Assembly: GCA_051002135.1 (NCBI GenBank)
Contig: JBPCMQ010000004.1
Location: forward strand, 2,095 to 66,094
Direction: 5' to 3'
Length of the DNA stretch: 64,000 nt
From: Chloroflexota bacterium
Lineage (GTDB): Bacteria; Chloroflexota; UBA5177
The notes under the pieces are model-generated. The model ran no database searches and was not told the origin of the DNA. It saw only the letters and a program-made list of their open reading frames with translations. The position numbers and the translations under genes are program-made. Shown here piece by piece: positions 1-64,000 of the stretch (positions are counted from its first letter, which is position 1; each line of letters starts with the position of its first letter).

Positions 1-1669
1 CGGCCGACTGGCACTCGTATATGACTTGATGGAGCCGCTCCGTCCAGAGGTCGATCGGTATGTGTTGGAAGTTGTTCGAGAGCATACGTTTGCGCCAAAT
101 GATTTTCTGATCACAGCGCGGGGAATGGTGCGCCTGCATCCGCAAACCTATAACACCGGCAACGACTTCATCTACCGAGATGACTACGCACATCCCCTCG
201 ATGCTTACCTCGTCTTAACGGGCCAAAAGGACTTGGATGGAAACCTATTAACGAGTAACCCCGAGACAAGTGGACGTTATCACTCGTCATGGCTTTCGAT
301 GATGTATCCCCGCCTTTTCCTTGCGCGTCAACTCTTACGAGAGGACGGCGTCATCTTCGTGAGCGTCGATGACCACGAAGAACATGACTTACGTCTCCTG
401 ATGAACGAGATCTTCGGGGAAGAGAACTCCCTGGGCACGCTCGTGTGGCAATCAAAGAAAGGGGGTGGCGGCGACAGCGGAAATCTAGTGCAGGATAACG
501 AGTATGTTCTCTGTTATCGCGGAACCAATAACCCACATTGTCTATCGAGGGTTGAGATCGCAGCAGAAGAATTGGATAGGGTGGACGTGAAAGGGCCGTA
601 CCGAAGAGGACGGGAGCTTAATAAGTGGGGTTCTGGTTCGAGACGCGACGATCGTCCTACGATGTATTTTCCCATTCCAGGCCCCGACAGCAATAGCGTG
701 TACCCCATCCGGAATGACGGCAGCGAGGGCCGTTGGAGGAAGGGCCTCAAGAAAATGCTGGCTTTAGTGAATCGAGGCGATGTGGAGTTTGAACAAAGAC
801 CAGATGGAAGCTACATCGTATACGAAAAGATTCGATCAGCCGATCCTCGCTTGAAACCATACCGGACGTGGCTCACCGATGTGGGCACAACAGCCGATGG
901 GTCGAAGACTGTGAAGGAGTTGTTTGACGGTCGCTCCGTCTATGACTACCCGAAGCCGGTTGCGCTCCTCAAGCGTCTCATCTTCATGGGCACAAATGGT
1001 GATGATGACTTAGTTTTAGATTTCTTTGCTGGATCTTGCACTACCGCTCAGGCTGTTCTCGAACTGAACCGTGAGGATGAAGGATCAAGGCGGTTCATCT
1101 GTGTACAGGTACCTGAGCCGTCACCGCTTAAATCCGAGGCACGAAAGGCTGGTTACGGAACGCTTGCCGACGTTGGCAAAGAGCGCATCCGGCGAGTAAT
1201 GTTTCGCATGAATCAGGACAGTGCAAGTGCCCTTGACCTCAGGGAATCTGACGAGCCCGAGGACCTGGGGTTTAGGGTTCTCAAACTCGTTCAGTCGAAC
1301 CTGCGAGGCTGGAATGCAGTTGCTGCTGGTACTTCACCGACTGAATACGCTAGCCAGCTTGAGATGCTCGAAGATCCTCTCGTGCCAGGGTGGATGCCTT
1401 TGCAGGTCATCTATGAGATTGCCATTAAGGAAGGCTTGAGCCTGACGTTCGCGGCAGAAGAGGCAATCGTGGACGGCGTCACGATCTGGAACGTGACCGA
1501 TGACCAGACTGGACAGGGAATCAAAATATGCCTTGACGATGCCCTCTGCCTGGACACGGTTCGAGCTTTGGATCTGACCAAGGAGGATCGATTCATCTGC
1601 CGTGATATCGCGCTCGATGACACAGTCACGGCGAATCTCGCCCTCCAATGTCACTTGAAGACGATCTAG
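1..1669 (+). CDS. mod: Type III restriction-modification DNA methyltransferase (Mod subunit), 5'-partial: the reading frame is open to the window edge
   Basis: C-terminal FxGxG-like SAM motif 'LVLDFFAGSCTTAQAV'. Beta-class N6-adenine methyltransferase architecture, with the expected DPPY motif lying upstream of the window. Its stop (1667-1669) abuts the GTG start of the downstream res gene. Confidence 0.8.
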   Translation, partial: GRLALVYDLMEPLRPEVDRYVLEVVREHTFAPNDFLITARGMVRLHPQTYNTGNDFIYRDDYAHPLDAYLVLTGQKDLDGNLLTSNPETSGRYHSSWLSMMYPRLFLARQLLREDGVIFVSVDDHEEHDLRLLMNEIFGEENSLGTLVWQSKKGGGGDSGNLVQDNEYVLCYRGTNNPHCLSRVEIAAEELDRVDVKGPYRRGRELNKWGSGSRRDDRPTMYFPIPGPDSNSVYPIRNDGSEGRWRKGLKKMLALVNRGDVEFEQRPDGSYIVYEKIRSADPRLKPYRTWLTDVGTTADGSKTVKELFDGRSVYDYPKPVALLKRLIFMGTNGDDDLVLDFFAGSCTTAQAVLELNREDEGSRRFICVQVPEPSPLKSEARKAGYGTLADVGKERIRRVMFRMNQDSASALDLRESDEPEDLGFRVLKLVQSNLRGWNAVAAGTSPTEYASQLEMLEDPLVPGWMPLQVIYEIAIKEGLSLTFAAEEAIVDGVTIWNVTDDQTGQGIKICLDDALCLDTVRALDLTKEDRFICRDIALDDTVTANLALQCHLKTI

Positions 1670-4369
1670 GTGGCTCTGATGGAATTCAGATTTGACGCCA
1701 ACCAAGCGTTCCAGACAGAGGCGGTCGATGCAGTCGCTGACCTCTTGGATGGTCAACCCCTCGTCACACCTGATCTGACCCTTGCCCTAGGTGGCGGATT
1801 TGCCGCCGTTGGGAACCGGCTGGACTTGAGCGAGGGGACGATCCTGAACAACTTGCGGAACTTTCAGGAGCGAAAGGGCATCGAGGTAGATAAGACACTG
1901 AACACTATCGATCAAGATATCGAGACGGCTGACGGTAGGAAGCTGGTCAGCTTCCCCAACTTCTCCGTGGAAATGGAAACTGGTACCGGAAAGACTTACG
2001 TCTACATCCGAACCGTTCTCGAACTCTTCTCGCGCTATGGTCTCCGCAAGTTCATCGTGGCGGTGCCCAGTGTCGCGGTGCGGGAAGGTGTGCTCAAAAC
2101 CCTGCGCATGACGCAGCAGCATTTTCGGGAACTCTATACCAACGTTCCCTATCGGTACTACGCCTACAACTCGGAGAACTTGACGCAGATCCGGAGCTTC
2201 GCTTTGTCAGACAGTATCGAGATCATGATCATGACGCTCGATTCGTTTAACAAGGCGGGAAACGTATTTTGGCGAAGCACGGATCACTTGCAAGGCGAGA
2301 CACCGGTTCATCTCGTCCAGGCCGCTCGCCCCATCCTCACCCTTGACGAGCCGCAGAATATGGAGAGCGAAAAGAGCATCGCGGCCCTGGCTGCACTCGA
2401 TCCTCTCTTCGCTCTCCGGTACAGTGCGACCCACCGCAACGCCTACAACCTCGTGTATCGCTTAACACCCTTCGATGCCTACCGACAGGGCTTGGTGAAG
2501 CGGATCGAGGTTGCCTCGGTGGTCAAGGACGATGACTTCAATCAAGTCTTCTTGCGGCTGGAGGATATCAAGGCGCAAAAGAAGACAGTCTCCGCTCGCC
2601 TCGCGGTCCACCAACTCATGAAGGACGGCAGCGTCAAAGAGAAGGTAGTCACGGTCAAGCCTGGAGACTCGCTGGAGGACAAGACTAAACGACCGGAGTA
2701 CGCTAGCTTCGTTGTTGACGAGATCAACCCTGGTAGCGAAAGCGTGTGCTTCGCGAACGGGATCGAGATCGGGCTTGGAGAATCCCAAGGGGCTGACAAG
2801 GAAGCGGTATTCGAAGCGCAGATCCGGTACAGCATCGAAGAGCATTTCCGAAAGCAAGCTCGGCTGAAACCGCACGGCATCAAAGTCCTCTCGCTCTTCT
2901 TCATTGACCGAGTAGCGAACTACGCCTCCGAGGATGGCATTATCCGGCGTCTCTTCGATGCGCAGTTCGAGTCGATCCGGCAGCGGTATCCCGACTGGTC
3001 GGATATCGATTCGGCTTCTGTGCAAGCCGCGTACTTCGCTCAACGTCGCTCTACGGGGGGAGAGGTCATCTACGAGGACAGCACGACTGGCGCGGCAAAG
3101 AAGGACGAGGAGGCATACGACTTGATCATGAAGGACAAAGAGCGGCTACTCTCCTTCGATCAGCCGGTCTCGTTTATCTTCTCCCACTCGGCCCTCAGGG
3201 AAGGATGGGATAACCCGAACGTCTTTCAGATCTGCACATTGAACCAGACAACGTCCGAGATGAAGAAGCGCCAGGAAGTCGGTCGTGGGATGAGGCTGGC
3301 GGTGGATCAAACGGGCGAGCGTGTCTGGGACGAGCACGTCAATATTCTGACCGTCGTGGCAAACGAGAGCTACGACCGCTATGTCTCGACGCTCCAACAG
3401 GAAATCGAGGCCGACCACGGCAAATCGGGGCTGCCGCCGAGGCCGAAGGATGCGAGGAAGCGGGGAATTGCTCGTCTCCGCAAGGAGTACACGCTGCGAC
3501 CGGAGTTTCAGGAGCTATGGCAGCGGATAAGTCCCAAGACCCGATATGCGGTTCGCGTTGACACCGAGACGCTCATCCAGCAGGTGGTCGGAGACTTGGA
3601 CAAAGTTCAGATCCGTCCTCCCCAAGTCGTTGTGTCCAAGGCGCGGGTGGCGGTCGATGACGAGGATCGTCTGCATTCGATTCGGCTGACCGGTGACAAG
3701 GGCGTGCTGGATCTGAGCAAACGGCACACCCTCCCCAACGTCATCGGCATCATGACCCACCTGCTGGAATTCACCACTCCACCGATTCGTCTCAGCCGAT
3801 GCACCTTGCTTGAGATCTTTCGGCGCACGTCGAATCAGCAAGCGGCACTCTCCAACCCTCAAGAGTTTGCCGCGGTGGTGGTCCAGATCCTCAAGTCCCG
3901 CCTAGCGGATCAACTCGCCGACGGCATCCAGTACGAGAAGATCAACCAGTGGTACGAGATGACCCAGTTCGACGCCGAGATCGAGAGTTGGGAGGACCAT
4001 CTCGTGCCGGCGGACCACGCCCTCTATGACTACGTCATCTACGATTCAGCCGTCGAGCGGCAGTTTGTAGAGGATCTCGAAGGCCGTGATGACGTACGCC
4101 TCTACATCAAGCTGCCGAACTGGTTCAAGGTGCCGACTCCGGTTGGAGAGTACAACCCAGACTGGGCAATCGTGATGGAGGATCGCGACGAACACGCCGA
4201 CACGAATGGCAAGCCGCTTCTCTATCTGGTGAGAGAGACGAAGTCCACTACGAACATGGACGATCTGCGACCCGATGAGCGCAGGAAGATCATTTGCGGT
4301 GGGCGGTTCTTCAGGGAAGCTCTAGGCGTCGAGTACACCGTTGGTCCAGAAGCCGCCACACTACCATGA
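1670..4369 (+). CDS. res: Type III restriction enzyme Res subunit (SF2 helicase + PD-(D/E)xK nuclease)
   Basis: Walker A 'METGTGKTYVYI'. DEAH-like motif II 'LTLDEPQNM'. Helicase C motifs 'REGWDNPNV...QEVGRGMRL'. C-terminal nuclease motif 'YNPDWAIVMED...VRETK'. GTG start immediately after the mod stop. Confidence 0.85.
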   Translation: MALMEFRFDANQAFQTEAVDAVADLLDGQPLVTPDLTLALGGGFAAVGNRLDLSEGTILNNLRNFQERKGIEVDKTLNTIDQDIETADGRKLVSFPNFSVEMETGTGKTYVYIRTVLELFSRYGLRKFIVAVPSVAVREGVLKTLRMTQQHFRELYTNVPYRYYAYNSENLTQIRSFALSDSIEIMIMTLDSFNKAGNVFWRSTDHLQGETPVHLVQAARPILTLDEPQNMESEKSIAALAALDPLFALRYSATHRNAYNLVYRLTPFDAYRQGLVKRIEVASVVKDDDFNQVFLRLEDIKAQKKTVSARLAVHQLMKDGSVKEKVVTVKPGDSLEDKTKRPEYASFVVDEINPGSESVCFANGIEIGLGESQGADKEAVFEAQIRYSIEEHFRKQARLKPHGIKVLSLFFIDRVANYASEDGIIRRLFDAQFESIRQRYPDWSDIDSASVQAAYFAQRRSTGGEVIYEDSTTGAAKKDEEAYDLIMKDKERLLSFDQPVSFIFSHSALREGWDNPNVFQICTLNQTTSEMKKRQEVGRGMRLAVDQTGERVWDEHVNILTVVANESYDRYVSTLQQEIEADHGKSGLPPRPKDARKRGIARLRKEYTLRPEFQELWQRISPKTRYAVRVDTETLIQQVVGDLDKVQIRPPQVVVSKARVAVDDEDRLHSIRLTGDKGVLDLSKRHTLPNVIGIMTHLLEFTTPPIRLSRCTLLEIFRRTSNQQAALSNPQEFAAVVVQILKSRLADQLADGIQYEKINQWYEMTQFDAEIESWEDHLVPADHALYDYVIYDSAVERQFVEDLEGRDDVRLYIKLPNWFKVPTPVGEYNPDWAIVMEDRDEHADTNGKPLLYLVRETKSTTNMDDLRPDERRKIICGGRFFREALGVEYTVGPEAATLP

Positions 4370-4407
4370 CCGCCGTTCTGCCCCCGACCCAAAGTCTGCC
4401 GTAAAAG

Positions 4408-5703
4408 ATGACCAGAGACGACCCGACACTTCTCGGTCGAGGATTGCAGGGTAGCAGCCCTCCGCACCGTGACGATCACAAGCGGGTACTCGTGCCGCTT
4501 GAAGCCTGGGAATACAACTCGCCCTTGCTTAAGATTGAAGGGAAGAGAACGGACCTGGGACTCCTGGCAGAAGCACTCCTGTATTACGACCAGGTCTTCG
4601 TCGATATTCAAAGCGAGCACCAACTCGAAGACCTCTTGCGTTGGGCAATCGAGCGCGACCATATTAATTCGCTGCTTACCTTAATTCATGAGGGCGTGCT
4701 CAAGTTCCACTATCACGCTTTCCTCACCACTGCGGTAAGCACCGAAGGGGTTTTCCGATTACTCCATATCGAGGATACAGCGCAAGCACGAGGGGCCTCC
4801 TTCCCTGAAAAGATCATTTACCGCGCCGATTACTCGTGCCTCCACGCGAGGAAACAGAGGGCTCTCATCCAAGAAATAGAGCGGAACTACGTGGAGGCGA
4901 AGGTAGATAACTACGAACTCCCAATTGAAGACGCCAGACGAGCGTTAGGTGACCCCGAATACTGTAGCCAGTTACTTCAGACATTCATTGATGACCTGTA
5001 TCGCGGTCTCCACCTGGGCAAGCCCCCGCAGGTTTCCTGCGAAATCGAGCAAGTTAGTCCGGAGACCTACACGATCAAGTGGAATACCGACTTCACCCAG
5101 ATCACAAACATGACCTCTGGAAAGCTCGACTTTCGTCCGGACATTCCGATCATCGGTGAGGCTCACACCAACCGCTGCATCATGACTGCCATTCGCAATG
5201 GGCTGGATCTTTCTCTCGGCGATGTGATGGCTACCCTAGCTGGCAACAAACTGGTCGAGGCAAGCGAGCACTCAGGTCGAGTTAGAGAGATCATACAGGA
5301 ATTGAAGATCGAAGTGGAGTTCCCAGACGTGCGCGGACTCGTCAACTCCGGCGACATGTATCTCGACACGGTGCTAGAAATTCGGGCGAAATCGAGCAAA
5401 TTCCGAGGGTGGCTTCAGCAGGAAGGCGACAAGGATCGCAATGCGCTGTCAGCGTATCACAACGAAGTTGCGCAAGCGTCGGGCGTAGCTAAGCAAGGAG
5501 TCGCGACCTTAAAGTTATTCGGAATCCTTAGTTCAACTGGTGCCGCCGCTGCGCGGGTAGTCGATCCAACTGGCGCTGTCAGCACTGCTCTAACCGCCAC
5601 CACAGGTGTCACTAATTTTCTCGGATTCATCGGAGACCGGCTCGTGAAAGATTGGAAGCCGGTTGTGTTTGGGGACTGGGTAAAGAAGCGTCTGGACAGT
5701 TAG
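4408..5703 (+). CDS. Hypothetical protein, third gene of the type III R-M operon (no recognisable domain)
   Basis: 431-aa ORF with an ATG 38 bp after the res stop, on the same strand. Visibly lower GC than the rest of the window. No motif I can assign. Confidence 0.6.
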   Translation: MTRDDPTLLGRGLQGSSPPHRDDHKRVLVPLEAWEYNSPLLKIEGKRTDLGLLAEALLYYDQVFVDIQSEHQLEDLLRWAIERDHINSLLTLIHEGVLKFHYHAFLTTAVSTEGVFRLLHIEDTAQARGASFPEKIIYRADYSCLHARKQRALIQEIERNYVEAKVDNYELPIEDARRALGDPEYCSQLLQTFIDDLYRGLHLGKPPQVSCEIEQVSPETYTIKWNTDFTQITNMTSGKLDFRPDIPIIGEAHTNRCIMTAIRNGLDLSLGDVMATLAGNKLVEASEHSGRVREIIQELKIEVEFPDVRGLVNSGDMYLDTVLEIRAKSSKFRGWLQQEGDKDRNALSAYHNEVAQASGVAKQGVATLKLFGILSSTGAAAARVVDPTGAVSTALTATTGVTNFLGFIGDRLVKDWKPVVFGDWVKKRLDS

Positions 5704-6018
5704 GATCGGCGCATGCTCCTCCCCCAACGCATCTCCGCGTGCGCCGGCTGCTTCCTACAGAACGCCCGCTTGTCGCCCGGATTTGCCCACGCCTCGACTA
5801 CTGCCCAAGCTGCCTGCTTGCGTCGATCAGGCACTGACTTGTCACGGCGCGAAAGGGTGCTTGAAAGAGTTATCAACGTGTTTGTCTTTGCGAAATCGAA
5901 GAGCATCACGGAGACATTATCTTTTAACCACCACGCATTCACTCCGTGTAGTCAAAAATGGTGCCTTGAGTAGATAACGCTATACCCCGCCGTCCGTCCC
6001 AGCCCCTATGGTTCAGGC

Positions 6019-6132
6019 TGTCCATGACGGAGATCGTACGCGTCGCGTGCGTCTTCCCCTGCGACACGCACGGCCTGTCCATGACGGAGATCGTACGCGT
6101 CGCGTGCGTCTTCCCCTGCGACACGCACGGCC
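6019..6132. repeat. Near-perfect 57-bp tandem direct repeat, 2 copies
   Basis: 'tgtccatgacggagatcgtacgcgtcgcgtgcgtcttcccctgcgacacgcacggcc' occurs at 6019-6075 and again at 6076-6132. Each unit contains an imperfect internal inverted repeat. Confidence 0.9.
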
Positions 6133-6363
6133 ACGGGGGGTAACCTCTCACTCGCTTCAAACTGACGGTCGTATCTTGACACCTTCTATTTGTCAAGTGT
6201 TCGGCTCGACGTGCGCCGCTGGCTAAGTCGTGTCAAGCCTTGATGTGATCCCGTCTCTCACTCCGTCAATCTTTCCCATGTCAAGTTGACACGGGTACGT
6301 CTCTATGCATGGTCGTGGATTGAGCGACACTACATCAACTCACCTTCGGTGTGTCACTGAGGC

Positions 6364-6556
6364 CACGGGCGCTCGGTCCCACGGCCCGCACAGAGCCTCA
6401 GAGAGCCCGATTCATCGACCCACACGGGCACCCGGACGGCACGCCCCACGTCCTCGCGGACAGCACGGGCACTCGGTCCCACGGCCCACACGGGTCCATA
6501 AGAGCCCGATTCTACGATCCTCACGGGCACTCGGACGGCCCGGAAGTATTGACAGG
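6364..6556. repeat. Degenerate ~95-bp tandem duplication built of four 'CACGGGCRCYCGG...' half-units
   Basis: Units 6364-6463 and 6464-6556 align by eye ('cacgggcgctcggtcccacggcccgcaca...agagcccgattc...cacgggcacccggacggc'). The duplication ends in a perfect 9-bp-arm hairpin, GGAAGTATT-N8-AATACTTCC, at 6541-6566. Confidence 0.7.
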
Positions 6557-7107
6557 GTAATACTTCCATGCGATGAACGCAACATGAATCGGAGGGACAC
6601 TCGCCACCCCTCTAACAGGAGTACACCAACCATCGCCGGTGCGCCGCTGTTCTCGCTCTGTCAATCCTAGCAGGTCGCATGAAGTCTTGCTCTGTTCATG
6701 CTGCAGGCGGGCGTAGAGCGTGCCACAAGGCGCCCCTACCGTTTCGCAAGGAGTGCCCGATGGCAATTGCACAAATGGACCGCGGCACAAAATGTCAGCC
6801 GAAAGTCGTCCGACTGACGCCGAGCACACTTGACACGCTCGATATCATGGGGGACTGCCTGCTCAACTTCTCGTTGGAGCAGCGGCAGAGACAACAGCGC
6901 CGAGGCGGAGGTCCACCCGTGAGCTACGCGCTCGCGCTGGGAAACGCGGTGCACGAAACTGTCGCACAGATGAATCGTTTGCTCGCGGCCGGACGCCCCC
7001 TCCCGCCGCCCGTTCAAGAAGGTCGCGCCAGTGGCTTGATGGCATTGATTCGCAACATCCGGCGCGAGTCTGCCGGTCTTAGACGGACGAGAAGCCGTGT
7101 TGGCCGC

Positions 7108-9684
7108 CTACGGCCAGCGCACCCTCGCGTAGTTCCAAACCTCTTCCATAGACAGCGCCACCGTTTGGTTGTTGGCTCGAATGAACAACTGCTGCCCTTT
7201 GTCGTCGGTCACAAATGCGGGACGGGGCGAAGGCTTGATGGAGACTTCGCACACCTCTTGGCCGCTCGCATTGGGGAAGGTGATGCGGATGAACGCGCTC
7301 AAGTCTTTCCCGTAGGCGTTCAGCAATAGGTTCGTTAGGTGTAGCTCGAAGCCATCGCGACCAGGCTTCTTGGTGAGCGACTCGTAGTCGTGTGCCAAAC
7401 CCAGGGCCGTCCCGATGTCGTCAACCCCGATCAGCAGGACGCCGCCTGCCACCGAGTTGAGGAAGCCGGCAACGGTCTTCACGATGACCTTCTCGAGCAC
7501 CGGATTGACCTTGTTCTCCCGCATATCCCAACGTAGGGAGGACTTGAACTCGAGTGTCTCGCTCTCTCCTCCGGCGATCAAAGCGGCCACGCCAGACGCG
7601 GGCGCGGGAGCAGGGGGCGCGGCGCCAAGGTAGGTCAACTCCCCGAGCTGGGCCGGCTGCAGCTTGTCGAATTCTTTCTGCAGAACCTTTAGGTATCGCC
7701 ATTCAATGCCGGTTAAGAGGGTCGCGTTCTCGCACCAGATCTGGGCCGCGCGGTCCTTGTGCGCAACGTCAATATCCTCTCGCCCCTTGGTCTCGATAAG
7801 ACAGTGAATCTCGTCGGCGGAAACGGCGACGAAGTCGGGCTCGTAGTACCGGAGGTTGGCGGCGGCGTCTGTGTACTCGATCGTGAAGCCGAATTGAGAG
7901 GGCATCTTGGCGAACCGGAGCACGTCGCTCGCGTCTTCGAGAAAGCCGGCAAACTGTCGTTCGAACTCGTTGTCGCAGGCAACGAGGTTGAAGACGGTCT
8001 TCGTAGCGGGTCGGGTCGGACGCGAGAAGGGGAAAGGCAAGACCTGCGAGAGCCGGCGATCGCTGAGGATGAGCTCGGGTGTCTGCTGCTCAATGACAAG
8101 GGCGCGAAGCGCTGCCGTGAAGGATTTGACGGTGACGTACTGAGCGACGCTCGTGGAGATGGCCTTGAGAATGATCGGGTCGTAGAGGTCGGCGGGCTCG
8201 CCAAAGGCGCGTTCCGCGAGAAATTCTCGTACCTTGGGGACTAAAGCCGCAAATTGAGAGGGCAGCTTGACATCTTGCGCGATCCGCTTTGCATAGTAGG
8301 AAATGACTTCCTCGGGTGTCTGGACCTCGGGTATGCTGTAGTCGCGGTCGACGACCTTCTCTAACGTGATGATGTCGTAGCCCTCGTAATGGAACTCCTT
8401 GGCGGCGGCATCGTTCTGCGTCTTGGGCAGGGGAGGGCACGTCATCTCGCGGACGTTGAGGCCCTCGATCTCCTCGGTGAGGGTCTTCTTGCGGGACAAG
8501 ATCGGACTCAGCTGAGGCATGGCTATGTCCTTGCCGAGCTTGTCTTCGTCAGGCTTGATGACGACGATCTTGACCTTGTCGCCGGTCAGATCGAAGGTTC
8601 CGAGCTCGAGCACCTCGTCACGCTCCAGCTGTTCGACGAACTCGATAAAATTCTTGTTGCCTATCACGTCAACGCGCTCTTGGTACAGATTGCCCAGGTC
8701 GCGAAACATGAGGCGAAGGCCGCGCCCCACGGTCTGCTCGGGAAGAATATTGGCCTTCGCCTTGTATGGGCGTAGGCCGACAACGACCGTGACGTTCTGG
8801 ACGTCCCACCCCTCCCGCAACATAAGCACGCTCACGATGGCATTGACGGGACTCTCAGCCTCGTCAACCTCGCGAGCGACCCGCCGGGCAATGTCAAGGT
8901 CCTTGTCTGAGACCTCTCCGGACCGTTTCGTGTGGATCACCAGAAGTCTGTGGCCTCCAAACTCGCTCGGGTACTTTGTTCGGAGATAGTCTCCCACGTC
9001 ATCGGCCTCGCTCGTGTCGTGCATCATGACGAAGAGGATCGGCGTCTTTCCGAGTGGCTCCAGCTGCTCGCGATACTCGCGCCAGCGCTCCACGGCAGCC
9101 GTCAAGTAGGCCTGGTAGCGTGTGCTGGCGACGTCGGATGGCTGTTCTCTAATACCCCTCGCGATGCCCTTCATCGGCCGCTTCACGACATTGTCAAGGA
9201 TAGCTTGCTTGAGCGGATAGTCATAGACGGTCCAGGTAAAGAGACTGCCCTTGGGGTACCGAGGCGTGGCCGAAAAATCTAGTTGGGCCGCGAGACCTCC
9301 CGGGTTGTCCACGTGGAGGCGACGGATCGCCCGGCTCCACTCGCTCTCCTCGTCGTGCGTGTGATGAGCTTCGTCGTTGATGACAAGGCAGGGAGACTTG
9401 CGCGACGCGATGCGCTCGTCGAAGTCGTCGATATCAGACATCTTCGCCGGCGGCTTCGGGCCGAGGACCGCCGTCATTGCCTCGGGTTCGCCGTCGGCGC
9501 CATTGACCGAAGACCGATCATAAATCTGCTGTATGTTCGTCAGGTAGAGCGCGCCTTCCGACCCGGCACGTTCATTTTCACCCCTGAGATAAACGTCGAC
9601 GTCCCAGAAGATTTGGAAGTCCGGCGGGATCACCGGATCGGATCGGAAGACACGGCCGGCCGCGAAGTCTAGACGGGGTGGCTA
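7108..9684 (-). pseudogene. N-terminally truncated SF2 helicase-nuclease (type III Res-like) with a C-terminal AlbA_2/Schlafen-like domain
   Basis: The frame opens only ~16 codons above a GTG at 9633. DEAH box 'LVINDEAHH' lies ~90 aa from the N-terminus and no Walker A is present. Helicase C 'LMLREGWDVQNV...QTVGRGLRL'. PD-(D/E)xK 'YEPDFVAV...IETKG'. C-terminal 'ESETLEFKSSLRWD...' is the AlbA_2 signature. Confidence 0.6.
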
Positions 9685-9781
9685 ATGTTCGTACCTAAGT
9701 GCACGTACAAGGATCCTTGTTCGGAGAGAAGCTCATGGATAATCAGCAGTCTCTCATACATCATCTGCAGGTAGGAGTCTA

Positions 9782-11503
9782 GATTTCGGCATTCTCGAGG
9801 AGGCCGAGATCGACGAGGCGCAGGAGGCCAAGCTCGGCCGCCTCTTCGCCCAGCAGTACGAGCTGATCACCCGCGAGGAGCGCCTCGATATCGTGGGCCG
9901 GGACATCGTCGACCACTTCCTCGGCCGCGGCTTCGCCGGCAAGGCCATGGTCGTCTCCATCGACAAGGCCACCGCCCTCCGCACCTACGACAAGGTCCAG
10001 AAGCACTGGCAGGCACGACTCTCCGCCAAACTAGCCCGCCTCGCGAACGATGCACTCTCTGAAGAGGAAGCAGAGCTCCTCCACGAGGAGATCGCGTGGA
10101 TGCAATCCACCGACATGGCGGTCGTCATCTCCTCCTCGCAGAACGAGATTGCCGAGATGGCGGAGCGTGGACTCGACATAACCTCGCACCGGCGGCGGAT
10201 GGTCGAGGAGGATCTCGACGAGAATTTCAAGAATCCGGCAAATCCCCTGCGGATCGCCTTTGTCTGCGCCATGTGGACCACCGGCTTCGACGTGCCCTCC
10301 TGCTCGACCATCTACCTCGACAAGCCGATGCGCAACCACTCCTTGATGCAAACCATCTCCCGCGCCAATCGCGTGTTCCCCGAGAAGAACAACGGCGTGA
10401 TCGTCGCATACGTCGACGTCTTCCGCGATCTCCAGAAGGCGCTGGCGCTCTACGCGGTCACCGGGGGCATCGGCAAGGGGGCCATCGACACTGGTGTCCT
10501 CCCCATCGAAGAGAAGGCCGTCTTGGTCGACGAGCTCCGGGACGCGGTGGACGATGCGGTCTCGTACTGCTCGAACCGAGGAGTGCTTCTTGGCGCTCTC
10601 ACCGGCCTGCAGGGGTTCGAATTCGTCCAGGCGGCCGGCGACGCCGTCGAGCAGCTGATCGTCAACGATGAGGAGAAGGCGGCATTCCTCGACCACGCCA
10701 AGCTGGTCGACCGGCTCTTCAAGGCCATCCTGCCCGATCCCAGCGCCTCCGAGTTCGGCCCGATGCGGGGGGTCCTCGTCCACCTGTCCCGCACCATCGC
10801 GGACTTCTCGCCGCGGGTCGACGTGAGCCCGGTTCTGCGTCGCGTCGAGCAGCTCCTCGACGACTCGGTTGCCGCCAAAGCCTACGTGATCCACGAAGAC
10901 CGCGCGCCCTATCAGATCGACCTCAACGACGTGGACTGGCAGGCGCTCGAGCAGACCTTCCAGCAGGGTCACAAGCGCACCGCGGCCGAGCGGCTCCGAT
11001 CAATGCTGACCACCCGCGTGATGAACCTCGCCCGCCTCAACCCGACGCGGACCGACCTCCTCGAGCGCTTCCAACGACTGATCGACGAGTACAACGCGGG
11101 CTCGAGCAACGTCGAGGAATTCTTCCAGCGGCTGATCGCGTTCACCAAGGACCTCACCGCCGAAGAGCAGCGTACCGTCGCTGAGCATCTTACCGAAGAG
11201 CAGCTCGCCGTGTACGACCTCCTGATGCGTCCCTCGCCCGAGCTGAGCGACGCCGAACAGTCGCAGGTCAAGCGGGTCGCCGAGTCGTTGCTCGACGTCC
11301 TCAAACGCGAGAAGTTGGTCCTCGACTGGCGCAAAGAGCAGCGCTCCCGCGCCTCGGTGCGGCTGACGGTCGAGGAGAAGCTGGACGAGCTGCCGGAGAC
11401 ATTCACCCGGCAGCTCTACGCACAGAAGTGCGACGTCGTCTACCAGCACGTGTTCGACAGCTACTGGGACGACGGGCAGAGTGTTTACGACCGGGTTGCA
11501 TGA
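9782..11503 (+). pseudogene. hsdR: Type I restriction enzyme HsdR, C-terminal fragment lacking the nuclease domain and helicase motifs I-II
   Basis: HsdR-specific motifs 'IVDHFLGRGFAGKAMVV' and 'LRIAFVCAMWTTGFDVPSCSTIYLDKPMRNHSLMQTISRANRVFP'. The frame opens at 9743 after a TAA. There is no start codon before 9893, and homology begins around 9782. Confidence 0.7.
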
Positions 11504-11625
11504 CGGTAGAGCCGGCAGGACTCCCGACACGCGCCACCGTGAAGTAACGGGAGAGCCGTCACCTTACGGCTCTCGGCACAATTTGGCGCGGACCGCTCAA
11601 GGGGGGCCTAAAGTTCCGAACCCGT

Positions 11626-11934
11626 TTACGCGAGAGGCTCGCCTTCGAGTGGAATCTTGGCTTCTGTCCAGCGTATCGAGTAGCGCGCTGCGGCACGCCT
11701 AACGACTCCGTACGACGTTCGTGGATTGCTGTGCTGAATCCTGATGTGATCTTGGATTAGATCGAGGAGCACTTCGTCAACAGATTTATCGCGCCGCTCA
11801 GCCATCTCGTCGAGTTCGAGGTAGTCGACTATTGGCATCTTCAAATAGATCGCCGTATCAGTAGGCGCCGTCTTCGGACGCGCCCGCTCGGTGACGCGAA
11901 TGTATGGCTCGTGCTTGTCCGGCTCGGCGCTCAT
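11626..11934 (-). CDS. Ribbon-helix-helix antitoxin (BrnA-like) of a type II TA pair
   Basis: 102 aa. A beta-strand followed by helices 'TAIYLKMPIVDYLELDEMAERRDKSVDEVLLDLIQDH'. Its start overlaps the upstream toxin stop (ATGA, 11931-11934). Confidence 0.5.
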   Translation of the reverse strand: MSAEPDKHEPYIRVTERARPKTAPTDTAIYLKMPIVDYLELDEMAERRDKSVDEVLLDLIQDHIRIQHSNPRTSYGVVRRAAARYSIRWTEAKIPLEGEPLA

Positions 11935-12290
11935 GTCAGGCTACGCTTGAAGTCCCAGTACATACCTTCATAGTACTTACTATCGGGCTCATAGGCTGTC
12001 CATGCAAGCCAAACTCCCCGATGATCAGAAGGCACGAGTGCAGTTAGCAGAAATCGGCCCTTGCGTGTGTAGCCAAGCATTATGAGAGGCGCTCCCCGGT
12101 CTCCTTCCGAATAGCCCGTGTTGTACGCGAACTCGGCGCCGTTTGGGTCTTGATAGCACTGCAAGACCTCGGCGAATCGGACACGATGATCCCCGAGCTG
12201 AACGTGATCATCGAAGTTCGCGTCTCGCACGATCTCGTCAACGCCACCGTACCGGTCGAAGTACCAATTAGCGTCTTCCACTCCGCGCAT
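11931..12290 (-). CDS. BrnT-like toxin (DUF497 family ribonuclease)
   Basis: 119 aa. 'DHVQLGDHRVRFAEVLQCYQDP' matches the DUF497 pattern W..N..KHGV.F.EA..VF.DP, and 'GRFLLTALV...RGVWLAWTAYEPD' matches GRLL.VV.T.R..IRIISAR. Toxin-first gene order as in brnTA. Confidence 0.55.
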   Translation of the reverse strand: MRGVEDANWYFDRYGGVDEIVRDANFDDHVQLGDHRVRFAEVLQCYQDPNGAEFAYNTGYSEGDRGAPLIMLGYTRKGRFLLTALVPSDHRGVWLAWTAYEPDSKYYEGMYWDFKRSLT

Positions 12291-12380
12291 TCTCTGCTTT
12301 TAGGCGGCACTGTCCCTTTGTTAGCGAGCGGGCTTGTAGCGAACGCAGAGCCGGACGAGCTCCCCGTGCGGCCCAACAGG

Positions 12381-12473
12381 CCAACTGTACGCGCAGAAGT
12401 GGGACGTCGTCTATCAGCACGTGTTCGGCAGCTACTGGGACGACGGACGAAGTGTTTACGATCGAGTGGCGTA
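12381..12473 (+). repeat. Second copy (~85% identity) of the hsdR 3' terminus (last 30 codons plus stop)
   Basis: Encodes 'QLYAQKWDVVYQHVFGSYWDDGRSVYDRVA*', compared with 'QLYAQKCDVVYQHVFDSYWDDGQSVYDRVA*' at 11411-11503. Confidence 0.8.
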
Positions 12474-12714
12474 GGGCGTGGACGGGGGAAAGTTTGCCGA
12501 CCCGCGCGGTCCCAACTCACAATCCACTCCGTGTTCAACGTGTAGGTGACAACGGACGGCGCAATGGGCAACGCGGGTCGCGCACCAGGCGATGACGCTA
12601 CGGGCCACGTGTGGACAACGCGGTCGATCCAATGGGCGGCACGAGTCACGCGTATATTCGATGAACCCGCCTGCTCCGAATCCACCCACCATCCCGACGA
12701 CCTCGTGCTACCAT

Positions 12715-12830
12715 GAGGTGCAGCTAGGGGAGCGCGTTTTTCGCGCTGAGAGTGTGGCTGAGGCCGCAGACCCTTGAACCTGATCCGGGTAATTCCGGCG
12801 TAGGGAAGACTCCAAGCGACTTTCCGCTCC
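12715..12830 (+). promoter_or_regulatory. TPP (THI-box) riboswitch
   Basis: 'ctaGGGGaGC...GCTGAGAgtgtggctgaggccgcagACCCTTGAACCTGATCCGGGTAATTCCGGCGTAGGGAAG' is a near-consensus THI element, sitting directly upstream of the 12841 operon. Confidence 0.85.
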
Positions 12831-12840
12831 CACCTGCGGT

Positions 12841-13932
12841 GTGAGCGGTTATTTTTTGGAGAGTCGTGTGCGGGGTGAGCTGAGACCGGCTGCCGGCAAG
12901 GTGTCGAGCTCGCTGTTCGAGCGGGTCATCAAGCCGTCGCTCGGCGCGGGTCGCCACGACGTCGTGGTGGGTCCGCGGTCTGGGGTCGATGTGGGCGTTC
13001 TCAATATTGGGAGCGGACAGGTCATGGTGCTGACCTGCGACCCGCTGTTTGTCATGCCGGCATACGGGTGGCGCCGCGCGGCCTGGTTCGCGGTTCATAT
13101 CGTTGCTTCAGACGCGGCGACGTCGGGTCTCTGCCCCAGCCTCTGCGCGATCGACCTGAATCTCCCTCTGGACATGACCGACGACGAGCTGGCCCTTTTA
13201 TGGGAGGGAATCCACGAGACCTGCCGGGACACCGGCGTCGCTATCGTAACCGGACACACCGGAAGGTACGAAGGGTGTGCGTACCCCATGCTGGGCGCGT
13301 GTACGATGATGAGCATCGGCTCCGCGGATGGATACGTGACGCCGGACATGGCCCGCGTTGGGGACGAGGTGGTCATCACCAAGGGTGCGGCCATCGAGAC
13401 GACGGGGCAGCTGGGCGTCGTTTTCGAACGTCGCATATGCGATGCTCTCGGTCCCGACGTTGCGCGTGAAGCCGCCGCGCTGTTTTTTCACATGTCCGTC
13501 GTGAAGGATGCGTCCATTGCCGCCGAGATTGGGGTACGCGACGCGGGCGTCACGGGCATGCACGATGCTACCGAGCGCGGTGTGTGGGGCGGGCTGGTGG
13601 AGATCGCGGAAGCAGCGGGGGTGGGATTGACGATCGATGGTGACGCCATTCCGGTTCGACCGGAGGTCGCTGCCGTTTGCGGTCTCTTCCGTATTGATCC
13701 GTTCACGGCGAGCAGCGAGGGGACGCTCCTCATCACCTGCCGGCCATCGAAGGCGGCATGCCTGGTCCAACGACTGCAAGATGAGGGAATCCAGGCCGCA
13801 CGCATTGGCGAGGTGCTGCCGCCGGAGTGTGGGCTGTCCGTGACACTCGAGGGCCGCGCCACTCGCTTGCAGTCTCCGGAGACGGATCCCTTCTGGCCCG
13901 CGTTCACGGCTGCCCTCGAGGAAAGCCGATGA
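12841..13932 (+). CDS. AIR synthase-related protein (PurM-like superfamily; HypE/ThiL-like fold), first gene of the TPP-riboswitch operon
   Basis: 'VHIVASDAATSGLCP' and 'GVAIVTGHTGRYEGC' match PurM-like N- and C-domain signatures. It lacks the SelD Cys/Sec loop. Confidence 0.7.
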   Translation: MSGYFLESRVRGELRPAAGKVSSSLFERVIKPSLGAGRHDVVVGPRSGVDVGVLNIGSGQVMVLTCDPLFVMPAYGWRRAAWFAVHIVASDAATSGLCPSLCAIDLNLPLDMTDDELALLWEGIHETCRDTGVAIVTGHTGRYEGCAYPMLGACTMMSIGSADGYVTPDMARVGDEVVITKGAAIETTGQLGVVFERRICDALGPDVAREAAALFFHMSVVKDASIAAEIGVRDAGVTGMHDATERGVWGGLVEIAEAAGVGLTIDGDAIPVRPEVAAVCGLFRIDPFTASSEGTLLITCRPSKAACLVQRLQDEGIQAARIGEVLPPECGLSVTLEGRATRLQSPETDPFWPAFTAALEESR

Positions 13933-14705
13933 AGCTCGAGGCGGCCGCGGTCTCGAAACACTTCCGCCTCGATGGCGGAACGCTCACCGCACTCGAGAAC
14001 GTATCTCTTTCGGTGCGTCCGGGAGAATTTGTCAGTCTTGTCGGGCCGAGCGGCTGCGGCAAGAGCACGCTCTTCAACATTCTGGCCGGGTTGGAGCTTC
14101 CGGACGGCGGCAACGTTCGTATCGACGGCATGGACGTGACGGGGCGCCTCGGTCTGGTCGCTTACATGCCGCAGAAGGATCTCCTGCTGCCGTGGAAGTC
14201 CGTGCTGGACAACACGGTTGTTGGCGCGCGGCTGAGGGGAATATCGAAGGCGGATGCGCGCCGGGAGGCTCTTGCCTGGTTCCATCGCTTCGGGCTACAG
14301 GGATTCGAGCGTTCCTACCCGGCAGCGCTTTCGGGAGGCATGCGGCAGCGAGCAGCGCTGCTCCGCACGCTGCTGTGCAGGCGGGAGATCCTGTTGCTCG
14401 ATGAGCCGTTTGGGGCGCTTGACGCTCTCACGCGCATCGACATGCAGACGTGGCTGGTTGACATACGCCGCGAGCTCGACAACACGATCGTGCTCATTAC
14501 CCATGACGTGGACGAGGCCATCTATTTGTCGGACAGGGTATTCGTCATGAGCTCTCGACCCGGACGCGTGCTCGCCGATGTACCGATCCTCGTCGAGCGA
14601 CGGGGTGAACACGAGGAGACCGCGACCTCACCGGCGTTTGTAGGGGTGAAGCGCGATCTTCTGCGTCTGTTACGTCCCAATGGGGCTCACGAGGAGGTAG
14701 CGTGA
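13929..14705 (+). CDS. ABC transporter ATP-binding protein, NitT/TauT family (ThiZ-like)
   Basis: Walker A 'GPSGCGKST'. Signature 'LSGGMRQR'. Walker B 'LLLDEPFGALD'. H-loop 'ITHD'. ATGA overlap with the upstream gene. Confidence 0.85.
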   Translation: MKLEAAAVSKHFRLDGGTLTALENVSLSVRPGEFVSLVGPSGCGKSTLFNILAGLELPDGGNVRIDGMDVTGRLGLVAYMPQKDLLLPWKSVLDNTVVGARLRGISKADARREALAWFHRFGLQGFERSYPAALSGGMRQRAALLRTLLCRREILLLDEPFGALDALTRIDMQTWLVDIRRELDNTIVLITHDVDEAIYLSDRVFVMSSRPGRVLADVPILVERRGEHEETATSPAFVGVKRDLLRLLRPNGAHEEVA

Positions 14706-15607
14706 GCAGAAGCCAATCTCGCGCCCCGTCCCGAAGGGTGGAGGCTGAGAAGATTCGCGGACATCGCCTGCTGCGGCTCGTCCCGCCGATTGCCCTGGTG
14801 GCCGCCGCGCTCTCGCTATGGGAGGCGGTGGTCGATATCCGCCACGTCCCGGATTACCTTTTGCCCGCGCCGTCCGAGATCTGGCGGACGACGCTCAGTG
14901 AGCGTGATCTCCTCTTCGTCAATACCCTCCCGACACTGGAGATTGCGGTTCTGGGTTTTTCTCTCGCCCTTGTGGCCGGTCTCGCCATCGCTCTTGCCAT
15001 TCACTTCTCGCGAGCGGTCGAGCTTGCGTTCTACCCGATGGTCATTGCGTCGCAGGCAGTCCCCGTGCTCGCACTCGCGCCCATCCTGGTGATTCTCATG
15101 GGATTCTCGATCTTCCCAAAGCTCGTGGTGGTGGCTCTGATCTGCTTCTTTCCCATCACGGTCAATGCCGTGGACGGGATGAAGAGCGTCGATCGCGATC
15201 TTGTCAACCTGATGCGGACGATGGGCGCCAACCGCTGGCACGTTCTGCGCGACGTGGAGCTTCCGACCGCGCTACCTTTCTTTTTCTCCGGCGCCAAGAT
15301 CGCGGTGACCTTCAGCGTCGTTGGATCGCTCTACGGGGACTGGGTCGGCGGCTCGTCAGGGAGCCTGGCGCTGGTGATCATACAGGCTCAGTCCCGGTTC
15401 GACACGGCGGTGCTGTTCTCGGCCATGGCCATCCTGACGATCATCGGCGTTGCGCTCTTCGCGCTGCTCTCTTTCGTGGAATGGCTTGCGATGCCGTGGC
15501 GCCGCGCCCAGCGCTTTCCCGCCGCGGGACATCAAGATCCAAAGACATCTGACCAGGGGGATGAGCGTGTCACGGACGGACAGAGGAACAGGGAGAGATA
15601 TGCGTAA
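14702..15607 (+). CDS. ABC transporter permease (BPD_transp_1; ThiX/SsuC-like)
   Basis: Six predicted TM helices. GTGA overlap with the ATPase gene. The C-terminal ~40 aa may be run-on sequence. Confidence 0.8.
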   Translation: MSRSQSRAPSRRVEAEKIRGHRLLRLVPPIALVAAALSLWEAVVDIRHVPDYLLPAPSEIWRTTLSERDLLFVNTLPTLEIAVLGFSLALVAGLAIALAIHFSRAVELAFYPMVIASQAVPVLALAPILVILMGFSIFPKLVVVALICFFPITVNAVDGMKSVDRDLVNLMRTMGANRWHVLRDVELPTALPFFFSGAKIAVTFSVVGSLYGDWVGGSSGSLALVIIQAQSRFDTAVLFSAMAILTIIGVALFALLSFVEWLAMPWRRAQRFPAAGHQDPKTSDQGDERVTDGQRNRERYA

Positions 15608-16619
15608 AACACAGCGAATCGGCGTAAGAGTCGTGCCGGTCCTGCTTGCGGGGTACCTCGCGCTCGGCGGCACAGCGGGCTTGGGACATGGCACCGCGGC
15701 CGGCCTCCAGCACGCGTCGATCGTGCTGGACTGGTATCCCAATTCCGATCATGGTGGTCTCTATACAGCTATCCGGCAGGGATTTTTCCGGAAAGCCGGA
15801 ATCGACATGACCGCTCGCGTGCCGTCCGATACCAGCGCGCAGATTCGACTCGTCGCTGCTGGGGCTGCCGACTTTGGCATTTCCTATGAAACCGATCTAC
15901 TGGCTGCCCGCGCGCACCGCATCCCGGTCCGTTCGGTGATGTGCATCATGCAGCACCCTCTCGACACCGTCATGACGTTACGAACCTCCGGCATCACGCG
16001 TCCGCGCCGGCTCGCCGGCCACAGCGTCGGCATGGCCGGATCTCCCAGCGATGAGCCCATCGTCAGTGCCATGATGACGCACGACGGCTCGTCCATCGGT
16101 CGGGCGCACATGGTGAATGTCGGCTACAACCTCTTGCCGGCGTTGCTGAGCAAGAAGGTAGACGCCATCGTGGGCGTGTACTGGACGTGGGAGGCAATTC
16201 AGGCGCGGCAGCGCGGCTACGCGGTCAACGTCATGCGCGTGGAGCGCTGGGGCGTGCCCAACTACTGTGAGCTGGTGCTGGTGGTGAGCGAGCGGACGAT
16301 ACGAACGCGGCCCGGGTTTGTCCGGGCGACCGTGCAGGCGCTGCAGAAAGGCTATAGGTTGGCCGAAGCGCGTCCGGAGATTGCCGTACGGAGCCTGTCC
16401 GTCGCGGACAGGACGTACTCCAAGGGGCGGAACAAGGCTCTCGTGCTCGAGAGCATACGTCTCCTGCGCTCGGTCGTGGGAAGTGCCCGGACAATCGGAT
16501 ACCAAAGTCCGCCGCAGTGGCGTCACTATGCCGGCTGGTTGGCCAGGAACAAGCTGATTGACGGACGAGTGGATGCCCGCGCCGCCTTTACCAATCAGTT
16601 TCTGGGTCAGATTCGATGA
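15600..16619 (+). CDS. NMT1/THI5-like periplasmic substrate-binding protein (ThiY-like, pyrimidine-precursor binding)
   Basis: Signal peptide 'RIGVRVVPVLLAGYLALGG'. 'LDWYPNSDHGGLYTAIRQGFFRKAGIDM' is characteristic of the NMT1/THI5 family. Confidence 0.8.
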   Translation: MRKTQRIGVRVVPVLLAGYLALGGTAGLGHGTAAGLQHASIVLDWYPNSDHGGLYTAIRQGFFRKAGIDMTARVPSDTSAQIRLVAAGAADFGISYETDLLAARAHRIPVRSVMCIMQHPLDTVMTLRTSGITRPRRLAGHSVGMAGSPSDEPIVSAMMTHDGSSIGRAHMVNVGYNLLPALLSKKVDAIVGVYWTWEAIQARQRGYAVNVMRVERWGVPNYCELVLVVSERTIRTRPGFVRATVQALQKGYRLAEARPEIAVRSLSVADRTYSKGRNKALVLESIRLLRSVVGSARTIGYQSPPQWRHYAGWLARNKLIDGRVDARAAFTNQFLGQIR

Positions 16620-16643
16620 TTGCGGTGTATCACCGGAGCTCGA

Positions 16644-17303
16644 CTAGATAGAGGCGGTATCTCGCTCCTGGCTGGCCGTGGTCTCCTCGTCTCTTGCTTT
16701 TCGTGCCCTCTTCCGCCGAACATGCAGCACGTACAGGACCACCACCGCGAGGGCAGCCACGACCACGCCGCCGATTCCGACTGCCGTTTCCACTTTATGG
16801 AGCAGCTGCAGATTCTTACCCAGCTCGAAGGCGAGCATTCCGAAAAGGACAGCCCAGCAGATCCCGCCGGTGGCATTGAAAAACAGAAATTTCGGCCAGG
16901 GCATGCGATTGACACCCGCCAGGAAAGCCGCCCAAGCACGCAGTACCGCGACGAATCGTCCGAGAAATACCGTTTTGTCCCCATGGCGTTGGAAGAACGC
17001 CTCAGCCAATCGCAGCTTTGCCTCGTCTAGACGCACGTACTTGCCGTAACGCAGGACGACTTGACGTCCCGCTGTGTGGCCGATCACGTACCCGATGTTG
17101 TCGCCAATGATAGCCCCGGCGGCGCCAAAGCCGATGACCAGTGGGATCTGCAGATTCCCCGCGCCCGCATACACCCCGGCGGTCACCAGCATCGTCTCGC
17201 CGGGGAATGGAATCCCGGTGGACTCGACCGCGACGAACACGAAAACCGCCAGGTAGCCCCAAGTGTTCAGCAGGTGTTCGAGAGCCGTGGTCGAGAAGTG
17301 CAC
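16644..17303 (-). CDS. DedA family membrane protein
   Basis: 'GIPFPGETMLVTAGV...' DedA/SNARE-associated motif. Polytopic. Basic C-terminal tail. Confidence 0.85.
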   Translation of the reverse strand: MHFSTTALEHLLNTWGYLAVFVFVAVESTGIPFPGETMLVTAGVYAGAGNLQIPLVIGFGAAGAIIGDNIGYVIGHTAGRQVVLRYGKYVRLDEAKLRLAEAFFQRHGDKTVFLGRFVAVLRAWAAFLAGVNRMPWPKFLFFNATGGICWAVLFGMLAFELGKNLQLLHKVETAVGIGGVVVAALAVVVLYVLHVRRKRARKARDEETTASQERDTASI

Positions 17304-17478
17304 GCGTCATCCTTTGCTCGGACTATGATCCGCCGGCGGGTGCCCAAGCCTGGTCCACTCCATTGTGGCGGACTCGGCTCTCGCGCTCGACGCGCCTGCG
17401 CCAATCTCCGCCTCTTCGCACAAACAGATGGAGCGGCCACGAATTGGCCACGCGAAGAATTGGCCACGCGAAGAATTG

Positions 17479-17513
17479 CCGGTCCGCGGGCAGGGACTCC
17501 GCCTGCGGACCGG
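17479..17513 (-). terminator. Candidate intrinsic terminator hairpin downstream of the 17537 surface-protein gene
   Basis: CCGGTCCGCGG ... CTGCGGACCGG inverted repeat (one mismatch) with a 10-nt loop. Weak T-run on the minus strand. Confidence 0.3.
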
Positions 17514-17536
17514 CGTACGACGTTCCTCGCTCGAGC

Positions 17537-19405
17537 CTACCTCCTGATCAAGAACGATCCGAATGTCTTGGCCGTCTGCAGACCCCTCCACAGCTGGAAG
17601 TGGACGTACACCCTCCTGGAGAATCGATTCGTTGCTCCGTAAGGAATGCGGAACTGCTTCGTCCAGTGTCCGGTTGAGTCTGTCCGGGTTCGGTAATCGT
17701 AGTGCCGGCCCGTGGGGAAATTGATGTGCACCCAGATGATCGTAACCGCCGCCACGTTTGCCTGCGCATCTATGCGATTCTTTTCGCCGGCTCGAACCGT
17801 GTGACGCTGCGTGCGCACGTAGACGAAGCCGATGTGGGGAGGAACGGGCGTCGCCGTCGGGGTGGGCGTGTTCGTCGGGATCGGCGTGGCACTGGGCGTT
17901 GGCGTGGACGTCGGAGTCGGCGGCACTCCCTGGATCGTGAGCGTGGTCGTCGTGGTGACGCCGATCGAAGCCTGACTGGCCGTGACGGCCACCGAGCTCG
18001 ACGTCGCGCCCGCGGGAATCGTGAGCGCGGTGAGGATCACGCCCGAGGCATCCGGTTGCGTTGTCGCCGAGATCGTCTGAACGCCGCCATTGACGGTCAC
18101 TTGAGCCGCGACCGTCACCGGTGTGCCGGGAAGGAACCCACTACCCGAGACCGCGACCGCGTTCCCGGGAGTGACAGTCGATGGCGTGAGGACCAGCGCG
18201 GGATTGAGGTTGGCCACGTTGAGCTTGGTGCTGGCGGTGAGCGTGCCGGTGGTGGTGGTCTGAGTGGCAACGACCGTGACGCTGTTGGAGGCGGAGTTCG
18301 CGGGAATCGGCAATGCAACCGAGAATGCGCCGTTATTGTCGGTGGCGGCGTTTACCTGAACCGTCTGGACGGTGCCGTCCTTCTGTGGGACCTGGGCGCT
18401 GATGGTTACCGTCGCGTTCGGCGCGAAGAATTGCCCGGTGATGGTGGCGCTTCCGCCCGCTCCCGCCGTGGCCGGTGAAACCGTGATTGACGATGCCGAG
18501 GTGACCGTGAGCTGTCCGGTTGCGGTGCGGTGTGAGCTTTCGCCGGTTGCCGTGACCGTGTACTTACCCGGGACGACGTTCGGCAGAACGTAGAGCAAGA
18601 CGTTGGCTAGGGCGCCGGCCTGATCGCCCGTGCCCGATCCGATCACCTGTTGCGTGCCGCCGCTGGTGAGGTTCGCGGTGTAGGAGACATCGATCCTTTC
18701 TCCCGGCAGGAAGTTCGTCCCGGACGCCGTGAAGGTCGTGTAGGCGCCGGCAGGCACCGAAGACGGTGTGAGAACGAGGCTGGTGGCCTGGCCAACCGTC
18801 AGCGTGCCGGTCTGGACGACGCCGCTGCCCTGTAGGAATCGAACCGCGTAGGTGGAGCTGACGGCCGTGGCCGGCACCGCCAGGGTTGTCGCGAAACCAC
18901 CATTGCCACCAACTTGAACTGCCTGGTTTACGGGTTGCGTGCCTCCGCCCGCCAGATTGAAGGTGACGGATAACGTGAGAACGACGTTGGGCGCGAAGCC
19001 CGAGCCGCCGACGGTCACCGTTCCTCCCGGCCCTACCGACGAGGGGGTGAAGGACACCTGAGGATTTCCCACCTGCAGGATAGCCATCGCGGAGATTCCG
19101 GCGCAGATCCCGGTGACGGTGTAAGTCCCGGATTGGGTCCCGGTCGGGATCGACACCGTAATCGAAAACCTGCCGGAGGGGTCGCTGCTGACATTCGACC
19201 CGACGAACTGCGGACTGGTGTTGATCGTAATTGAGCACGGCTGTGATGCGGGGAAGTTCACTCCGATCACGGTCACCGGACCGCCTGGGGCAACCACCGC
19301 GCTCGACAGCGACAGCGCCGGTGCCCCCACTCCGCTTGGCGCCGCCCTCGCTACCTGCCACGGGATCACCAGCGCGGCCAGCGCAATGACAAAAACTCTC
19401 TTCAT
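17537..19405 (-). CDS. Secreted cell-surface protein with multiple Ig-like (Big/IPT-type) repeats and a PT-rich linker
   Basis: Signal peptide 'MKRVFVIALAALVIPWQVARA'. Repeated ~90-aa beta-rich modules. 'TPTSTPTPSATPIPTNTPTPTATP' linker followed by a C-terminal domain. Confidence 0.7.
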   Translation of the reverse strand: MKRVFVIALAALVIPWQVARAAPSGVGAPALSLSSAVVAPGGPVTVIGVNFPASQPCSITINTSPQFVGSNVSSDPSGRFSITVSIPTGTQSGTYTVTGICAGISAMAILQVGNPQVSFTPSSVGPGGTVTVGGSGFAPNVVLTLSVTFNLAGGGTQPVNQAVQVGGNGGFATTLAVPATAVSSTYAVRFLQGSGVVQTGTLTVGQATSLVLTPSSVPAGAYTTFTASGTNFLPGERIDVSYTANLTSGGTQQVIGSGTGDQAGALANVLLYVLPNVVPGKYTVTATGESSHRTATGQLTVTSASSITVSPATAGAGGSATITGQFFAPNATVTISAQVPQKDGTVQTVQVNAATDNNGAFSVALPIPANSASNSVTVVATQTTTTGTLTASTKLNVANLNPALVLTPSTVTPGNAVAVSGSGFLPGTPVTVAAQVTVNGGVQTISATTQPDASGVILTALTIPAGATSSSVAVTASQASIGVTTTTTLTIQGVPPTPTSTPTPSATPIPTNTPTPTATPVPPHIGFVYVRTQRHTVRAGEKNRIDAQANVAAVTIIWVHINFPTGRHYDYRTRTDSTGHWTKQFRIPYGATNRFSRRVYVHFQLWRGLQTAKTFGSFLIRR

Positions 19406-19659
19406 CCTCCACCCCTCTCCTACAACTCGATGAATGCCCATCAATCCATGAACGCTGCAGGCAGGGCAATTGTAACCAGCCAATTCGATGAATTTTGGGA
19501 TGTTTTGCTATAGGCAGCTCGGGGGCAGGCTACACGTCCCCAAGTCAAGAGGCGAGTCGATCAGAACATCGACGCGAGCGCGTCCGGAGAAGTGGCAGCG
19601 CATGTCGCTCGATAGTGAATCGGAGAGAGACACCGACTTAACTCCATATTCATCGTTGT

Positions 19660-20778
19660 TTGTCGCATTGCCCGCGAGCCTTCGGGAATCGTATCACCGT
19701 GTGGCACGCGCTCGACGAGGCAGAAGCACGGCCCCACGGGCCGGCTCGCATAAGGGTAGATATTGGGACAGATGTGCAGAGAAAAACGCCGAGTACCGGC
19801 GGTGTGAAAGTGAACGCGAGTGTAGGTCGTGTGGTCACCCTCCGGCTGTCCCCTTTCAGCGAAGTAGCGTTCAGTGGATGCCCCGGAACGCGCCTCAACG
19901 TGCGCGACCAGACGACGAGTATCACGCCGAGCGGCGGATCGAGCGTGAACATGGCGTACCTCGACAGCAGCCAGACACGCCGCACGGCCGCCGGCGGCCT
20001 CTCGTATCAGGATGACAGCATCGGCGTGAGCACGATCACCGGCGCCATGACCCCCGCCGGTTCCGGCGGCTCGCTGTCCGCCACGTATTCGACGAACGGC
20101 CAGCCCATGTCCCTGGCGGCGGATGGAACCGCGACGTTCCAGGTGACTCTGACGAACACGGGAACCAGCACGTGGGCGGCAGGAGGACCGACCCCGTACC
20201 ACCTTCGCATCGCCTTCGAGCCGTCGACCTGCAACGACATCCCAGTTACCATCACCGCGCCGGCGACCACGGGCGGCATGAAGCTCGTGTTCCAGATGGT
20301 TCACGAGGGCTACGCCTTCTTTCCGCAATAGCTCGATTCGTCCGTCTCGGTGGCGGGAGGCGGGCTCGCGGCGTCGTACGCCATTAGCGGGCAGCTCACC
20401 AGCGCCTCACCGGGACAGACCGCGAGCTATCAAATCACCGTCACGAACAAGGGGACGAGCACCTGGTCCGCGGGCGGGGCGAACCCGGTGCACCTGCGCA
20501 TCGCGGCAGCGCTCAGCATGACGACCGTCCCCAAAGGCACTCTGGTCAGCGATCAAGGGTACGCGCTCCCCGCAGACGTTGTGCCCGGGCAGAGCGTCAC
20601 GCTCTCCGTGTCCATGCCCATGCCGAGCAGCACGGGTGCCTACGCCCTGATCCATCAGATGGTGGAGGAGGGAGTCGTCTCCTTCTCACAGTATATCAGG
20701 AGAGATCCTGCTTCCCGTCGGACTTGCGGAATCCAGGGGCGGTACCAATCATCGAGTGTTCCCCTCGACGGTATCTAG
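19660..20778 (+). pseudogene. Tandem two-domain Ig-like (NBR1-like) protein interrupted by an in-frame TAG at 20329-20331
   Basis: Domain 1 '...TLTNTGTSTWAAGGPTPYHLRIA...QMVHEGYAFFPQ*' and domain 2 'LDSS...TVTNKGTSTWSAGGANPVHLRIA...QMVEEGVVSFSQY' are in the same frame. The TAG sits where the paralogous domain has Tyr. Confidence 0.5.
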
Positions 20779-20830
20779 CTCTTTGCGCGGCGTCCGGCCT
20801 GGCAGAGCTGAGCGGGATCATGGTGACTAA

Positions 20831-21799
20831 CTAACCGGAGACAGCCGCCGAGATCACCGGGTTGATCATCGAGCTCCAGCGGAACTCGGATTGGGATTCG
20901 GGCCTCTTCAAGGCACACTCGATGGCGAAGTTGGCGAGGTGCTCCACCACCCATTCGAACCTGTCGGGCCCGATGGATGCACGATCGGAGTCCGGTGCCG
21001 GATTGAGAAAGTCGATGGCCACGGGAATGCGGTCGCGAATGGCGAACTCGACGGTGTTCATGTCGTATCCGAGGGCTCGATTCAGGGTCAGCACGTCGCG
21101 AATGATCCGCTCGCGCAGCTCCTCGTCGATGCCTTCAAACCCGTCGACATACCTTTCCGCATGCGGCAGGGAATGGTCGTAGCGCGAGATCAGCACGTTA
21201 TTCTGTCCGACGCAATAGCACCGCACGTAGTTCTCGAACTCGATCTTCTCCTGGAGGATCATCAAGAGCTGATTGCTGCGGCCGTACGCCTCCTCCAGCT
21301 CTTGTACCGAGTGGACGATCGAGATGTTCTTGTTGCCGCCACCGATAGCGGGCTTGAGCACGGCGGGCGACCCCGTGTAATCGAGCATGTCCTCCCAGGG
21401 CATGGGGTAGACGATGTTCCGCAACGACTCCTCCCGGCTGATGTCCGGCGGAAACTCACTCGAGGGCAAGACGATCGTCCGTGGGATCGCCACGCCGAGA
21501 TCCTGCGCCAGGACGCACTCGAAGAATTTGTCGTCGGCGGACCACCAGAAGGGGTTGTTGATCACAGTGCAGCCATCGGCCACGGCCTTCTTGCAATAGG
21601 CGCGATAGTAGCATACTTCGTGCGATATGCGGTCGAGAATGACGCTATAGGGGATTCTCTCGTCCGTGCGTGTGCCACCGTGCAGACGCACAAACTCCGC
21701 CGTCACGCCCTCGACTCTCTTGCTGTTGACACGATCGATGAAGGCGTCCGGAAACGTGTTTTCTTTGCCAACCAGCAGCCCTATCTTTGTCACGTGCAC
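20831..21799 (-). CDS. ATP-grasp ligase, RimK/GshB-like
   Basis: N-terminal pre-ATP-grasp region. 'PAVLKPAIGGGNKNISIVHS' ATP-binding loop. 'LMILQEKIEFENYVRCYCVG' motif. Confidence 0.8.
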   Translation of the reverse strand: MHVTKIGLLVGKENTFPDAFIDRVNSKRVEGVTAEFVRLHGGTRTDERIPYSVILDRISHEVCYYRAYCKKAVADGCTVINNPFWWSADDKFFECVLAQDLGVAIPRTIVLPSSEFPPDISREESLRNIVYPMPWEDMLDYTGSPAVLKPAIGGGNKNISIVHSVQELEEAYGRSNQLLMILQEKIEFENYVRCYCVGQNNVLISRYDHSLPHAERYVDGFEGIDEELRERIIRDVLTLNRALGYDMNTVEFAIRDRIPVAIDFLNPAPDSDRASIGPDRFEWVVEHLANFAIECALKRPESQSEFRWSSMINPVISAAVSG

Positions 21800-21833
21800 T
21801 CCTCTTACGGCGAGCTACGCCTCGCATGGCGAG

Positions 21834-22967
21834 TCACGCCTTGGCTGATGTTTCGTGAACCGTGGACCCGCGCATGGTCTCATCCGCTAGGTAGTCGACC
21901 ACCGCGTGGAGGCTTCCTGTCCGCCTGTAGACTTCGAGCTGCCGGTCCGCACCGGTTCCCTCGTTCAGAATTTGATACACCGTTTGTAGCGCATCGCGGC
22001 TGCCCAGCTCGTCGACGACGTCGTCGATGAATTCCAGGAGTTCCAGAGCGAGGCTTCGCATGGGGACCTCCGTGCTCTTGCCCAGGTCGATCAGGTCACC
22101 GTCCACCCCGTAGCGGATGGCACGCCAGCGATTCTCCTGAATCAGCGCGCGCTGATACACACGGAACCCCAAGTTTTGCGATCGCAGACGGGCCAGCTTC
22201 ATCACCACGGCCTGGAAGAGCGCGGCGATCGCGATCGTCTCCTCGACGCGGGTAGGCATGTCGCAGACCCGAAACTCCAGTGTGTTGAAGCGGGGGTGGG
22301 GACGTATGTCCCACCAGATCTTTTTGGGCTCGTCGATGGAGTTGGTCGCCAGCAGCGTGTTCACAAAATGTGTGTAATCGTCCCACGACTGAAAGGTGTC
22401 CGGGATGCCCGACCGCGGCATACGACCCCAGATGATCGAGCGGTATGACTTCAGGCCCGTGTCTCTTCCCTCCCAGAACGGAGAGTTGACGGAGAGGGCG
22501 AGAATGTGAGGCAAAAAGTACCTGATCTCATTCATGATCTCGATGGACTGGTCACGGTCGTCGATGCCGACATGCACATGCAGGCCGTACACGGCGATGG
22601 AGCGCGCGATCTGCTGCAGATGGTTCTCCAGCTGCGCGTAGCGCTCGTCCTGGGTCACGTCCAGCGTGTCCCACCTGGCAAACGGGTGGGCGCCGGATGC
22701 GGCGACCCGACAACCAGCCCGACGGGCCAGCTCGATAACTGTTCCTCGCAGGCGGCAAATTTCGGTCTTCGCCTCCACGACGTCCGTGCAGACCACGGTC
22801 CCAACCTCAATCATGGCCTGGAACATCTCTTTTTGAATCTGCTCGCCCAGAATGCTCTCACCGTTCGCGAGAATCTGAGTAATCGAGGAGCGCAGATCCC
22901 TGGTCTCCGGGTCGACGAGCTGGTATTCCTCTTCGATGCCCACGGTAAATTGCGATTGCCTGTGCAT
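21834..22967 (-). CDS. Carboxylate-amine ligase, YbdK / glutamate-cysteine ligase family 2 (GCS2)
   Basis: 'FTVGIEEEYQLVD' N-terminal signature, 'GLHVHVG', and 'WWDIRPHPRFNTLEFRVCD' GCS2 motifs. Confidence 0.85.
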   Translation of the reverse strand: MHRQSQFTVGIEEEYQLVDPETRDLRSSITQILANGESILGEQIQKEMFQAMIEVGTVVCTDVVEAKTEICRLRGTVIELARRAGCRVAASGAHPFARWDTLDVTQDERYAQLENHLQQIARSIAVYGLHVHVGIDDRDQSIEIMNEIRYFLPHILALSVNSPFWEGRDTGLKSYRSIIWGRMPRSGIPDTFQSWDDYTHFVNTLLATNSIDEPKKIWWDIRPHPRFNTLEFRVCDMPTRVEETIAIAALFQAVVMKLARLRSQNLGFRVYQRALIQENRWRAIRYGVDGDLIDLGKSTEVPMRSLALELLEFIDDVVDELGSRDALQTVYQILNEGTGADRQLEVYRRTGSLHAVVDYLADETMRGSTVHETSAKA

Positions 22968-22975
22968 CGGTCCTC

Positions 22976-24361
22976 CTACTCGGCCACGAACGTGGGGGTC
23001 GTGCTGCCGGTCCCGGCCGACACATTGAGCAGGGCGCTACCGGAGACGCGGGTCAGAATGCCGCCCAGGCGGTTTCGGAAGAGAAGCGGGTCGGCATCGA
23101 CGAGAAGAGGGACGAATTCCAGGCGGCCATCTATCCATACCGGAAAATCGGAGTGCGGCACGGGTACCCGCTCTTGCAGCACATAGTGACCCTGCATAGC
23201 CGTCTCCAGAGCGGCGCGCCACGGCTCCTCGCTGCTCTCCCATCCCAGTACGACGCCCTTTCCGCCGTACTCGTCCGACGGCTTCAACGCCATCGTTTCA
23301 CGCTCGGCCACCGCCAGTTCGAGGATGTCCCGCCTTTGCCCGTCGTACGTCGTTTCCCCGGCAACCACACATCTCGTCCAGGGAATGACTCGGTCGACGA
23401 GTGCACGTTGTTCGGCGGTCATGTCGATGCCGGCTTCCGGATCGCTGAGCAGCGCGAACAGCGCCTTCTTGTGCAAGAGCTTCGATCGCGGCGAATTCAC
23501 CATGCAGATGGCGCCTTCGCGATAGGCAGTGAGTAGCGGCTGCACCTCATCCCCGCGTTCGAGCAGCTCGTGAAGCAACACGCGTCGATACGCCAGCGTG
23601 ATGCGTCGATCTTCAAGCCAGACCGATCCTCCCTCGTAGCGGAGCTGTCGGGGGTCACAGATCACCGTGGGGATGCCCTGGCCGCGAAAGTAGTCGGCGC
23701 AGAGCTCGAAGTCGCGTTTTGTGATCACTGTGTCCCAGTCGATAATGGCAATGGCCGGCGTATCCGTCCCGCCCCACTCGGAGTACGCCCAGAGCAGAAC
23801 GTCCAGCAGAGCGCGCCGGGTCTCATACCGAGTCAGTCCTCCGGCGTGGTCCCAACCGGACACGGCCGGAAGCTCCAGGAAGATCTGCGAAAGGCAATCG
23901 CAAAAACCGATGCTGGCGGGGCTCTCCGCGTTGTACTCTACAAACCTTGGACCGTCGTCACCCATGAACGAATCGAGCCGCGACGTCGCGCTGAAGCCGG
24001 GGTACCCCGGATCGACCCCCCATAGATTCCGTTCCTGCTCGCTTGCACCCATCCGATCCAGCAAGCGGTCGTCGGAGAGAATTTGCTCTCCCGCTTGCAC
24101 GCAGAGCACCGCGACCAGCTCGGCGATGGAGGCCAGCATGTCGACGGTCTCGTGCGTCAAGAGACGTGGCCGCAATACATTGCATAGCATGCGTTCTCGA
24201 ATGTAAAGGCCATGTGTGCGGTGCGCTTCCACCAACGCTCGATGCGTGGCTTCGGCGAGAGCGCTGTCATTTCGCAGACGCGCGTGATACGACTCCACCA
24301 CGGGAGCCTCAGTCTCCGTATCGGTGTCGTACGCCCGTTGGGGCACACGGCTGCCTACCAT
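22976..24361 (-). CDS. Circularly permuted ATP-grasp type 2 protein (DUF404/DUF407 amidoligase)
   Basis: 461 aa. 'LLHKKALFALLSDP...' and 'ALKPSDEYGGKGVVLGWE' are characteristic of CP-ATP-grasp_2. Lies 8 bp upstream of the GCS2 gene. Confidence 0.75.
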   Translation of the reverse strand: MVGSRVPQRAYDTDTETEAPVVESYHARLRNDSALAEATHRALVEAHRTHGLYIRERMLCNVLRPRLLTHETVDMLASIAELVAVLCVQAGEQILSDDRLLDRMGASEQERNLWGVDPGYPGFSATSRLDSFMGDDGPRFVEYNAESPASIGFCDCLSQIFLELPAVSGWDHAGGLTRYETRRALLDVLLWAYSEWGGTDTPAIAIIDWDTVITKRDFELCADYFRGQGIPTVICDPRQLRYEGGSVWLEDRRITLAYRRVLLHELLERGDEVQPLLTAYREGAICMVNSPRSKLLHKKALFALLSDPEAGIDMTAEQRALVDRVIPWTRCVVAGETTYDGQRRDILELAVAERETMALKPSDEYGGKGVVLGWESSEEPWRAALETAMQGHYVLQERVPVPHSDFPVWIDGRLEFVPLLVDADPLLFRNRLGGILTRVSGSALLNVSAGTGSTTPTFVAE

Positions 24362-24459
24362 GCTGCGCCTCTCCGCCCCTACAGTTGCCTACAGTCTAGC
24401 CTACGCACATGGCCATTGAGCCTCTCCGCGTCGCCCTCATACGTCGTTTTAGCGAGCCG

Positions 24460-25065
24460 TCAACGGTCCGGTTCGCGCTCCAGCAGTCCCACGATCTGGA
24501 ACCACGCCGGCGTTGGCTCGGGGTTACGCAGCACTCGCATTTTCAGCTTGCGCATCACCGCGATCGAGGCGGCGTTTGTGTACTCAGTCGTGGCCACGAT
24601 GCGCCCGAGGTTGAGCTCCCCGAAAGCGAATTCGATGAGCGCTCTTGCGGCCTCTGTCGCGAAGCCGCGAGTCTGCGCTTCCGGGTCGAGGGCCCAGTAC
24701 AGCCCCACTTCAGGGAATCGATAATGGGATCCTTGATTGACGGGGAAGCCCGCCAGCTGGCCGAACGGTCCCATCGCAGGCACCAGTCCGACACTGCCGA
24801 TCAGCCGGCCGTCTTCCATGAGCACGACGGCGCGGTCCCCGTACGGTGGTTGGGTCAGGGCCGCAAGCTCGCCGTAATTGGCCACTGTCCACCGGAGCCA
24901 CCGCTCGCGCGCCGGAAGATTGTCTTCCTGTTTGTGAGAGGACACGCCCCACGCGTTCGACAGCACTCGGTGTACCGACTCCAGGTCCTCCATCACAAAA
25001 GGCCGAATCAGCAGGCGTTCGGTGCGGAGCCGAGGCATTGCGGTGGGCATGGTGCACGATATCAT
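24460..25065 (-). CDS. GNAT N-acetyltransferase, RimJ/RimL-like (Acetyltransf_3)
   Basis: 'RTERLLIRPFVMEDLESVHRVLSN' N-terminal motif. 'VLMEDGRLIGSVGL', 'IGYALDPEAQTRGFATEAARALIEFAF'. Start codon is ambiguous (25065, 25050 or 25038). Confidence 0.75.
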   Translation of the reverse strand: MISCTMPTAMPRLRTERLLIRPFVMEDLESVHRVLSNAWGVSSHKQEDNLPARERWLRWTVANYGELAALTQPPYGDRAVVLMEDGRLIGSVGLVPAMGPFGQLAGFPVNQGSHYRFPEVGLYWALDPEAQTRGFATEAARALIEFAFGELNLGRIVATTEYTNAASIAVMRKLKMRVLRNPEPTPAWFQIVGLLEREPDR

Positions 25066-25202
25066 CCGCTTCGGTCAGGTCAGCCGGATCGACAGAAGAC
25101 CCCGCCGCTTCTCGTGAGTGCGCCCTGGAACCTGGATTGCGCGCCGCGCTCACTCACGGCTACTCTTATACCTGCAGCTGTCCGAACGTTCGAGGTCCTG
25201 GA

Positions 25203-26276
25203 TTGCGGTTTCTCGCCGTTTGCCTTGCTCTGATCGCGCTCTCGGTAATTCCCGTCTTGGCTCAGTCCGTACCGGCCTCTCATCCATCCATGACGATCAC
25301 CAGCGGAGGAGGGGACTACCGGTCCCCGCATGAGGTCGTCGTCGATGGCGTGCAGCCGGGCAGCCGCCAAATGCTTGTTCTCTTCGATCCTGACGGCCAG
25401 CAGACGATTTTTCAGGCGCAGACCGCCGTTACCGGGCATGCGACCTGGACGCTCAACCCTCCCAACGGCCAATGGATTCTGGGTCTCTACCGCCTGGTGC
25501 TTCCGCTAGGGGAGGGACGCGCGATCAGCGAAACGTTCGTGTCCGGCGATCATCAAGCGCACCTCTTCGCGGAACCCTTCTTGCCGTCGCCGACTTCAGT
25601 CTTCGACTTCGTCGGCATCGGCTTGACGCCTGACACATCGGTGACCCTGGATCTGGTGCTGACCGCGGGACAGGGTGAACATCTCTTGCAGACGGTGACC
25701 GATGCGTCCGGGTCTTTCTCGCTCTTTGTCTGGCCGCAGCAGTTCGGTTTGCCATTTTTCGCGGCCGGGGACTACCTGGTACAGGTCCCGACAATCAAGC
25801 CGGGCACGGAATTTCGCGTACGCGAACATCCGGGAAGCTCGAGCCTCTCTGTTGATGGGCCGGTCGTCAAAGGCCTGGATGCAACTCTGCACCTTCGCGG
25901 ATACCAGGCGGATCGCCTTGTGTGGGGCATGTATGCCGGCCTGCACGGAGACGCCTCGGGTGAGTTCTTGGTGGGCCCGACCAGCGGAGCCGGCTCGCTG
26001 GACACGTCCGTCGCACTGACGCTGCCCGGCCCCGGCCAATATTTGATCGGCAGCCCAATTGACTGGGGGGAGACATCTTTCGAAGCCATAGAGCCGACCG
26101 CGACCGCGACCGCGACGCCTCCGCCCACGCCGGCGGTGACCCCGAGTGCGATCGCGCCTACCCCGACGGCGACCGCGCCGTCTCGCCTACGACGAGCACG
26201 TGCACTTTTTGCCCCTCACGGACCTCGTAGCCTTGGCCCTTCACCCGGTCAACTCTTCCGCCAGGATACGTCGTGA
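25203..26276 (+). CDS. Secreted hypothetical protein with a PT-rich C-terminal tail
   Basis: Putative TTG start giving signal peptide '(M)RFLAVCLALIALSVIPVLAQS'. The portion upstream of 25203 in the ORF track overlaps the GNAT gene and is likely spurious. The 3' end is uncertain. Confidence 0.5.
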   Translation: MRFLAVCLALIALSVIPVLAQSVPASHPSMTITSGGGDYRSPHEVVVDGVQPGSRQMLVLFDPDGQQTIFQAQTAVTGHATWTLNPPNGQWILGLYRLVLPLGEGRAISETFVSGDHQAHLFAEPFLPSPTSVFDFVGIGLTPDTSVTLDLVLTAGQGEHLLQTVTDASGSFSLFVWPQQFGLPFFAAGDYLVQVPTIKPGTEFRVREHPGSSSLSVDGPVVKGLDATLHLRGYQADRLVWGMYAGLHGDASGEFLVGPTSGAGSLDTSVALTLPGPGQYLIGSPIDWGETSFEAIEPTATATATPPPTPAVTPSAIAPTPTATAPSRLRRARALFAPHGPRSLGPSPGQLFRQDTS

Positions 26277-26316
26277 GACCCACGACCAGGACGCCCTCGC
26301 GGTCAACTAACTAGAG

Positions 26317-27459
26317 CTACTTTTGAGTGCCCAACTTTACCGTGAGATCCATCGTCTTGCCGTTGCGCCAGACCGATAACTTGACGGTATCTCCCGCGTT
26401 GTGATGCAGGATGATGTCCTGCAGGGTTGTGGTATCCGTCATCGACTGGCCGTCGATCTTCGTGATGACGTCACGCGGCTGCATGCCTGCCTTAGCGGCT
26501 GGAGAATTGGGGGTAACCGAAACGATGTAGGCGCCTCGAGGCAGGTTGAAGTACGAGGCGTCCTGCTGCGTCATGTCTCGGTAGACCACTCCCAGGAAAG
26601 CGGACGGCTTGTGGTGAATGAGACGCTCGACCGTCGGCTGAACGGCCTTGCTGGGGATCGCAAAGCCAAGACCCTCGGCAACCACCTGGCTGGACAGTCC
26701 GAACGGGTCGGATTGCGGTGCGCCCCGGGTTATTGCGGTGTTTACGCCCACAACCTGCCCTCGATCGTTCAGAAGAGGTCCGCCGCTGTTTCCCTGGTTG
26801 ATCGCCGCGTCGGTCTGGACCATGTTGTGTATGGTAATGCCATTCTGCTCGTTGATCGTCCGATTGAGGGCGCTCACGACTCCCGCGGTTACGGTATTGC
26901 GAAACTCGCCGAGAGCGCTTCCGATGGCCATGACCGGTTGGCCCCGCAGGAGTTTCGAGCTGTCCCCGAAGTGCAGGACGGTGCTCACCGGCACGTGAAC
27001 GCGCACCACTGCGAGATCGGAGAGCATATCGTGTGAAACCAGGGTCGCGGGCGCTTTGCGGCCGTCCGAAAAGACGACCTGCAGTGATTGCTCCTGGTCA
27101 ATGACGTGATTGTTGGTCACGATGTCGCCCTGCTTGTCGATAACGAAGCCGGTGCCCTCCGCCGTTCCCCCGGGAATGGGATTGTTGAAAAAGTCCGTCT
27201 GGCCCGACTGATGATTGATGATTGTCACGACGGCCGGCCCCGCTGTGCTTGCGATCTGCGCCCAAGACATGGGCGCGCCGCCGGTGATGGCGGCGGACGC
27301 CACATTGCTGGAGCTAGGCGCCGGCGCGGCTACTTTCTCCACCACCGTAGGATTGCCGGTTTCCTTGGCCGCGACCGCGCCTCCGATGGCGCCAAAAACA
27401 AGAGCGAGGACCGCGATCAGCGACATGCGGACCGCCCCAATTGACGTGCGTGTATTCAT
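26317..27459 (-). CDS. htrA: HtrA/DegP-family trypsin-like serine protease with a PDZ domain
   Basis: His 'TNNHVI', Asp, Ser 'GNSGGPLLN' catalytic triad. C-terminal PDZ. N-terminal TM anchor 'SLIAVLALVFGAIGG'. Confidence 0.85.
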   Translation of the reverse strand: MNTRTSIGAVRMSLIAVLALVFGAIGGAVAAKETGNPTVVEKVAAPAPSSSNVASAAITGGAPMSWAQIASTAGPAVVTIINHQSGQTDFFNNPIPGGTAEGTGFVIDKQGDIVTNNHVIDQEQSLQVVFSDGRKAPATLVSHDMLSDLAVVRVHVPVSTVLHFGDSSKLLRGQPVMAIGSALGEFRNTVTAGVVSALNRTINEQNGITIHNMVQTDAAINQGNSGGPLLNDRGQVVGVNTAITRGAPQSDPFGLSSQVVAEGLGFAIPSKAVQPTVERLIHHKPSAFLGVVYRDMTQQDASYFNLPRGAYIVSVTPNSPAAKAGMQPRDVITKIDGQSMTDTTTLQDIILHHNAGDTVKLSVWRNGKTMDLTVKLGTQK

Positions 27460-27583
27460 GGTTATCTCCCCGTAAAGTACATCTACTCCTCCAGTATGGT
27501 GGGGCAAAATTGGAGGACAATTAAAAATCGGGTGAGATTCTCATCGACGAGGAAGCGGCGCGGCGCTACCGACCCTTGCGCCA

Positions 27584-27877
27584 CTACTGGCCGGCCACCA
27601 CGTAGACCGTCTCCGCTCCTAGCCGCTCTGCTGCGTAGCCCAGCGTGGCCCGCACCTGCTCCTCGGTTAGAGCGTAGGCTTCCATGATGGACTCGATGCT
27701 CTCGCCTCCCGCCAATTGCCCCACAATAAGCCGTGCAGGAATGCGGGTTCCCTTGATGACCGGCATCCCGTGAACGACACGTGAGTCCACAACCACACCC
27801 GGATACACCTCTGCCGCGTTGTCGGGCTCTTCCACGTTGTCCTCCCTTGTCCCACACGACGGCGTCGCCTTACTCAC
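27584..27877 (-). CDS. DUF433 domain protein (antitoxin-like DNA-binding)
   Basis: 'VVHGMPVIKGTRIPARLI...ESIESIMEAYALTEEQVRATLGYA' is the DUF433 signature. Confidence 0.6.
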   Translation of the reverse strand: MSKATPSCGTREDNVEEPDNAAEVYPGVVVDSRVVHGMPVIKGTRIPARLIVGQLAGGESIESIMEAYALTEEQVRATLGYAAERLGAETVYVVAGQ

Positions 27878-27893
27878 TGCTACTCGCCGCCGA

Positions 27894-28516
27894 CTATCCG
27901 CTTCGCGAGCAGAACTGATTCTTCGGCGAGGCCAAGCGCCCGCACCGCACTCGTCTCATCGAATATCTCCCAACCTGAAACGATAGGAGGCTTCCTCGTT
28001 TTTCAGGGGTCTTCCCGATCTTCTCCCACGTCATGACCCACGGACCTCGAGGTTGTGTCTTCCACCTCCAGACATCACCTGCCGGCGTACGGTCCCGGTA
28101 GAGGCCCGCCTCCTTGATTAACCGCCGCAGGTGGAGGAGGCGCTTCGCTGCGTAACCGGTCGGGTCGAAGAGGGCCTGACCATCTACAGCGATATCCAGA
28201 TACAACGAAGGGAGATGGGACTCGAATTCTTGCCGCGTGCGGGCGATCATCGACGGCAGGGTATGGCAGGTGAACAACAGGTGATGCAAGAACAGTTGCC
28301 GGTCAAAGTAATTTTCTTGCAACCCTTCAGCGATGAGCAGCAGGTCCCAGTCGCTCTCGTCCTGCTCTTCGCCGCGCGCGTGCGATCCAAACAGGACCAC
28401 CGCGACCAGGCGCTCGCCGAGGGCCGCATGCAATGCTCGGATGGTCTGCTGTGGCACCTCGCGCTCGAGACCGAGAGTCTGAGCCATGCTGTTTCCTTTC
28501 AGGAGATCTGCCATGC
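27894..28516 (-). CDS. Nucleotidyltransferase domain protein (Pol-beta superfamily, MNT-like)
   Basis: 'VVLFGSHARGEEQDESDWDLLLIAEG' is the minimal NTase GS...D.D motif. The C-terminal ~60 aa look like run-on sequence. Confidence 0.6.
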
Positions 28517-28643
28517 TCCGCCTGACGGAGGCCGCAAGCGCTTCTGGGGCTGGTTCATCGGGCCCCCTGGGGAATCCTACGTACACCCTGCCCTGTCTTG
28601 CTCACATCGAATCGACTTAGTGTCCTGAGAGGCCTGAAAGAGA

Positions 28644-28733
28644 TGGCGGAGAGGGTGGGATTCGAACCCACGAAGCGTTGCCGCTTACGGCATTTCCAGT
28701 GCCGCGCCCTAGGCCAGACTAGGCGACCTCTCC
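28644..28733 (-). tRNA. tRNA-Ser (anticodon GGA)
   Basis: Cloverleaf 'GGAGAGGTCGCCTAGTCTGG...CTGGAAA...long variable arm...GGGTTCGAATCCCACCCTCTCCGCCA', with the CCA encoded. Confidence 0.85.
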
Positions 28734-29236
28734 TCGAACCCGTACGCAATGACGAAGTTCCCTGCGCCCTTCCTCGGCCGCCTGCTACTCGCGTCACCGT
28801 GAGGGCCGGGCCCTGCGATTCGGCACAAGTCTAGCAACCGGCCCAATCAATGGTCAACGAGGGGAATCTGTCCGAGCGCGCATCCCGGGCGTAGGGGTCG
28901 CTCGTCAGCGACCCAGGGCGATGCTCGTCGGAGGTGACTATCGACCCACGTTCCGAGGCAGAGTGTTTCATAGGGAGATAGGTTGGGCGGGGACGTGGGC
29001 GAGCGCGCGATCCCCCGTAGCTTTGGCCTTTAGGCCAAGCTTCGGCACTTCGACGAGAGACACCTCGAGTTACTGTGGCGCTGTGACCCCTCGCCGTCGA
29101 TGCGTCACTCTCCTGGCAGAAACTTGGCCTGAAGGCCAAAGCTACCAGGAGCCACCCTACGAAAGACGTCGTTCCGGTCACTTTCTGGGAAACTACTATA
29201 GAGCGGGTATCACCAACAATGGGAGGTGCAAAGACG

Positions 29237-29878
29237 ATGAATCTTCATCTTGGCGCGGATGTCCGTCAGCGCGGGGGCGACAAATTCGGCGAGCTTCAGG
29301 GCATCGTTTACGATCCCCAATCTCACCACGTCATGGCGTTGGTCGTCCAGCAAAGTGGGTTGGCGGGGGAGGACACGCTCGTGACGGCGCGTGCTATCTC
29401 GGGCACGGACATGGACGGAGAAGAGGTATACCTCAATCTCACCCCGGACCAGTTCGCAAACATGAAGCCTCTGTACGAGCGAAGCGATAACATCGCTCCT
29501 CCTCCGGACGCGGCGAACGTCGTGTCGAACACGGTGCGCGAGCCCTTCGACATTCCCGATGTCCCTCCCCTTGGCGCGGCCGTCGGGGTGGAGTCCATCG
29601 CTTTCACGCCTTTGATTCAGGAGATCACTAACCTTCGCCAGCAGGACGTGCTTGTCGGACGCTCCACCTTGGTGAGAGCCATGGACGGGGACGTGGGTCA
29701 GGTGGTGAGAGTGTTCGTCGACGATGACAGCGGCAGCATGACCGGGCTGGTCGCTGAAAGGGGACTCGTGTTCACGCATGACGTCTTCGTGCCCATGCAC
29801 ACCGTCGCATCTCTCAATCAGGACGAGATTGAGCTGAACGTAGACAAAGGCGTGCTGCAGGAATACAAGAGGGGTTAA
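29237..29878 (+). CDS. PRC-barrel domain protein (two PRC repeats)
   Basis: 'LGADVRQRGGDKFGELQGIVYD' and a second 'VGRSTLVRAMDGDVGQVVRVFVDDDSG' PRC-like segment. Confidence 0.65.
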   Translation: MNLHLGADVRQRGGDKFGELQGIVYDPQSHHVMALVVQQSGLAGEDTLVTARAISGTDMDGEEVYLNLTPDQFANMKPLYERSDNIAPPPDAANVVSNTVREPFDIPDVPPLGAAVGVESIAFTPLIQEITNLRQQDVLVGRSTLVRAMDGDVGQVVRVFVDDDSGSMTGLVAERGLVFTHDVFVPMHTVASLNQDEIELNVDKGVLQEYKRG

Positions 29879-29978
29879 ACCGCTAGCGCGACACTCGGGT
29901 CGCGTCTCAGATTGCCTCGTCGATCAGCGTTCCTTGGAGCAGGCGCGTGAAGTCGGGTTTTCGGGCGATTATAGTGCG

Positions 29979-30290
29979 TCAGGCGCGCGCCAGGTTCCGG
30001 AGCCCGGACGAGAGAGACGAGAGGACGAGTGCCTCATCACCGCTCAGACCGCTCACTTCTACGATGTCTTCCCCGAAGACTGTGTAGTCCTCGAGAAGGT
30101 GGACAAGCTGCTCCCAATCCACCACATAGGTAGATCGTACGGGGCCGCCGGTATCACCGACGGTCGAAGGCCGTTCTCCGACGCACACGACCCTGTAAAA
30201 GTCGTGGAAATACTCTTGAAGGTGGTCTTCGTGGATGTTTTCCTCGTAGACCAAGTGCAGCATAGCCATTCCCGTGGCGGCCTCCTGGAA
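29979..30290 (-). CDS. Hypothetical small acidic protein
   Basis: ORF only. No motif recognised. Confidence 0.35.
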   Translation of the reverse strand, partial: FQEAATGMAMLHLVYEENIHEDHLQEYFHDFYRVVCVGERPSTVGDTGGPVRSTYVVDWEQLVHLLEDYTVFGEDIVEVSGLSGDEALVLSSLSSGLRNLARA

Positions 30291-30417
30291 GGGTGGGTCA
30301 GTATCCAGGTGCATCAATCGTGCCGCGGCCTAAATCCCGGCGTGATGCCGACCTCGTGCCGTACCACACGCCTTTCGTGAGACAAAAGAAAAGGACCCGC
30401 CATGCAGGTCCAAAATT

Positions 30418-30492
30418 GGTAGCGGGGGTTGGATTCGAACCAACGACCTCCGGGTTATGAGCCCGACGAGCTGCCACTGCTCTACCCCGCGG
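30418..30492 (-). tRNA. tRNA-Met (anticodon CAT), initiator-like
   Basis: 'CGCGGGGTAGAGCAGTGG...TCGGGCTCATAACCCGG...GGTTCGAATCCAACCCCCGCTACCA'. Three consecutive G-C pairs in the anticodon stem. Position 1:72 is unpaired (C1 opposite U72). Confidence 0.85.
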
Positions 30493-30833
30493 CGCATCTC
30501 AACTATACAGGAAGGTTGGCAAGGCCATCAAAGTGCCCCATTTCGCACACTCCAAAAGTCGTCGGGACGGTACCGGTCACCCACACGGTTGTCGTGGGCA
30601 GGGGCACACCAGGCGGAACGACGCGTGATCTCTGCGCGACGCGACACAATGGCGGCGCCGGCTCTTTGCCGCGATTCGGGCTCACAATACCTCTCTGCGT
30701 CAGCGGGCATAGTATTGAGCGATGGATAGCAGCCGCGGTCAGCAGATGCAGGCCACCGCCGATGCGATCCTGAATACGTCGGGTTGCTCTGCACCCGCGG
30801 AAACGCCGCGCGGCGTTCGATCGTGCCGAGGCC

Positions 30834-31073
30834 TTGGCTGTGGGTACACGTGAAGATGCCGGCGATCTACAGGAGCCGCTGCTCGGTTTTGTCATGAAGA
30901 TTTGTACCGGTGCATATGAAATCACTGATGGGGACATACAGCGACTCACCGACGGCGGCTATTGCGAGGATGCCATCTTCGAAGCGATTATCAGCACGGC
31001 GGTCGGAGCGGGCATGAGCCGCCTGGCTCTCGGACTTGCGGCGCTCAGGTCAGGGGACGATGGATGCGTCTGA
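30834..31073 (+). pseudogene. C-terminal fragment of a carboxymuconolactone decarboxylase (CMD/AhpD-like) family protein
   Basis: 'ITDGDIQRLTDGGYCEDAIFEAIISTAVGAGMSRLALG' resembles a CMD C-terminal helix pair. No N-terminal part in frame. Confidence 0.4.
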
Positions 31074-31630
31074 AGAACGTGGCCACGAAGTTCGACGCAA
31101 GCTGGCTTCCAGACGGTGCGCCTGAACCCCGCGATGTTGTCAAGACCTTGAACTACCGAAAGAATCTTTTCGGCAGACCATTCAGCCACGCCCTGCAAGA
31201 TGTCATGCGCGGGCCCTCGCACTGGAGCGTGGGAGATCGGGAGCTGATGGCCGCTTTCGTGTCCCGCCAAAACAAATGTGCATACTGAACTTCGGCCCAC
31301 GGCGCGGTCGCGTCGCTTGCCTTAGAGAATGAGGAGCTTGTTGGGGCCGTTCTCGATGACCTGGAGACGGCGCCCATTGCGGATTCCCTGCGAGCCACCC
31401 TACGTTTTTTGGCCAAGCTCACACTGAGCCCGGACACGATCGAGGGTTCAGACGTGCATGACGTGCGGGTTCAGGGTGTCAACGACCACGCAATCTCCGA
31501 CGCCATTCACGTTTGCGCTCTGTTCAACATGATTGATCGCTGCGCCGATGCACTTGGTTTTGAGGTCCCGATCGGCCACCCGGGCCGGTACCTCCTCGAT
31601 CATGGCTACCTGGGCATGGGAAGTTAGCAC
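31064..31630 (+). CDS. AhpD-like / CMD-family peroxidase-related protein with an in-frame UGA (candidate selenocysteine) at 31286-31288
   Basis: ATG at 31064. The same frame continues through TGA to a stop at 31628-31630 (189 codons). The CMD catalytic motif reads 'VSRQNKCAY[TGA]TSAH', so TGA replaces the second Cys of the family's C-x-x-C...H motif. The C-terminal half is 'ISDAIHVCALFNMIDRCADALGFEV'. Confidence 0.55.
31294..31321 (+). promoter_or_regulatory. Candidate bacterial SECIS hairpin
   Basis: 12 nt after the UGA lies a 6-bp stem, CGGCGC/GCGUCG, with one G-U pair. Its 4-nt apical loop is GGUC, the same as the E. coli fdhF SECIS loop. A lower 3-bp stem sits at 31294-31296/31319-31321, with an internal loop between. 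Confidence 0.35.
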
Positions 31631-31722
31631 GAAATCATCCGCGTCCGGTGCAATGCGGGCGTAGCTCAGCCCTCCTGGCGCAATGCCCTAGAAGGCGCAC
31701 ATGTCTTCGCCCCACGGGCACT

Positions 31723-31851
31723 CGCCTTGCATACGGACGGCCACGGAGGCCGAGCGACATCGCCCTGCGGCGATCCCGTGCGGTGCTCACATCGAGGACC
31801 TCCCGGCCCTTACGGACGGCGTAGCTCGGCCCTCCGTGGCCGTCCGTCCGG
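31723..31851. repeat. REP-like palindromic elements upstream of the RAYT: one direct copy and one inverted, hairpin-forming copy
   Basis: 'ACGGACGGCCACGGAGGCCGAGC' at 31723-31751. 31811-31851 is the reverse complement and also forms a 9-bp-arm palindrome. A second repeat family, 'GGCGCAATGCCCTAGAAGGCGCAC' (31671) / 'GGGGCAATGCCATAGAAGATGAAGGCCAC' (31858), is interleaved. Confidence 0.7.
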
Positions 31852-31927
31852 AGTTCCGGGGCAATGCCATAGAAGATGAAGGCCACGATGACACAATAGT
31901 TGTATCCACAGGGGAAAGACACCTTGT

Positions 31928-32413
31928 ATGGAATATGACTCTCCACCAAATCGGCAACCTTGGAAGTATCGCCGCCTACAAACCTACGATTATTCCAACC
32001 CGGAACACGCCTACTTCGTCACCGTGTGCGCGCGACGCCACACGCGTCCTTTCAGAGACTCCCTCGCAGCCGAGGAAGTTATTTCCTAGCGGATGTGGAT
32101 TCGGGATCACCGTGAGGTGGATCTGTATGCCTACTGCCTCATGCCGGACCATCTTCATCTGCTCCTCAAATTGAGGACCAATCGGTGGACGCTCGGGGAT
32201 GTGATCGGCAGCCTGAAGTCATTTACCACGGAGAGAAGCTGGCAATTGGGGCATGAGGGCGCACTTTGGCAGGACAGGTTTCATGATCACATCCTGCGGC
32301 GGAGTGAGGATGGAGATGAGACTGCCGCGTATATCCTGAATAATCCGGTGCGCAAGGGCCTTGTCAAAGATCGTGACGACTATGCCTACAGCGGTACCCC
32401 GGATCCGATGTAG
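31928..32413 (+). mobile_element. REP-associated tyrosine transposase (RAYT, IS200-like Y1 HUH) with an in-frame TAG at 32087-32089
   Basis: N-terminal part 'YDYSNPEHAYFVTVCARRHTRPF'. HUH motif 'LMPDHLHLLL'. Catalytic Tyr region 'AAYILNNPVRKGLV'. Both parts are in the same frame, separated by TAG ('AAEEVIS*RMWIRDH'). Confidence 0.7.
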
Positions 32414-32438
32414 CAAAGTTACGGCAAGGTTGTAACCG

Positions 32439-32471
32439 TCGGACGGACGGCCACAGAGGGCCGAGCTACAT
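32439..32471. repeat. REP-like element, third copy, downstream of the RAYT
   Basis: 'cggacggacggccacagagggccgagctacatc' matches the 31723 and 31811 copies. Confidence 0.7.
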
Positions 32472-32519
32472 CTTCTACGGCGTAGCCATGTCGTACTACA
32501 ATGCAGGAGGCGCCTGCCG

Positions 32520-32982
32520 CTATGGCTGAGACGCAAGGGCCTCCAACACTTCGCCCGCGTGCTCATCGGGTTTGACTTTGCGCCAAATCCTTTTTATCCT
32601 CCCGTCGCGGTCGATCAAGAACGTGGTGCGTTCGATCCCCATGTAGCGGCCGTGCCATACGCCTCTGCGACACGGTGGTCGGTATCCGCCAGGAGCGCAA
32701 ACGGCAGGTTGTACTTCTCCGCAAAACGATCGTGGGAGACCGTGTCGTCCGGACTCACGCCGAGCACCACCGCATCGGCGCCTTCGATTGATCCGTGGAC
32801 GTCACGGAAATTGCACGATTCCTTTAGCACTGGTGCTCGTATGTGCATCCCGACGTGTCGTCCTTCGGGTAGAAGTACAGGACCACATCTTTTCCCCGCA
32901 GTTCGTCGGGAGAGACAGAGCCGCCTCCAAGCGGGGCATCGTGAAATCGGGCGCACGATCGCCCTCGTTAAGCTGCGTCATG
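32520..32982 (-). pseudogene. bcp: Bcp-type peroxiredoxin (thiol peroxidase) disrupted by at least three frameshifts
   Basis: On the minus strand from ATG 32982: 'MTQLNEGDRAPDFTMP', then 'GKDVVLYFYPKDDTSGCTYE' in a second frame, 'KESCNFRDVHG...VLGVSPDDTVSHDRFAEKYNLPFALLADTDHRVAEAYG' in a third, and 'TTFLIDRDGRIKRIW...' in a fourth. Total ~154 codons, the size of Bcp. Confidence 0.6.
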
Positions 32983-33058
32983 CGATTCCTCCTGCTCGCA
33001 CCCGTATCCGGCTATTTTATCCGTCCTCGGCGCACCCTGTGCTATGCTACGGCGTTCG

Positions 33059-34120
33059 ATGAAGGTCCCCCGTTTCAGCCGCCTCCGATGGCTCGGTATC
33101 CCGGTTCTCGCCCTGGTCGCCTCCGGGCTGCCCGGGTATATTCCGGCACAGGCAGGGCCCGTCTTCCTTCCGGGGTTTCCCTTGCTACGCCAGCAGCGGC
33201 CTCTGACCTGCGAAGCGTCCGCTGCCAGCATGGGAACGCGCGCACGGATCGGTGAGAGCCGGCTGATGGCGATGATGTCGCGAAATCCGAATCCAAACCT
33301 TGGATTCCGCGGCAACCCCGATGGATTTCAGGGCCAGACTCTCGTCGACTACGGCGTGTATGCCAAGCCTCTGCACCAGGCGCTCCTGCGCTTCGGGTAT
33401 CAAAGCGATGTCATCGACTATGGCAGTGACTGGCTACTGCGGTCGTACCTCAATAGAGGATGGCCAGTCGTCGCCTGGATGACGTATCAGCTGCAGCATG
33501 CGGTCCCTCGCCTAGCGGAAGCTAACGGGGTGCAGTTCTTTCTCGTGCCTCACGAGCACGCGATTTTGATCGTTGGGTACGACAACGCCTCGATCCTGGC
33601 AAATGATCCCTGGACCGCTCAGCTTGTCCGTTATGGGTGGAAGTCGTTTAACCGCTCCTGGGGCCTTTTCGGGAACATGGCGCTCGCTTTACAGCCCTGC
33701 GCTGCCCCTCAGCCCGTGATCGACCTGCGTGTTCTACGTCCAACGCCCCCGGAAGTGACATGGGTGTGGAAACGACCCATTGGTGCCGTGCGCTTCCGCC
33801 TGACGTTGACGGCGTCGGGCAGTCGTCACCGACTGCTCTATCTGGCCAACCAGACGGATAACCGTTTTACGTACGTAGGAACTCGTCCCGGCAAGGGATA
33901 CCTCCTCTCCGTCGCATCCGTGTCCGGCTGCGGGTCGGTGGCTCCCGGCTATGGCGCATGGTACTGGACGTCCCCGGCCACCCCGACGCCCACCCCATCT
34001 CCCACGCCATCGCCCACTCCGCTCGTGGAAGGGACCGTGTCTCCAACCAGCGCTCCCACCGAAATTCCGACCGCCGCGGTGCCGCCTGCTGCCTCTATCA
34101 CACCCACGAGTAACCCCTGA
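33059..34120 (+). CDS. Secreted C39-like cysteine peptidase with an Ig-like domain and PT-rich tail
   Basis: Signal peptide 'MKVPRFSRLRWLGIPVLALVASG'. Cys motif 'QQRPLTCEASAASM'. His motif 'PHEHAILIVGYD'. C-terminal 'TPTPTPSPTPSPTP'. Confidence 0.65.
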   Translation: MKVPRFSRLRWLGIPVLALVASGLPGYIPAQAGPVFLPGFPLLRQQRPLTCEASAASMGTRARIGESRLMAMMSRNPNPNLGFRGNPDGFQGQTLVDYGVYAKPLHQALLRFGYQSDVIDYGSDWLLRSYLNRGWPVVAWMTYQLQHAVPRLAEANGVQFFLVPHEHAILIVGYDNASILANDPWTAQLVRYGWKSFNRSWGLFGNMALALQPCAAPQPVIDLRVLRPTPPEVTWVWKRPIGAVRFRLTLTASGSRHRLLYLANQTDNRFTYVGTRPGKGYLLSVASVSGCGSVAPGYGAWYWTSPATPTPTPSPTPSPTPLVEGTVSPTSAPTEIPTAAVPPAASITPTSNP

Positions 34121-34326
34121 ACCCCGTCATTTTCGGTCGGGGCCTTTGGTACAATTGTTTCTCTTGGTCATGTCCTCATCGATGAAAATGCGTTGCTTCG
34201 GGAAAAGGGACGCTCCTCCCGAAGATTGATACACAGGCGGGTGCCGGCGGGCACGTCACCCAGTGCGAGTGCCCTGGCGTGATCGCCGGCTTACCCAAAA
34301 ACCCGCGATAACATCCGGACGGTAGG

Positions 34327-35406
34327 TTGGAAAAAAAGACAGCGCTGTACGACCAGCATGTGACATTGGGGGCGCGCATCGTGCCCTTCGCGGGTTACCT
34401 GATGCCTCTGGAGTACTCCGGCATTGTCGACGAGCACCGGGCGGTGCGGGAGGAAGCGGGACTCTTCGATCTGTCTCACATGGGCGAGCTGCGGGTGGAG
34501 GGTGAGGAAGCCGTGGAGGCCGTGGACTACCTTGTCACCAACGACATTCGGGGTCTTGATGTGTACCAAATCAGATACACGCCGATGTGCTACCCGGACG
34601 GCGGGATTGTCGATGATCTGCTGGTGTATCGGTTCGCGGATCATCTGATGCTGGTCGTCAACGCCTCCAATATCGACAAAGATCTGGCCTGGATTGTCGA
34701 CCATCCTGCCGGCGATGCGCGGATCGAAAACGTGAGTGACGACGTGGCTCTCATCGCGATCCAGGGGCCGAAGGCAGAGGGCATTCTGGCGCAGGTGACC
34801 GAGATCGACCTCGAGAGCATCGAGTACTACTGGTTCACTAGCGGCGACGTCGCGGGCGTGGACGCGACCGTGTCCCGCACCGGTTACACGGGCGAAGACG
34901 GCTTCGAGCTGTATGTGTCGCCCGCGGGCGCTCCGGAGGTGTGGCAAGCCCTTCTCCACGCCGGGCAGAGCAGCGGCTTGAAGCCGGTGGGTTTGGGGGC
35001 GCGTGATACCCTGCGACTGGAGGCCGGGTACATGCTGTACGGCAACGATATCGACCAGGGTACGTCGCCCTTAGAGGCCGGCCTTGGCTGGACGGTCAGG
35101 TTCGGCGCCTCGGATTTCATTGCCCGGGAGGTCCTGGAGGCACAGAAGGCGAACGGAGCAGAGCGTCGGATGGTAGCGCTCGAGATGCAGGACCGGCGCA
35201 TTCCCCGACCTCACTGCGCCGTATTCAGCGGGTCGGACCGCATTGGCGAGCTGACGAGCGGGACGTTCTCTCCGACATTCAAGCGCGGCATCGCGCTCGG
35301 GTACCTCGCTTCGAGTCACGCCCGACCGGGTACGGAGGTCGAGGTAGAAATCCGAGACCAGCGCCACGCGGCCCGCGTGGTACGCAAGCCCATATACAAA
35401 CGATAA
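34327..35406 (+). CDS. gcvT: Glycine cleavage system T protein (aminomethyltransferase)
   Basis: 'TALYDQHVTLGARIVPFAGYLMPLEY' canonical N-terminus. TTG start. First gene of the gcvT-H-PA-PB operon. Confidence 0.9.
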   Translation: MEKKTALYDQHVTLGARIVPFAGYLMPLEYSGIVDEHRAVREEAGLFDLSHMGELRVEGEEAVEAVDYLVTNDIRGLDVYQIRYTPMCYPDGGIVDDLLVYRFADHLMLVVNASNIDKDLAWIVDHPAGDARIENVSDDVALIAIQGPKAEGILAQVTEIDLESIEYYWFTSGDVAGVDATVSRTGYTGEDGFELYVSPAGAPEVWQALLHAGQSSGLKPVGLGARDTLRLEAGYMLYGNDIDQGTSPLEAGLGWTVRFGASDFIAREVLEAQKANGAERRMVALEMQDRRIPRPHCAVFSGSDRIGELTSGTFSPTFKRGIALGYLASSHARPGTEVEVEIRDQRHAARVVRKPIYKR

Positions 35407-35425
35407 GGATCGGAGAGGGCATCGT

Positions 35426-35818
35426 ATGGCTGGAAATTTTCCGGACGATCTGCGTTACACGAAGGACGATGAGTGGGTGCGGCGGGAGACGGACGAGGCC
35501 GTATACGGCGTCACCTCCTTTGCCACCGAGCAGCTGGGCGACATCGTGTTTCTGCAGCTACCGGACGTGGGCGCGCGTTTTGCTCAAGGCGAAGCTTTCG
35601 GCGAGATCGAATCGGTCAAGGCGGTGTCGGAGCTGTATTGTCCCGTCGGTGGAGAGATAGTGCGGGTCAATGACGACCTCGATCAGAACCCGGGGTTGGT
35701 CAACGAGGATCCGTATGGGCGCGGCTGGCTGGCCCGTGTACGTCTGGACGACCCGGAAGAGCTCGAAAACCTGCTCGACGCCGCGGCGTATGAACAAAAG
35801 ACTCTCGAGCCGCATTGA
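35426..35818 (+). CDS. gcvH: Glycine cleavage system H protein (lipoyl carrier)
   Basis: Lipoyl-lysine motif 'GEIESVKAVSELYCPVGGEIV'. Confidence 0.9.
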   Translation: MAGNFPDDLRYTKDDEWVRRETDEAVYGVTSFATEQLGDIVFLQLPDVGARFAQGEAFGEIESVKAVSELYCPVGGEIVRVNDDLDQNPGLVNEDPYGRGWLARVRLDDPEELENLLDAAAYEQKTLEPH

Positions 35819-37212
35819 TGTCCTATCTGCCGCACACGCCGGACGAGCGCGCTGCAATGCTGCACGCCGTCGGAGTGGAACGGGTCGAGGACCTGTTCGC
35901 GAATATTCCCGATGAGCTGCGAAGCGGACCGCCGGACATACCGGCCGGTGTAAGCGAGATGGAGGTAGCGCGGCTCTTGACCGCGCTGGCCGCCAAAAAT
36001 CTCGATCTCGAGCACCGGCCGTCATTTCTGGGAGCAGGCGCCTACCGGCATTACGCCCCCAGCGTGGTCGGTGCCATCACCGGTCGTTCCGAGTTTTACA
36101 CGTCGTACACGCCGTATCAGGCCGAAGCTTCGCAGGGCACGCTGCAGGCTATCTACGAGTACCAGACGATGATCGCCGAGCTCACGGCTCTGGACGTGTC
36201 GAACGCCTCCTTGTACGATGCGGCGACCGCGGTAACGGAGGCCGCCACCATTGCCATCAACGAGACGCGGCGTGAGCGCATTGGCGTGGCGCGCGGCCTC
36301 CATCCCGAATACCGGTGTGTCCTGGAGACCTATTTCAAGGGTGAGGGATTCGACCTGGTCGATCTGGACGAGACATGGTCGGCCAGCCCCTCGACCATGG
36401 GCGACGCGCTGGACGAGAATTTCGCGGCAGTGGTCGCACAGTCCCCGAACTTCTGGGGCGCTATCGAGCCGATGGCCGGCCTTGCCGAGGCAGCGCATGG
36501 CCACGGAGCGCTGTTCATCGCCGTCAACAATCCGCTTTCCCTGGCGCTTCTGGCCCCACCGGGTGAGTACGGTGCGGACATCGCCGTCGGCTGTGGGCAG
36601 CCGTTGGGAATCTCCCTGTCGTACGGTGGTCCGTATCTGGGACTGATCGCGGTGCGATCGGGTCTCGTGCGGCGGCTTCCCGGGCGCATTGCCGGCGCGA
36701 CGGTCGACACCAATGGTCGCAAGGGGTATGTGCTGACGATGCAGGCGCGGGAGCAACACATTCGGCGCGAGAAGGCCACGTCTAATATCTGTACAAATCA
36801 CGCCCTTATGGCGCTGGCGGCCACGGTTTATCTCTCCCTGATGGGCGCTGAAGGACTCCGCGAGCTGGCAACTCTGTGCCTGGGGAAGGCGCGCTACGCC
36901 GCCAAAGAGATCGCCGCCGTGCCGGGATTCGAGCTGGCGTTCGACGCGCCCTTCTTCAACGAGTTCACGGTGCGCACCCCGGTTCCCGCGGCCGAGGTCA
37001 ACCGTTTCCTCCTCGGCCGGGACATCATCGGAGGGTTCGACCTCGGGACGGTCGATCCGGCGATGGACCGCTACCTCCTGCTGGCTTTCACGGAGATGAC
37101 CTCCCGCCAGGAGATAGACGATCTCGTCGCGACGCTTCGTGAAATGGGCGCCGCCGGCACCGACGCGTCGCAGCGACTCCTGGAGGGTGCCGGCGCGCGA
37201 GGGTCCGAATGA
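35815..37212 (+). CDS. gcvPA: Glycine dehydrogenase (decarboxylating) subunit 1
   Basis: Split P-protein N-terminal subunit. '[15 protein letters not shown]', '[12 protein letters not shown]'. ATGA overlap with gcvH. Confidence 0.9.
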
Positions 37213-38729
37213 GCGAACCTCTCTCCTTCGAGCTGAGCTCTCCCGGACGCAAGGGCTACTCCCTGCCGGCGTCGGATGTGCCGGCCGTCGTCGTCGAGGA
37301 CGTGATACCACGAGAATACTTGCGCAACGCGCCGCCGGCGTTGCCGGAGCTGTCCGAGCCGGACGTGGTGCGGCACTTCACGCATCTGTCCGAGCTGAAT
37401 TACAGCATCGACTCGGGTTTTTATCCGCTGGGCTCGTGCACCATGAAGTACAACCCGAAAATCAACGAGGACACGGTCAACCAACCGGGGTTTCGATCTA
37501 TCCACCCCTATCAAGCGGAGTCGACTGTCCAGGGAGCGCTCCAGCTGATGTACGAGCTGCAAGAGGCACTTCTCGCCATCACCGGAATGGAGACGTTCAC
37601 TCTGCAGCCGGCGGCCGGAGCCCACGGTGAGCTGACGGGTCTGCTGATGATCCAGGCCTACCATCGCGCCAGCGGCGAGGAGCGCACCGAGATCATCGCT
37701 CCCGACTCGTCCCACGGAACCAATCCGGCCAGCGCCGCGACACTCGGCTACAAGCTGATCACAGTGCCGTCCGATTCCCGCGGACGGGTCGATCTGGAGA
37801 AGCTGAAGGCGTTGGTCAACGAAAGAACCGCGGCCCTGATGCTGACGAATCCGAGCACGCTGGGTCTCTTTGACGAGCAGGTGGAGGATATGTCCCGGAT
37901 CGTTCACGAGGCAGGTGGTCTCATGTACTATGACGGGGCCAATTTGAACGCGATCATGGGCCTTGCTCGGCCGGGAGACATGGGCTTCGACGTCGTCCAT
38001 TTGAACCTGCACAAGACGTTCACCACACCACACGGGGGTGGGGGACCTGGCGCCGGGCCGGTCGGCGTACGGGATACGCTCGGTCCATTCCTGCCGGTGC
38101 CGCTTGTCATCCGGAGGGGAGAGCAGTACGCTCTCGACTTCGATCGGCCGCACTCGATCGGCAAGGTCCGCAGCTTCTGGGGCAACTTCGGCATGCTGGT
38201 GCGCGCCTATACCTACATACGGCGTATGGGAAGCGATGGTCTGTCGCAGGTGAGCCGCGATGCCGTCCTGAGCGCCAATTACATTCGTGCCGGGCTGCGA
38301 GATGTCTACGACGAGCCGTACCCGGGCTTGAACATGCACGAATGCGTCCTGTCCGGCCGCCGGCAGAAGAAGATGGGCGTACGCACGGCGGATATTGCCA
38401 AGCGCCTCATGGATTATGGATTCCATCCGCCGACCGTATACTTTCCTCTCATCGTCGACGAGGCGCTGATGATCGAGCCGACGGAGACGGAGAACAAGGA
38501 CACCCTCGACGCTTTTATCGAGGCCATGCGTGCCATTGCCCGTGAGGCTGAGGAAGACCCGGACCTGGTGAAGAGTGCGCCGCACGCGACCATCTTGAGC
38601 CGGCTTGACGAGGCGCGAGCCGCCCGCGTCCCCGATCTACGATGGCGCCCTGTGGAGGGCGAGCACGTACTTCGCCCAGAAGGCGTTCCGGAAGTGCCGT
38701 TTACCACGGTGTCGCCCACGGCCTCCTGA
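37209..38729 (+). CDS. gcvPB: Glycine dehydrogenase (decarboxylating) subunit 2
   Basis: PLP-binding subunit. '[26 protein letters not shown]' with the PLP-lysine. ATGA overlap with gcvPA. Confidence 0.9.
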
Positions 38730-38757
38730 ACAACGGCGCGTTGCCGGCCAACTAGAT

Positions 38758-39015
38758 GTAGGCCGCGTGGTCACTCTCCGGCTGGTCCTTGGTATGTAGG
38801 TCCCGGTTGTCACGCTGTCGCGGGCAGAGGGGGCCATGGATGTTACTGGAGGGGAGACATACTACCGGCGAGCCGGAGAGGGACCGACGGCCTACACAGG
38901 TGTAAGGCCGGGCAGACTGCCCCTCGGGAGCCGGAGAGGGACCAAGCGGCCTACAGACTGTCGAGTGGACGGAGGCTACCTCTGGCGAGCCAGATAGGGA
39001 CCACGCGGCCTACCC
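38758..39015. repeat. Cluster of a ~28-bp repeat family, 'GAGCCGGAGAGGGACCNNNCGGCCTAC': one inverted copy plus three direct copies at ~59-60-bp spacing
   Basis: Inverted copy 38758-38785. Direct copies begin at 38869, 38927 and 38986, each followed by a 27-28-bp unique spacer. A solo copy occurs at 50294-50318. Confidence 0.7.
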
Positions 39016-39206
39016 GCGGTCACCAACTCGGATACTTCCCGGGACTCTGAAGAGGGGCCAGGGGGTGAGGGTACGCCGTATTTCTCGCGACTGTGGTACG
39101 GTAGGGAAATTGGGGAGAGGTAAACGCGATTGCGCGCGGCGCGGCCAGGGGCCGGCCGCCGTGTCTTGTCGGACTCAGGCTTCGTGAGAAGGACGGATTC
39201 GAAGCG

Positions 39207-40274
39207 ATGGCAACGGCTGTACCGCAAGGAAACGGTGATTCGAAGACCCTCCTTCAGGTAAAAGACCTTCGCACGTTTTTCTATACACGAGCCGGCGTTG
39301 TGAGGGCAGTTCAGGGTGTGGACTTTCATCTGGACAAGGGCGAGACGCTGGGCATCGTGGGTGAGTCGGGAAGTGGCAAGAGCGTAACCGCCATGTCCAT
39401 CATGCGGCTTATTCCGCAGCCACCGGGCCGTTTCGACAATGGCAATGTGATGTTCAACGATATTCCGATCATCGACGTTGTCCAGGTAAAACAGCCGAAC
39501 GGAGAGGTGCGTCGCATCGACAAGAGCATCTCAGATTCGCGGATGCGCCTTATCCGCGGCGGAGATATCTCTATGATCTTTCAGGACCCCATGACGTCCC
39601 TGAATCCACTCCTCACGATTGGCCGGCAGATCGCGGAAACGGTGCAAGAACATATGCACATGAACAAGAAAGACTCGTACGACCGCGCGACCGAGATGCT
39701 CGCCAGGGTAGGGATTCCGAGCCCGCGCGCCCGCCTGAAAGACTACCCCCATCAATTTAGCGGCGGAATGCGACAGCGCGTGATGATCGCCATCGCGCTG
39801 TCGACAAACCCGGATCTCCTGATAGCCGACGAGCCGACGACGGCCCTGGACGTGACTATCCAGGCACAGATTCTCGACCTGATGCGTGACCTCTCGAGCG
39901 AGTTCGGTTCCTCGGTCATCCTGATCACCCACGACCTCGGTGTCGTCGCCGGCATGGCGAATCGCGTTGCGGTGATGTACGCCGGCTACATTGTGGAGAC
40001 GGGAACGCTCGACGAGATCTTCTACACGGCGCGCCACCCGTACACGCATATGCTACTGCAGTCGATTCCGCGCGTCGATCAAGAGCGAGGATCGATGTTG
40101 AAGCCGATTCCGGGAGCCCCGCCGGACATGTTGACGCTCGGACCGGGCTGCCCCTTCGCGCCCCGCTGCCCCAATGTCCTGGACGTATGCCGGCAACAGA
40201 TGCCGCCGCTCGATCCCGTGTCTCCGGGACATCTTGCCGCCTGTTGGAATCCGGTGAAGGAGTCGCAAGCATGA
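39207..40274 (+). CDS. Oligopeptide/dipeptide ABC transporter ATP-binding protein (OppD/DppD-like)
   Basis: Walker A 'GESGSGKSV'. 'LSGGMRQR'. '[12 protein letters not shown]'. C-terminal oligopeptide-ABC extension carrying Cys residues. Confidence 0.85.
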
Positions 40275-41314
40275 GTGCCGTAACGACGCTGATTGAGGCG
40301 CGAGGCGTAAACGTCCACTTCCCGATCAAGGGCGGCTTCTGGGGACGGCAGGTCGGGGCTGTACACGCGGTCAACGACGTCAATTTGGCGGTGCACGAGG
40401 GCGAAACGCTCGGTCTCGTGGGTGAGAGCGGCTCGGGCAAAACCACGCTCGGGCGCGCTTTGCTCAAGCTCGTTCCATCGACTGCCGGGCAGATCGCGTT
40501 TCAGGGTAAAGACATCACGCGCATGTCCCAGTCGCAGGTTCGACCGCTGCGCCAAGAGATGCAGATGATCTTTCAGGACCCCTTTGGCTCTCTCGATCCG
40601 CGCATGACCGTCTTCCAGATCGTGTCCGAGCCGCTGGAGAATTTCGGGCGAGGCAACAAGCGAGAACAGCGCGCCCAGGTGGCCGAGCTGCTCAGGATTG
40701 TCGGTCTCAACCCTGGACATATCAACCGGTACCCTCACGAGTTCAGCGGCGGTCAGCGTCAGCGCGTCGGAATCGCTCGTGCCATCGCTCTCCGTCCCAA
40801 GCTGGTGGTCGCCGATGAGGCGGTTTCAGCTCTCGACGTTTCGATTCAGGCTCAAATCCTCAACCTTCTCGAGAACCTTCAGCAGGAGTTTGGGCTCACC
40901 TACCTCTTCATCGCCCACAACCTCAGTGTCGTTCGGCACATCAGCGACCGGGTGGCCGTGATGTATCTGGGCAACGTCGTCGAGCTGGCGGACAGTGAAG
41001 AGCTGTACGGAGGCCCGTTACACCCGTACACCCAGGCCCTGATGTCGGCTATTCCTCTGCCGGATCCCATTCAAGAGCGCAGAAAAGAGCGCATTATCCT
41101 GCAGGGTGACATCCCGAGCCCGGTGAACCCGCCGCAGGCCTGCGTCTTCCACACGCGCTGCTTCAAAGCTCGGCCGATCTGCAGCGAGGTCACTCCGGCG
41201 TTTGAGGAAAAGCGCCCCGGTCATTGGGCAGCGTGCCATTTTGCCGACGTCCCCGGAGTGACCCGGCCTCAGGAGATCAAAGCGCCAATTCAGGCGTCTC
41301 CAGGGCAAGCGTAG
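40271..41314 (+). CDS. Oligopeptide/dipeptide ABC transporter ATP-binding protein (OppF/DppF-like)
   Basis: Walker A 'GESGSGKTT'. 'FSGGQRQR'. 'LVVADEAVSALD'. ATGA overlap with the upstream ATPase gene. Confidence 0.85.
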   Translation: MSAVTTLIEARGVNVHFPIKGGFWGRQVGAVHAVNDVNLAVHEGETLGLVGESGSGKTTLGRALLKLVPSTAGQIAFQGKDITRMSQSQVRPLRQEMQMIFQDPFGSLDPRMTVFQIVSEPLENFGRGNKREQRAQVAELLRIVGLNPGHINRYPHEFSGGQRQRVGIARAIALRPKLVVADEAVSALDVSIQAQILNLLENLQQEFGLTYLFIAHNLSVVRHISDRVAVMYLGNVVELADSEELYGGPLHPYTQALMSAIPLPDPIQERRKERIILQGDIPSPVNPPQACVFHTRCFKARPICSEVTPAFEEKRPGHWAACHFADVPGVTRPQEIKAPIQASPGQA

Positions 41315-41837
41315 AGCCTGTTTTTGCTCGAGCGCTAAATCGACGTCCATTGCCGTGCCGCACAACCCCTCGCGGCGCAGAGATCCTCGGATACGGAGCG
41401 GAGAGGCCGCGCGCATCCATACGGCATGAAGGGTGCGACTACCGACGACTGTGTGTGAGGTAGGGCGTTTTCTAAGGAGGGGCTGACGCTACAGGCGAGG
41501 TGTGAATGTCGAGAGACGCCTCAAAGACAAACGTCACCACGCGGATCCAATCTATGCCACGCCATGCCCGGCCTAAGCCAGCATCACCTTCTCTGGTTAC
41601 ATTTCAGGTCACCGGCTCGTTAGCAATGACAAGAGGGTGCATCCCATCTCCACGCGGAATGCTTCCTGCTACGAATCGTGGATTGAGATTCCCGGACGTG
41701 CGGTGCGCATGCGTGAAGTGACCGGGAAAGGGGGCAGCAACAGCAGCAGATACCAGGTAACAAACCCTACCTTTGTGGAGAGGGTAGCGGAACAACTACC
41801 AAAACTCGATTACCGACCCTTAGTTCTCAGGAGGAGA

Positions 41838-43538
41838 ATGTTGAGAAAACTTTCAACGAAGATTTTGAGCGTTGGCATTGCCGCCGCGTTCGCCGGAGGG
41901 GCATTCGCGACGGCGTCGTATACGACGTCGGCCAGCTCCGCCCGGCACACGACGCACGCCAGCATGGCGACGATTCGACTGGGCACGCTGACGACCGTAA
42001 CGTCGGCCCCCAATATCGACCCCTCCCAGGTGGGATCCGACTACCAGATCAACATGGAGACTCTGATTCACGCAGGTCTGCTGGTCCTGGGCACGGACAA
42101 CAAGATCCACAAAGACCTGGCGCTGAGCGTTAAGAGCAGCAAGGACCTCAAGACCTTCACGTTCACGATGCGGCCGGGATTGCGGTTCTCCAACGGCGAC
42201 AAAATCACGGCGGCGGACGTCGTGTTCTCGGTCAAGAGGGCATTGGCTCCAGCCGCGGCCTCACCGACCGCCATGACCTACGACGGGCTCATCCTGGGCG
42301 CCACGGAGTACAACGCGGGCAAGGCGACGACCCTCCCGGGCATCAAGGCGCTCAACAGCTCGACCGTCCAGGTCAAGCTCACGCAGAGTACGCCTTTCTT
42401 CCTGAAGACGTTCTCCTACGCCACGAACTTCGTGCTCGATCCCAAGGTGGAGTCGGGTCACAGCTCCGGGCCAAATAACAACTACATGACCACGACGTGC
42501 TCGGCGAACGTGGGAGCCGGACCGTTCAAGTTCGACTGCCTCGGCAACGCGGCCGGCCATGGATTCTACGTGGGCGGCAGGACACCGAGCTACACGGTGG
42601 TTCCGAACAAGTACTACTGGGGACCAAAACCGCACGTTAAGGTCTTCATGCCGGAGATTGCCACGACGGATACGGCGTATCGCGAATTCCTGTCCGGCCA
42701 GATCGACGAGTCCGCTATCCCCACGACCAACCTGGCGACTGCGAAGAAGACGAAGGCGTATCACTTCTCGAAGTCGACGGATATCACGTACATCGCGCCC
42801 AACACCCAGGCAGCTCCGTTCAACGACGTCAATTGCAGGTTGGCACTGGCCTACTCGATCAACCGCAACGCCATTGTCAAAGTGCTGCACAACGCTCCCA
42901 CGGCGCTGTACACGGTATTGCCGCCCGGCTTCCTCGGCCACATCTCCGGACACCCCAAGGGCGTTCCGTACTTCAACCCAACCCTGGCGAAGAAGTATCT
43001 GAGCAAGTGCCCGAGCAAGTCGACCCCCGTGAAGTACACGTACAACACGGGTAGCTCCGACGCCGATCATCTTGCCGCCGTCATCGTGGCCAACATGCAG
43101 GCCACCGGTTTCAACGCCAAGGTGAATGGAATCTCGGTTACCGACTGGGAGAATGACATCAGTCACCCCGAGAGCCAGTCAGGTTTGCAGGCCACGCGCT
43201 ACGGCTGGATCGAGGACTACCCGGATTCGCAGGACTACATGGATAACCTGTTCACGTCCACGGCCGCCGAGAACATCATGGGCTGGAAGAACGCGAAGTT
43301 CGACGCGCTGGTGAACAAGGCGGACTTCTACCACGGCAAGAACGTCACCACGACGCGGTCGAATCTCTACAAGCAGGCGCAGGCCATCTTGCTCAAGCAA
43401 GCCGCCGCAGTCCCGTATGACTCGGGTCCGTACTACACGCTCATCAATCCCAAGGTGAAGGGCCTGGGTATCTACATTTCCTACGACGAGATCTTTCCGG
43501 CGAACATCATGGACTGGTCGCACGTGAGTGTGAGCTAG
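41838..43538 (+). CDS. ABC transporter substrate-binding protein, family 5 (peptide/nickel type)
   Basis: RBS 'AGGAGG' 7 bp upstream of the ATG. Signal peptide 'MLRKLSTKILSVGIAAAFAGGAFA'. SBP_bac_5-like length and motifs. Confidence 0.8.
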   Translation: MLRKLSTKILSVGIAAAFAGGAFATASYTTSASSARHTTHASMATIRLGTLTTVTSAPNIDPSQVGSDYQINMETLIHAGLLVLGTDNKIHKDLALSVKSSKDLKTFTFTMRPGLRFSNGDKITAADVVFSVKRALAPAAASPTAMTYDGLILGATEYNAGKATTLPGIKALNSSTVQVKLTQSTPFFLKTFSYATNFVLDPKVESGHSSGPNNNYMTTTCSANVGAGPFKFDCLGNAAGHGFYVGGRTPSYTVVPNKYYWGPKPHVKVFMPEIATTDTAYREFLSGQIDESAIPTTNLATAKKTKAYHFSKSTDITYIAPNTQAAPFNDVNCRLALAYSINRNAIVKVLHNAPTALYTVLPPGFLGHISGHPKGVPYFNPTLAKKYLSKCPSKSTPVKYTYNTGSSDADHLAAVIVANMQATGFNAKVNGISVTDWENDISHPESQSGLQATRYGWIEDYPDSQDYMDNLFTSTAAENIMGWKNAKFDALVNKADFYHGKNVTTTRSNLYKQAQAILLKQAAAVPYDSGPYYTLINPKVKGLGIYISYDEIFPANIMDWSHVSVS

Positions 43539-43708
43539 GACACAGACACCGGTCAGATTCCAGGGGGCAGGTGTGCGTACGCCTGCCCCCTCTGGTCCCG
43601 AATCCTGATTTGTGGTGTCGACGGAAACGCGATGCGGCGCTATACTTCTACAGACAACCTCTCTACCTCCCGTCGCCTTTGCCGGCGTGACTCGTGGGAG
43701 CCCCTAGC

Positions 43709-44665
43709 ATGAATGCCATCCTTGTCTTTGCGGTCAAACGCTTTTTGGCTATGATCGTGATCATCTGGGTGATCGTCACCGTCGTTTTCTTTCTGGCTCA
43801 TCTGACCCCGTACGACCCGATCACGCTACTGCTCGGCGCCAAAGCGAGACAAGAGCACCTGGCCTACCTGCAATTGCGCCATCTGTACGGCCTTGACCAG
43901 ACGCTCTGGCAGCAGTACCTGAACTACACCGGAGGTTTGCTCCACGGCAATCTCGGCTACGCGGAGGAGCAGGGGGCGCTCGGAACCCCCGTCTGGTCCA
44001 TTCTGAGAAGTGGTGTGCCCGTATCGCTGAGACTTGGTGGCTACGCGCTGTTGGTGGCATTACTGGTTGGTCTGCCGGTGGGACTGATATCGGCCATCAA
44101 GCAGAATTCCGCGATCGATCATTTCAGCCAAACCGCGGTGATTGTGGCGTTCGCAGTGCCGTCGTTCGTGTTTGCTCCCATCTGTCAGCTCATTTTTGGC
44201 GTCGAGCTGAAGTGGCTCCCGGTGGCCGGTTGGGGCGATCCCGGCGTTCTCGGCCTAAAAGAGTTGATCATGCCAGTGTTGATATTTGCTGCAGGTTTGG
44301 CTGGTTTCTTCGCGAAGTCGTTTCGCAGCTTCATGCTCGAGGTCCTGGGCCAGGACTATATCCGTACCGCCAGGGCGAAGGGGCTCAAGGAACAAAGAGT
44401 TGTGATCCTGCACGCCATGAAGAACACGCTTATTCCGCTGGCAACCATCGTCGGCCCCATCCTCGCATTTCTGATCGTCGGCGCTTTCATTATCGAGCTG
44501 TTCTTCAGCATTCCAGGTATCGGAAATATTACCGTCAACGCGGTGATCGCTTCGGATTACCCGGTGATCGAGGCCACGACAATCCTGCTCGCCGTGGCGG
44601 TGGTGGTGGTGAATTTTCTCACCGACATTTTCTACGCGCTCATCGATCCGCGCGTAAGACTCTAG
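43709..44665 (+). CDS. ABC transporter permease (OppB/DppB-like)
   Basis: BPD_transp_1 EAA-like region 'IRTARAKGLKEQRVVILHAMKN'. Six TM helices. Confidence 0.85.
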   Translation: MNAILVFAVKRFLAMIVIIWVIVTVVFFLAHLTPYDPITLLLGAKARQEHLAYLQLRHLYGLDQTLWQQYLNYTGGLLHGNLGYAEEQGALGTPVWSILRSGVPVSLRLGGYALLVALLVGLPVGLISAIKQNSAIDHFSQTAVIVAFAVPSFVFAPICQLIFGVELKWLPVAGWGDPGVLGLKELIMPVLIFAAGLAGFFAKSFRSFMLEVLGQDYIRTARAKGLKEQRVVILHAMKNTLIPLATIVGPILAFLIVGAFIIELFFSIPGIGNITVNAVIASDYPVIEATTILLAVAVVVVNFLTDIFYALIDPRVRL

Positions 44666-44680
44666 GACAGGAGGAGACGC

Positions 44681-45667
44681 ATGGCACAGCGCCGGCAGGA
44701 CGTACCCAGCGAAAGCTTGCGGTCGACCGCGGGGCGGGAAATGGCATCGTCCGCAGCAAGCGTACTAGAGGCGGAGTCGGCGCCGCGACCCACCGCCGTA
44801 AGCTCTCCCCTCAAGGATGGGTTGCGGCGGTTTCGCCGCAACTGGGCGGCCATGATCAGTGGGATTACGATCATCGCTCTCATAGTCATGGCCATTTTCG
44901 CTCCGTTTCTGCATAGCGCCGATCCCCTGGCTCAGAATTATGACGCTTTGGGCATCGGGCCGACCTGGCAGCACTGGTTCGGGACCAACGGGCTGGGACA
45001 GGACCAATACAGCCGCGTCCTGTATGGTCTGCGCGTGCCGCTCATCGTCGGAATCGTGGGAACCGTTATCACGGTGATCCTTGGCGCCTTCTTCGGCGTC
45101 ATTGCCGGATATTTCGGCGGTGTCATCGATCAGCTTCTGGCTCGTTTTACCGACGTCATTTTTGCCTTCCCCGGGTTTACCCTGGCCCTCATCGTGGTCA
45201 GCCTGTACGGCGACGCGCTCAACTTCCTGGGTGGCTCCGGCCGGGTCGTTATCCTGACCATCGTGTTCGCCATTGTCGGCTGGCCTGGGCTGATGCGTTT
45301 TGTGCGCTCGCTCGCGCTTACCATGAAGGAGCAGCAGTTCGTGGAGGCGGCCCGGACCTCCGGCTCGTCGTCCTGGAAAATCATGACCCAGCACCTGTTG
45401 CCCAACATGTACGGGGTGATCCTGGTGCAGGCGAGCTTCCTGGTGGTGTTTTTTGTCACGACCGAGGCGGTCCTGAGCATCCTCGGACTGGGCGTTACCC
45501 CGCCGAACCCGGATATCGGACAGATGCTTTTCGACGGCGTGCAGAACATGGGCACAAATTACTGGCAGATGATCTTCCCGACGATGTTCCTCACGATCAT
45601 CATCCTGGCGTTTACCTTCTTCGGGGACGGAGTTCGCGACGCTGTCGACCCGCGCGGCCAGCCGTGA
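44681..45667 (+). CDS. ABC transporter permease (OppC/DppC-like)
   Basis: 'VEAARTSGSSSWKIMTQHLLPN' EAA motif. Polytopic. Confidence 0.85.
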   Translation: MAQRRQDVPSESLRSTAGREMASSAASVLEAESAPRPTAVSSPLKDGLRRFRRNWAAMISGITIIALIVMAIFAPFLHSADPLAQNYDALGIGPTWQHWFGTNGLGQDQYSRVLYGLRVPLIVGIVGTVITVILGAFFGVIAGYFGGVIDQLLARFTDVIFAFPGFTLALIVVSLYGDALNFLGGSGRVVILTIVFAIVGWPGLMRFVRSLALTMKEQQFVEAARTSGSSSWKIMTQHLLPNMYGVILVQASFLVVFFVTTEAVLSILGLGVTPPNPDIGQMLFDGVQNMGTNYWQMIFPTMFLTIIILAFTFFGDGVRDAVDPRGQP

Positions 45668-45827
45668 TCGCGTTCGCACGCCAGCCCCGCTGACGAGAAG
45701 GAGGAAGGAACGTCCTTGACGACGTGCCGCGGACGCCGACCAAAGCCCCGGGAATCGCGAGCGAGCACTCTCGCTTCGTAGGGTTGGCTCGCCTACCGGT
45801 CGTTGTGCGTGGCCGGCTTCCATTCCC

Positions 45828-47165
45828 ATGAACGATATCTATCGAGCCGCCATTGTCGGGGCGGGTCCGGGCGGGCTGATCGCTTTCACGACGTTGCGCT
45901 ATGCCGGGGTGCCGTCCGGCGAAATCATCGTCATGGACGACCGCGCTGTGCCGCTGCGTGCGTGGGCCGGACACACCGCCGCGATTCGGCAGGGATCCAT
46001 GAGGTCCGAATCGGAGGGCCATTTCTTCCCCACGGATTTGCCGGGCTTCGCCCAGATGGACGCCATCCATCATGCTTCGCTGGGCCCCCTGATCAAATCG
46101 ACCTTTAACCGATACACGCCGCCGCTGGACAGGGTGCTCCACCACGGAGAGGCTCTTGGTCGCCACTTTGGCATGTCGGAGCGCATCGAGCCCTCACGCA
46201 TCGCACGCGTGGTGCGAGAAGAAGGGCCGGTGGCGCACTTCGCTCTCTGCGATTCGGCAGGTGACGTCCGGGCACGTGCCAAGCATGTACTGTTGGCCCT
46301 GGGTCATGCGGATTTGCGCTGGCCGGACGTCTGCTCAGACCGGGCGGCGAGAGATGACCTCTCGGACCTGCTGTACCACGCCTACCAGCCGAAACCGTAC
46401 GGCCAGCGCCATGTCCTCGTGATCGGGAGCGGGATGGCCGCCGCGGGCGAATGGATCAATGTATTCCGCGCGGGCGGGTCGGTGGTGTCAATTCGCCGGT
46501 CGCCCCACATCGCGGAGCAAGCGTTGTCGGCGCCCCGCTGTGCATTCGGCGGTCCCTGGCTCGATCGCTATCATCGCCTTGAGGTCCCGGAGCGTCGGGC
46601 AGAGCTGGCAAAACTGGGCCGCGGCAGCTTTCCGCCGGATCCGAAATGGAAGAAGCCGATCCACCAGGCGCGGGCGGAGGGACAATTGCACCTACGCGTG
46701 GGCACGGTGGTGCGTCTGGAGCGGACGCCGCAGAACCGCGTCGCGGCACTCGTCCGGGATGGCGTGACATCAAGGGAAGACACGCTTGTTGCCGATATGG
46801 TGGTGGCGGCCACCGGGTTCTTGTCGGCCTGGCACGACTACGATATCCTCGATCGCCTGGTAAAGGAGTACCACCTCGACACGTACGCAAGCTACCTCGC
46901 GCTCGGCGACGACTGCGCCGTACCCGGCATCTCGCGGCTTGACTCGGTGTTGATGGTGAGTGGACCGGCGTCACGCTGGGCTTACCCAGCCGCCGATTCT
47001 TTTGCGGGCATGAAGTATGCGGCCCGCCGGTTCGGCAGGTATGCGGCGCCCGAAAAGCGGGCAGGTCCACGGTTTCGAACGTGGCTCGGCATGGTGCGTG
47101 CCGGGTGGCCATACACCGGGGCTGAGGACGGGTGGAGCGGGAGCGAATCATGTGCGTCTCCCTAA
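45828..47165 (+). CDS. FAD/NAD(P)-binding oxidoreductase, function unknown
   Basis: N-terminal Rossmann motif 'AAIVGAGPGGLIA'. A second dinucleotide motif 'HVLVIGSGMAAAGEW'. Confidence 0.55.
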   Translation: MNDIYRAAIVGAGPGGLIAFTTLRYAGVPSGEIIVMDDRAVPLRAWAGHTAAIRQGSMRSESEGHFFPTDLPGFAQMDAIHHASLGPLIKSTFNRYTPPLDRVLHHGEALGRHFGMSERIEPSRIARVVREEGPVAHFALCDSAGDVRARAKHVLLALGHADLRWPDVCSDRAARDDLSDLLYHAYQPKPYGQRHVLVIGSGMAAAGEWINVFRAGGSVVSIRRSPHIAEQALSAPRCAFGGPWLDRYHRLEVPERRAELAKLGRGSFPPDPKWKKPIHQARAEGQLHLRVGTVVRLERTPQNRVAALVRDGVTSREDTLVADMVVAATGFLSAWHDYDILDRLVKEYHLDTYASYLALGDDCAVPGISRLDSVLMVSGPASRWAYPAADSFAGMKYAARRFGRYAAPEKRAGPRFRTWLGMVRAGWPYTGAEDGWSGSESCASP

Positions 47166-50140
47166 CCGGCCGTCTGCAAACGCGGCTGGTGGCTCTCGCG
47201 GTCCCTGCTCTGCTTGCCGCCATCCTGATCGCCCTCACCGGAGATCAGCGCTACTTCACGATGTTCCTGATCGTAGCCGTCGTCGCCCTGGATCTGGAGC
47301 TGTTCCTGTACCATCGCGTTTTCGGCTATCAGGCGCGCTGGCAGACGTACCTGCTCGGTATCGTCGAGTTTCCCATCTACCTGCTCATCGTCTACGGCCT
47401 GGGTGGTACCCTGCCTGTCCGCACCATCGTCCTCTACTACCTTACGGGCTGGATCGGCGGATTGCTGGCGGTCAATTTCCTGCTTCCGCTCGTCGACGTC
47501 ACATGGATGGAGCATGGGGGAGAGATTGCGAGGGGACGGATCGCCCGTCCCTCGGCCCAGACACTCCTGCTTGGTGTCTTGGTCCTCCTCATTGCGCTGC
47601 AGCTGACGCTGATCCCCGGATCCCTGTCGTTTGCTCAGGTCGCGACGGCCGGGGTGACCGCTCTCGCTCTGGGCTGGGCCGCGCGCCGCCTGGCGCTTTC
47701 CGCCCCGGGTCCCAGCGAATCCCTGGTGCTGGGATTGTCCGTGACGTTGCTCATCCGAGCTCCTGGTGTCATGCCCTTCGCACTCTCCGCCGGGTTGGCG
47801 ATTCTCGTGCGCTCCTGGCTGCATGTGGCGCGGCGTCCGGTATTCAACGGTGCGGCAGCCGCGTTTGTCGCGCTCGTGCTCTTCGTGCCCGGCGTCTACG
47901 CGGCGGAAGCGCAGTGGGGCAACTCCTTGCTCTTGCCGCTGGTGATGGCCAATCTGGGACTCCTCATCGGGCTACGACGCAAGAAGCTACAATTTGTTCT
48001 GGCCTTTGCCGCCGTCTTTCTCGCCCACGGCCTGCTCGTGACTCACGCGCGCCAGGACATCTTGCAGATCCTCCTGCCGAGTCTCCTCCCGGCGTCCTTC
48101 GTGTTCTTCGCCGGCTTCGTGGCGCCGGACGACGCGACCATCCCCAACGGTGCGTGGGCCCAGATCATTGTTGGCGGCGCCGTAGGTGTGCTGGGACTGA
48201 CGCTGCAAGCGCGGGGGATCGGTTTGCCCTTCGCGGTGGCTCTGCTCGCCCTGAACTATGCGACGAGTCTGGCCAGGATAGCCGGCGGCGTCATGCCTCG
48301 GTTGCATCTTCCCGCATTCGCCACTCTTCACCCTGTCCGGGCTCCGGATGCCCGGGCAGCTCCCCCTGCGCGAGAGCCTCATCTCGCAGCCCCAATGTCG
48401 ATTGAGGCGCGCGCAGGGTCGGGCGTCGGTCCGGTAACCAACAGGCGTGTCTTCCTGGGCTCGATGGGCATTCTAGGCGGAAGCGTCTTCTTGGGCGGCG
48501 CGGTGAACCGCCTCACCGGTGTCGATCCCGCGATTCTGTCCTTGCCGCCCGAGCCGGCGCTTGCCAACGGGCAGGCGATCCCCCGCTTTCGCGACGTAGC
48601 GGCCGAGTCGGGCATTGTGATGAATCATCACGGGGCCCCGAGCGAGGGCAGCCCGGCGGTAGGGACGGGCGTCGCCTGGGGCGACTTCGATAACGACGGG
48701 TTGCCGGATCTCTACGTGACCGATCACCTCGGACCCAGCCACCTGTATCGCAACAACGGTGACGGCACGTTCACCGACGTCGCGGTCGCCGCGGGTGTGG
48801 CCCATCCCACGACTCGCACGACCTCGGCAACCTTTGTCGACTATGACAATGATGGATGGCTCGACCTGTATGTGGGGGCCGCGTACGGACCGAATGTGCT
48901 TTACCACAATAACGGAGACGGCATGTTCACGGACGTCACAACCCGCTCGGGCCTCGGTGATACCGGCCGCACTATGTCGACGGCGTGGGCGGACTACAAC
49001 GGCGACGGCTATCTGGACGTCTTCGTCGCCAATTACTCGGAGCAGGCCATCACGTTTAATCCAAACGATACGCCGGGACAGAACACCCGGCACGTCATGC
49101 GCTTGCCCCGCCCCCAGAGCCGGCTGTATCACAACAACGGAGACGGCACCTTCACCAATGTGACGCCGCAGCTGGGCTATCTTCCAACCGAAGGCCTCGG
49201 CTTCTCCGCCGTGTGGCTCGACTATAACGACGACGGCCGCCCGGATTTGTACGTGGTGTACGACTTTGGGTCGGTCCTCCAGCCGAGTACGCTCTGGCGC
49301 AACGATGGACCTGGTGGACCGACCGGTTGGCGTTTCACCGAAGTGGAAAGCCAAATGGGCGTTGACACCAAGATGAATCCCATGGGCGCGGCGAGTGGCG
49401 ACTACGACAATGACGGCTGGCTCGACCTGGCCGTGTCCAATATCGGACCCAACCTCCTGTATCACAACGAAAGAGGCCGCGGGTTTCGCGAGGTGGCTCA
49501 GCAGGCGCACGTGACTTATCACAGTCAGGTCATCGATAACATGCTGGATCCCTCAATGACCTGGGGCGTGAGCTTCGCCGATTTCAATAACGACGGCTGG
49601 CTCGACCTCTACATGGTTGCCGGCCCCATGGATTATGAACACGTCCCACAGCCCAACCTTCTTTTCCTGAACGACCATTCGGGAAGATTCATTGACGTTT
49701 CCGCGGTTTCCGGGACCAACGACCCCGGACAGGGTCGAAGTGTTGCGGTGGCGGACTATGACGGCGACGGATCCCTGGACATGTTCGTGGCGAATTATGG
49801 CCAGCCGCCGTTGCTTTATCGCAATGTGGGCCGCTCCTCGGCCAATAGGTGGGTGCGACTCAAGCTAGAAGGCACGGAAAGCAACCGCAGTGCAGTCGGG
49901 GCGCGTGTCACCGTGTTTGCCCACGGGATGCGTCCTCAGACACGGGAGGTGCAGATCGGCCAGGGTTTGGGTTCCTGCGACGACACGGCCCTGCATTTCG
50001 GGCTGGGAACAGCGGCGGAGATCGAGTTGGTGAGGATTCGCTGGCCCAGCGGCCGGAAGCAGACTCTCCGTGGCGTACAGTTCAACCGCGTGGTCGGGGT
50101 GCGCGAGCCCGGCCCCTCCCGTTGGCCACAGAGACGGTGA
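47150..50140 (+). CDS. CRTAC1/ASPIC-UnbV family protein with FG-GAP/VCBS beta-propeller repeats, fused to an N-terminal polytopic membrane domain
   Basis: ~400-aa hydrophobic N-terminal region. Repeated 'DFDNDGLPDLYVT...LYRNNGDGTFTDV' motifs. C-terminal UnbV_ASPIC domain 'RWVRLKLEGTESNRSAVGARVTV...IRWPSGRKQT'. Confidence 0.7.
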   Translation: MCVSLTGRLQTRLVALAVPALLAAILIALTGDQRYFTMFLIVAVVALDLELFLYHRVFGYQARWQTYLLGIVEFPIYLLIVYGLGGTLPVRTIVLYYLTGWIGGLLAVNFLLPLVDVTWMEHGGEIARGRIARPSAQTLLLGVLVLLIALQLTLIPGSLSFAQVATAGVTALALGWAARRLALSAPGPSESLVLGLSVTLLIRAPGVMPFALSAGLAILVRSWLHVARRPVFNGAAAAFVALVLFVPGVYAAEAQWGNSLLLPLVMANLGLLIGLRRKKLQFVLAFAAVFLAHGLLVTHARQDILQILLPSLLPASFVFFAGFVAPDDATIPNGAWAQIIVGGAVGVLGLTLQARGIGLPFAVALLALNYATSLARIAGGVMPRLHLPAFATLHPVRAPDARAAPPAREPHLAAPMSIEARAGSGVGPVTNRRVFLGSMGILGGSVFLGGAVNRLTGVDPAILSLPPEPALANGQAIPRFRDVAAESGIVMNHHGAPSEGSPAVGTGVAWGDFDNDGLPDLYVTDHLGPSHLYRNNGDGTFTDVAVAAGVAHPTTRTTSATFVDYDNDGWLDLYVGAAYGPNVLYHNNGDGMFTDVTTRSGLGDTGRTMSTAWADYNGDGYLDVFVANYSEQAITFNPNDTPGQNTRHVMRLPRPQSRLYHNNGDGTFTNVTPQLGYLPTEGLGFSAVWLDYNDDGRPDLYVVYDFGSVLQPSTLWRNDGPGGPTGWRFTEVESQMGVDTKMNPMGAASGDYDNDGWLDLAVSNIGPNLLYHNERGRGFREVAQQAHVTYHSQVIDNMLDPSMTWGVSFADFNNDGWLDLYMVAGPMDYEHVPQPNLLFLNDHSGRFIDVSAVSGTNDPGQGRSVAVADYDGDGSLDMFVANYGQPPLLYRNVGRSSANRWVRLKLEGTESNRSAVGARVTVFAHGMRPQTREVQIGQGLGSCDDTALHFGLGTAAEIELVRIRWPSGRKQTLRGVQFNRVVGVREPGPSRWPQRR

Positions 50141-50343
50141 AGTTCGGGCGACTTGGGACAAGCTTTTCTCTCTCGTCCACAATCTGTAGGCGGGCGGTCT
50201 CCATAGGCTTCCTGGTAGCGTCTCTCCCCTTCGTAGCATGCACGACCCCTCTGCGCGCGACTCCGTAGTAAACGGCAACTATACGCTAGGGGACAGCCGG
50301 AGAGGGACCACGCGGCCTACACCGCGTCTACTTCCATCTACCG

Positions 50344-51207
50344 CTAGTCGGCGCTTTTCTGCAAATCTGTCCCAACGCCTACCGCTGTCGGGACGTGAGT
50401 GGGGACGCGGACTTCATAGACGGCCTGATGGCGCGGAGGATACGCTGTGAGATGCGAGTGGGCGGGGCCGCGACCCTTTCGCAGCTGCCTCTGCTGGTGG
50501 GGCAAGCTCGAGGGGAACAGCGTGTTGAGCGTCACGAAGCGGTAGCCCCGCTGCTTCAATATCGGAAGCAGGACGGAGACCGCCGCGACCGTCTGCGCTC
50601 GATATCCGCCACCGTCGTGAAAGAGGACGATGCTCCCGGGGCGCACGGAAACCAGCACTCTTTGCACGATGGCCGCCACGCCCGGTTCCGACCAGTCTCG
50701 CGGATCAACCGACCACGTAACCGTGCGCAATCCGAGTCGGGCGGCAAGCGTGACAACACGCGCGTCGACTGCGTCGAATGGAGGCCGAAACCACAGGGGA
50801 GTGGTACCGGTCTCCGCGCGCACGACCCGTTGCGTGGCCTGTAGCTGGGCAATCGCCTCATCTTCGGGCAACCATGCGAGGTCGACGTGCGTATAGGTGT
50901 GATTGCCGAGCAGATCTCCGGCTGTCACCTCAGCCTTGACGATTTTGGGGTAAGTTACCACGTGCATGCCCACCACGAAGAACGTCGCTGACGCATGGTG
51001 CGCCCGCAAGAGCGAGAGAATAGCCCAGGTATAGGGGGACGGGCCGTCGTCGAAGGTCAGGGCGATGACGTGGTCGCGAGTCACCGCGTCACTTATGATC
51101 GCATTGAACCCTGGTTGTCCGCTCGCCCCGAACACCCGCTGTGGACCGCACAGGAGGGCAAGCGTGATGGCGATGGAGAGAAGGCGGCGGAAACGAGCGC
51201 GGTCCAT
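50344..51207 (-). CDS. Polysaccharide deacetylase (NodB homology domain), secreted
   Basis: 'ALTFDDGPSPYT' NodB motif 1. 'GNHTYTHVDL' motif 2. Signal peptide 'LLSIAITLALLCG'. Confidence 0.8.
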   Translation of the reverse strand: MDRARFRRLLSIAITLALLCGPQRVFGASGQPGFNAIISDAVTRDHVIALTFDDGPSPYTWAILSLLRAHHASATFFVVGMHVVTYPKIVKAEVTAGDLLGNHTYTHVDLAWLPEDEAIAQLQATQRVVRAETGTTPLWFRPPFDAVDARVVTLAARLGLRTVTWSVDPRDWSEPGVAAIVQRVLVSVRPGSIVLFHDGGGYRAQTVAAVSVLLPILKQRGYRFVTLNTLFPSSLPHQQRQLRKGRGPAHSHLTAYPPRHQAVYEVRVPTHVPTAVGVGTDLQKSAD

Positions 51208-51406
51208 GAGCCCTCCTTCACGAGGCGAATATCCTACGTGCATGACGCTATGTATCCCATTGCGCCGCTCGGCCTGCAGATGATCCTCAACTGAGACGTT
51301 TCAATTCAGTTAGCGCGCGAGCTGCCTCGAAAGTTACAAACTTCTTGGACACGTGTAACGAAGCCGCCCCGGAGCGCGTTGTAATAGGTAAGACCGGCGG
51401 ACCGCG

Positions 51407-52018
51407 ATGGGAGGCACGGTGAACGACCTGGCACTGGCGTATCAGGCCGAGTCGACGCTTGCCGTGCCCTGCGCCGCGCTCGAGGAGCAGGAGTGGGTCG
51501 AACGCGCCCGAGCGGGAGACATGGACGCCTTCGACGCCATCATGATTCGCTACGAGCCGCGTCTCCTCCGTTTTCTCACGGGTGTGGTGTACGATGCCGA
51601 GACGGCACGCGAGCTGTGTCAGGACACGTTTCTGGCGGCATATCAGTTTCTCCCACGTCTCCGAGGCGAGGTGCGGTTGTCGGCCTGGCTGCACACCATC
51701 GCGCTCAACCGCGCACGCAGCTATCATCGCCGGCGGCGGTTGCGATTGTTTCTCCCGATCGAGGAGGAGTATTTCAAGTCGGCGCCAGTCGACATTGGGG
51801 ACGCGATCGCGGCAAATGAGCTGGTTGAGCGCGTGCTCGCGCGCATGCCCAAAAAATATGCGCATGCGTTGCTTCTGCAATTGGCGTCGGGTTTGAGCTG
51901 CCGCGAGATCGCCGGCGTGGTGGGGTGCAGCGAGGGCGCGGTAAAGGTGCGCCTCCTGAGGGCACGAGAACATTTCCGCTGTCTGTACCAGGAAGAGGAT
52001 CGAGGACCATGCACATAG
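51407..52018 (+). CDS. RNA polymerase ECF-subfamily sigma factor
   Basis: Region 2 'FLAAYQFLPRLRGEVRLSAWLHTIALNRARSYHRRRR'. Region 4 HTH 'SCREIAGVVGCSEGAVKVRLLRAREHF'. Confidence 0.8.
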   Translation: MGGTVNDLALAYQAESTLAVPCAALEEQEWVERARAGDMDAFDAIMIRYEPRLLRFLTGVVYDAETARELCQDTFLAAYQFLPRLRGEVRLSAWLHTIALNRARSYHRRRRLRLFLPIEEEYFKSAPVDIGDAIAANELVERVLARMPKKYAHALLLQLASGLSCREIAGVVGCSEGAVKVRLLRAREHFRCLYQEEDRGPCT

Positions 52019-54156
52019 GACGGTGCCGGACCTATCGTCTCTGGATGCAGGCGGACGATCTTGACGCTTCGGCTCTCGCCGCTCTGCACGCGCACACCCG
52101 CGAATGCGACGAGTGCCGCGCCGTACTCGAGGGGCACGTCCAGGTCGATGACACGATTGGAAAGTATCTGGACACTGCTTCGCAGTTTCCTTCCTCTCGC
52201 GACGTCATCAAAGCCCGCATCATGGTTGGGGAAGACGCCACGCAGCGGTCTTTCTTGTCGCATCAGACTCGCCGGCTAAGAGCTTTTCGACTTCGCCCAC
52301 GATTTCTGGCCGTCCCCTTTGCGCTGTGCGCTCTCGCCGGCGCGCTATCCATTCCTCAGAATGCGGATAGCCCGGTTTTTCGCGTGCAGCCTGTCGCCGC
52401 TATCTCCTGGGCACGCAGCAACCCCTACGTGGGTTTCCCCCTTGCGGTCGACGCGACACGGCCCGGTCATCTGCTTGCCGGCGCGCACGGGAGGGTGTAC
52501 GAGTCGTACGACGCGGGCGACCACTGGCGTCCGTTGGCGCCATTGCCCCCTCATCTCGTGATCCGCGCGGTTGCCGTGGACCGGCAGCATTCGTCCCGTT
52601 ACCTCGTGGCGACCTTGAGGTCCATATACGTCACGAACGACCATGGTCGACACTGGAGTGCCGCCGCAACCGCTCTTTTGGGAGCAGAGGTCATGTTCCT
52701 GCTCCAGGATCCGCGGAGGGCGGATACGTTCTATGCAGGACCGAGCGTGTTGTGGAGAAGCACGGATTCCGGGAAGACATGGAAGCGTTTGGGCCGAGGA
52801 CGAGTATTTGCTCCGAGCGGGATTCAGTCTCTGGCATTTATGCGAAATGGAACACTGGTGACGGGCATCTGGGGAGGCGGAGTCGCGGTCTCTCACGATG
52901 GCGGCGTCACCTGGCATCGCCGCTCCTTGGGCCTGGCCAAGAACGTCATGGACGTGTCTCCCCTGGCCTCCGGGAGGATCTACGTCGCGACGGATCGCGG
53001 AGTATTTACCGGCGTGGCCGGTGCGACGGCATGGCGAAGGTCGGGGCCTGCTCAACACTTCTTCGCGACGAGTCTGTTGCAAGCCGGCACGTCGATTCTC
53101 GTCGGGGGAGACGGCGCTCTCTACCGATCGGATGACGGGGGAGTGAGCTGGCAGCTGTCCATGGCCGGCTTGCAGCTCGCGCCGTACATCAACGCCCTGA
53201 CCCTCGATGCCTTCAAGCCGGACAGGGTGTACGCGTCCGTCAACGCCGATGGCCTTTTCCGCTCGGACGACCAGGGAAGGCATTGGGTAGCCATCAATCG
53301 CGGCATTCCGCTATCGCCGGTGCCCGGTACGTCGACTCGTATCCTGTTCTTGCGAAGCGGCACGCTCTGGTCAACCGATAGTCAGGGAACAGATCCGGGC
53401 GTTCTAACAGTGGATGCCGATGTGCGCGGCGCTTCCCTCGCTCCCGACGGACGCGCGATAGCGTATGTTGTCGGTGCGTCGCCTACCTGGGAGGTCAAAG
53501 TCCTGGCGCCACGAAAATCCGGCGCACGGACCGTGGTACGGCTACACGATCGACGGCCGCCGAGGTTGTACTGGTCCCCTGACTCCGCTCTGCTGGCGGT
53601 TGCGAGCTCCTCCGCGGTCACCGTCTCCAATCTCACGCGCACGATACACACGTTTTTGCTTGCGGGGAATTTGCGCCCGGTGGGATGGATGGGTGACGGC
53701 TCGACGTTCCTCCTATGGAGCGGTCGGACGAGGCGCCTTCTCCGCTTGTCGCGGGCCACGAGATTGACGCCGGCCACCATCGAGTATGACGGCGTTTATG
53801 AGATGCCGCCCGTGCTTGCACCCGATCACCGGCACGTTGCCGCCGCCTACCGCGGCCAACTTTTTGTGCAGCCTGTTGAGGGTGGGCCTGCCACAACGAC
53901 CTCCGTTCCCGCCACCTGCATCGTTCGCACCTGGTCCCAGGACAGCAGGGCGGTTGTCCTCTTCTGTGGACGGGAGGTGCAAGTACGAGCCGTCTCGGGT
54001 ATCGTCCTGGGGCAAGCGCCGGTCGCGGATGTCACTCAAGTGATCGTGCCCAACGCGGCGCGCGGTCCTGTCCTTCTGTTCGCGCGCGGCGCACTCTGGA
54101 GCGCGACGAGATCGGGACAGATGCGGGAAATTGTGGCCGCGGCCTCGCCCGCGTGA
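52009..54156 (+). CDS. Anti-sigma factor (zf-HC2) with a TM helix and a large extracytoplasmic BNR/Asp-box beta-propeller plus TolB-like region
   Basis: Overlaps the sigma-factor gene by 10 nt. 'HAHTRECDECRAVLEGH' zinc motif. TM 'FLAVPFALCALAGAL'. Six or more 'S/TxDxGxxW' BNR repeats. C-terminal 'WSPDS...' propeller. Confidence 0.65.
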   Translation: MHIGRCRTYRLWMQADDLDASALAALHAHTRECDECRAVLEGHVQVDDTIGKYLDTASQFPSSRDVIKARIMVGEDATQRSFLSHQTRRLRAFRLRPRFLAVPFALCALAGALSIPQNADSPVFRVQPVAAISWARSNPYVGFPLAVDATRPGHLLAGAHGRVYESYDAGDHWRPLAPLPPHLVIRAVAVDRQHSSRYLVATLRSIYVTNDHGRHWSAAATALLGAEVMFLLQDPRRADTFYAGPSVLWRSTDSGKTWKRLGRGRVFAPSGIQSLAFMRNGTLVTGIWGGGVAVSHDGGVTWHRRSLGLAKNVMDVSPLASGRIYVATDRGVFTGVAGATAWRRSGPAQHFFATSLLQAGTSILVGGDGALYRSDDGGVSWQLSMAGLQLAPYINALTLDAFKPDRVYASVNADGLFRSDDQGRHWVAINRGIPLSPVPGTSTRILFLRSGTLWSTDSQGTDPGVLTVDADVRGASLAPDGRAIAYVVGASPTWEVKVLAPRKSGARTVVRLHDRRPPRLYWSPDSALLAVASSSAVTVSNLTRTIHTFLLAGNLRPVGWMGDGSTFLLWSGRTRRLLRLSRATRLTPATIEYDGVYEMPPVLAPDHRHVAAAYRGQLFVQPVEGGPATTTSVPATCIVRTWSQDSRAVVLFCGREVQVRAVSGIVLGQAPVADVTQVIVPNAARGPVLLFARGALWSATRSGQMREIVAAASPA

Positions 54157-54197
54157 GGTCGCTCGGCAAGCGCACGAGCCTGCCCCTATTCTGATAT

Positions 54198-55547
54198 ATG
54201 CGGATTGAGCTCGAGATCCCCGAGCACATCCTTCACGATCTGTTGGATGGCGTAGACCTACCTCGCTTCGCGACGCTCAGCTACACCATTCGGACTCCAC
54301 CTGCCCTTCGAGACCTCGGATCCGCGGTCCTGGAACAGATGGCGGAGCCAGGGATCCGAGAGATGTTCGAGCCCGGCCAGCGTATCGCCATCGGGGTCGG
54401 CAGCCGGGGAATTGGGCGCCTACCTGAGATCGTCCGCGGAGTTGTATCCGCCATCCGCCGGCGAGGCGCTGACCCGTTCATCATTCCCTCCATGGGCAGC
54501 CATGGCGGAGCAACGGCAGAGGGCCAACGCCGTGTTCTGGCCCATCTGGGCGTGACCGAAGACAGTGTGGATGCGCCGATCGTATCGGACATGGACACGG
54601 TTGTGATCGGCCACATTGCTGACGGGACAGCGGTGCACCTGGATCGACGAGCGGCGGGAGCGGATGGTATCGTCTTTGTGGCCCGCGTCAAACCGCACAC
54701 GGCATTCCGTGGCCCGTACGAAAGCGGACTGGCCAAGATGATTGCGATCGGCCTCGGCAAGCAAGCCGGCGCCTCAACGACGCACGCGCGCGGCTTCGGC
54801 GAAATGGCGGTGATGGTGCCCGAGATGGCCCGGATCGCTCTGGAGAAAGCGCCGATTCGTCTCGCGATCGCCGTGATCGAGAACGCTCACGACGAGCCCT
54901 ACAAAGTTCTCGGCGTGCCTTCCGTCCAAATTCTCGACCTGGAGCCGGAGCTGCTGGTGGAAGCGCGGGCCGCCATGCCGCGCCTCCCGTTTGATGAATG
55001 TGACGTCCTGATCATCGATCGCATCGGCAAAAACATCAGCGGCGACGGCGCCGATCCCAATATTACGGGTCGCTACCCAACCCCGTACGCACACGGCGGA
55101 CCACAAATCACGAAACACGTGGTGCTGGATCTGGACGCAGCGTCCGCGGGGAATGCAAACGGCGTGGGCACGGCGGATTTCACCACTGTCCGCCTCGTTC
55201 GCAAGCTTGTGCTGGCGCAGACCTACCCCAATGCTCTGACGTCTACTGTGGCGCGTCCCGTCGCTCTGCCCATGGTCCTCCCGTCCGATCACCTCGCGAT
55301 CGCAGCGGCTCTGTTGACCTGTAACGCGGTGGGACGACCCGCCACGGTTGTCCGTATTCGGGACACGTTGCATCTGGACCGCCTCATTGTTTCCGAAGCG
55401 CTCTTGAATGAGGTCCAGGGACGAGCGGACATCGAGGTGCTTCACGGCCCGGCACCATTGGCATTCGACGAACTCGGCAACCTCCTGGACCTGGACGAAT
55501 CTAGTGAGAAGCAGGTTATTGGTCTAGAGATGCACGACGTCTGGTAA
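54198..55547 (+). CDS. LarA-like / DUF2088 (lactate racemase family) protein
   Basis: 'RIAIGVGSRG', 'SMGSHGGAT', 'VARVKPHTAFRGPYESGLAKMIAIGLG' and 'ASTTHA' match the LarA N-domain pattern. Assignment is tentative. Confidence 0.55.
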   Translation: MRIELEIPEHILHDLLDGVDLPRFATLSYTIRTPPALRDLGSAVLEQMAEPGIREMFEPGQRIAIGVGSRGIGRLPEIVRGVVSAIRRRGADPFIIPSMGSHGGATAEGQRRVLAHLGVTEDSVDAPIVSDMDTVVIGHIADGTAVHLDRRAAGADGIVFVARVKPHTAFRGPYESGLAKMIAIGLGKQAGASTTHARGFGEMAVMVPEMARIALEKAPIRLAIAVIENAHDEPYKVLGVPSVQILDLEPELLVEARAAMPRLPFDECDVLIIDRIGKNISGDGADPNITGRYPTPYAHGGPQITKHVVLDLDAASAGNANGVGTADFTTVRLVRKLVLAQTYPNALTSTVARPVALPMVLPSDHLAIAAALLTCNAVGRPATVVRIRDTLHLDRLIVSEALLNEVQGRADIEVLHGPAPLAFDELGNLLDLDESSEKQVIGLEMHDVW

Positions 55548-55711
55548 ATCGGACAGAAAACGAAGGGGACGACGCAAATTGGACCAGCGTCCGTGTGTCG
55601 CGCCATCTCGACTTTCTCACGGAACTTAGTCAGAGCTTTGGGTACACATATTTGGCATAGTGTTGGCCGACCCAGTATGGTGACACCACCACCTTTTGCT
55701 GGCAGCGAGGC

Positions 55712-57457
55712 ATGCCGGCGTCCAAACGCCAACACGTTATCCCCACCGACGATTGGCAGCAGCTCCGCCTTCACTTGGACTGGCCGGAGCAAATTACCTA
55801 TGAGCTGATTCGCCCCGTCATTGTCTATGGCCAGTCGATTGTAAAGCGGGCCAAGGAGACAGGAGCGGCGGTGCGAACCATTCGACGTAAGGCCGACCAG
55901 TTCGACGTCGCTGGCATGGCCAGTCTCTTTCCCGCCAGGATGCGGAGTGATAACGAGAGGCTTGAGCGGCGAGAGATCCCTCAGCCGCTCCGTCAACTGC
56001 TCATCGATCTGAAGAAGGAGCATCCCGGATTCCGCGCCCACGAACTGGCGACGATTGGCTATGTCGCCTTCGGTCGACGCCTTGATCCTCGGACCGTGCA
56101 GCGGATTCTGGCGAGTGGTCTTCCTCCGAAGGGGATCACCCGTCGCTTCCCCCACTACGCCGAGATCCCAGACCCGGTCGAGCGACGGTCAGCTATTGTC
56201 CGGCTCCATGCCGAGGGCTGGAACGTGAAGAGCATTGCCGGCTACTTGGAGACCACCCGCCGGCGCGTCTATGAAGCGCTGAAGCGCTGGATACAGGAAG
56301 GGGTTCATGGACTTGAGGACAAGCCACCCATTCCAAAGCAACCCGCGCGCAAGGTGGATCTTCGCAGCATGCACACCGTGCAGAAGTTGCAAGAGAATCC
56401 GGAGTTGGGTGCCTTTCGGATGCATGCCGCGCTGAAACAGGTCGGCATCGAGCTGAGTCCCAGCACCTGTGGCCGCATCCTTGCCCTGAACCGTTCTCTC
56501 TATCAGCTGCCAGGGCCAACAACGGAACCACATGAGGCTAAGCCCATGCCGTTCCAGGCCAGCCGACGACATCAGTACTGGACCGTGGACGTTCGCTACC
56601 TTGATATGCACCAGCTGGGCGGCGGGATGATCTACTGCATCTCCATTCTCGAGAACTACAGCCGGTGCATCCTGGCCAGCATGCTCTCCCGCTCCCAAGA
56701 CCTCACTGCCTACCTCATGGTGCTCTATGCTGCGGTCCGTCGGTATGGGAGCCCAGAGGCGTTGGTCTCTGACGGTGGAAGTATCTTCAAGGCAAATCGA
56801 GCGATGACTATCTACGAGGTTCTTGGCATTAGGAAGGAGCAAATCGCGAAGCGACAACCCTGGCAGTCGTACATCGAAAGCCAGTTCAATGTGCAGCGTC
56901 GCATGGCTGATTGGCACTTCGCTCGAGCCACTACCTGGGAGGAGTTGCTGGCAGTGCATGATCGCTGGCTCGAGGACTTCAACACTCAGGTCCATTGGGC
57001 GCATCGGGAGCGGGAAGACGGGAGACACAGCCCCGCCGAAGTCCTCGGCTGGGTTGCAGGCACGCAGCATTCCCAGCAAGAACTCTACCGCATCTTCTAC
57101 ACGACACGGTTTGGGCGGCGGCTCAATAAGCTGGGTTACGTTCGCTTCCGTCATTGGCGGCTGTATGGCGAGCAGGGCGTTGCGCGACAGCGTGCGGCGG
57201 TGTGGCTCTATGGAGATCTCCTCACAGTCGAGTTCGCCGATGCCCTGCTTTCGCAATACCTGGTTACCTACGCACCAAACCACGTCCAGCTGCGGACAGT
57301 GACCCCGCTTCGCCGATTCCAGACCCCCTACCAGTCACCACAGCTCTCGCTGTGGGACTTGCAGCCTCATGAATGGCGATTGGCTCTTCCGCTACCGGCG
57401 TATGCACCCCGACGGAAGTGCGCCGCCCGGGCAGTGCAAGGACGTCTCGCGATGTAA
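55712..57457 (+). mobile_element. DDE-type transposase/integrase, rve superfamily (IS481/Mu-like), 581 aa
   Basis: HTH 'GWNVKSIAGYLETTRRRVYEALKRWIQEG'. DDE triad in 'WTVDVRYL', 'SDGGSIF', 'YIESQFN'. The region is flanked by AT-richer sequence. Confidence 0.7.
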
Positions 57458-57760
57458 GAGCCCGGTTGGGCTGAGAAAGAGGTGTGCACTTGCTCGTGGC
57501 GCTGACAACCGAAGTGCTCATAGACGCGCTCCTCCAACTCGCTGGCCTGGCAAGACGCTGCGGGACAGATGTCCGCTCCCGCGTGGAGCAAGACTGAGAT
57601 GAACGTCCGGCGGAGATCGTGAGGGCTGGACGACGATGCACGCCCGCCTCACAGGCACGGTGTCCCAATGCACCGAGCTTGACGCTGGTTCCGTTTCTAT
57701 TTTTAGTCTAAGAACTCGTTTCAGAATGAACTGCGTCGGTCCGGCGCCACGACCCCCTTG

Positions 57761-58222
57761 TCAGACGGCGTACGCTTTGATCCTAACCTCACCCTTCGCG
57801 AAATCGACGGTTCCCGGCGCCCAGACCTGGATTGGGTTCACCCAGGAGTACTCGGCGGCGGAGGTGGTAAGCGTCACGTTCTCCCGGAGCCGAGCGACCG
57901 GCGATCCCGGCTCTAGAATGAGAACGCCATCTGCGGCGAGCGCGATCTTCTTGCCGTCCTCGGTCGTAATCTCGGCGTGGATGTGGAGCTGGACACGGCC
58001 GTCGGCACGCACGTGGAGGTAGTCCACGCCCTTGACCGCGCCTTTGAGCTTCGGCCCAGTGGCAGGGCCCTCGAAGGCCACGTCGAAGCGCGCTCCCTCC
58101 GCGGGCGGCGCCGCCGCGCCCGACAGCAGCGTGTCCAAAGCCACGCCGTACTCCGTCACCTGCGTGAATTGCACTGTGTACTCGTAGATCAGCTCGCCCG
58201 GCATTCCTGCTTGTTCGCTCAT
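57761..58222 (-). CDS. DUF3237 domain protein
   Basis: 'ELIYEYTVQF...FDVAFEGPATGPKLKGAVKGVDYLHVRADG...TTEDGKKIAL' matches the DUF3237 beta-barrel pattern. The ORF extension upstream of 58222 is likely spurious. Confidence 0.55.
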   Translation of the reverse strand: MSEQAGMPGELIYEYTVQFTQVTEYGVALDTLLSGAAAPPAEGARFDVAFEGPATGPKLKGAVKGVDYLHVRADGRVQLHIHAEITTEDGKKIALAADGVLILEPGSPVARLRENVTLTTSAAEYSWVNPIQVWAPGTVDFAKGEVRIKAYAV

Positions 58223-58295
58223 CGTGAACCTCCGTTTCCGTGTAAGGGGTGATCGAGGTGGGGAGCCTCGCATCCGATCCGAGTCTAGCGCATGA

Positions 58296-58871
58296 TCATG
58301 CGGCTTGTTGTGCGATGAGGTGGTCCTGACAGTGACAGTGAAAGTGCGCACAGACACGCTCCACCAGCTCAGCGGCCGAGAGCAGGCGAGCCGGCTCGAC
58401 CACGGCCCGCTTCCCGTGCACCCATTTCGGTTCAATCGGATTCAGCCAAGGACTCTTGACCGGCAGCTGGCAGGTGATGATGCGCACGCCACGGCCCGCT
58501 TGCTTGACCTTCCGGTTGTGCTCGCGGATCCAACCCTTGACCGCCTTGCTGATATGCCAGGAGGCGTTGTCCCACACCAGCAGCAAGGCTCTCTTGCCGC
58601 GTGCTGCCAGCCGGTCGCAACCGTCGGCCAGGAACTGCGTCGTGATCGCACTCACCGGGCGACCATCGACAAAGCGCAGGCAGAGTTCCTCGGATTCACC
58701 ACCCGAGGGGCGAAGGAGCAGGCCATAGCGGACCAGGGCTTTGGGATCAGGATCGTCTTTCGCGACCGACTGCTGGACCAGGCGCACGGGTTCATCCGTC
58801 CAGGTGTGGAGCGAGGGCTGAGCCAGGCGGGTCCACCAGGTCTCGTCCCCAGCCACACCGCCGAAATCCAA
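58296..58871 (-). pseudogene. IS630/Tc1-mariner family transposase, 5'-truncated fragment (HTH domain and first D missing)
   Basis: DDE_3 motifs 'LLLVWDNASWH' and 'LPVKSPWLNPIEPKW'. Only 191 aa against ~340 aa for an intact protein. Inverted repeats 'GCTCAACC...GGTTGAGC' and 'GTTGAC...GTCAAC' at 58880-58970 immediately upstream. Confidence 0.7.
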
Positions 58872-59355
58872 TCCAGAACGGGTCGGGTTGACTAGTGGCT
58901 AATCGCGGCTCAACCAGATATGTGCTTCTTATGCTCAGCATAGTACCGGTTGAGCTAATGTCAACCCCTCCATACATCCATCGGAGAGAGTAGCGGTCGG
59001 CCACCGATGTCCCACCTATGTGTACCCACAGCTCTGAGTAGGTTCCTTTCTCACGAGCACTATCGACGATCCTGGAGTATCATGTCTATAGGCCCTGAGC
59101 CTCGAGCGCGCACGGAGGATCGATTGCAGACGCCCACAGATGAAGAGACCCAGGAGACGGTCACGTCCGTCCAGAAGAGCGAGGAGCGGGACGGCGGAGC
59201 GTCGGAGATCGCGTTCGAACAGGCGTCTCGACCCAATGAGGAGCTGCGGATGCTCTTCATCGGGTTTGGTACCGGTATGTCCGTCGGTCTAATATTCCTC
59301 ATATACATCATCGCGGCTTCCGCGCACGTCCTTCCGTAGTTTGCTCCGGGAGCCA

Positions 59356-61128
59356 CTACGGCTTTGACCGCTCCCGCAGCTTGGGAGTAGAGACCACGTC
59401 GAGGGCGTAGGTCGTGGTGATCTCGCCCAGTCTCTGGTTGCGGATACCCGAGATTTGTACTGCCGTTCCGGGCGTTATGTCCGACGCGGCGCCAGTGCGA
59501 CCGTGTCCGAGATGAATTTGGGTGGACGCAGTGATGCGCACCGTCATCATCCCCTTGTAGAACTCAACCTTCAGCGTTGCTCCGCCATCACGCACGGCCG
59601 TGACCAGGCCGTGATGGGCGTTGAATGGGGTCAGATCGAGATCGACGAGTGTTCGAGAAGCGTACGTCAATGCGCGTTGCGGATCGGGCCGCGCGATCGC
59701 CTGGATTCTGTCCCCGACCCGGAAATCTATAAAGTGCGCAGGGAGAGGCACAGCCATTCGATAGACGGTCGAAGGCCCGACGAGAAGGGTCGCCTCGTTG
59801 CCACCCTGTATTCGTAGTTGCAGGTCGCGCCCGTACGAGTGCGTCGAGATCTTGACCAGCGTGCCGTTCAGTACGGTCCGCGTGATTCTGTCACTTGTGG
59901 GGCAGGTTTTCGTTCGCATGGCCAGCGGTGGAAGCGGAGCCTGCGCGAGCTGAAGAGACGACGACAGGGAAGCGGCATGTGCGTCGCGTGCATTAAGCGA
60001 GGGCAGGCCAAAGGTGTCTTCGATGAATCTGAGGATGGATGAGAAGTCCATGATGTGGTGATCCACGAAGTGCTTCTGAGAATAGGGCGAGATGATGATG
60101 GTGGGAACACGGGGTCCGAGACTGATGTAGTCCTGACGAGGCGGCGCGACGTGATCGTAAAAGCCGCCAAAGTCATCCCAGGTCAGCACGATCACCGTCG
60201 ACTTCCAATATTTGCTGTGCATGATCGCGTTGATCTCTCGCGCCGTCCAGTCCTGACCAATGCACATGCTGTAGGGCGGATGCTCACTGTTCTCCTCGCT
60301 TGTCACAAGCCAGCTCACTGCCGGAAGCTGACCGTGTTTGACATCCGTCACAAACTGAGTATCGGGCAGCACGTTCGTGTGCCAGAGCGAGGAGTAGCGG
60401 ATGTGCCGGATCGCGTCCAGGGCAGACCAGGTATAGCCGGAGCTGTACAAACCGGGGGCGTAGTACCTCCATGACACATGATGCTGCTGGAGAGTGTCGG
60501 CGAGCGTCGGCATGTCGAAGCACGGCTTTTCTCGATAGTGCCGGCCGGTCTGGGGGTCGATTGCATCCACCATGGAGTAGGCGCCCCCGTCGCAGCCCCA
60601 TGCGTGATGTGTTTGCCCCGTCGGATTGTCGACGGCGTTGCCCGAGTCGGCGGCGATGCTGGCCAGGTGGTTGGGGAAACTGGGACCCATGATAGTCGAG
60701 AAGAAGTGGTCATCAAGCGTGAAGTGGCTCGCGTAGCTCCAGTAGAGCGGAATATCCGCCTTCCGATATTGAGATGTCGCGATGTCGCGGCCGTCTTGCA
60801 TCGCCCCGGGAAGCGTGTTGAATCGGTCCATGCGTCCGCTGTCAACCGCGTACGCGGCGGACGCTCCGGCATGTGCGATATCGAGCAGCGTATGATCCGG
60901 CGTGTGGTTCAAGGGGACAACGTCTCCGCTCGAGACTTGCGCTTGCATCGTCCCATCGGCGCCCGGATACTGTCCGAATATGTTGTCGAAGCTGTGGTTC
61001 TCCTTCTCCAGGATGACCACATGCTCAATGGGACTTGTGATCGAGCTCCTATGCGCGTCGACCGAGCCCGTCTTGATCGAGACCGCCGTCAGGGCACAGG
61101 CAGAAGAAAAAGCAATCGCCACTCCCAT
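59356..61128 (-). CDS. Phosphoesterase family protein (phospholipase C / acid phosphatase AcpA-like) with a ~200-aa C-terminal extension
   Basis: '[16 protein letters not shown]' and '[16 protein letters not shown]' phosphoesterase signatures. Signal peptide. Confidence 0.8.
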
Positions 61129-61181
61129 GAAGCGGCGATTGCGACAGAAGATCTCGCGGACGGCCCGCGAAGTGGGCGCGA

Positions 61182-62042
61182 TCAGGCGATGCGTTTGCGT
61201 TGCATCCGGTCAGGAGACACGCGGCGCACGCCGGTGATCAGATGAAGTTTCTCCAGTAACCAAATTGTGTATCCGGAGAGGTCGATCTGGTACCACTTCA
61301 TCCCATGAAAGGCCGATTCAGGGAAGGCGTGATGGTTGTTGTGCCAGCCTTCTCCCAGCCCCAGGACCCCCACAATCCACTGGTTGTGGCTGAAGTCGTC
61401 GGTGTCAAAGGCGCGCCGCCCGAACTGGTGGCAGATTGAGTTCACCGACCACGTGATGTGATGAGTTATGAAGACGCGGACGAGACCGCCCCACAGGACG
61501 CCCCTCCAACCGTCGATAAAGTACGGGAATGCGATGCCAAGGACCGCCCAAAAAAGGAATGTGCGGCTGATGACGCCCGCAACTGGGTCCTTGAGCAGAT
61601 GTCGTGCATCTTGAGCAGGCACTCCGCGAGCGGATTTGAAAAACCACCCGACGTGAGCGTGCCAGAGACCTTCCAGAGGGCTGTGTGGATCGCCGGGCTT
61701 GTCCGAGTGCTTGTGATGCTTCCAGTGATCGGCCGTCCACTGGATGACGTCTCCCTCGATTGCCATCGAGCCCAGCGCGAGCATAATGAACTCGACCACC
61801 CGATTGCTCTGAAAGCTGCGATGTGTGGCGAAGCGATGAAAACCGACGGTGATGCCCAGGCCCGTGAGGAGATACATCACCACCATCATGACGATGTCCA
61901 CGGGCACGACGTCGCGTTGCCACAGCTTCACGATCGCGAAAACGGTGGCGACAAAAGGAACCGCCACCACGGCCAAAGTGATGGCTCGCGCCATAAAGCT
62001 CTTTGGTTGGAACGCGGCCGGTTCCACCTTCAGTCCGTACAT
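61182..62042 (-). CDS. Membrane fatty-acid desaturase (delta-9 acyl-lipid/CoA desaturase family)
   Basis: Three His boxes: 'HRFATHRSF', 'HWKHHKHSD', 'HNNHHAF'. Start codon ambiguous. Confidence 0.8.
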
Positions 62043-62220
62043 ATGTTTCTGTCCTTGCATTGAGCGTCTCGTCACAGTCCGCAAGAGCAAGCCCTGTGCC
62101 ATGCAACGGCTTCCCTAGTGTACGGGACGCAGCAAGACCCATGTGTTTTCAGACGTCACCAAAGACTGTGAAAAATGTCCCACGGTGCGGGTCCCTGGCC
62201 GGTGGGGTGACAGTTGGCGC

Positions 62221-64000
62221 TCACTGGCGGACGTCGAAGTGCGCCTCCGAAACCGACGGGGTGCGTGTCCCGAACCAGAGAATCTGGACGAGGACCCGCT
62301 TGCTGCGCAAGCGCTTCGACAACGTGCGAACCGTGAAAGAGTATGATGCCTTGCCCTCCGCATCGAGTGAGAGCGAGTGAGAGGCATAGCGCCCGTCCGG
62401 GTATAAGATCTGAACCTCCAGCCTTGCTGCCGCTGGTCCCCGAAGCGAGAGGCTCTGTCTCTCGCCGCCGCGCAGAGACGAATGCCGGACGGAGATCTTC
62501 AGCGCAATGACCTTGCGATTGCCTTTCGGCCCGTGCGTCATGACTCGCAGCGATGTCGTCCCCAGTACGGTCATGCTTCTGCTGTTGAGGAGGCCGTTCA
62601 GGGAAACAACTTCATTGACAATCAGGTCGGAAGCTGAGCCGTGCGAGCCGGTGGCCGTGACGATCCGCGTGTGACGGCTGACGTTGACAATTACGCTTTG
62701 CGAGCCGGTCATGGCGCCGAAGTACGATCCATCCGGGGCCACCGTAGTTATCACGACTCTCTTGTTGTTCCACGGGACCAGTGACAGATCGCGCAACGTG
62801 AAGGCCGTGTAGACGAGCGCTTTTTGCGGGTCGGGTGTCGCGCGAGTGGACACCTCATCGCCGGGAGAGACAAATGAGAAAGGGAACCTTCTCGTGCCCG
62901 TCCGGTCTTCCATGACGTACGACGGCCCGAAGAGAACCGAAACGATCGTCCCTCCTTTGATTCGCAGGACGATGCTATTCAATCCCTTGTAGGTGTGTGG
63001 CCGCTCGACCTGACCAGAGAGCGAGGTGGACGTCGCATAGGCGCTCTTTGGGCAGCGCGCGGGCGTGAGGTCCAGCGGGCGGAGGGGCCTCTGCTTGAAA
63101 TCGAAAGAGGATGTCATGGACGCCGCGTGCTTGTCGGCGCTCGTCAAAGACGGCAGGTGAAAATCCTCTTCGATGAAGCGCAGGAAGGAATTGAAGTCGA
63201 GCACCGAGTGGTCCACGCCGTGTCGTCGCGCGTAGGGTGAGATGACGATGGTTGGCACCCGTGGCCCGAGGCCGATTACGTCACGTCGCGGCGGGGCCAC
63301 ATGATCGTAAAAACCCCCAAAGTCGTCCCAGGTCAGGAAGACAGCGGTGTCCTTCCAGTAACGGCTGCGCATGATGCTATTCACCGCGCCCACCGTCCAT
63401 CCTTCTCCAAGGCAGATTGACGCTGGAGGATGGTCGCTGTGCCGGGCGTCGGTGACGAGCCAGCTGACCGACGGTAGGTGACCATCTTTGACGTCATGGA
63501 CGAACGACGTGTCCGAAGGTACGTTGTGCTTCCACAGGCTCGAGTAGCGAATGTGCTTGATGGCATCGAGCGACGACCACACGTAGCCGGACTTGAGATA
63601 AGCGGGCGCGTAGTACTTCCAGGACACGTGGTATTTCTGGAAGAGATCCGGCAATGTTTTGAAATCGAAACAGGGACGAATGAAGTAGGACGAGCCATCC
63701 GCCCGGATGGCTCGTACATGCGACTGAGAACCCGCGTCACACCCCCAGGCGTGGAGAATCTGGCCCGATGGGTTGTCAATCGTGTTTCCGGACGTGCCGG
63801 CAACCGTCACCAGATGGTTGGGGAAGCTCGGACCCATGATCGTGGAGAAGAAGTGGTCGTCGAGAGTGAAGTGTTCAGCGTACTTCCAGTAGTTGGGTAT
63901 GTCGGCCTGCTGGTATTGCGAGTTGGCGATGTCTTTGCCATCCTGGTGTGCACCCGGCAGAAGGTCAAATTTATCCATTCTGCCGCTGTCCACGGCGAGG
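62221..64000 (-). CDS. Phosphoesterase family protein, paralogue of 59356-61128; 5'-partial, since the N-terminal ~95 aa lie beyond the window
   Basis: '[19 protein letters not shown]'. Aligns to the paralogue from its residue ~96 ('[26 protein letters not shown]'). Same C-terminal extension. Confidence 0.8.

Follow-up and report, generated by a model that had tools for sequence, protein, structure and literature searches.

The window analysed here, a 64-kb stretch of Chloroflexota DNA, contains on the forward strand a complete ORF of 187 sense codons, which begins with the ATG at 31064 and ends with the TAG at 31625-31627 (coding sequence 31064-31627). It is preceded by a Shine-Dalgarno-like AGGGGA (31052-31057), which lies 6 nt before the start codon and may serve as such. 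The ORF shows neither a frameshift nor a second stop, and its only in-frame stop is a TGA at 31286-31288, in the context ...SRQNKCAY-TGA-TSAHGAVAS...; if this codon is read as selenocysteine (Sec75), the residues on either side of it are ...NKCAY-U-TSAHGAVASLALENEELVGAVLDDLETAPIADSLR. It should be noted that the original prediction, which rightly described the frame as continuous except for one TGA, had placed its end at 31630, one codon past the stop, and had given a length of 189 codons, a figure that counts the stop and one extra codon. In GenBank, the gene is split into two hypothetical proteins, PZR99033.1 (74 aa) and PZR99032.1 (72 aa), which is the truncation at the TGA by gene callers that had been anticipated.

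The TGA is followed, after a gap of 11 nt, by a hairpin whose stem begins at the twelfth nucleotide. The arms CGGCGC (31300-31305) and GCGUCG (31310-31315) form a 6-bp stem, with one G·U pair, that is capped by the loop GGUC (31306-31309). This putative SECIS core (31300-31315) is contained within the codons for H-G-A-V-A-S, and its first base is the last base of CAC 31298-31300, which encodes His79 of the CxxUxxxH motif. Stem, tetraloop and position are all present in the sequence as they had been described, and the 6-bp GGUC hairpin is part of the minimum free energy (MFE) fold. Compared with shuffled sequences, the surrounding 66-nt stretch has an ordinary overall fold energy (z = +0.89), and the element is therefore a small hairpin rather than a large structure. 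Since such a z-score is uninformative for an element of 16 nt, a comparative analysis and a positional background rate were used instead. Both strands of the window together hold 368 hairpins with 6 bp and a 4-nt loop, four of which have a GGUC loop; the chance of such a GGUC hairpin is about 3e-5 per position, and TGA 31286 is the sole TGA in the window with a GGUC hairpin at such a spacing. The TGA-plus-hairpin sites at 48403, 63066 and 21705 have other loops and spacing and lie outside plausible genes, and were rejected. No SECIS match was found in Rfam, whether the whole window was searched at the gathering threshold or 31250-31380 at E <= 10, a null result that is expected because bacterial SECIS elements are poorly modelled.

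The SECIS of E. coli fdhF, in which the UGA is codon 140 (gene taken from the genome), also lies inside the coding sequence and has the same GGUC loop, starting at +21 after the U of the UGA versus +20 in the window; the fdhF-like loop and the similar spacing that had been claimed are thus both found, with an offset of 1 nt. In contrast to the fdhF element, which has a bulged U that matters for its function, the window hairpin is a perfect 6-bp G+C stem without a bulge, and the bulged U is likewise absent from the stems of all nine orthologues described below. In addition, the window hairpin has no conserved lower helix, and binding of SelB to it is, compared with fdhF, a prediction. A lower stem beneath the hairpin (31290-31325; GGC 31294-31296 with GCC 31319-31321, and CU 31290-31291 with AG 31324-31325) does exist in the MFE fold of the window, as had been reported, but it is not conserved, the same columns being paired in 59% of the cells across the orthologues. 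It was dropped as a defining part of the SECIS, and that it belongs to the element at all is doubtful.

Upstream of the selenoprotein gene, and overlapping its start with a TGA stop codon at 31071-31073 (one of several window genes that end in TGA), lies the main frame of a small gene (30777-31073, forward strand), for which TTG 30834 and GTG 30840 are the callable starts. The product is small and resembles half a carboxymuconolactone decarboxylase (CMD) domain, is matched by no Pfam or NCBIfam model, and shows to TIGR01926/CMD only a weak, sub-threshold similarity confined to the C-terminal part. That 30834-31073 might be what is left of the C-terminal part of a decayed paralogue was considered and rejected, because in almost every other locus examined the same small gene, coding for a partner of 90-102 residues, immediately precedes the AhpD-like gene, whether the latter is a Sec or a Cys form; where gene calls exist, it overlaps or abuts the start codon of the second gene. 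In the window, the partner has kept its core (profile positions 33-97) undisrupted, in the frame ending at 31073, with a score of 59.9 bits against the partner profile. Its probable original N-terminus, MDSSRGQQMQATADAILNTSGCSAPAE, is located at 30722-30802 in another frame, with profile positions 1-26 starting at ATG 30722. The partner gene is therefore probably frameshifted near 30800, although the N-terminal match is weak (4.5 bits, E = 0.005, three frames searched) and the frameshift is for this reason probable rather than proven. A haplotype of the locus (L009) has a 79-bp deletion (30702-30780), which removes the partner start ATG 30722.

Downstream, a REP-associated tyrosine transposase gene (RAYT, Y1_Tnp; 31928-32413, forward strand) is interrupted by an in-frame TAG at 32087-32089, which was not considered a Sec codon because it is TAG and not TGA. 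About 1 kb downstream of the selenoprotein gene, the reverse strand carries a Bcp/peroxiredoxin pseudogene (32520-32981) spread over three frames by three frameshifts, and AhpC-TSA fragments appear in the gene calls of L006 and L009. The fragmented Bcp was also rejected as a further selenoprotein candidate, since its Cys is kept (...DDTSGCT...) and the three frameshifts are true ones. The locus lies beside tRNA-Met, tRNA-Ser and toxin-antitoxin-like genes (DUF433, Polbeta). The original description of the neighbouring genes as decayed therefore holds for Bcp and RAYT, while the upstream ORF is a conserved operon partner, even if probably a frameshifted one. The probable partner frameshift, the deletion in L009, the frameshifts in Bcp and the amber codon in RAYT indicate that the locus is eroding. 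Over about 1,240 nt, the three neighbours have accumulated about 5 disruptive lesions; the same density would predict about 2.3 in the 564-nt selenoprotein ORF, and the probability of finding none is, as a rough estimate, about 0.1.

The window is 100% identical to contig QHBP01000385.1 (GCA_003244175.1, 'Chloroflexi bacterium', also JGI 3300009400) and 99.98-100% identical to contigs from GCA_036790605.1, GCA_036816325.1 and Logan SRR33880236/7. The TGA is present in every contig spanning the site, and its identity in four independent assemblies or runs (GCA_003244175.1/JGI 3300009400, GCA_036790605.1 and Logan SRR33880237) excludes an assembly error, a possibility that had been raised for this codon. 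Because all the available copies are about 100% identical, they carry no information on selection within the species.

Profile searches place the protein in the CMD family (Pfam CMD, 28.7 bits vs a cut-off of 23) and in NCBIfam TIGR01926, 'peroxidase-related enzyme' (97.2 bits vs the curated cut-off of 81.8, E = 9.5e-28, scored with U read as C). It is not a member of the equivalog TIGR00777, AhpD proper (14 bits vs a cut-off of 191.95), nor of NF041238, AhpD_rel_CFYUT (52.7 bits vs a cut-off of 175, with a match to profile positions 223-334 alone). Among proteins of known structure, 2pfx, 6k40 and 2oyo match at E = 1e-15 to 1e-16; 2PFX and 2OYO are 'uncharacterized peroxidase-related proteins', and 6K40 is the AhpD of Deinococcus radiodurans. 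The segment NKCFYCLVAHGA of 2PFX is aligned to NKCAY-U-TSAHGA of the window protein. When the protein was aligned with 13 full-length homologues, the column of the TGA is that of the second Cys of the CxxCxxxH motif, as had been predicted for the second catalytic Cys of the family. This second Cys is nearly invariant, while the first (in the window, Cys72, TGT 31277-31279) is replaced by Ser in two of the homologues; the His corresponding to His79 is invariant.

Among the selenoprotein families first reported by the Sargasso Sea survey was an AhpD-like CxxU protein, represented by 27 COG2128 sequences (PMC1088965); it was subsequently found to be the fourth most abundant selenoprotein family of the Global Ocean Sampling (GOS) data, with 299 Sec sequences (PMC2398784), and is catalogued as TIGR01926, CxxU, in a 2026 review (PMC13188914). 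The family (TIGR01926/COG2128, CxxU) has thus been in the literature since 2005, in agreement with its earlier mention for this locus as a described family of bacterial selenoproteins. With the 'AhpD-like 1' proteins of the Sargasso Sea and GOS data, the window protein has in common the C-x-x-U(-x-x-x-H) motif, the length and the fold, as well as the existence of pairs of Sec and Cys homologues and a SECIS located directly downstream of the UGA, inside the coding sequence, with a G in the apical loop. No essential difference was found. In the window protein, the residue before Sec is Tyr where Phe is usual, and the N-terminus is shorter than that of the 81-aa type; its operon partner appears damaged, and its source is a soil Chloroflexota metagenome-assembled genome, while the surveys that defined the family were marine. 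Every feature of the AhpD-like family (TIGR01926, CxxU) that can be tested on a sequence is displayed by the window gene, and on this basis 31064-31627 of the forward strand adds a so far unannotated member to a known selenoprotein family.

Mycobacterium tuberculosis AhpD (TIGR00777) and D. radiodurans AhpD (6K40) share with the window protein the CMD fold and the CxxCxxxH motif, of which the second Cys, Sec in the window protein, is the conserved one; however, the window gene has no adjoining ahpC and falls outside the TIGR00777 equivalog. NF041238, 'alkylhydroperoxidase-related (seleno)protein', which corresponds to 'hypothetical protein 1' of the Sargasso Sea survey, also contains a CMD-type domain and has a similar local motif (C-F-Y-U-T versus C-A-Y-U-T in the window). 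However, it is a different family, with a 357-residue, two-domain architecture of which the window gene matches the C-terminal domain only.

Scans of genome and metagenome contigs, complemented by look-ups from protein matches, provided nine distinct orthologues in which this codon is also TGA and the frame is open before and after it (L001 from Gaiellales, L011/L022, L025, L002, L026, L012, L028 from Myxococcales and L029 from Sericytochromatia). They originate from Gaiellales, Myxococcales, Sericytochromatia and metagenome contigs, and are about 50-58% identical to the window protein over the full length; the part after the UGA is 45-52% identical, similar to the part before it. The three closest relatives of the window protein (L011, L025 and L001) are all TGA forms, so that the stop is not a derived state with respect to its closest orthologues, and the nearest protein relatives come from Actinomycetota (Gaiellales) and not from Chloroflexota. 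All the Sec forms share the signature C-x-[FY]-U-T-x-[AS]-H-[GA]-A-V-A-[SA]. The TGA is aligned with the conserved Cys or with Sec, as predicted, and rather than carrying an intact TGC and lacking the hairpin, the nearest relatives are TGA forms that have kept it.

At the RNA level, the nine orthologues conform to UGA-N11-CG[GC][CU]GC-GGUC-GC[GA][UG]CG with identical spacing (9 of 9), and the SECIS core of the window is an exact match to this consensus. All six stem positions are base-paired in each of the nine sequences (54 of 54 cells). At pair 3, six sequences have G·U and the other three C-G, a change that costs a Gly to Ala and a Ser to Ala replacement in the protein; at pair 4, eight have C-G and one has U-A, the difference falling on synonymous third positions. 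The observed covariation score was not reached by any of 500 shuffles, pairing dropped to 15%-70% when the 3' partner was shifted by 1-3 columns, and RNAalifold independently predicted exactly the same stem. In contrast, the GGUC loop was found in none of seven Cys-form homologues at the same columns, where two to three of the six pairs could be formed (five of six in one sequence) and the peptide is variable. Among the loci collected, Cys forms occur in L003 and L013-L019. In Gaiellales-type loci, a tandem paralogue also combines this UGA with a GGUC loop, carried on a bulged variant of the stem.

The Sec form is by no means rare. When a profile of the N-terminal part was searched, the 120 best matches were products 81 or 66 aa long, plus a few of odd lengths, and all 120 end with ...N-x-C-x-F/Y right before the stop, that is, at the Sec codon. 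The Sec form therefore represents a very large clade that is routinely truncated by gene callers.

On these grounds, the TGA at 31286-31288 is almost certainly a Sec codon by descent and design, and we estimate at roughly 85% the probability that the gene is a genuine AhpD-like selenoprotein gene with an inherited Sec codon and SECIS. The position of the codon, the hairpin, and their conservation and covariation across the orthologues are directly visible in the sequences. The SelB·GTP·Sec-tRNA(Sec) complex would bind the GGUC hairpin at 31300-31315, as expected from the established mechanism of Sec insertion in bacteria, and, once bound, the complex would deliver Sec to the ribosome in place of release factor 2, the UGA being decoded as Sec. 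The product would be a 187-residue CMD-fold thiol/selenol oxidoreductase. In M. tuberculosis AhpD, it is the second Cys that acts as nucleophile, to be resolved by the first. By analogy with that enzyme and with the solved homologues 2PFX, 2OYO and 6K40, Sec75 would replace the nucleophilic second Cys, and Cys72, with which the C-x-x-U redox motif begins, would be the resolving Cys and form a selenenylsulfide with it. Elsewhere, the gene is the second of a conserved two-gene operon, following the half-CMD-like partner. That the selenoprotein is still made in the source Chloroflexota organism is the reading which the sequence somewhat favours, and it is put lower than the identity of the gene because the surrounding locus is decaying.

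A plain nonsense mutation, in which a Cys codon (TGC or TGT) of a decaying gene became TGA and the hairpin is a coincidence, would require a single base change and would be in keeping with the pseudogenes nearby. However, the TGA occurs at the same codon in all nine orthologues, including the closest ones, and is therefore the ancestral state of the clade, which refutes this explanation. The hairpin, with its low chance rate, is moreover conserved with compensatory changes and absent from the Cys forms, the Sec-form signature U-T...AVA is present in the window, and neither further lesions nor relaxed constraint were found in the ORF. The explanation, which had already been argued against in the original prediction, is thus left with a negligible probability. 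An equally negligible one is assigned to decoding of the UGA as a residue other than Sec, i.e. as Cys via a Sec-like tRNA or by near-cognate Trp/Cys read-through with the hairpin as a stimulator. A few bacteria have been reported to recode UGA to Cys in a SelB-dependent manner, but the hairpin here fits the canonical SelB-type loop and spacing, other window genes, such as the partner, use TGA as their stop codon, and the AhpD-like family is catalogued as a selenoprotein (PMC13188914). Sec as the reading of the TGA, which was the central claim made for this locus, is thus borne out by the position of the codon, by the TGA of the orthologues and by a covarying hairpin that is confined to the TGA forms.

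A more serious alternative, even if an unlikely one, is that the gene is a relic, whose TGA and SECIS were inherited but which is no longer productively expressed in this organism, either because the Sec trait was lost or never present, or because the operon is being inactivated. This explanation shares the identity of the gene with the preferred one and differs from it only on present-day function. It would account for the probable frameshift of the partner and for the haplotype in which the start of the latter is deleted, as well as for the lesions in Bcp and RAYT; the tRNA genes and toxin-antitoxin-like genes beside the locus and the nearest relatives in Gaiellales would fit a transfer into a variable region. 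Furthermore, tRNA-Sec was not found in the 64-kb window or in the fetched flanks, and tblastn searches of the same sequences with E. coli SelA, SelB and SelD gave no selA, selB or selD. An AIR-synthase-family gene at 12841-13932, which sits behind a TPP riboswitch, was evaluated as SelD and rejected (53 bits vs a cut-off of 125). Against a relic, the ORF is free of lesions where about 2.3 would be expected, its SECIS core is exactly the consensus of the orthologues, and it retains its own Shine-Dalgarno-like site. Substitutions at conserved positions are also not in excess in the window ORF compared with its Sec-form relatives: of the 88 columns that are at least 90% conserved, it departs at 18, while six of eight other Sec forms depart at 17-26 of the same columns and the remaining two at 5 and 9. 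Finally, the phylum Chloroflexota includes selenoprotein-rich lineages (PMC13326102).

Our knowledge of selenoproteins or of recoding is not changed by the window gene, which is a real but ordinary selenoprotein gene, and the main value of the finding lies in annotation. Public records list the gene as two hypothetical proteins, and the 'hypothetical proteins' of 81 or 66 aa among the 120 best N-terminal matches are likewise the front halves of AhpD-like selenoproteins. Because the SECIS is almost invariant, UGA followed after 11 nt by CGNNGC-GGUC-GCNNCG provides a simple and specific search pattern with which such gene calls could be repaired.

As regards biology, it is tentatively proposed that the AhpD-like Sec and Cys proteins of several phyla may act as a two-component unit with the translationally coupled partner, and that in the window the pair has become uncoupled or the module is being lost. 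If this were true, the combination of a broken partner and an intact selenoprotein would represent a natural uncoupling of the two, or a snapshot of a vanishing selenium-dependent antioxidant module. For the organism itself, the presence of the gene suggests that this uncultured soil Chloroflexota lineage uses selenium, or did so recently.

In several phyla the AhpD-like gene is immediately preceded by a small gene, whose product has about 90-102 aa; this holds for the Sec (UGA-containing) and Cys forms alike. It was located at 30722-31073 in the window, at L028:9693-10001 (Myxococcales), L029:9192-9494 (Sericytochromatia), L026:9711-10004 and L025:9148-9420 among the other Sec-form loci, and at L003:9597-9890 and L013:1591-1900 in the Cys-form loci. 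Wherever gene calls were available, the stop codon of this partner gene overlapped or directly abutted the start of the AhpD-like gene. The partner protein is covered by no Pfam or NCBIfam model and shows only weak similarity, confined to the C-terminal half of TIGR01926/CMD; the partner proteins seem to constitute an undescribed family. The gene is also the site of a polymorphism, in that a 79-bp segment of the window (30702-30780) is absent from the near-identical contig L009 (GCA_036790605.1), the two assemblies being identical elsewhere. The deletion is associated with a 4-bp microhomology (CGTC), and takes away what is presumed to be the start and the N-terminus of the partner gene.

In loci of the Gaiellales type, the partner gene is followed by two tandem AhpD-like selenoprotein genes (L025:9417-10528 and L022:2244-3361, and also in L001 and L011). 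In each of the two copies a UGA occupies the CxxU position and there is a hairpin with a GGUC loop, the stem of the first copy containing a bulged A. A truncated Sec-form product present in ENA (P0127, 112 aa) has its N-terminal segment duplicated internally, ahead of its ...NQCPF end.

Comparison of the window with QHBP01000385.1, a contig of an older MAG, revealed 10,128 bp of identical sequence followed by divergence. The divergence point (window 37456/37457; on the older contig, L004:10128-10401) falls inside a conserved stretch (10 residues) of gcvPA, and looks like a chimeric join at the contig end of one assembly; the version of the window is backed by L006, another near-identical contig.

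The beginning of the window (26-11503) is occupied by a restriction-modification and defence gene cluster, which includes an N6/N4 DNA methylase, a ResIII plus RE_endonuc protein, a Schlafen/AlbA_2 plus RE_endonuc protein, and a fragment similar to a type I R subunit. The G+C content across this cluster is 0.53-0.57, lower than in the remainder of the window (about 0.61). On the forward strand at 12716-16619, a TPP riboswitch (67.4 bits) precedes a gene for an AIR-synthase-family protein, which scored below the ThiL, SelD and HypE cut-offs alike, followed by genes for an ABC transporter ATPase, a permease and an NMT1/THI5-like binding protein. Together they probably make up an operon for the salvage of thiamine precursors that includes an unassigned kinase-like enzyme.

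Downstream of the AhpD-like gene, a REP-associated tyrosine transposase gene (Y1_Tnp, 31928-32413, forward strand) has its reading frame broken by a TAG codon (32087-32089), and a Bcp/peroxiredoxin pseudogene on the reverse strand (32520-32981) contains three frameshifts. Because Prx-like and AhpD-like selenoprotein genes have been reported as neighbours on GOS reads (PMC2398784), the Bcp pseudogene may be what is left of a pair of linked antioxidant genes.
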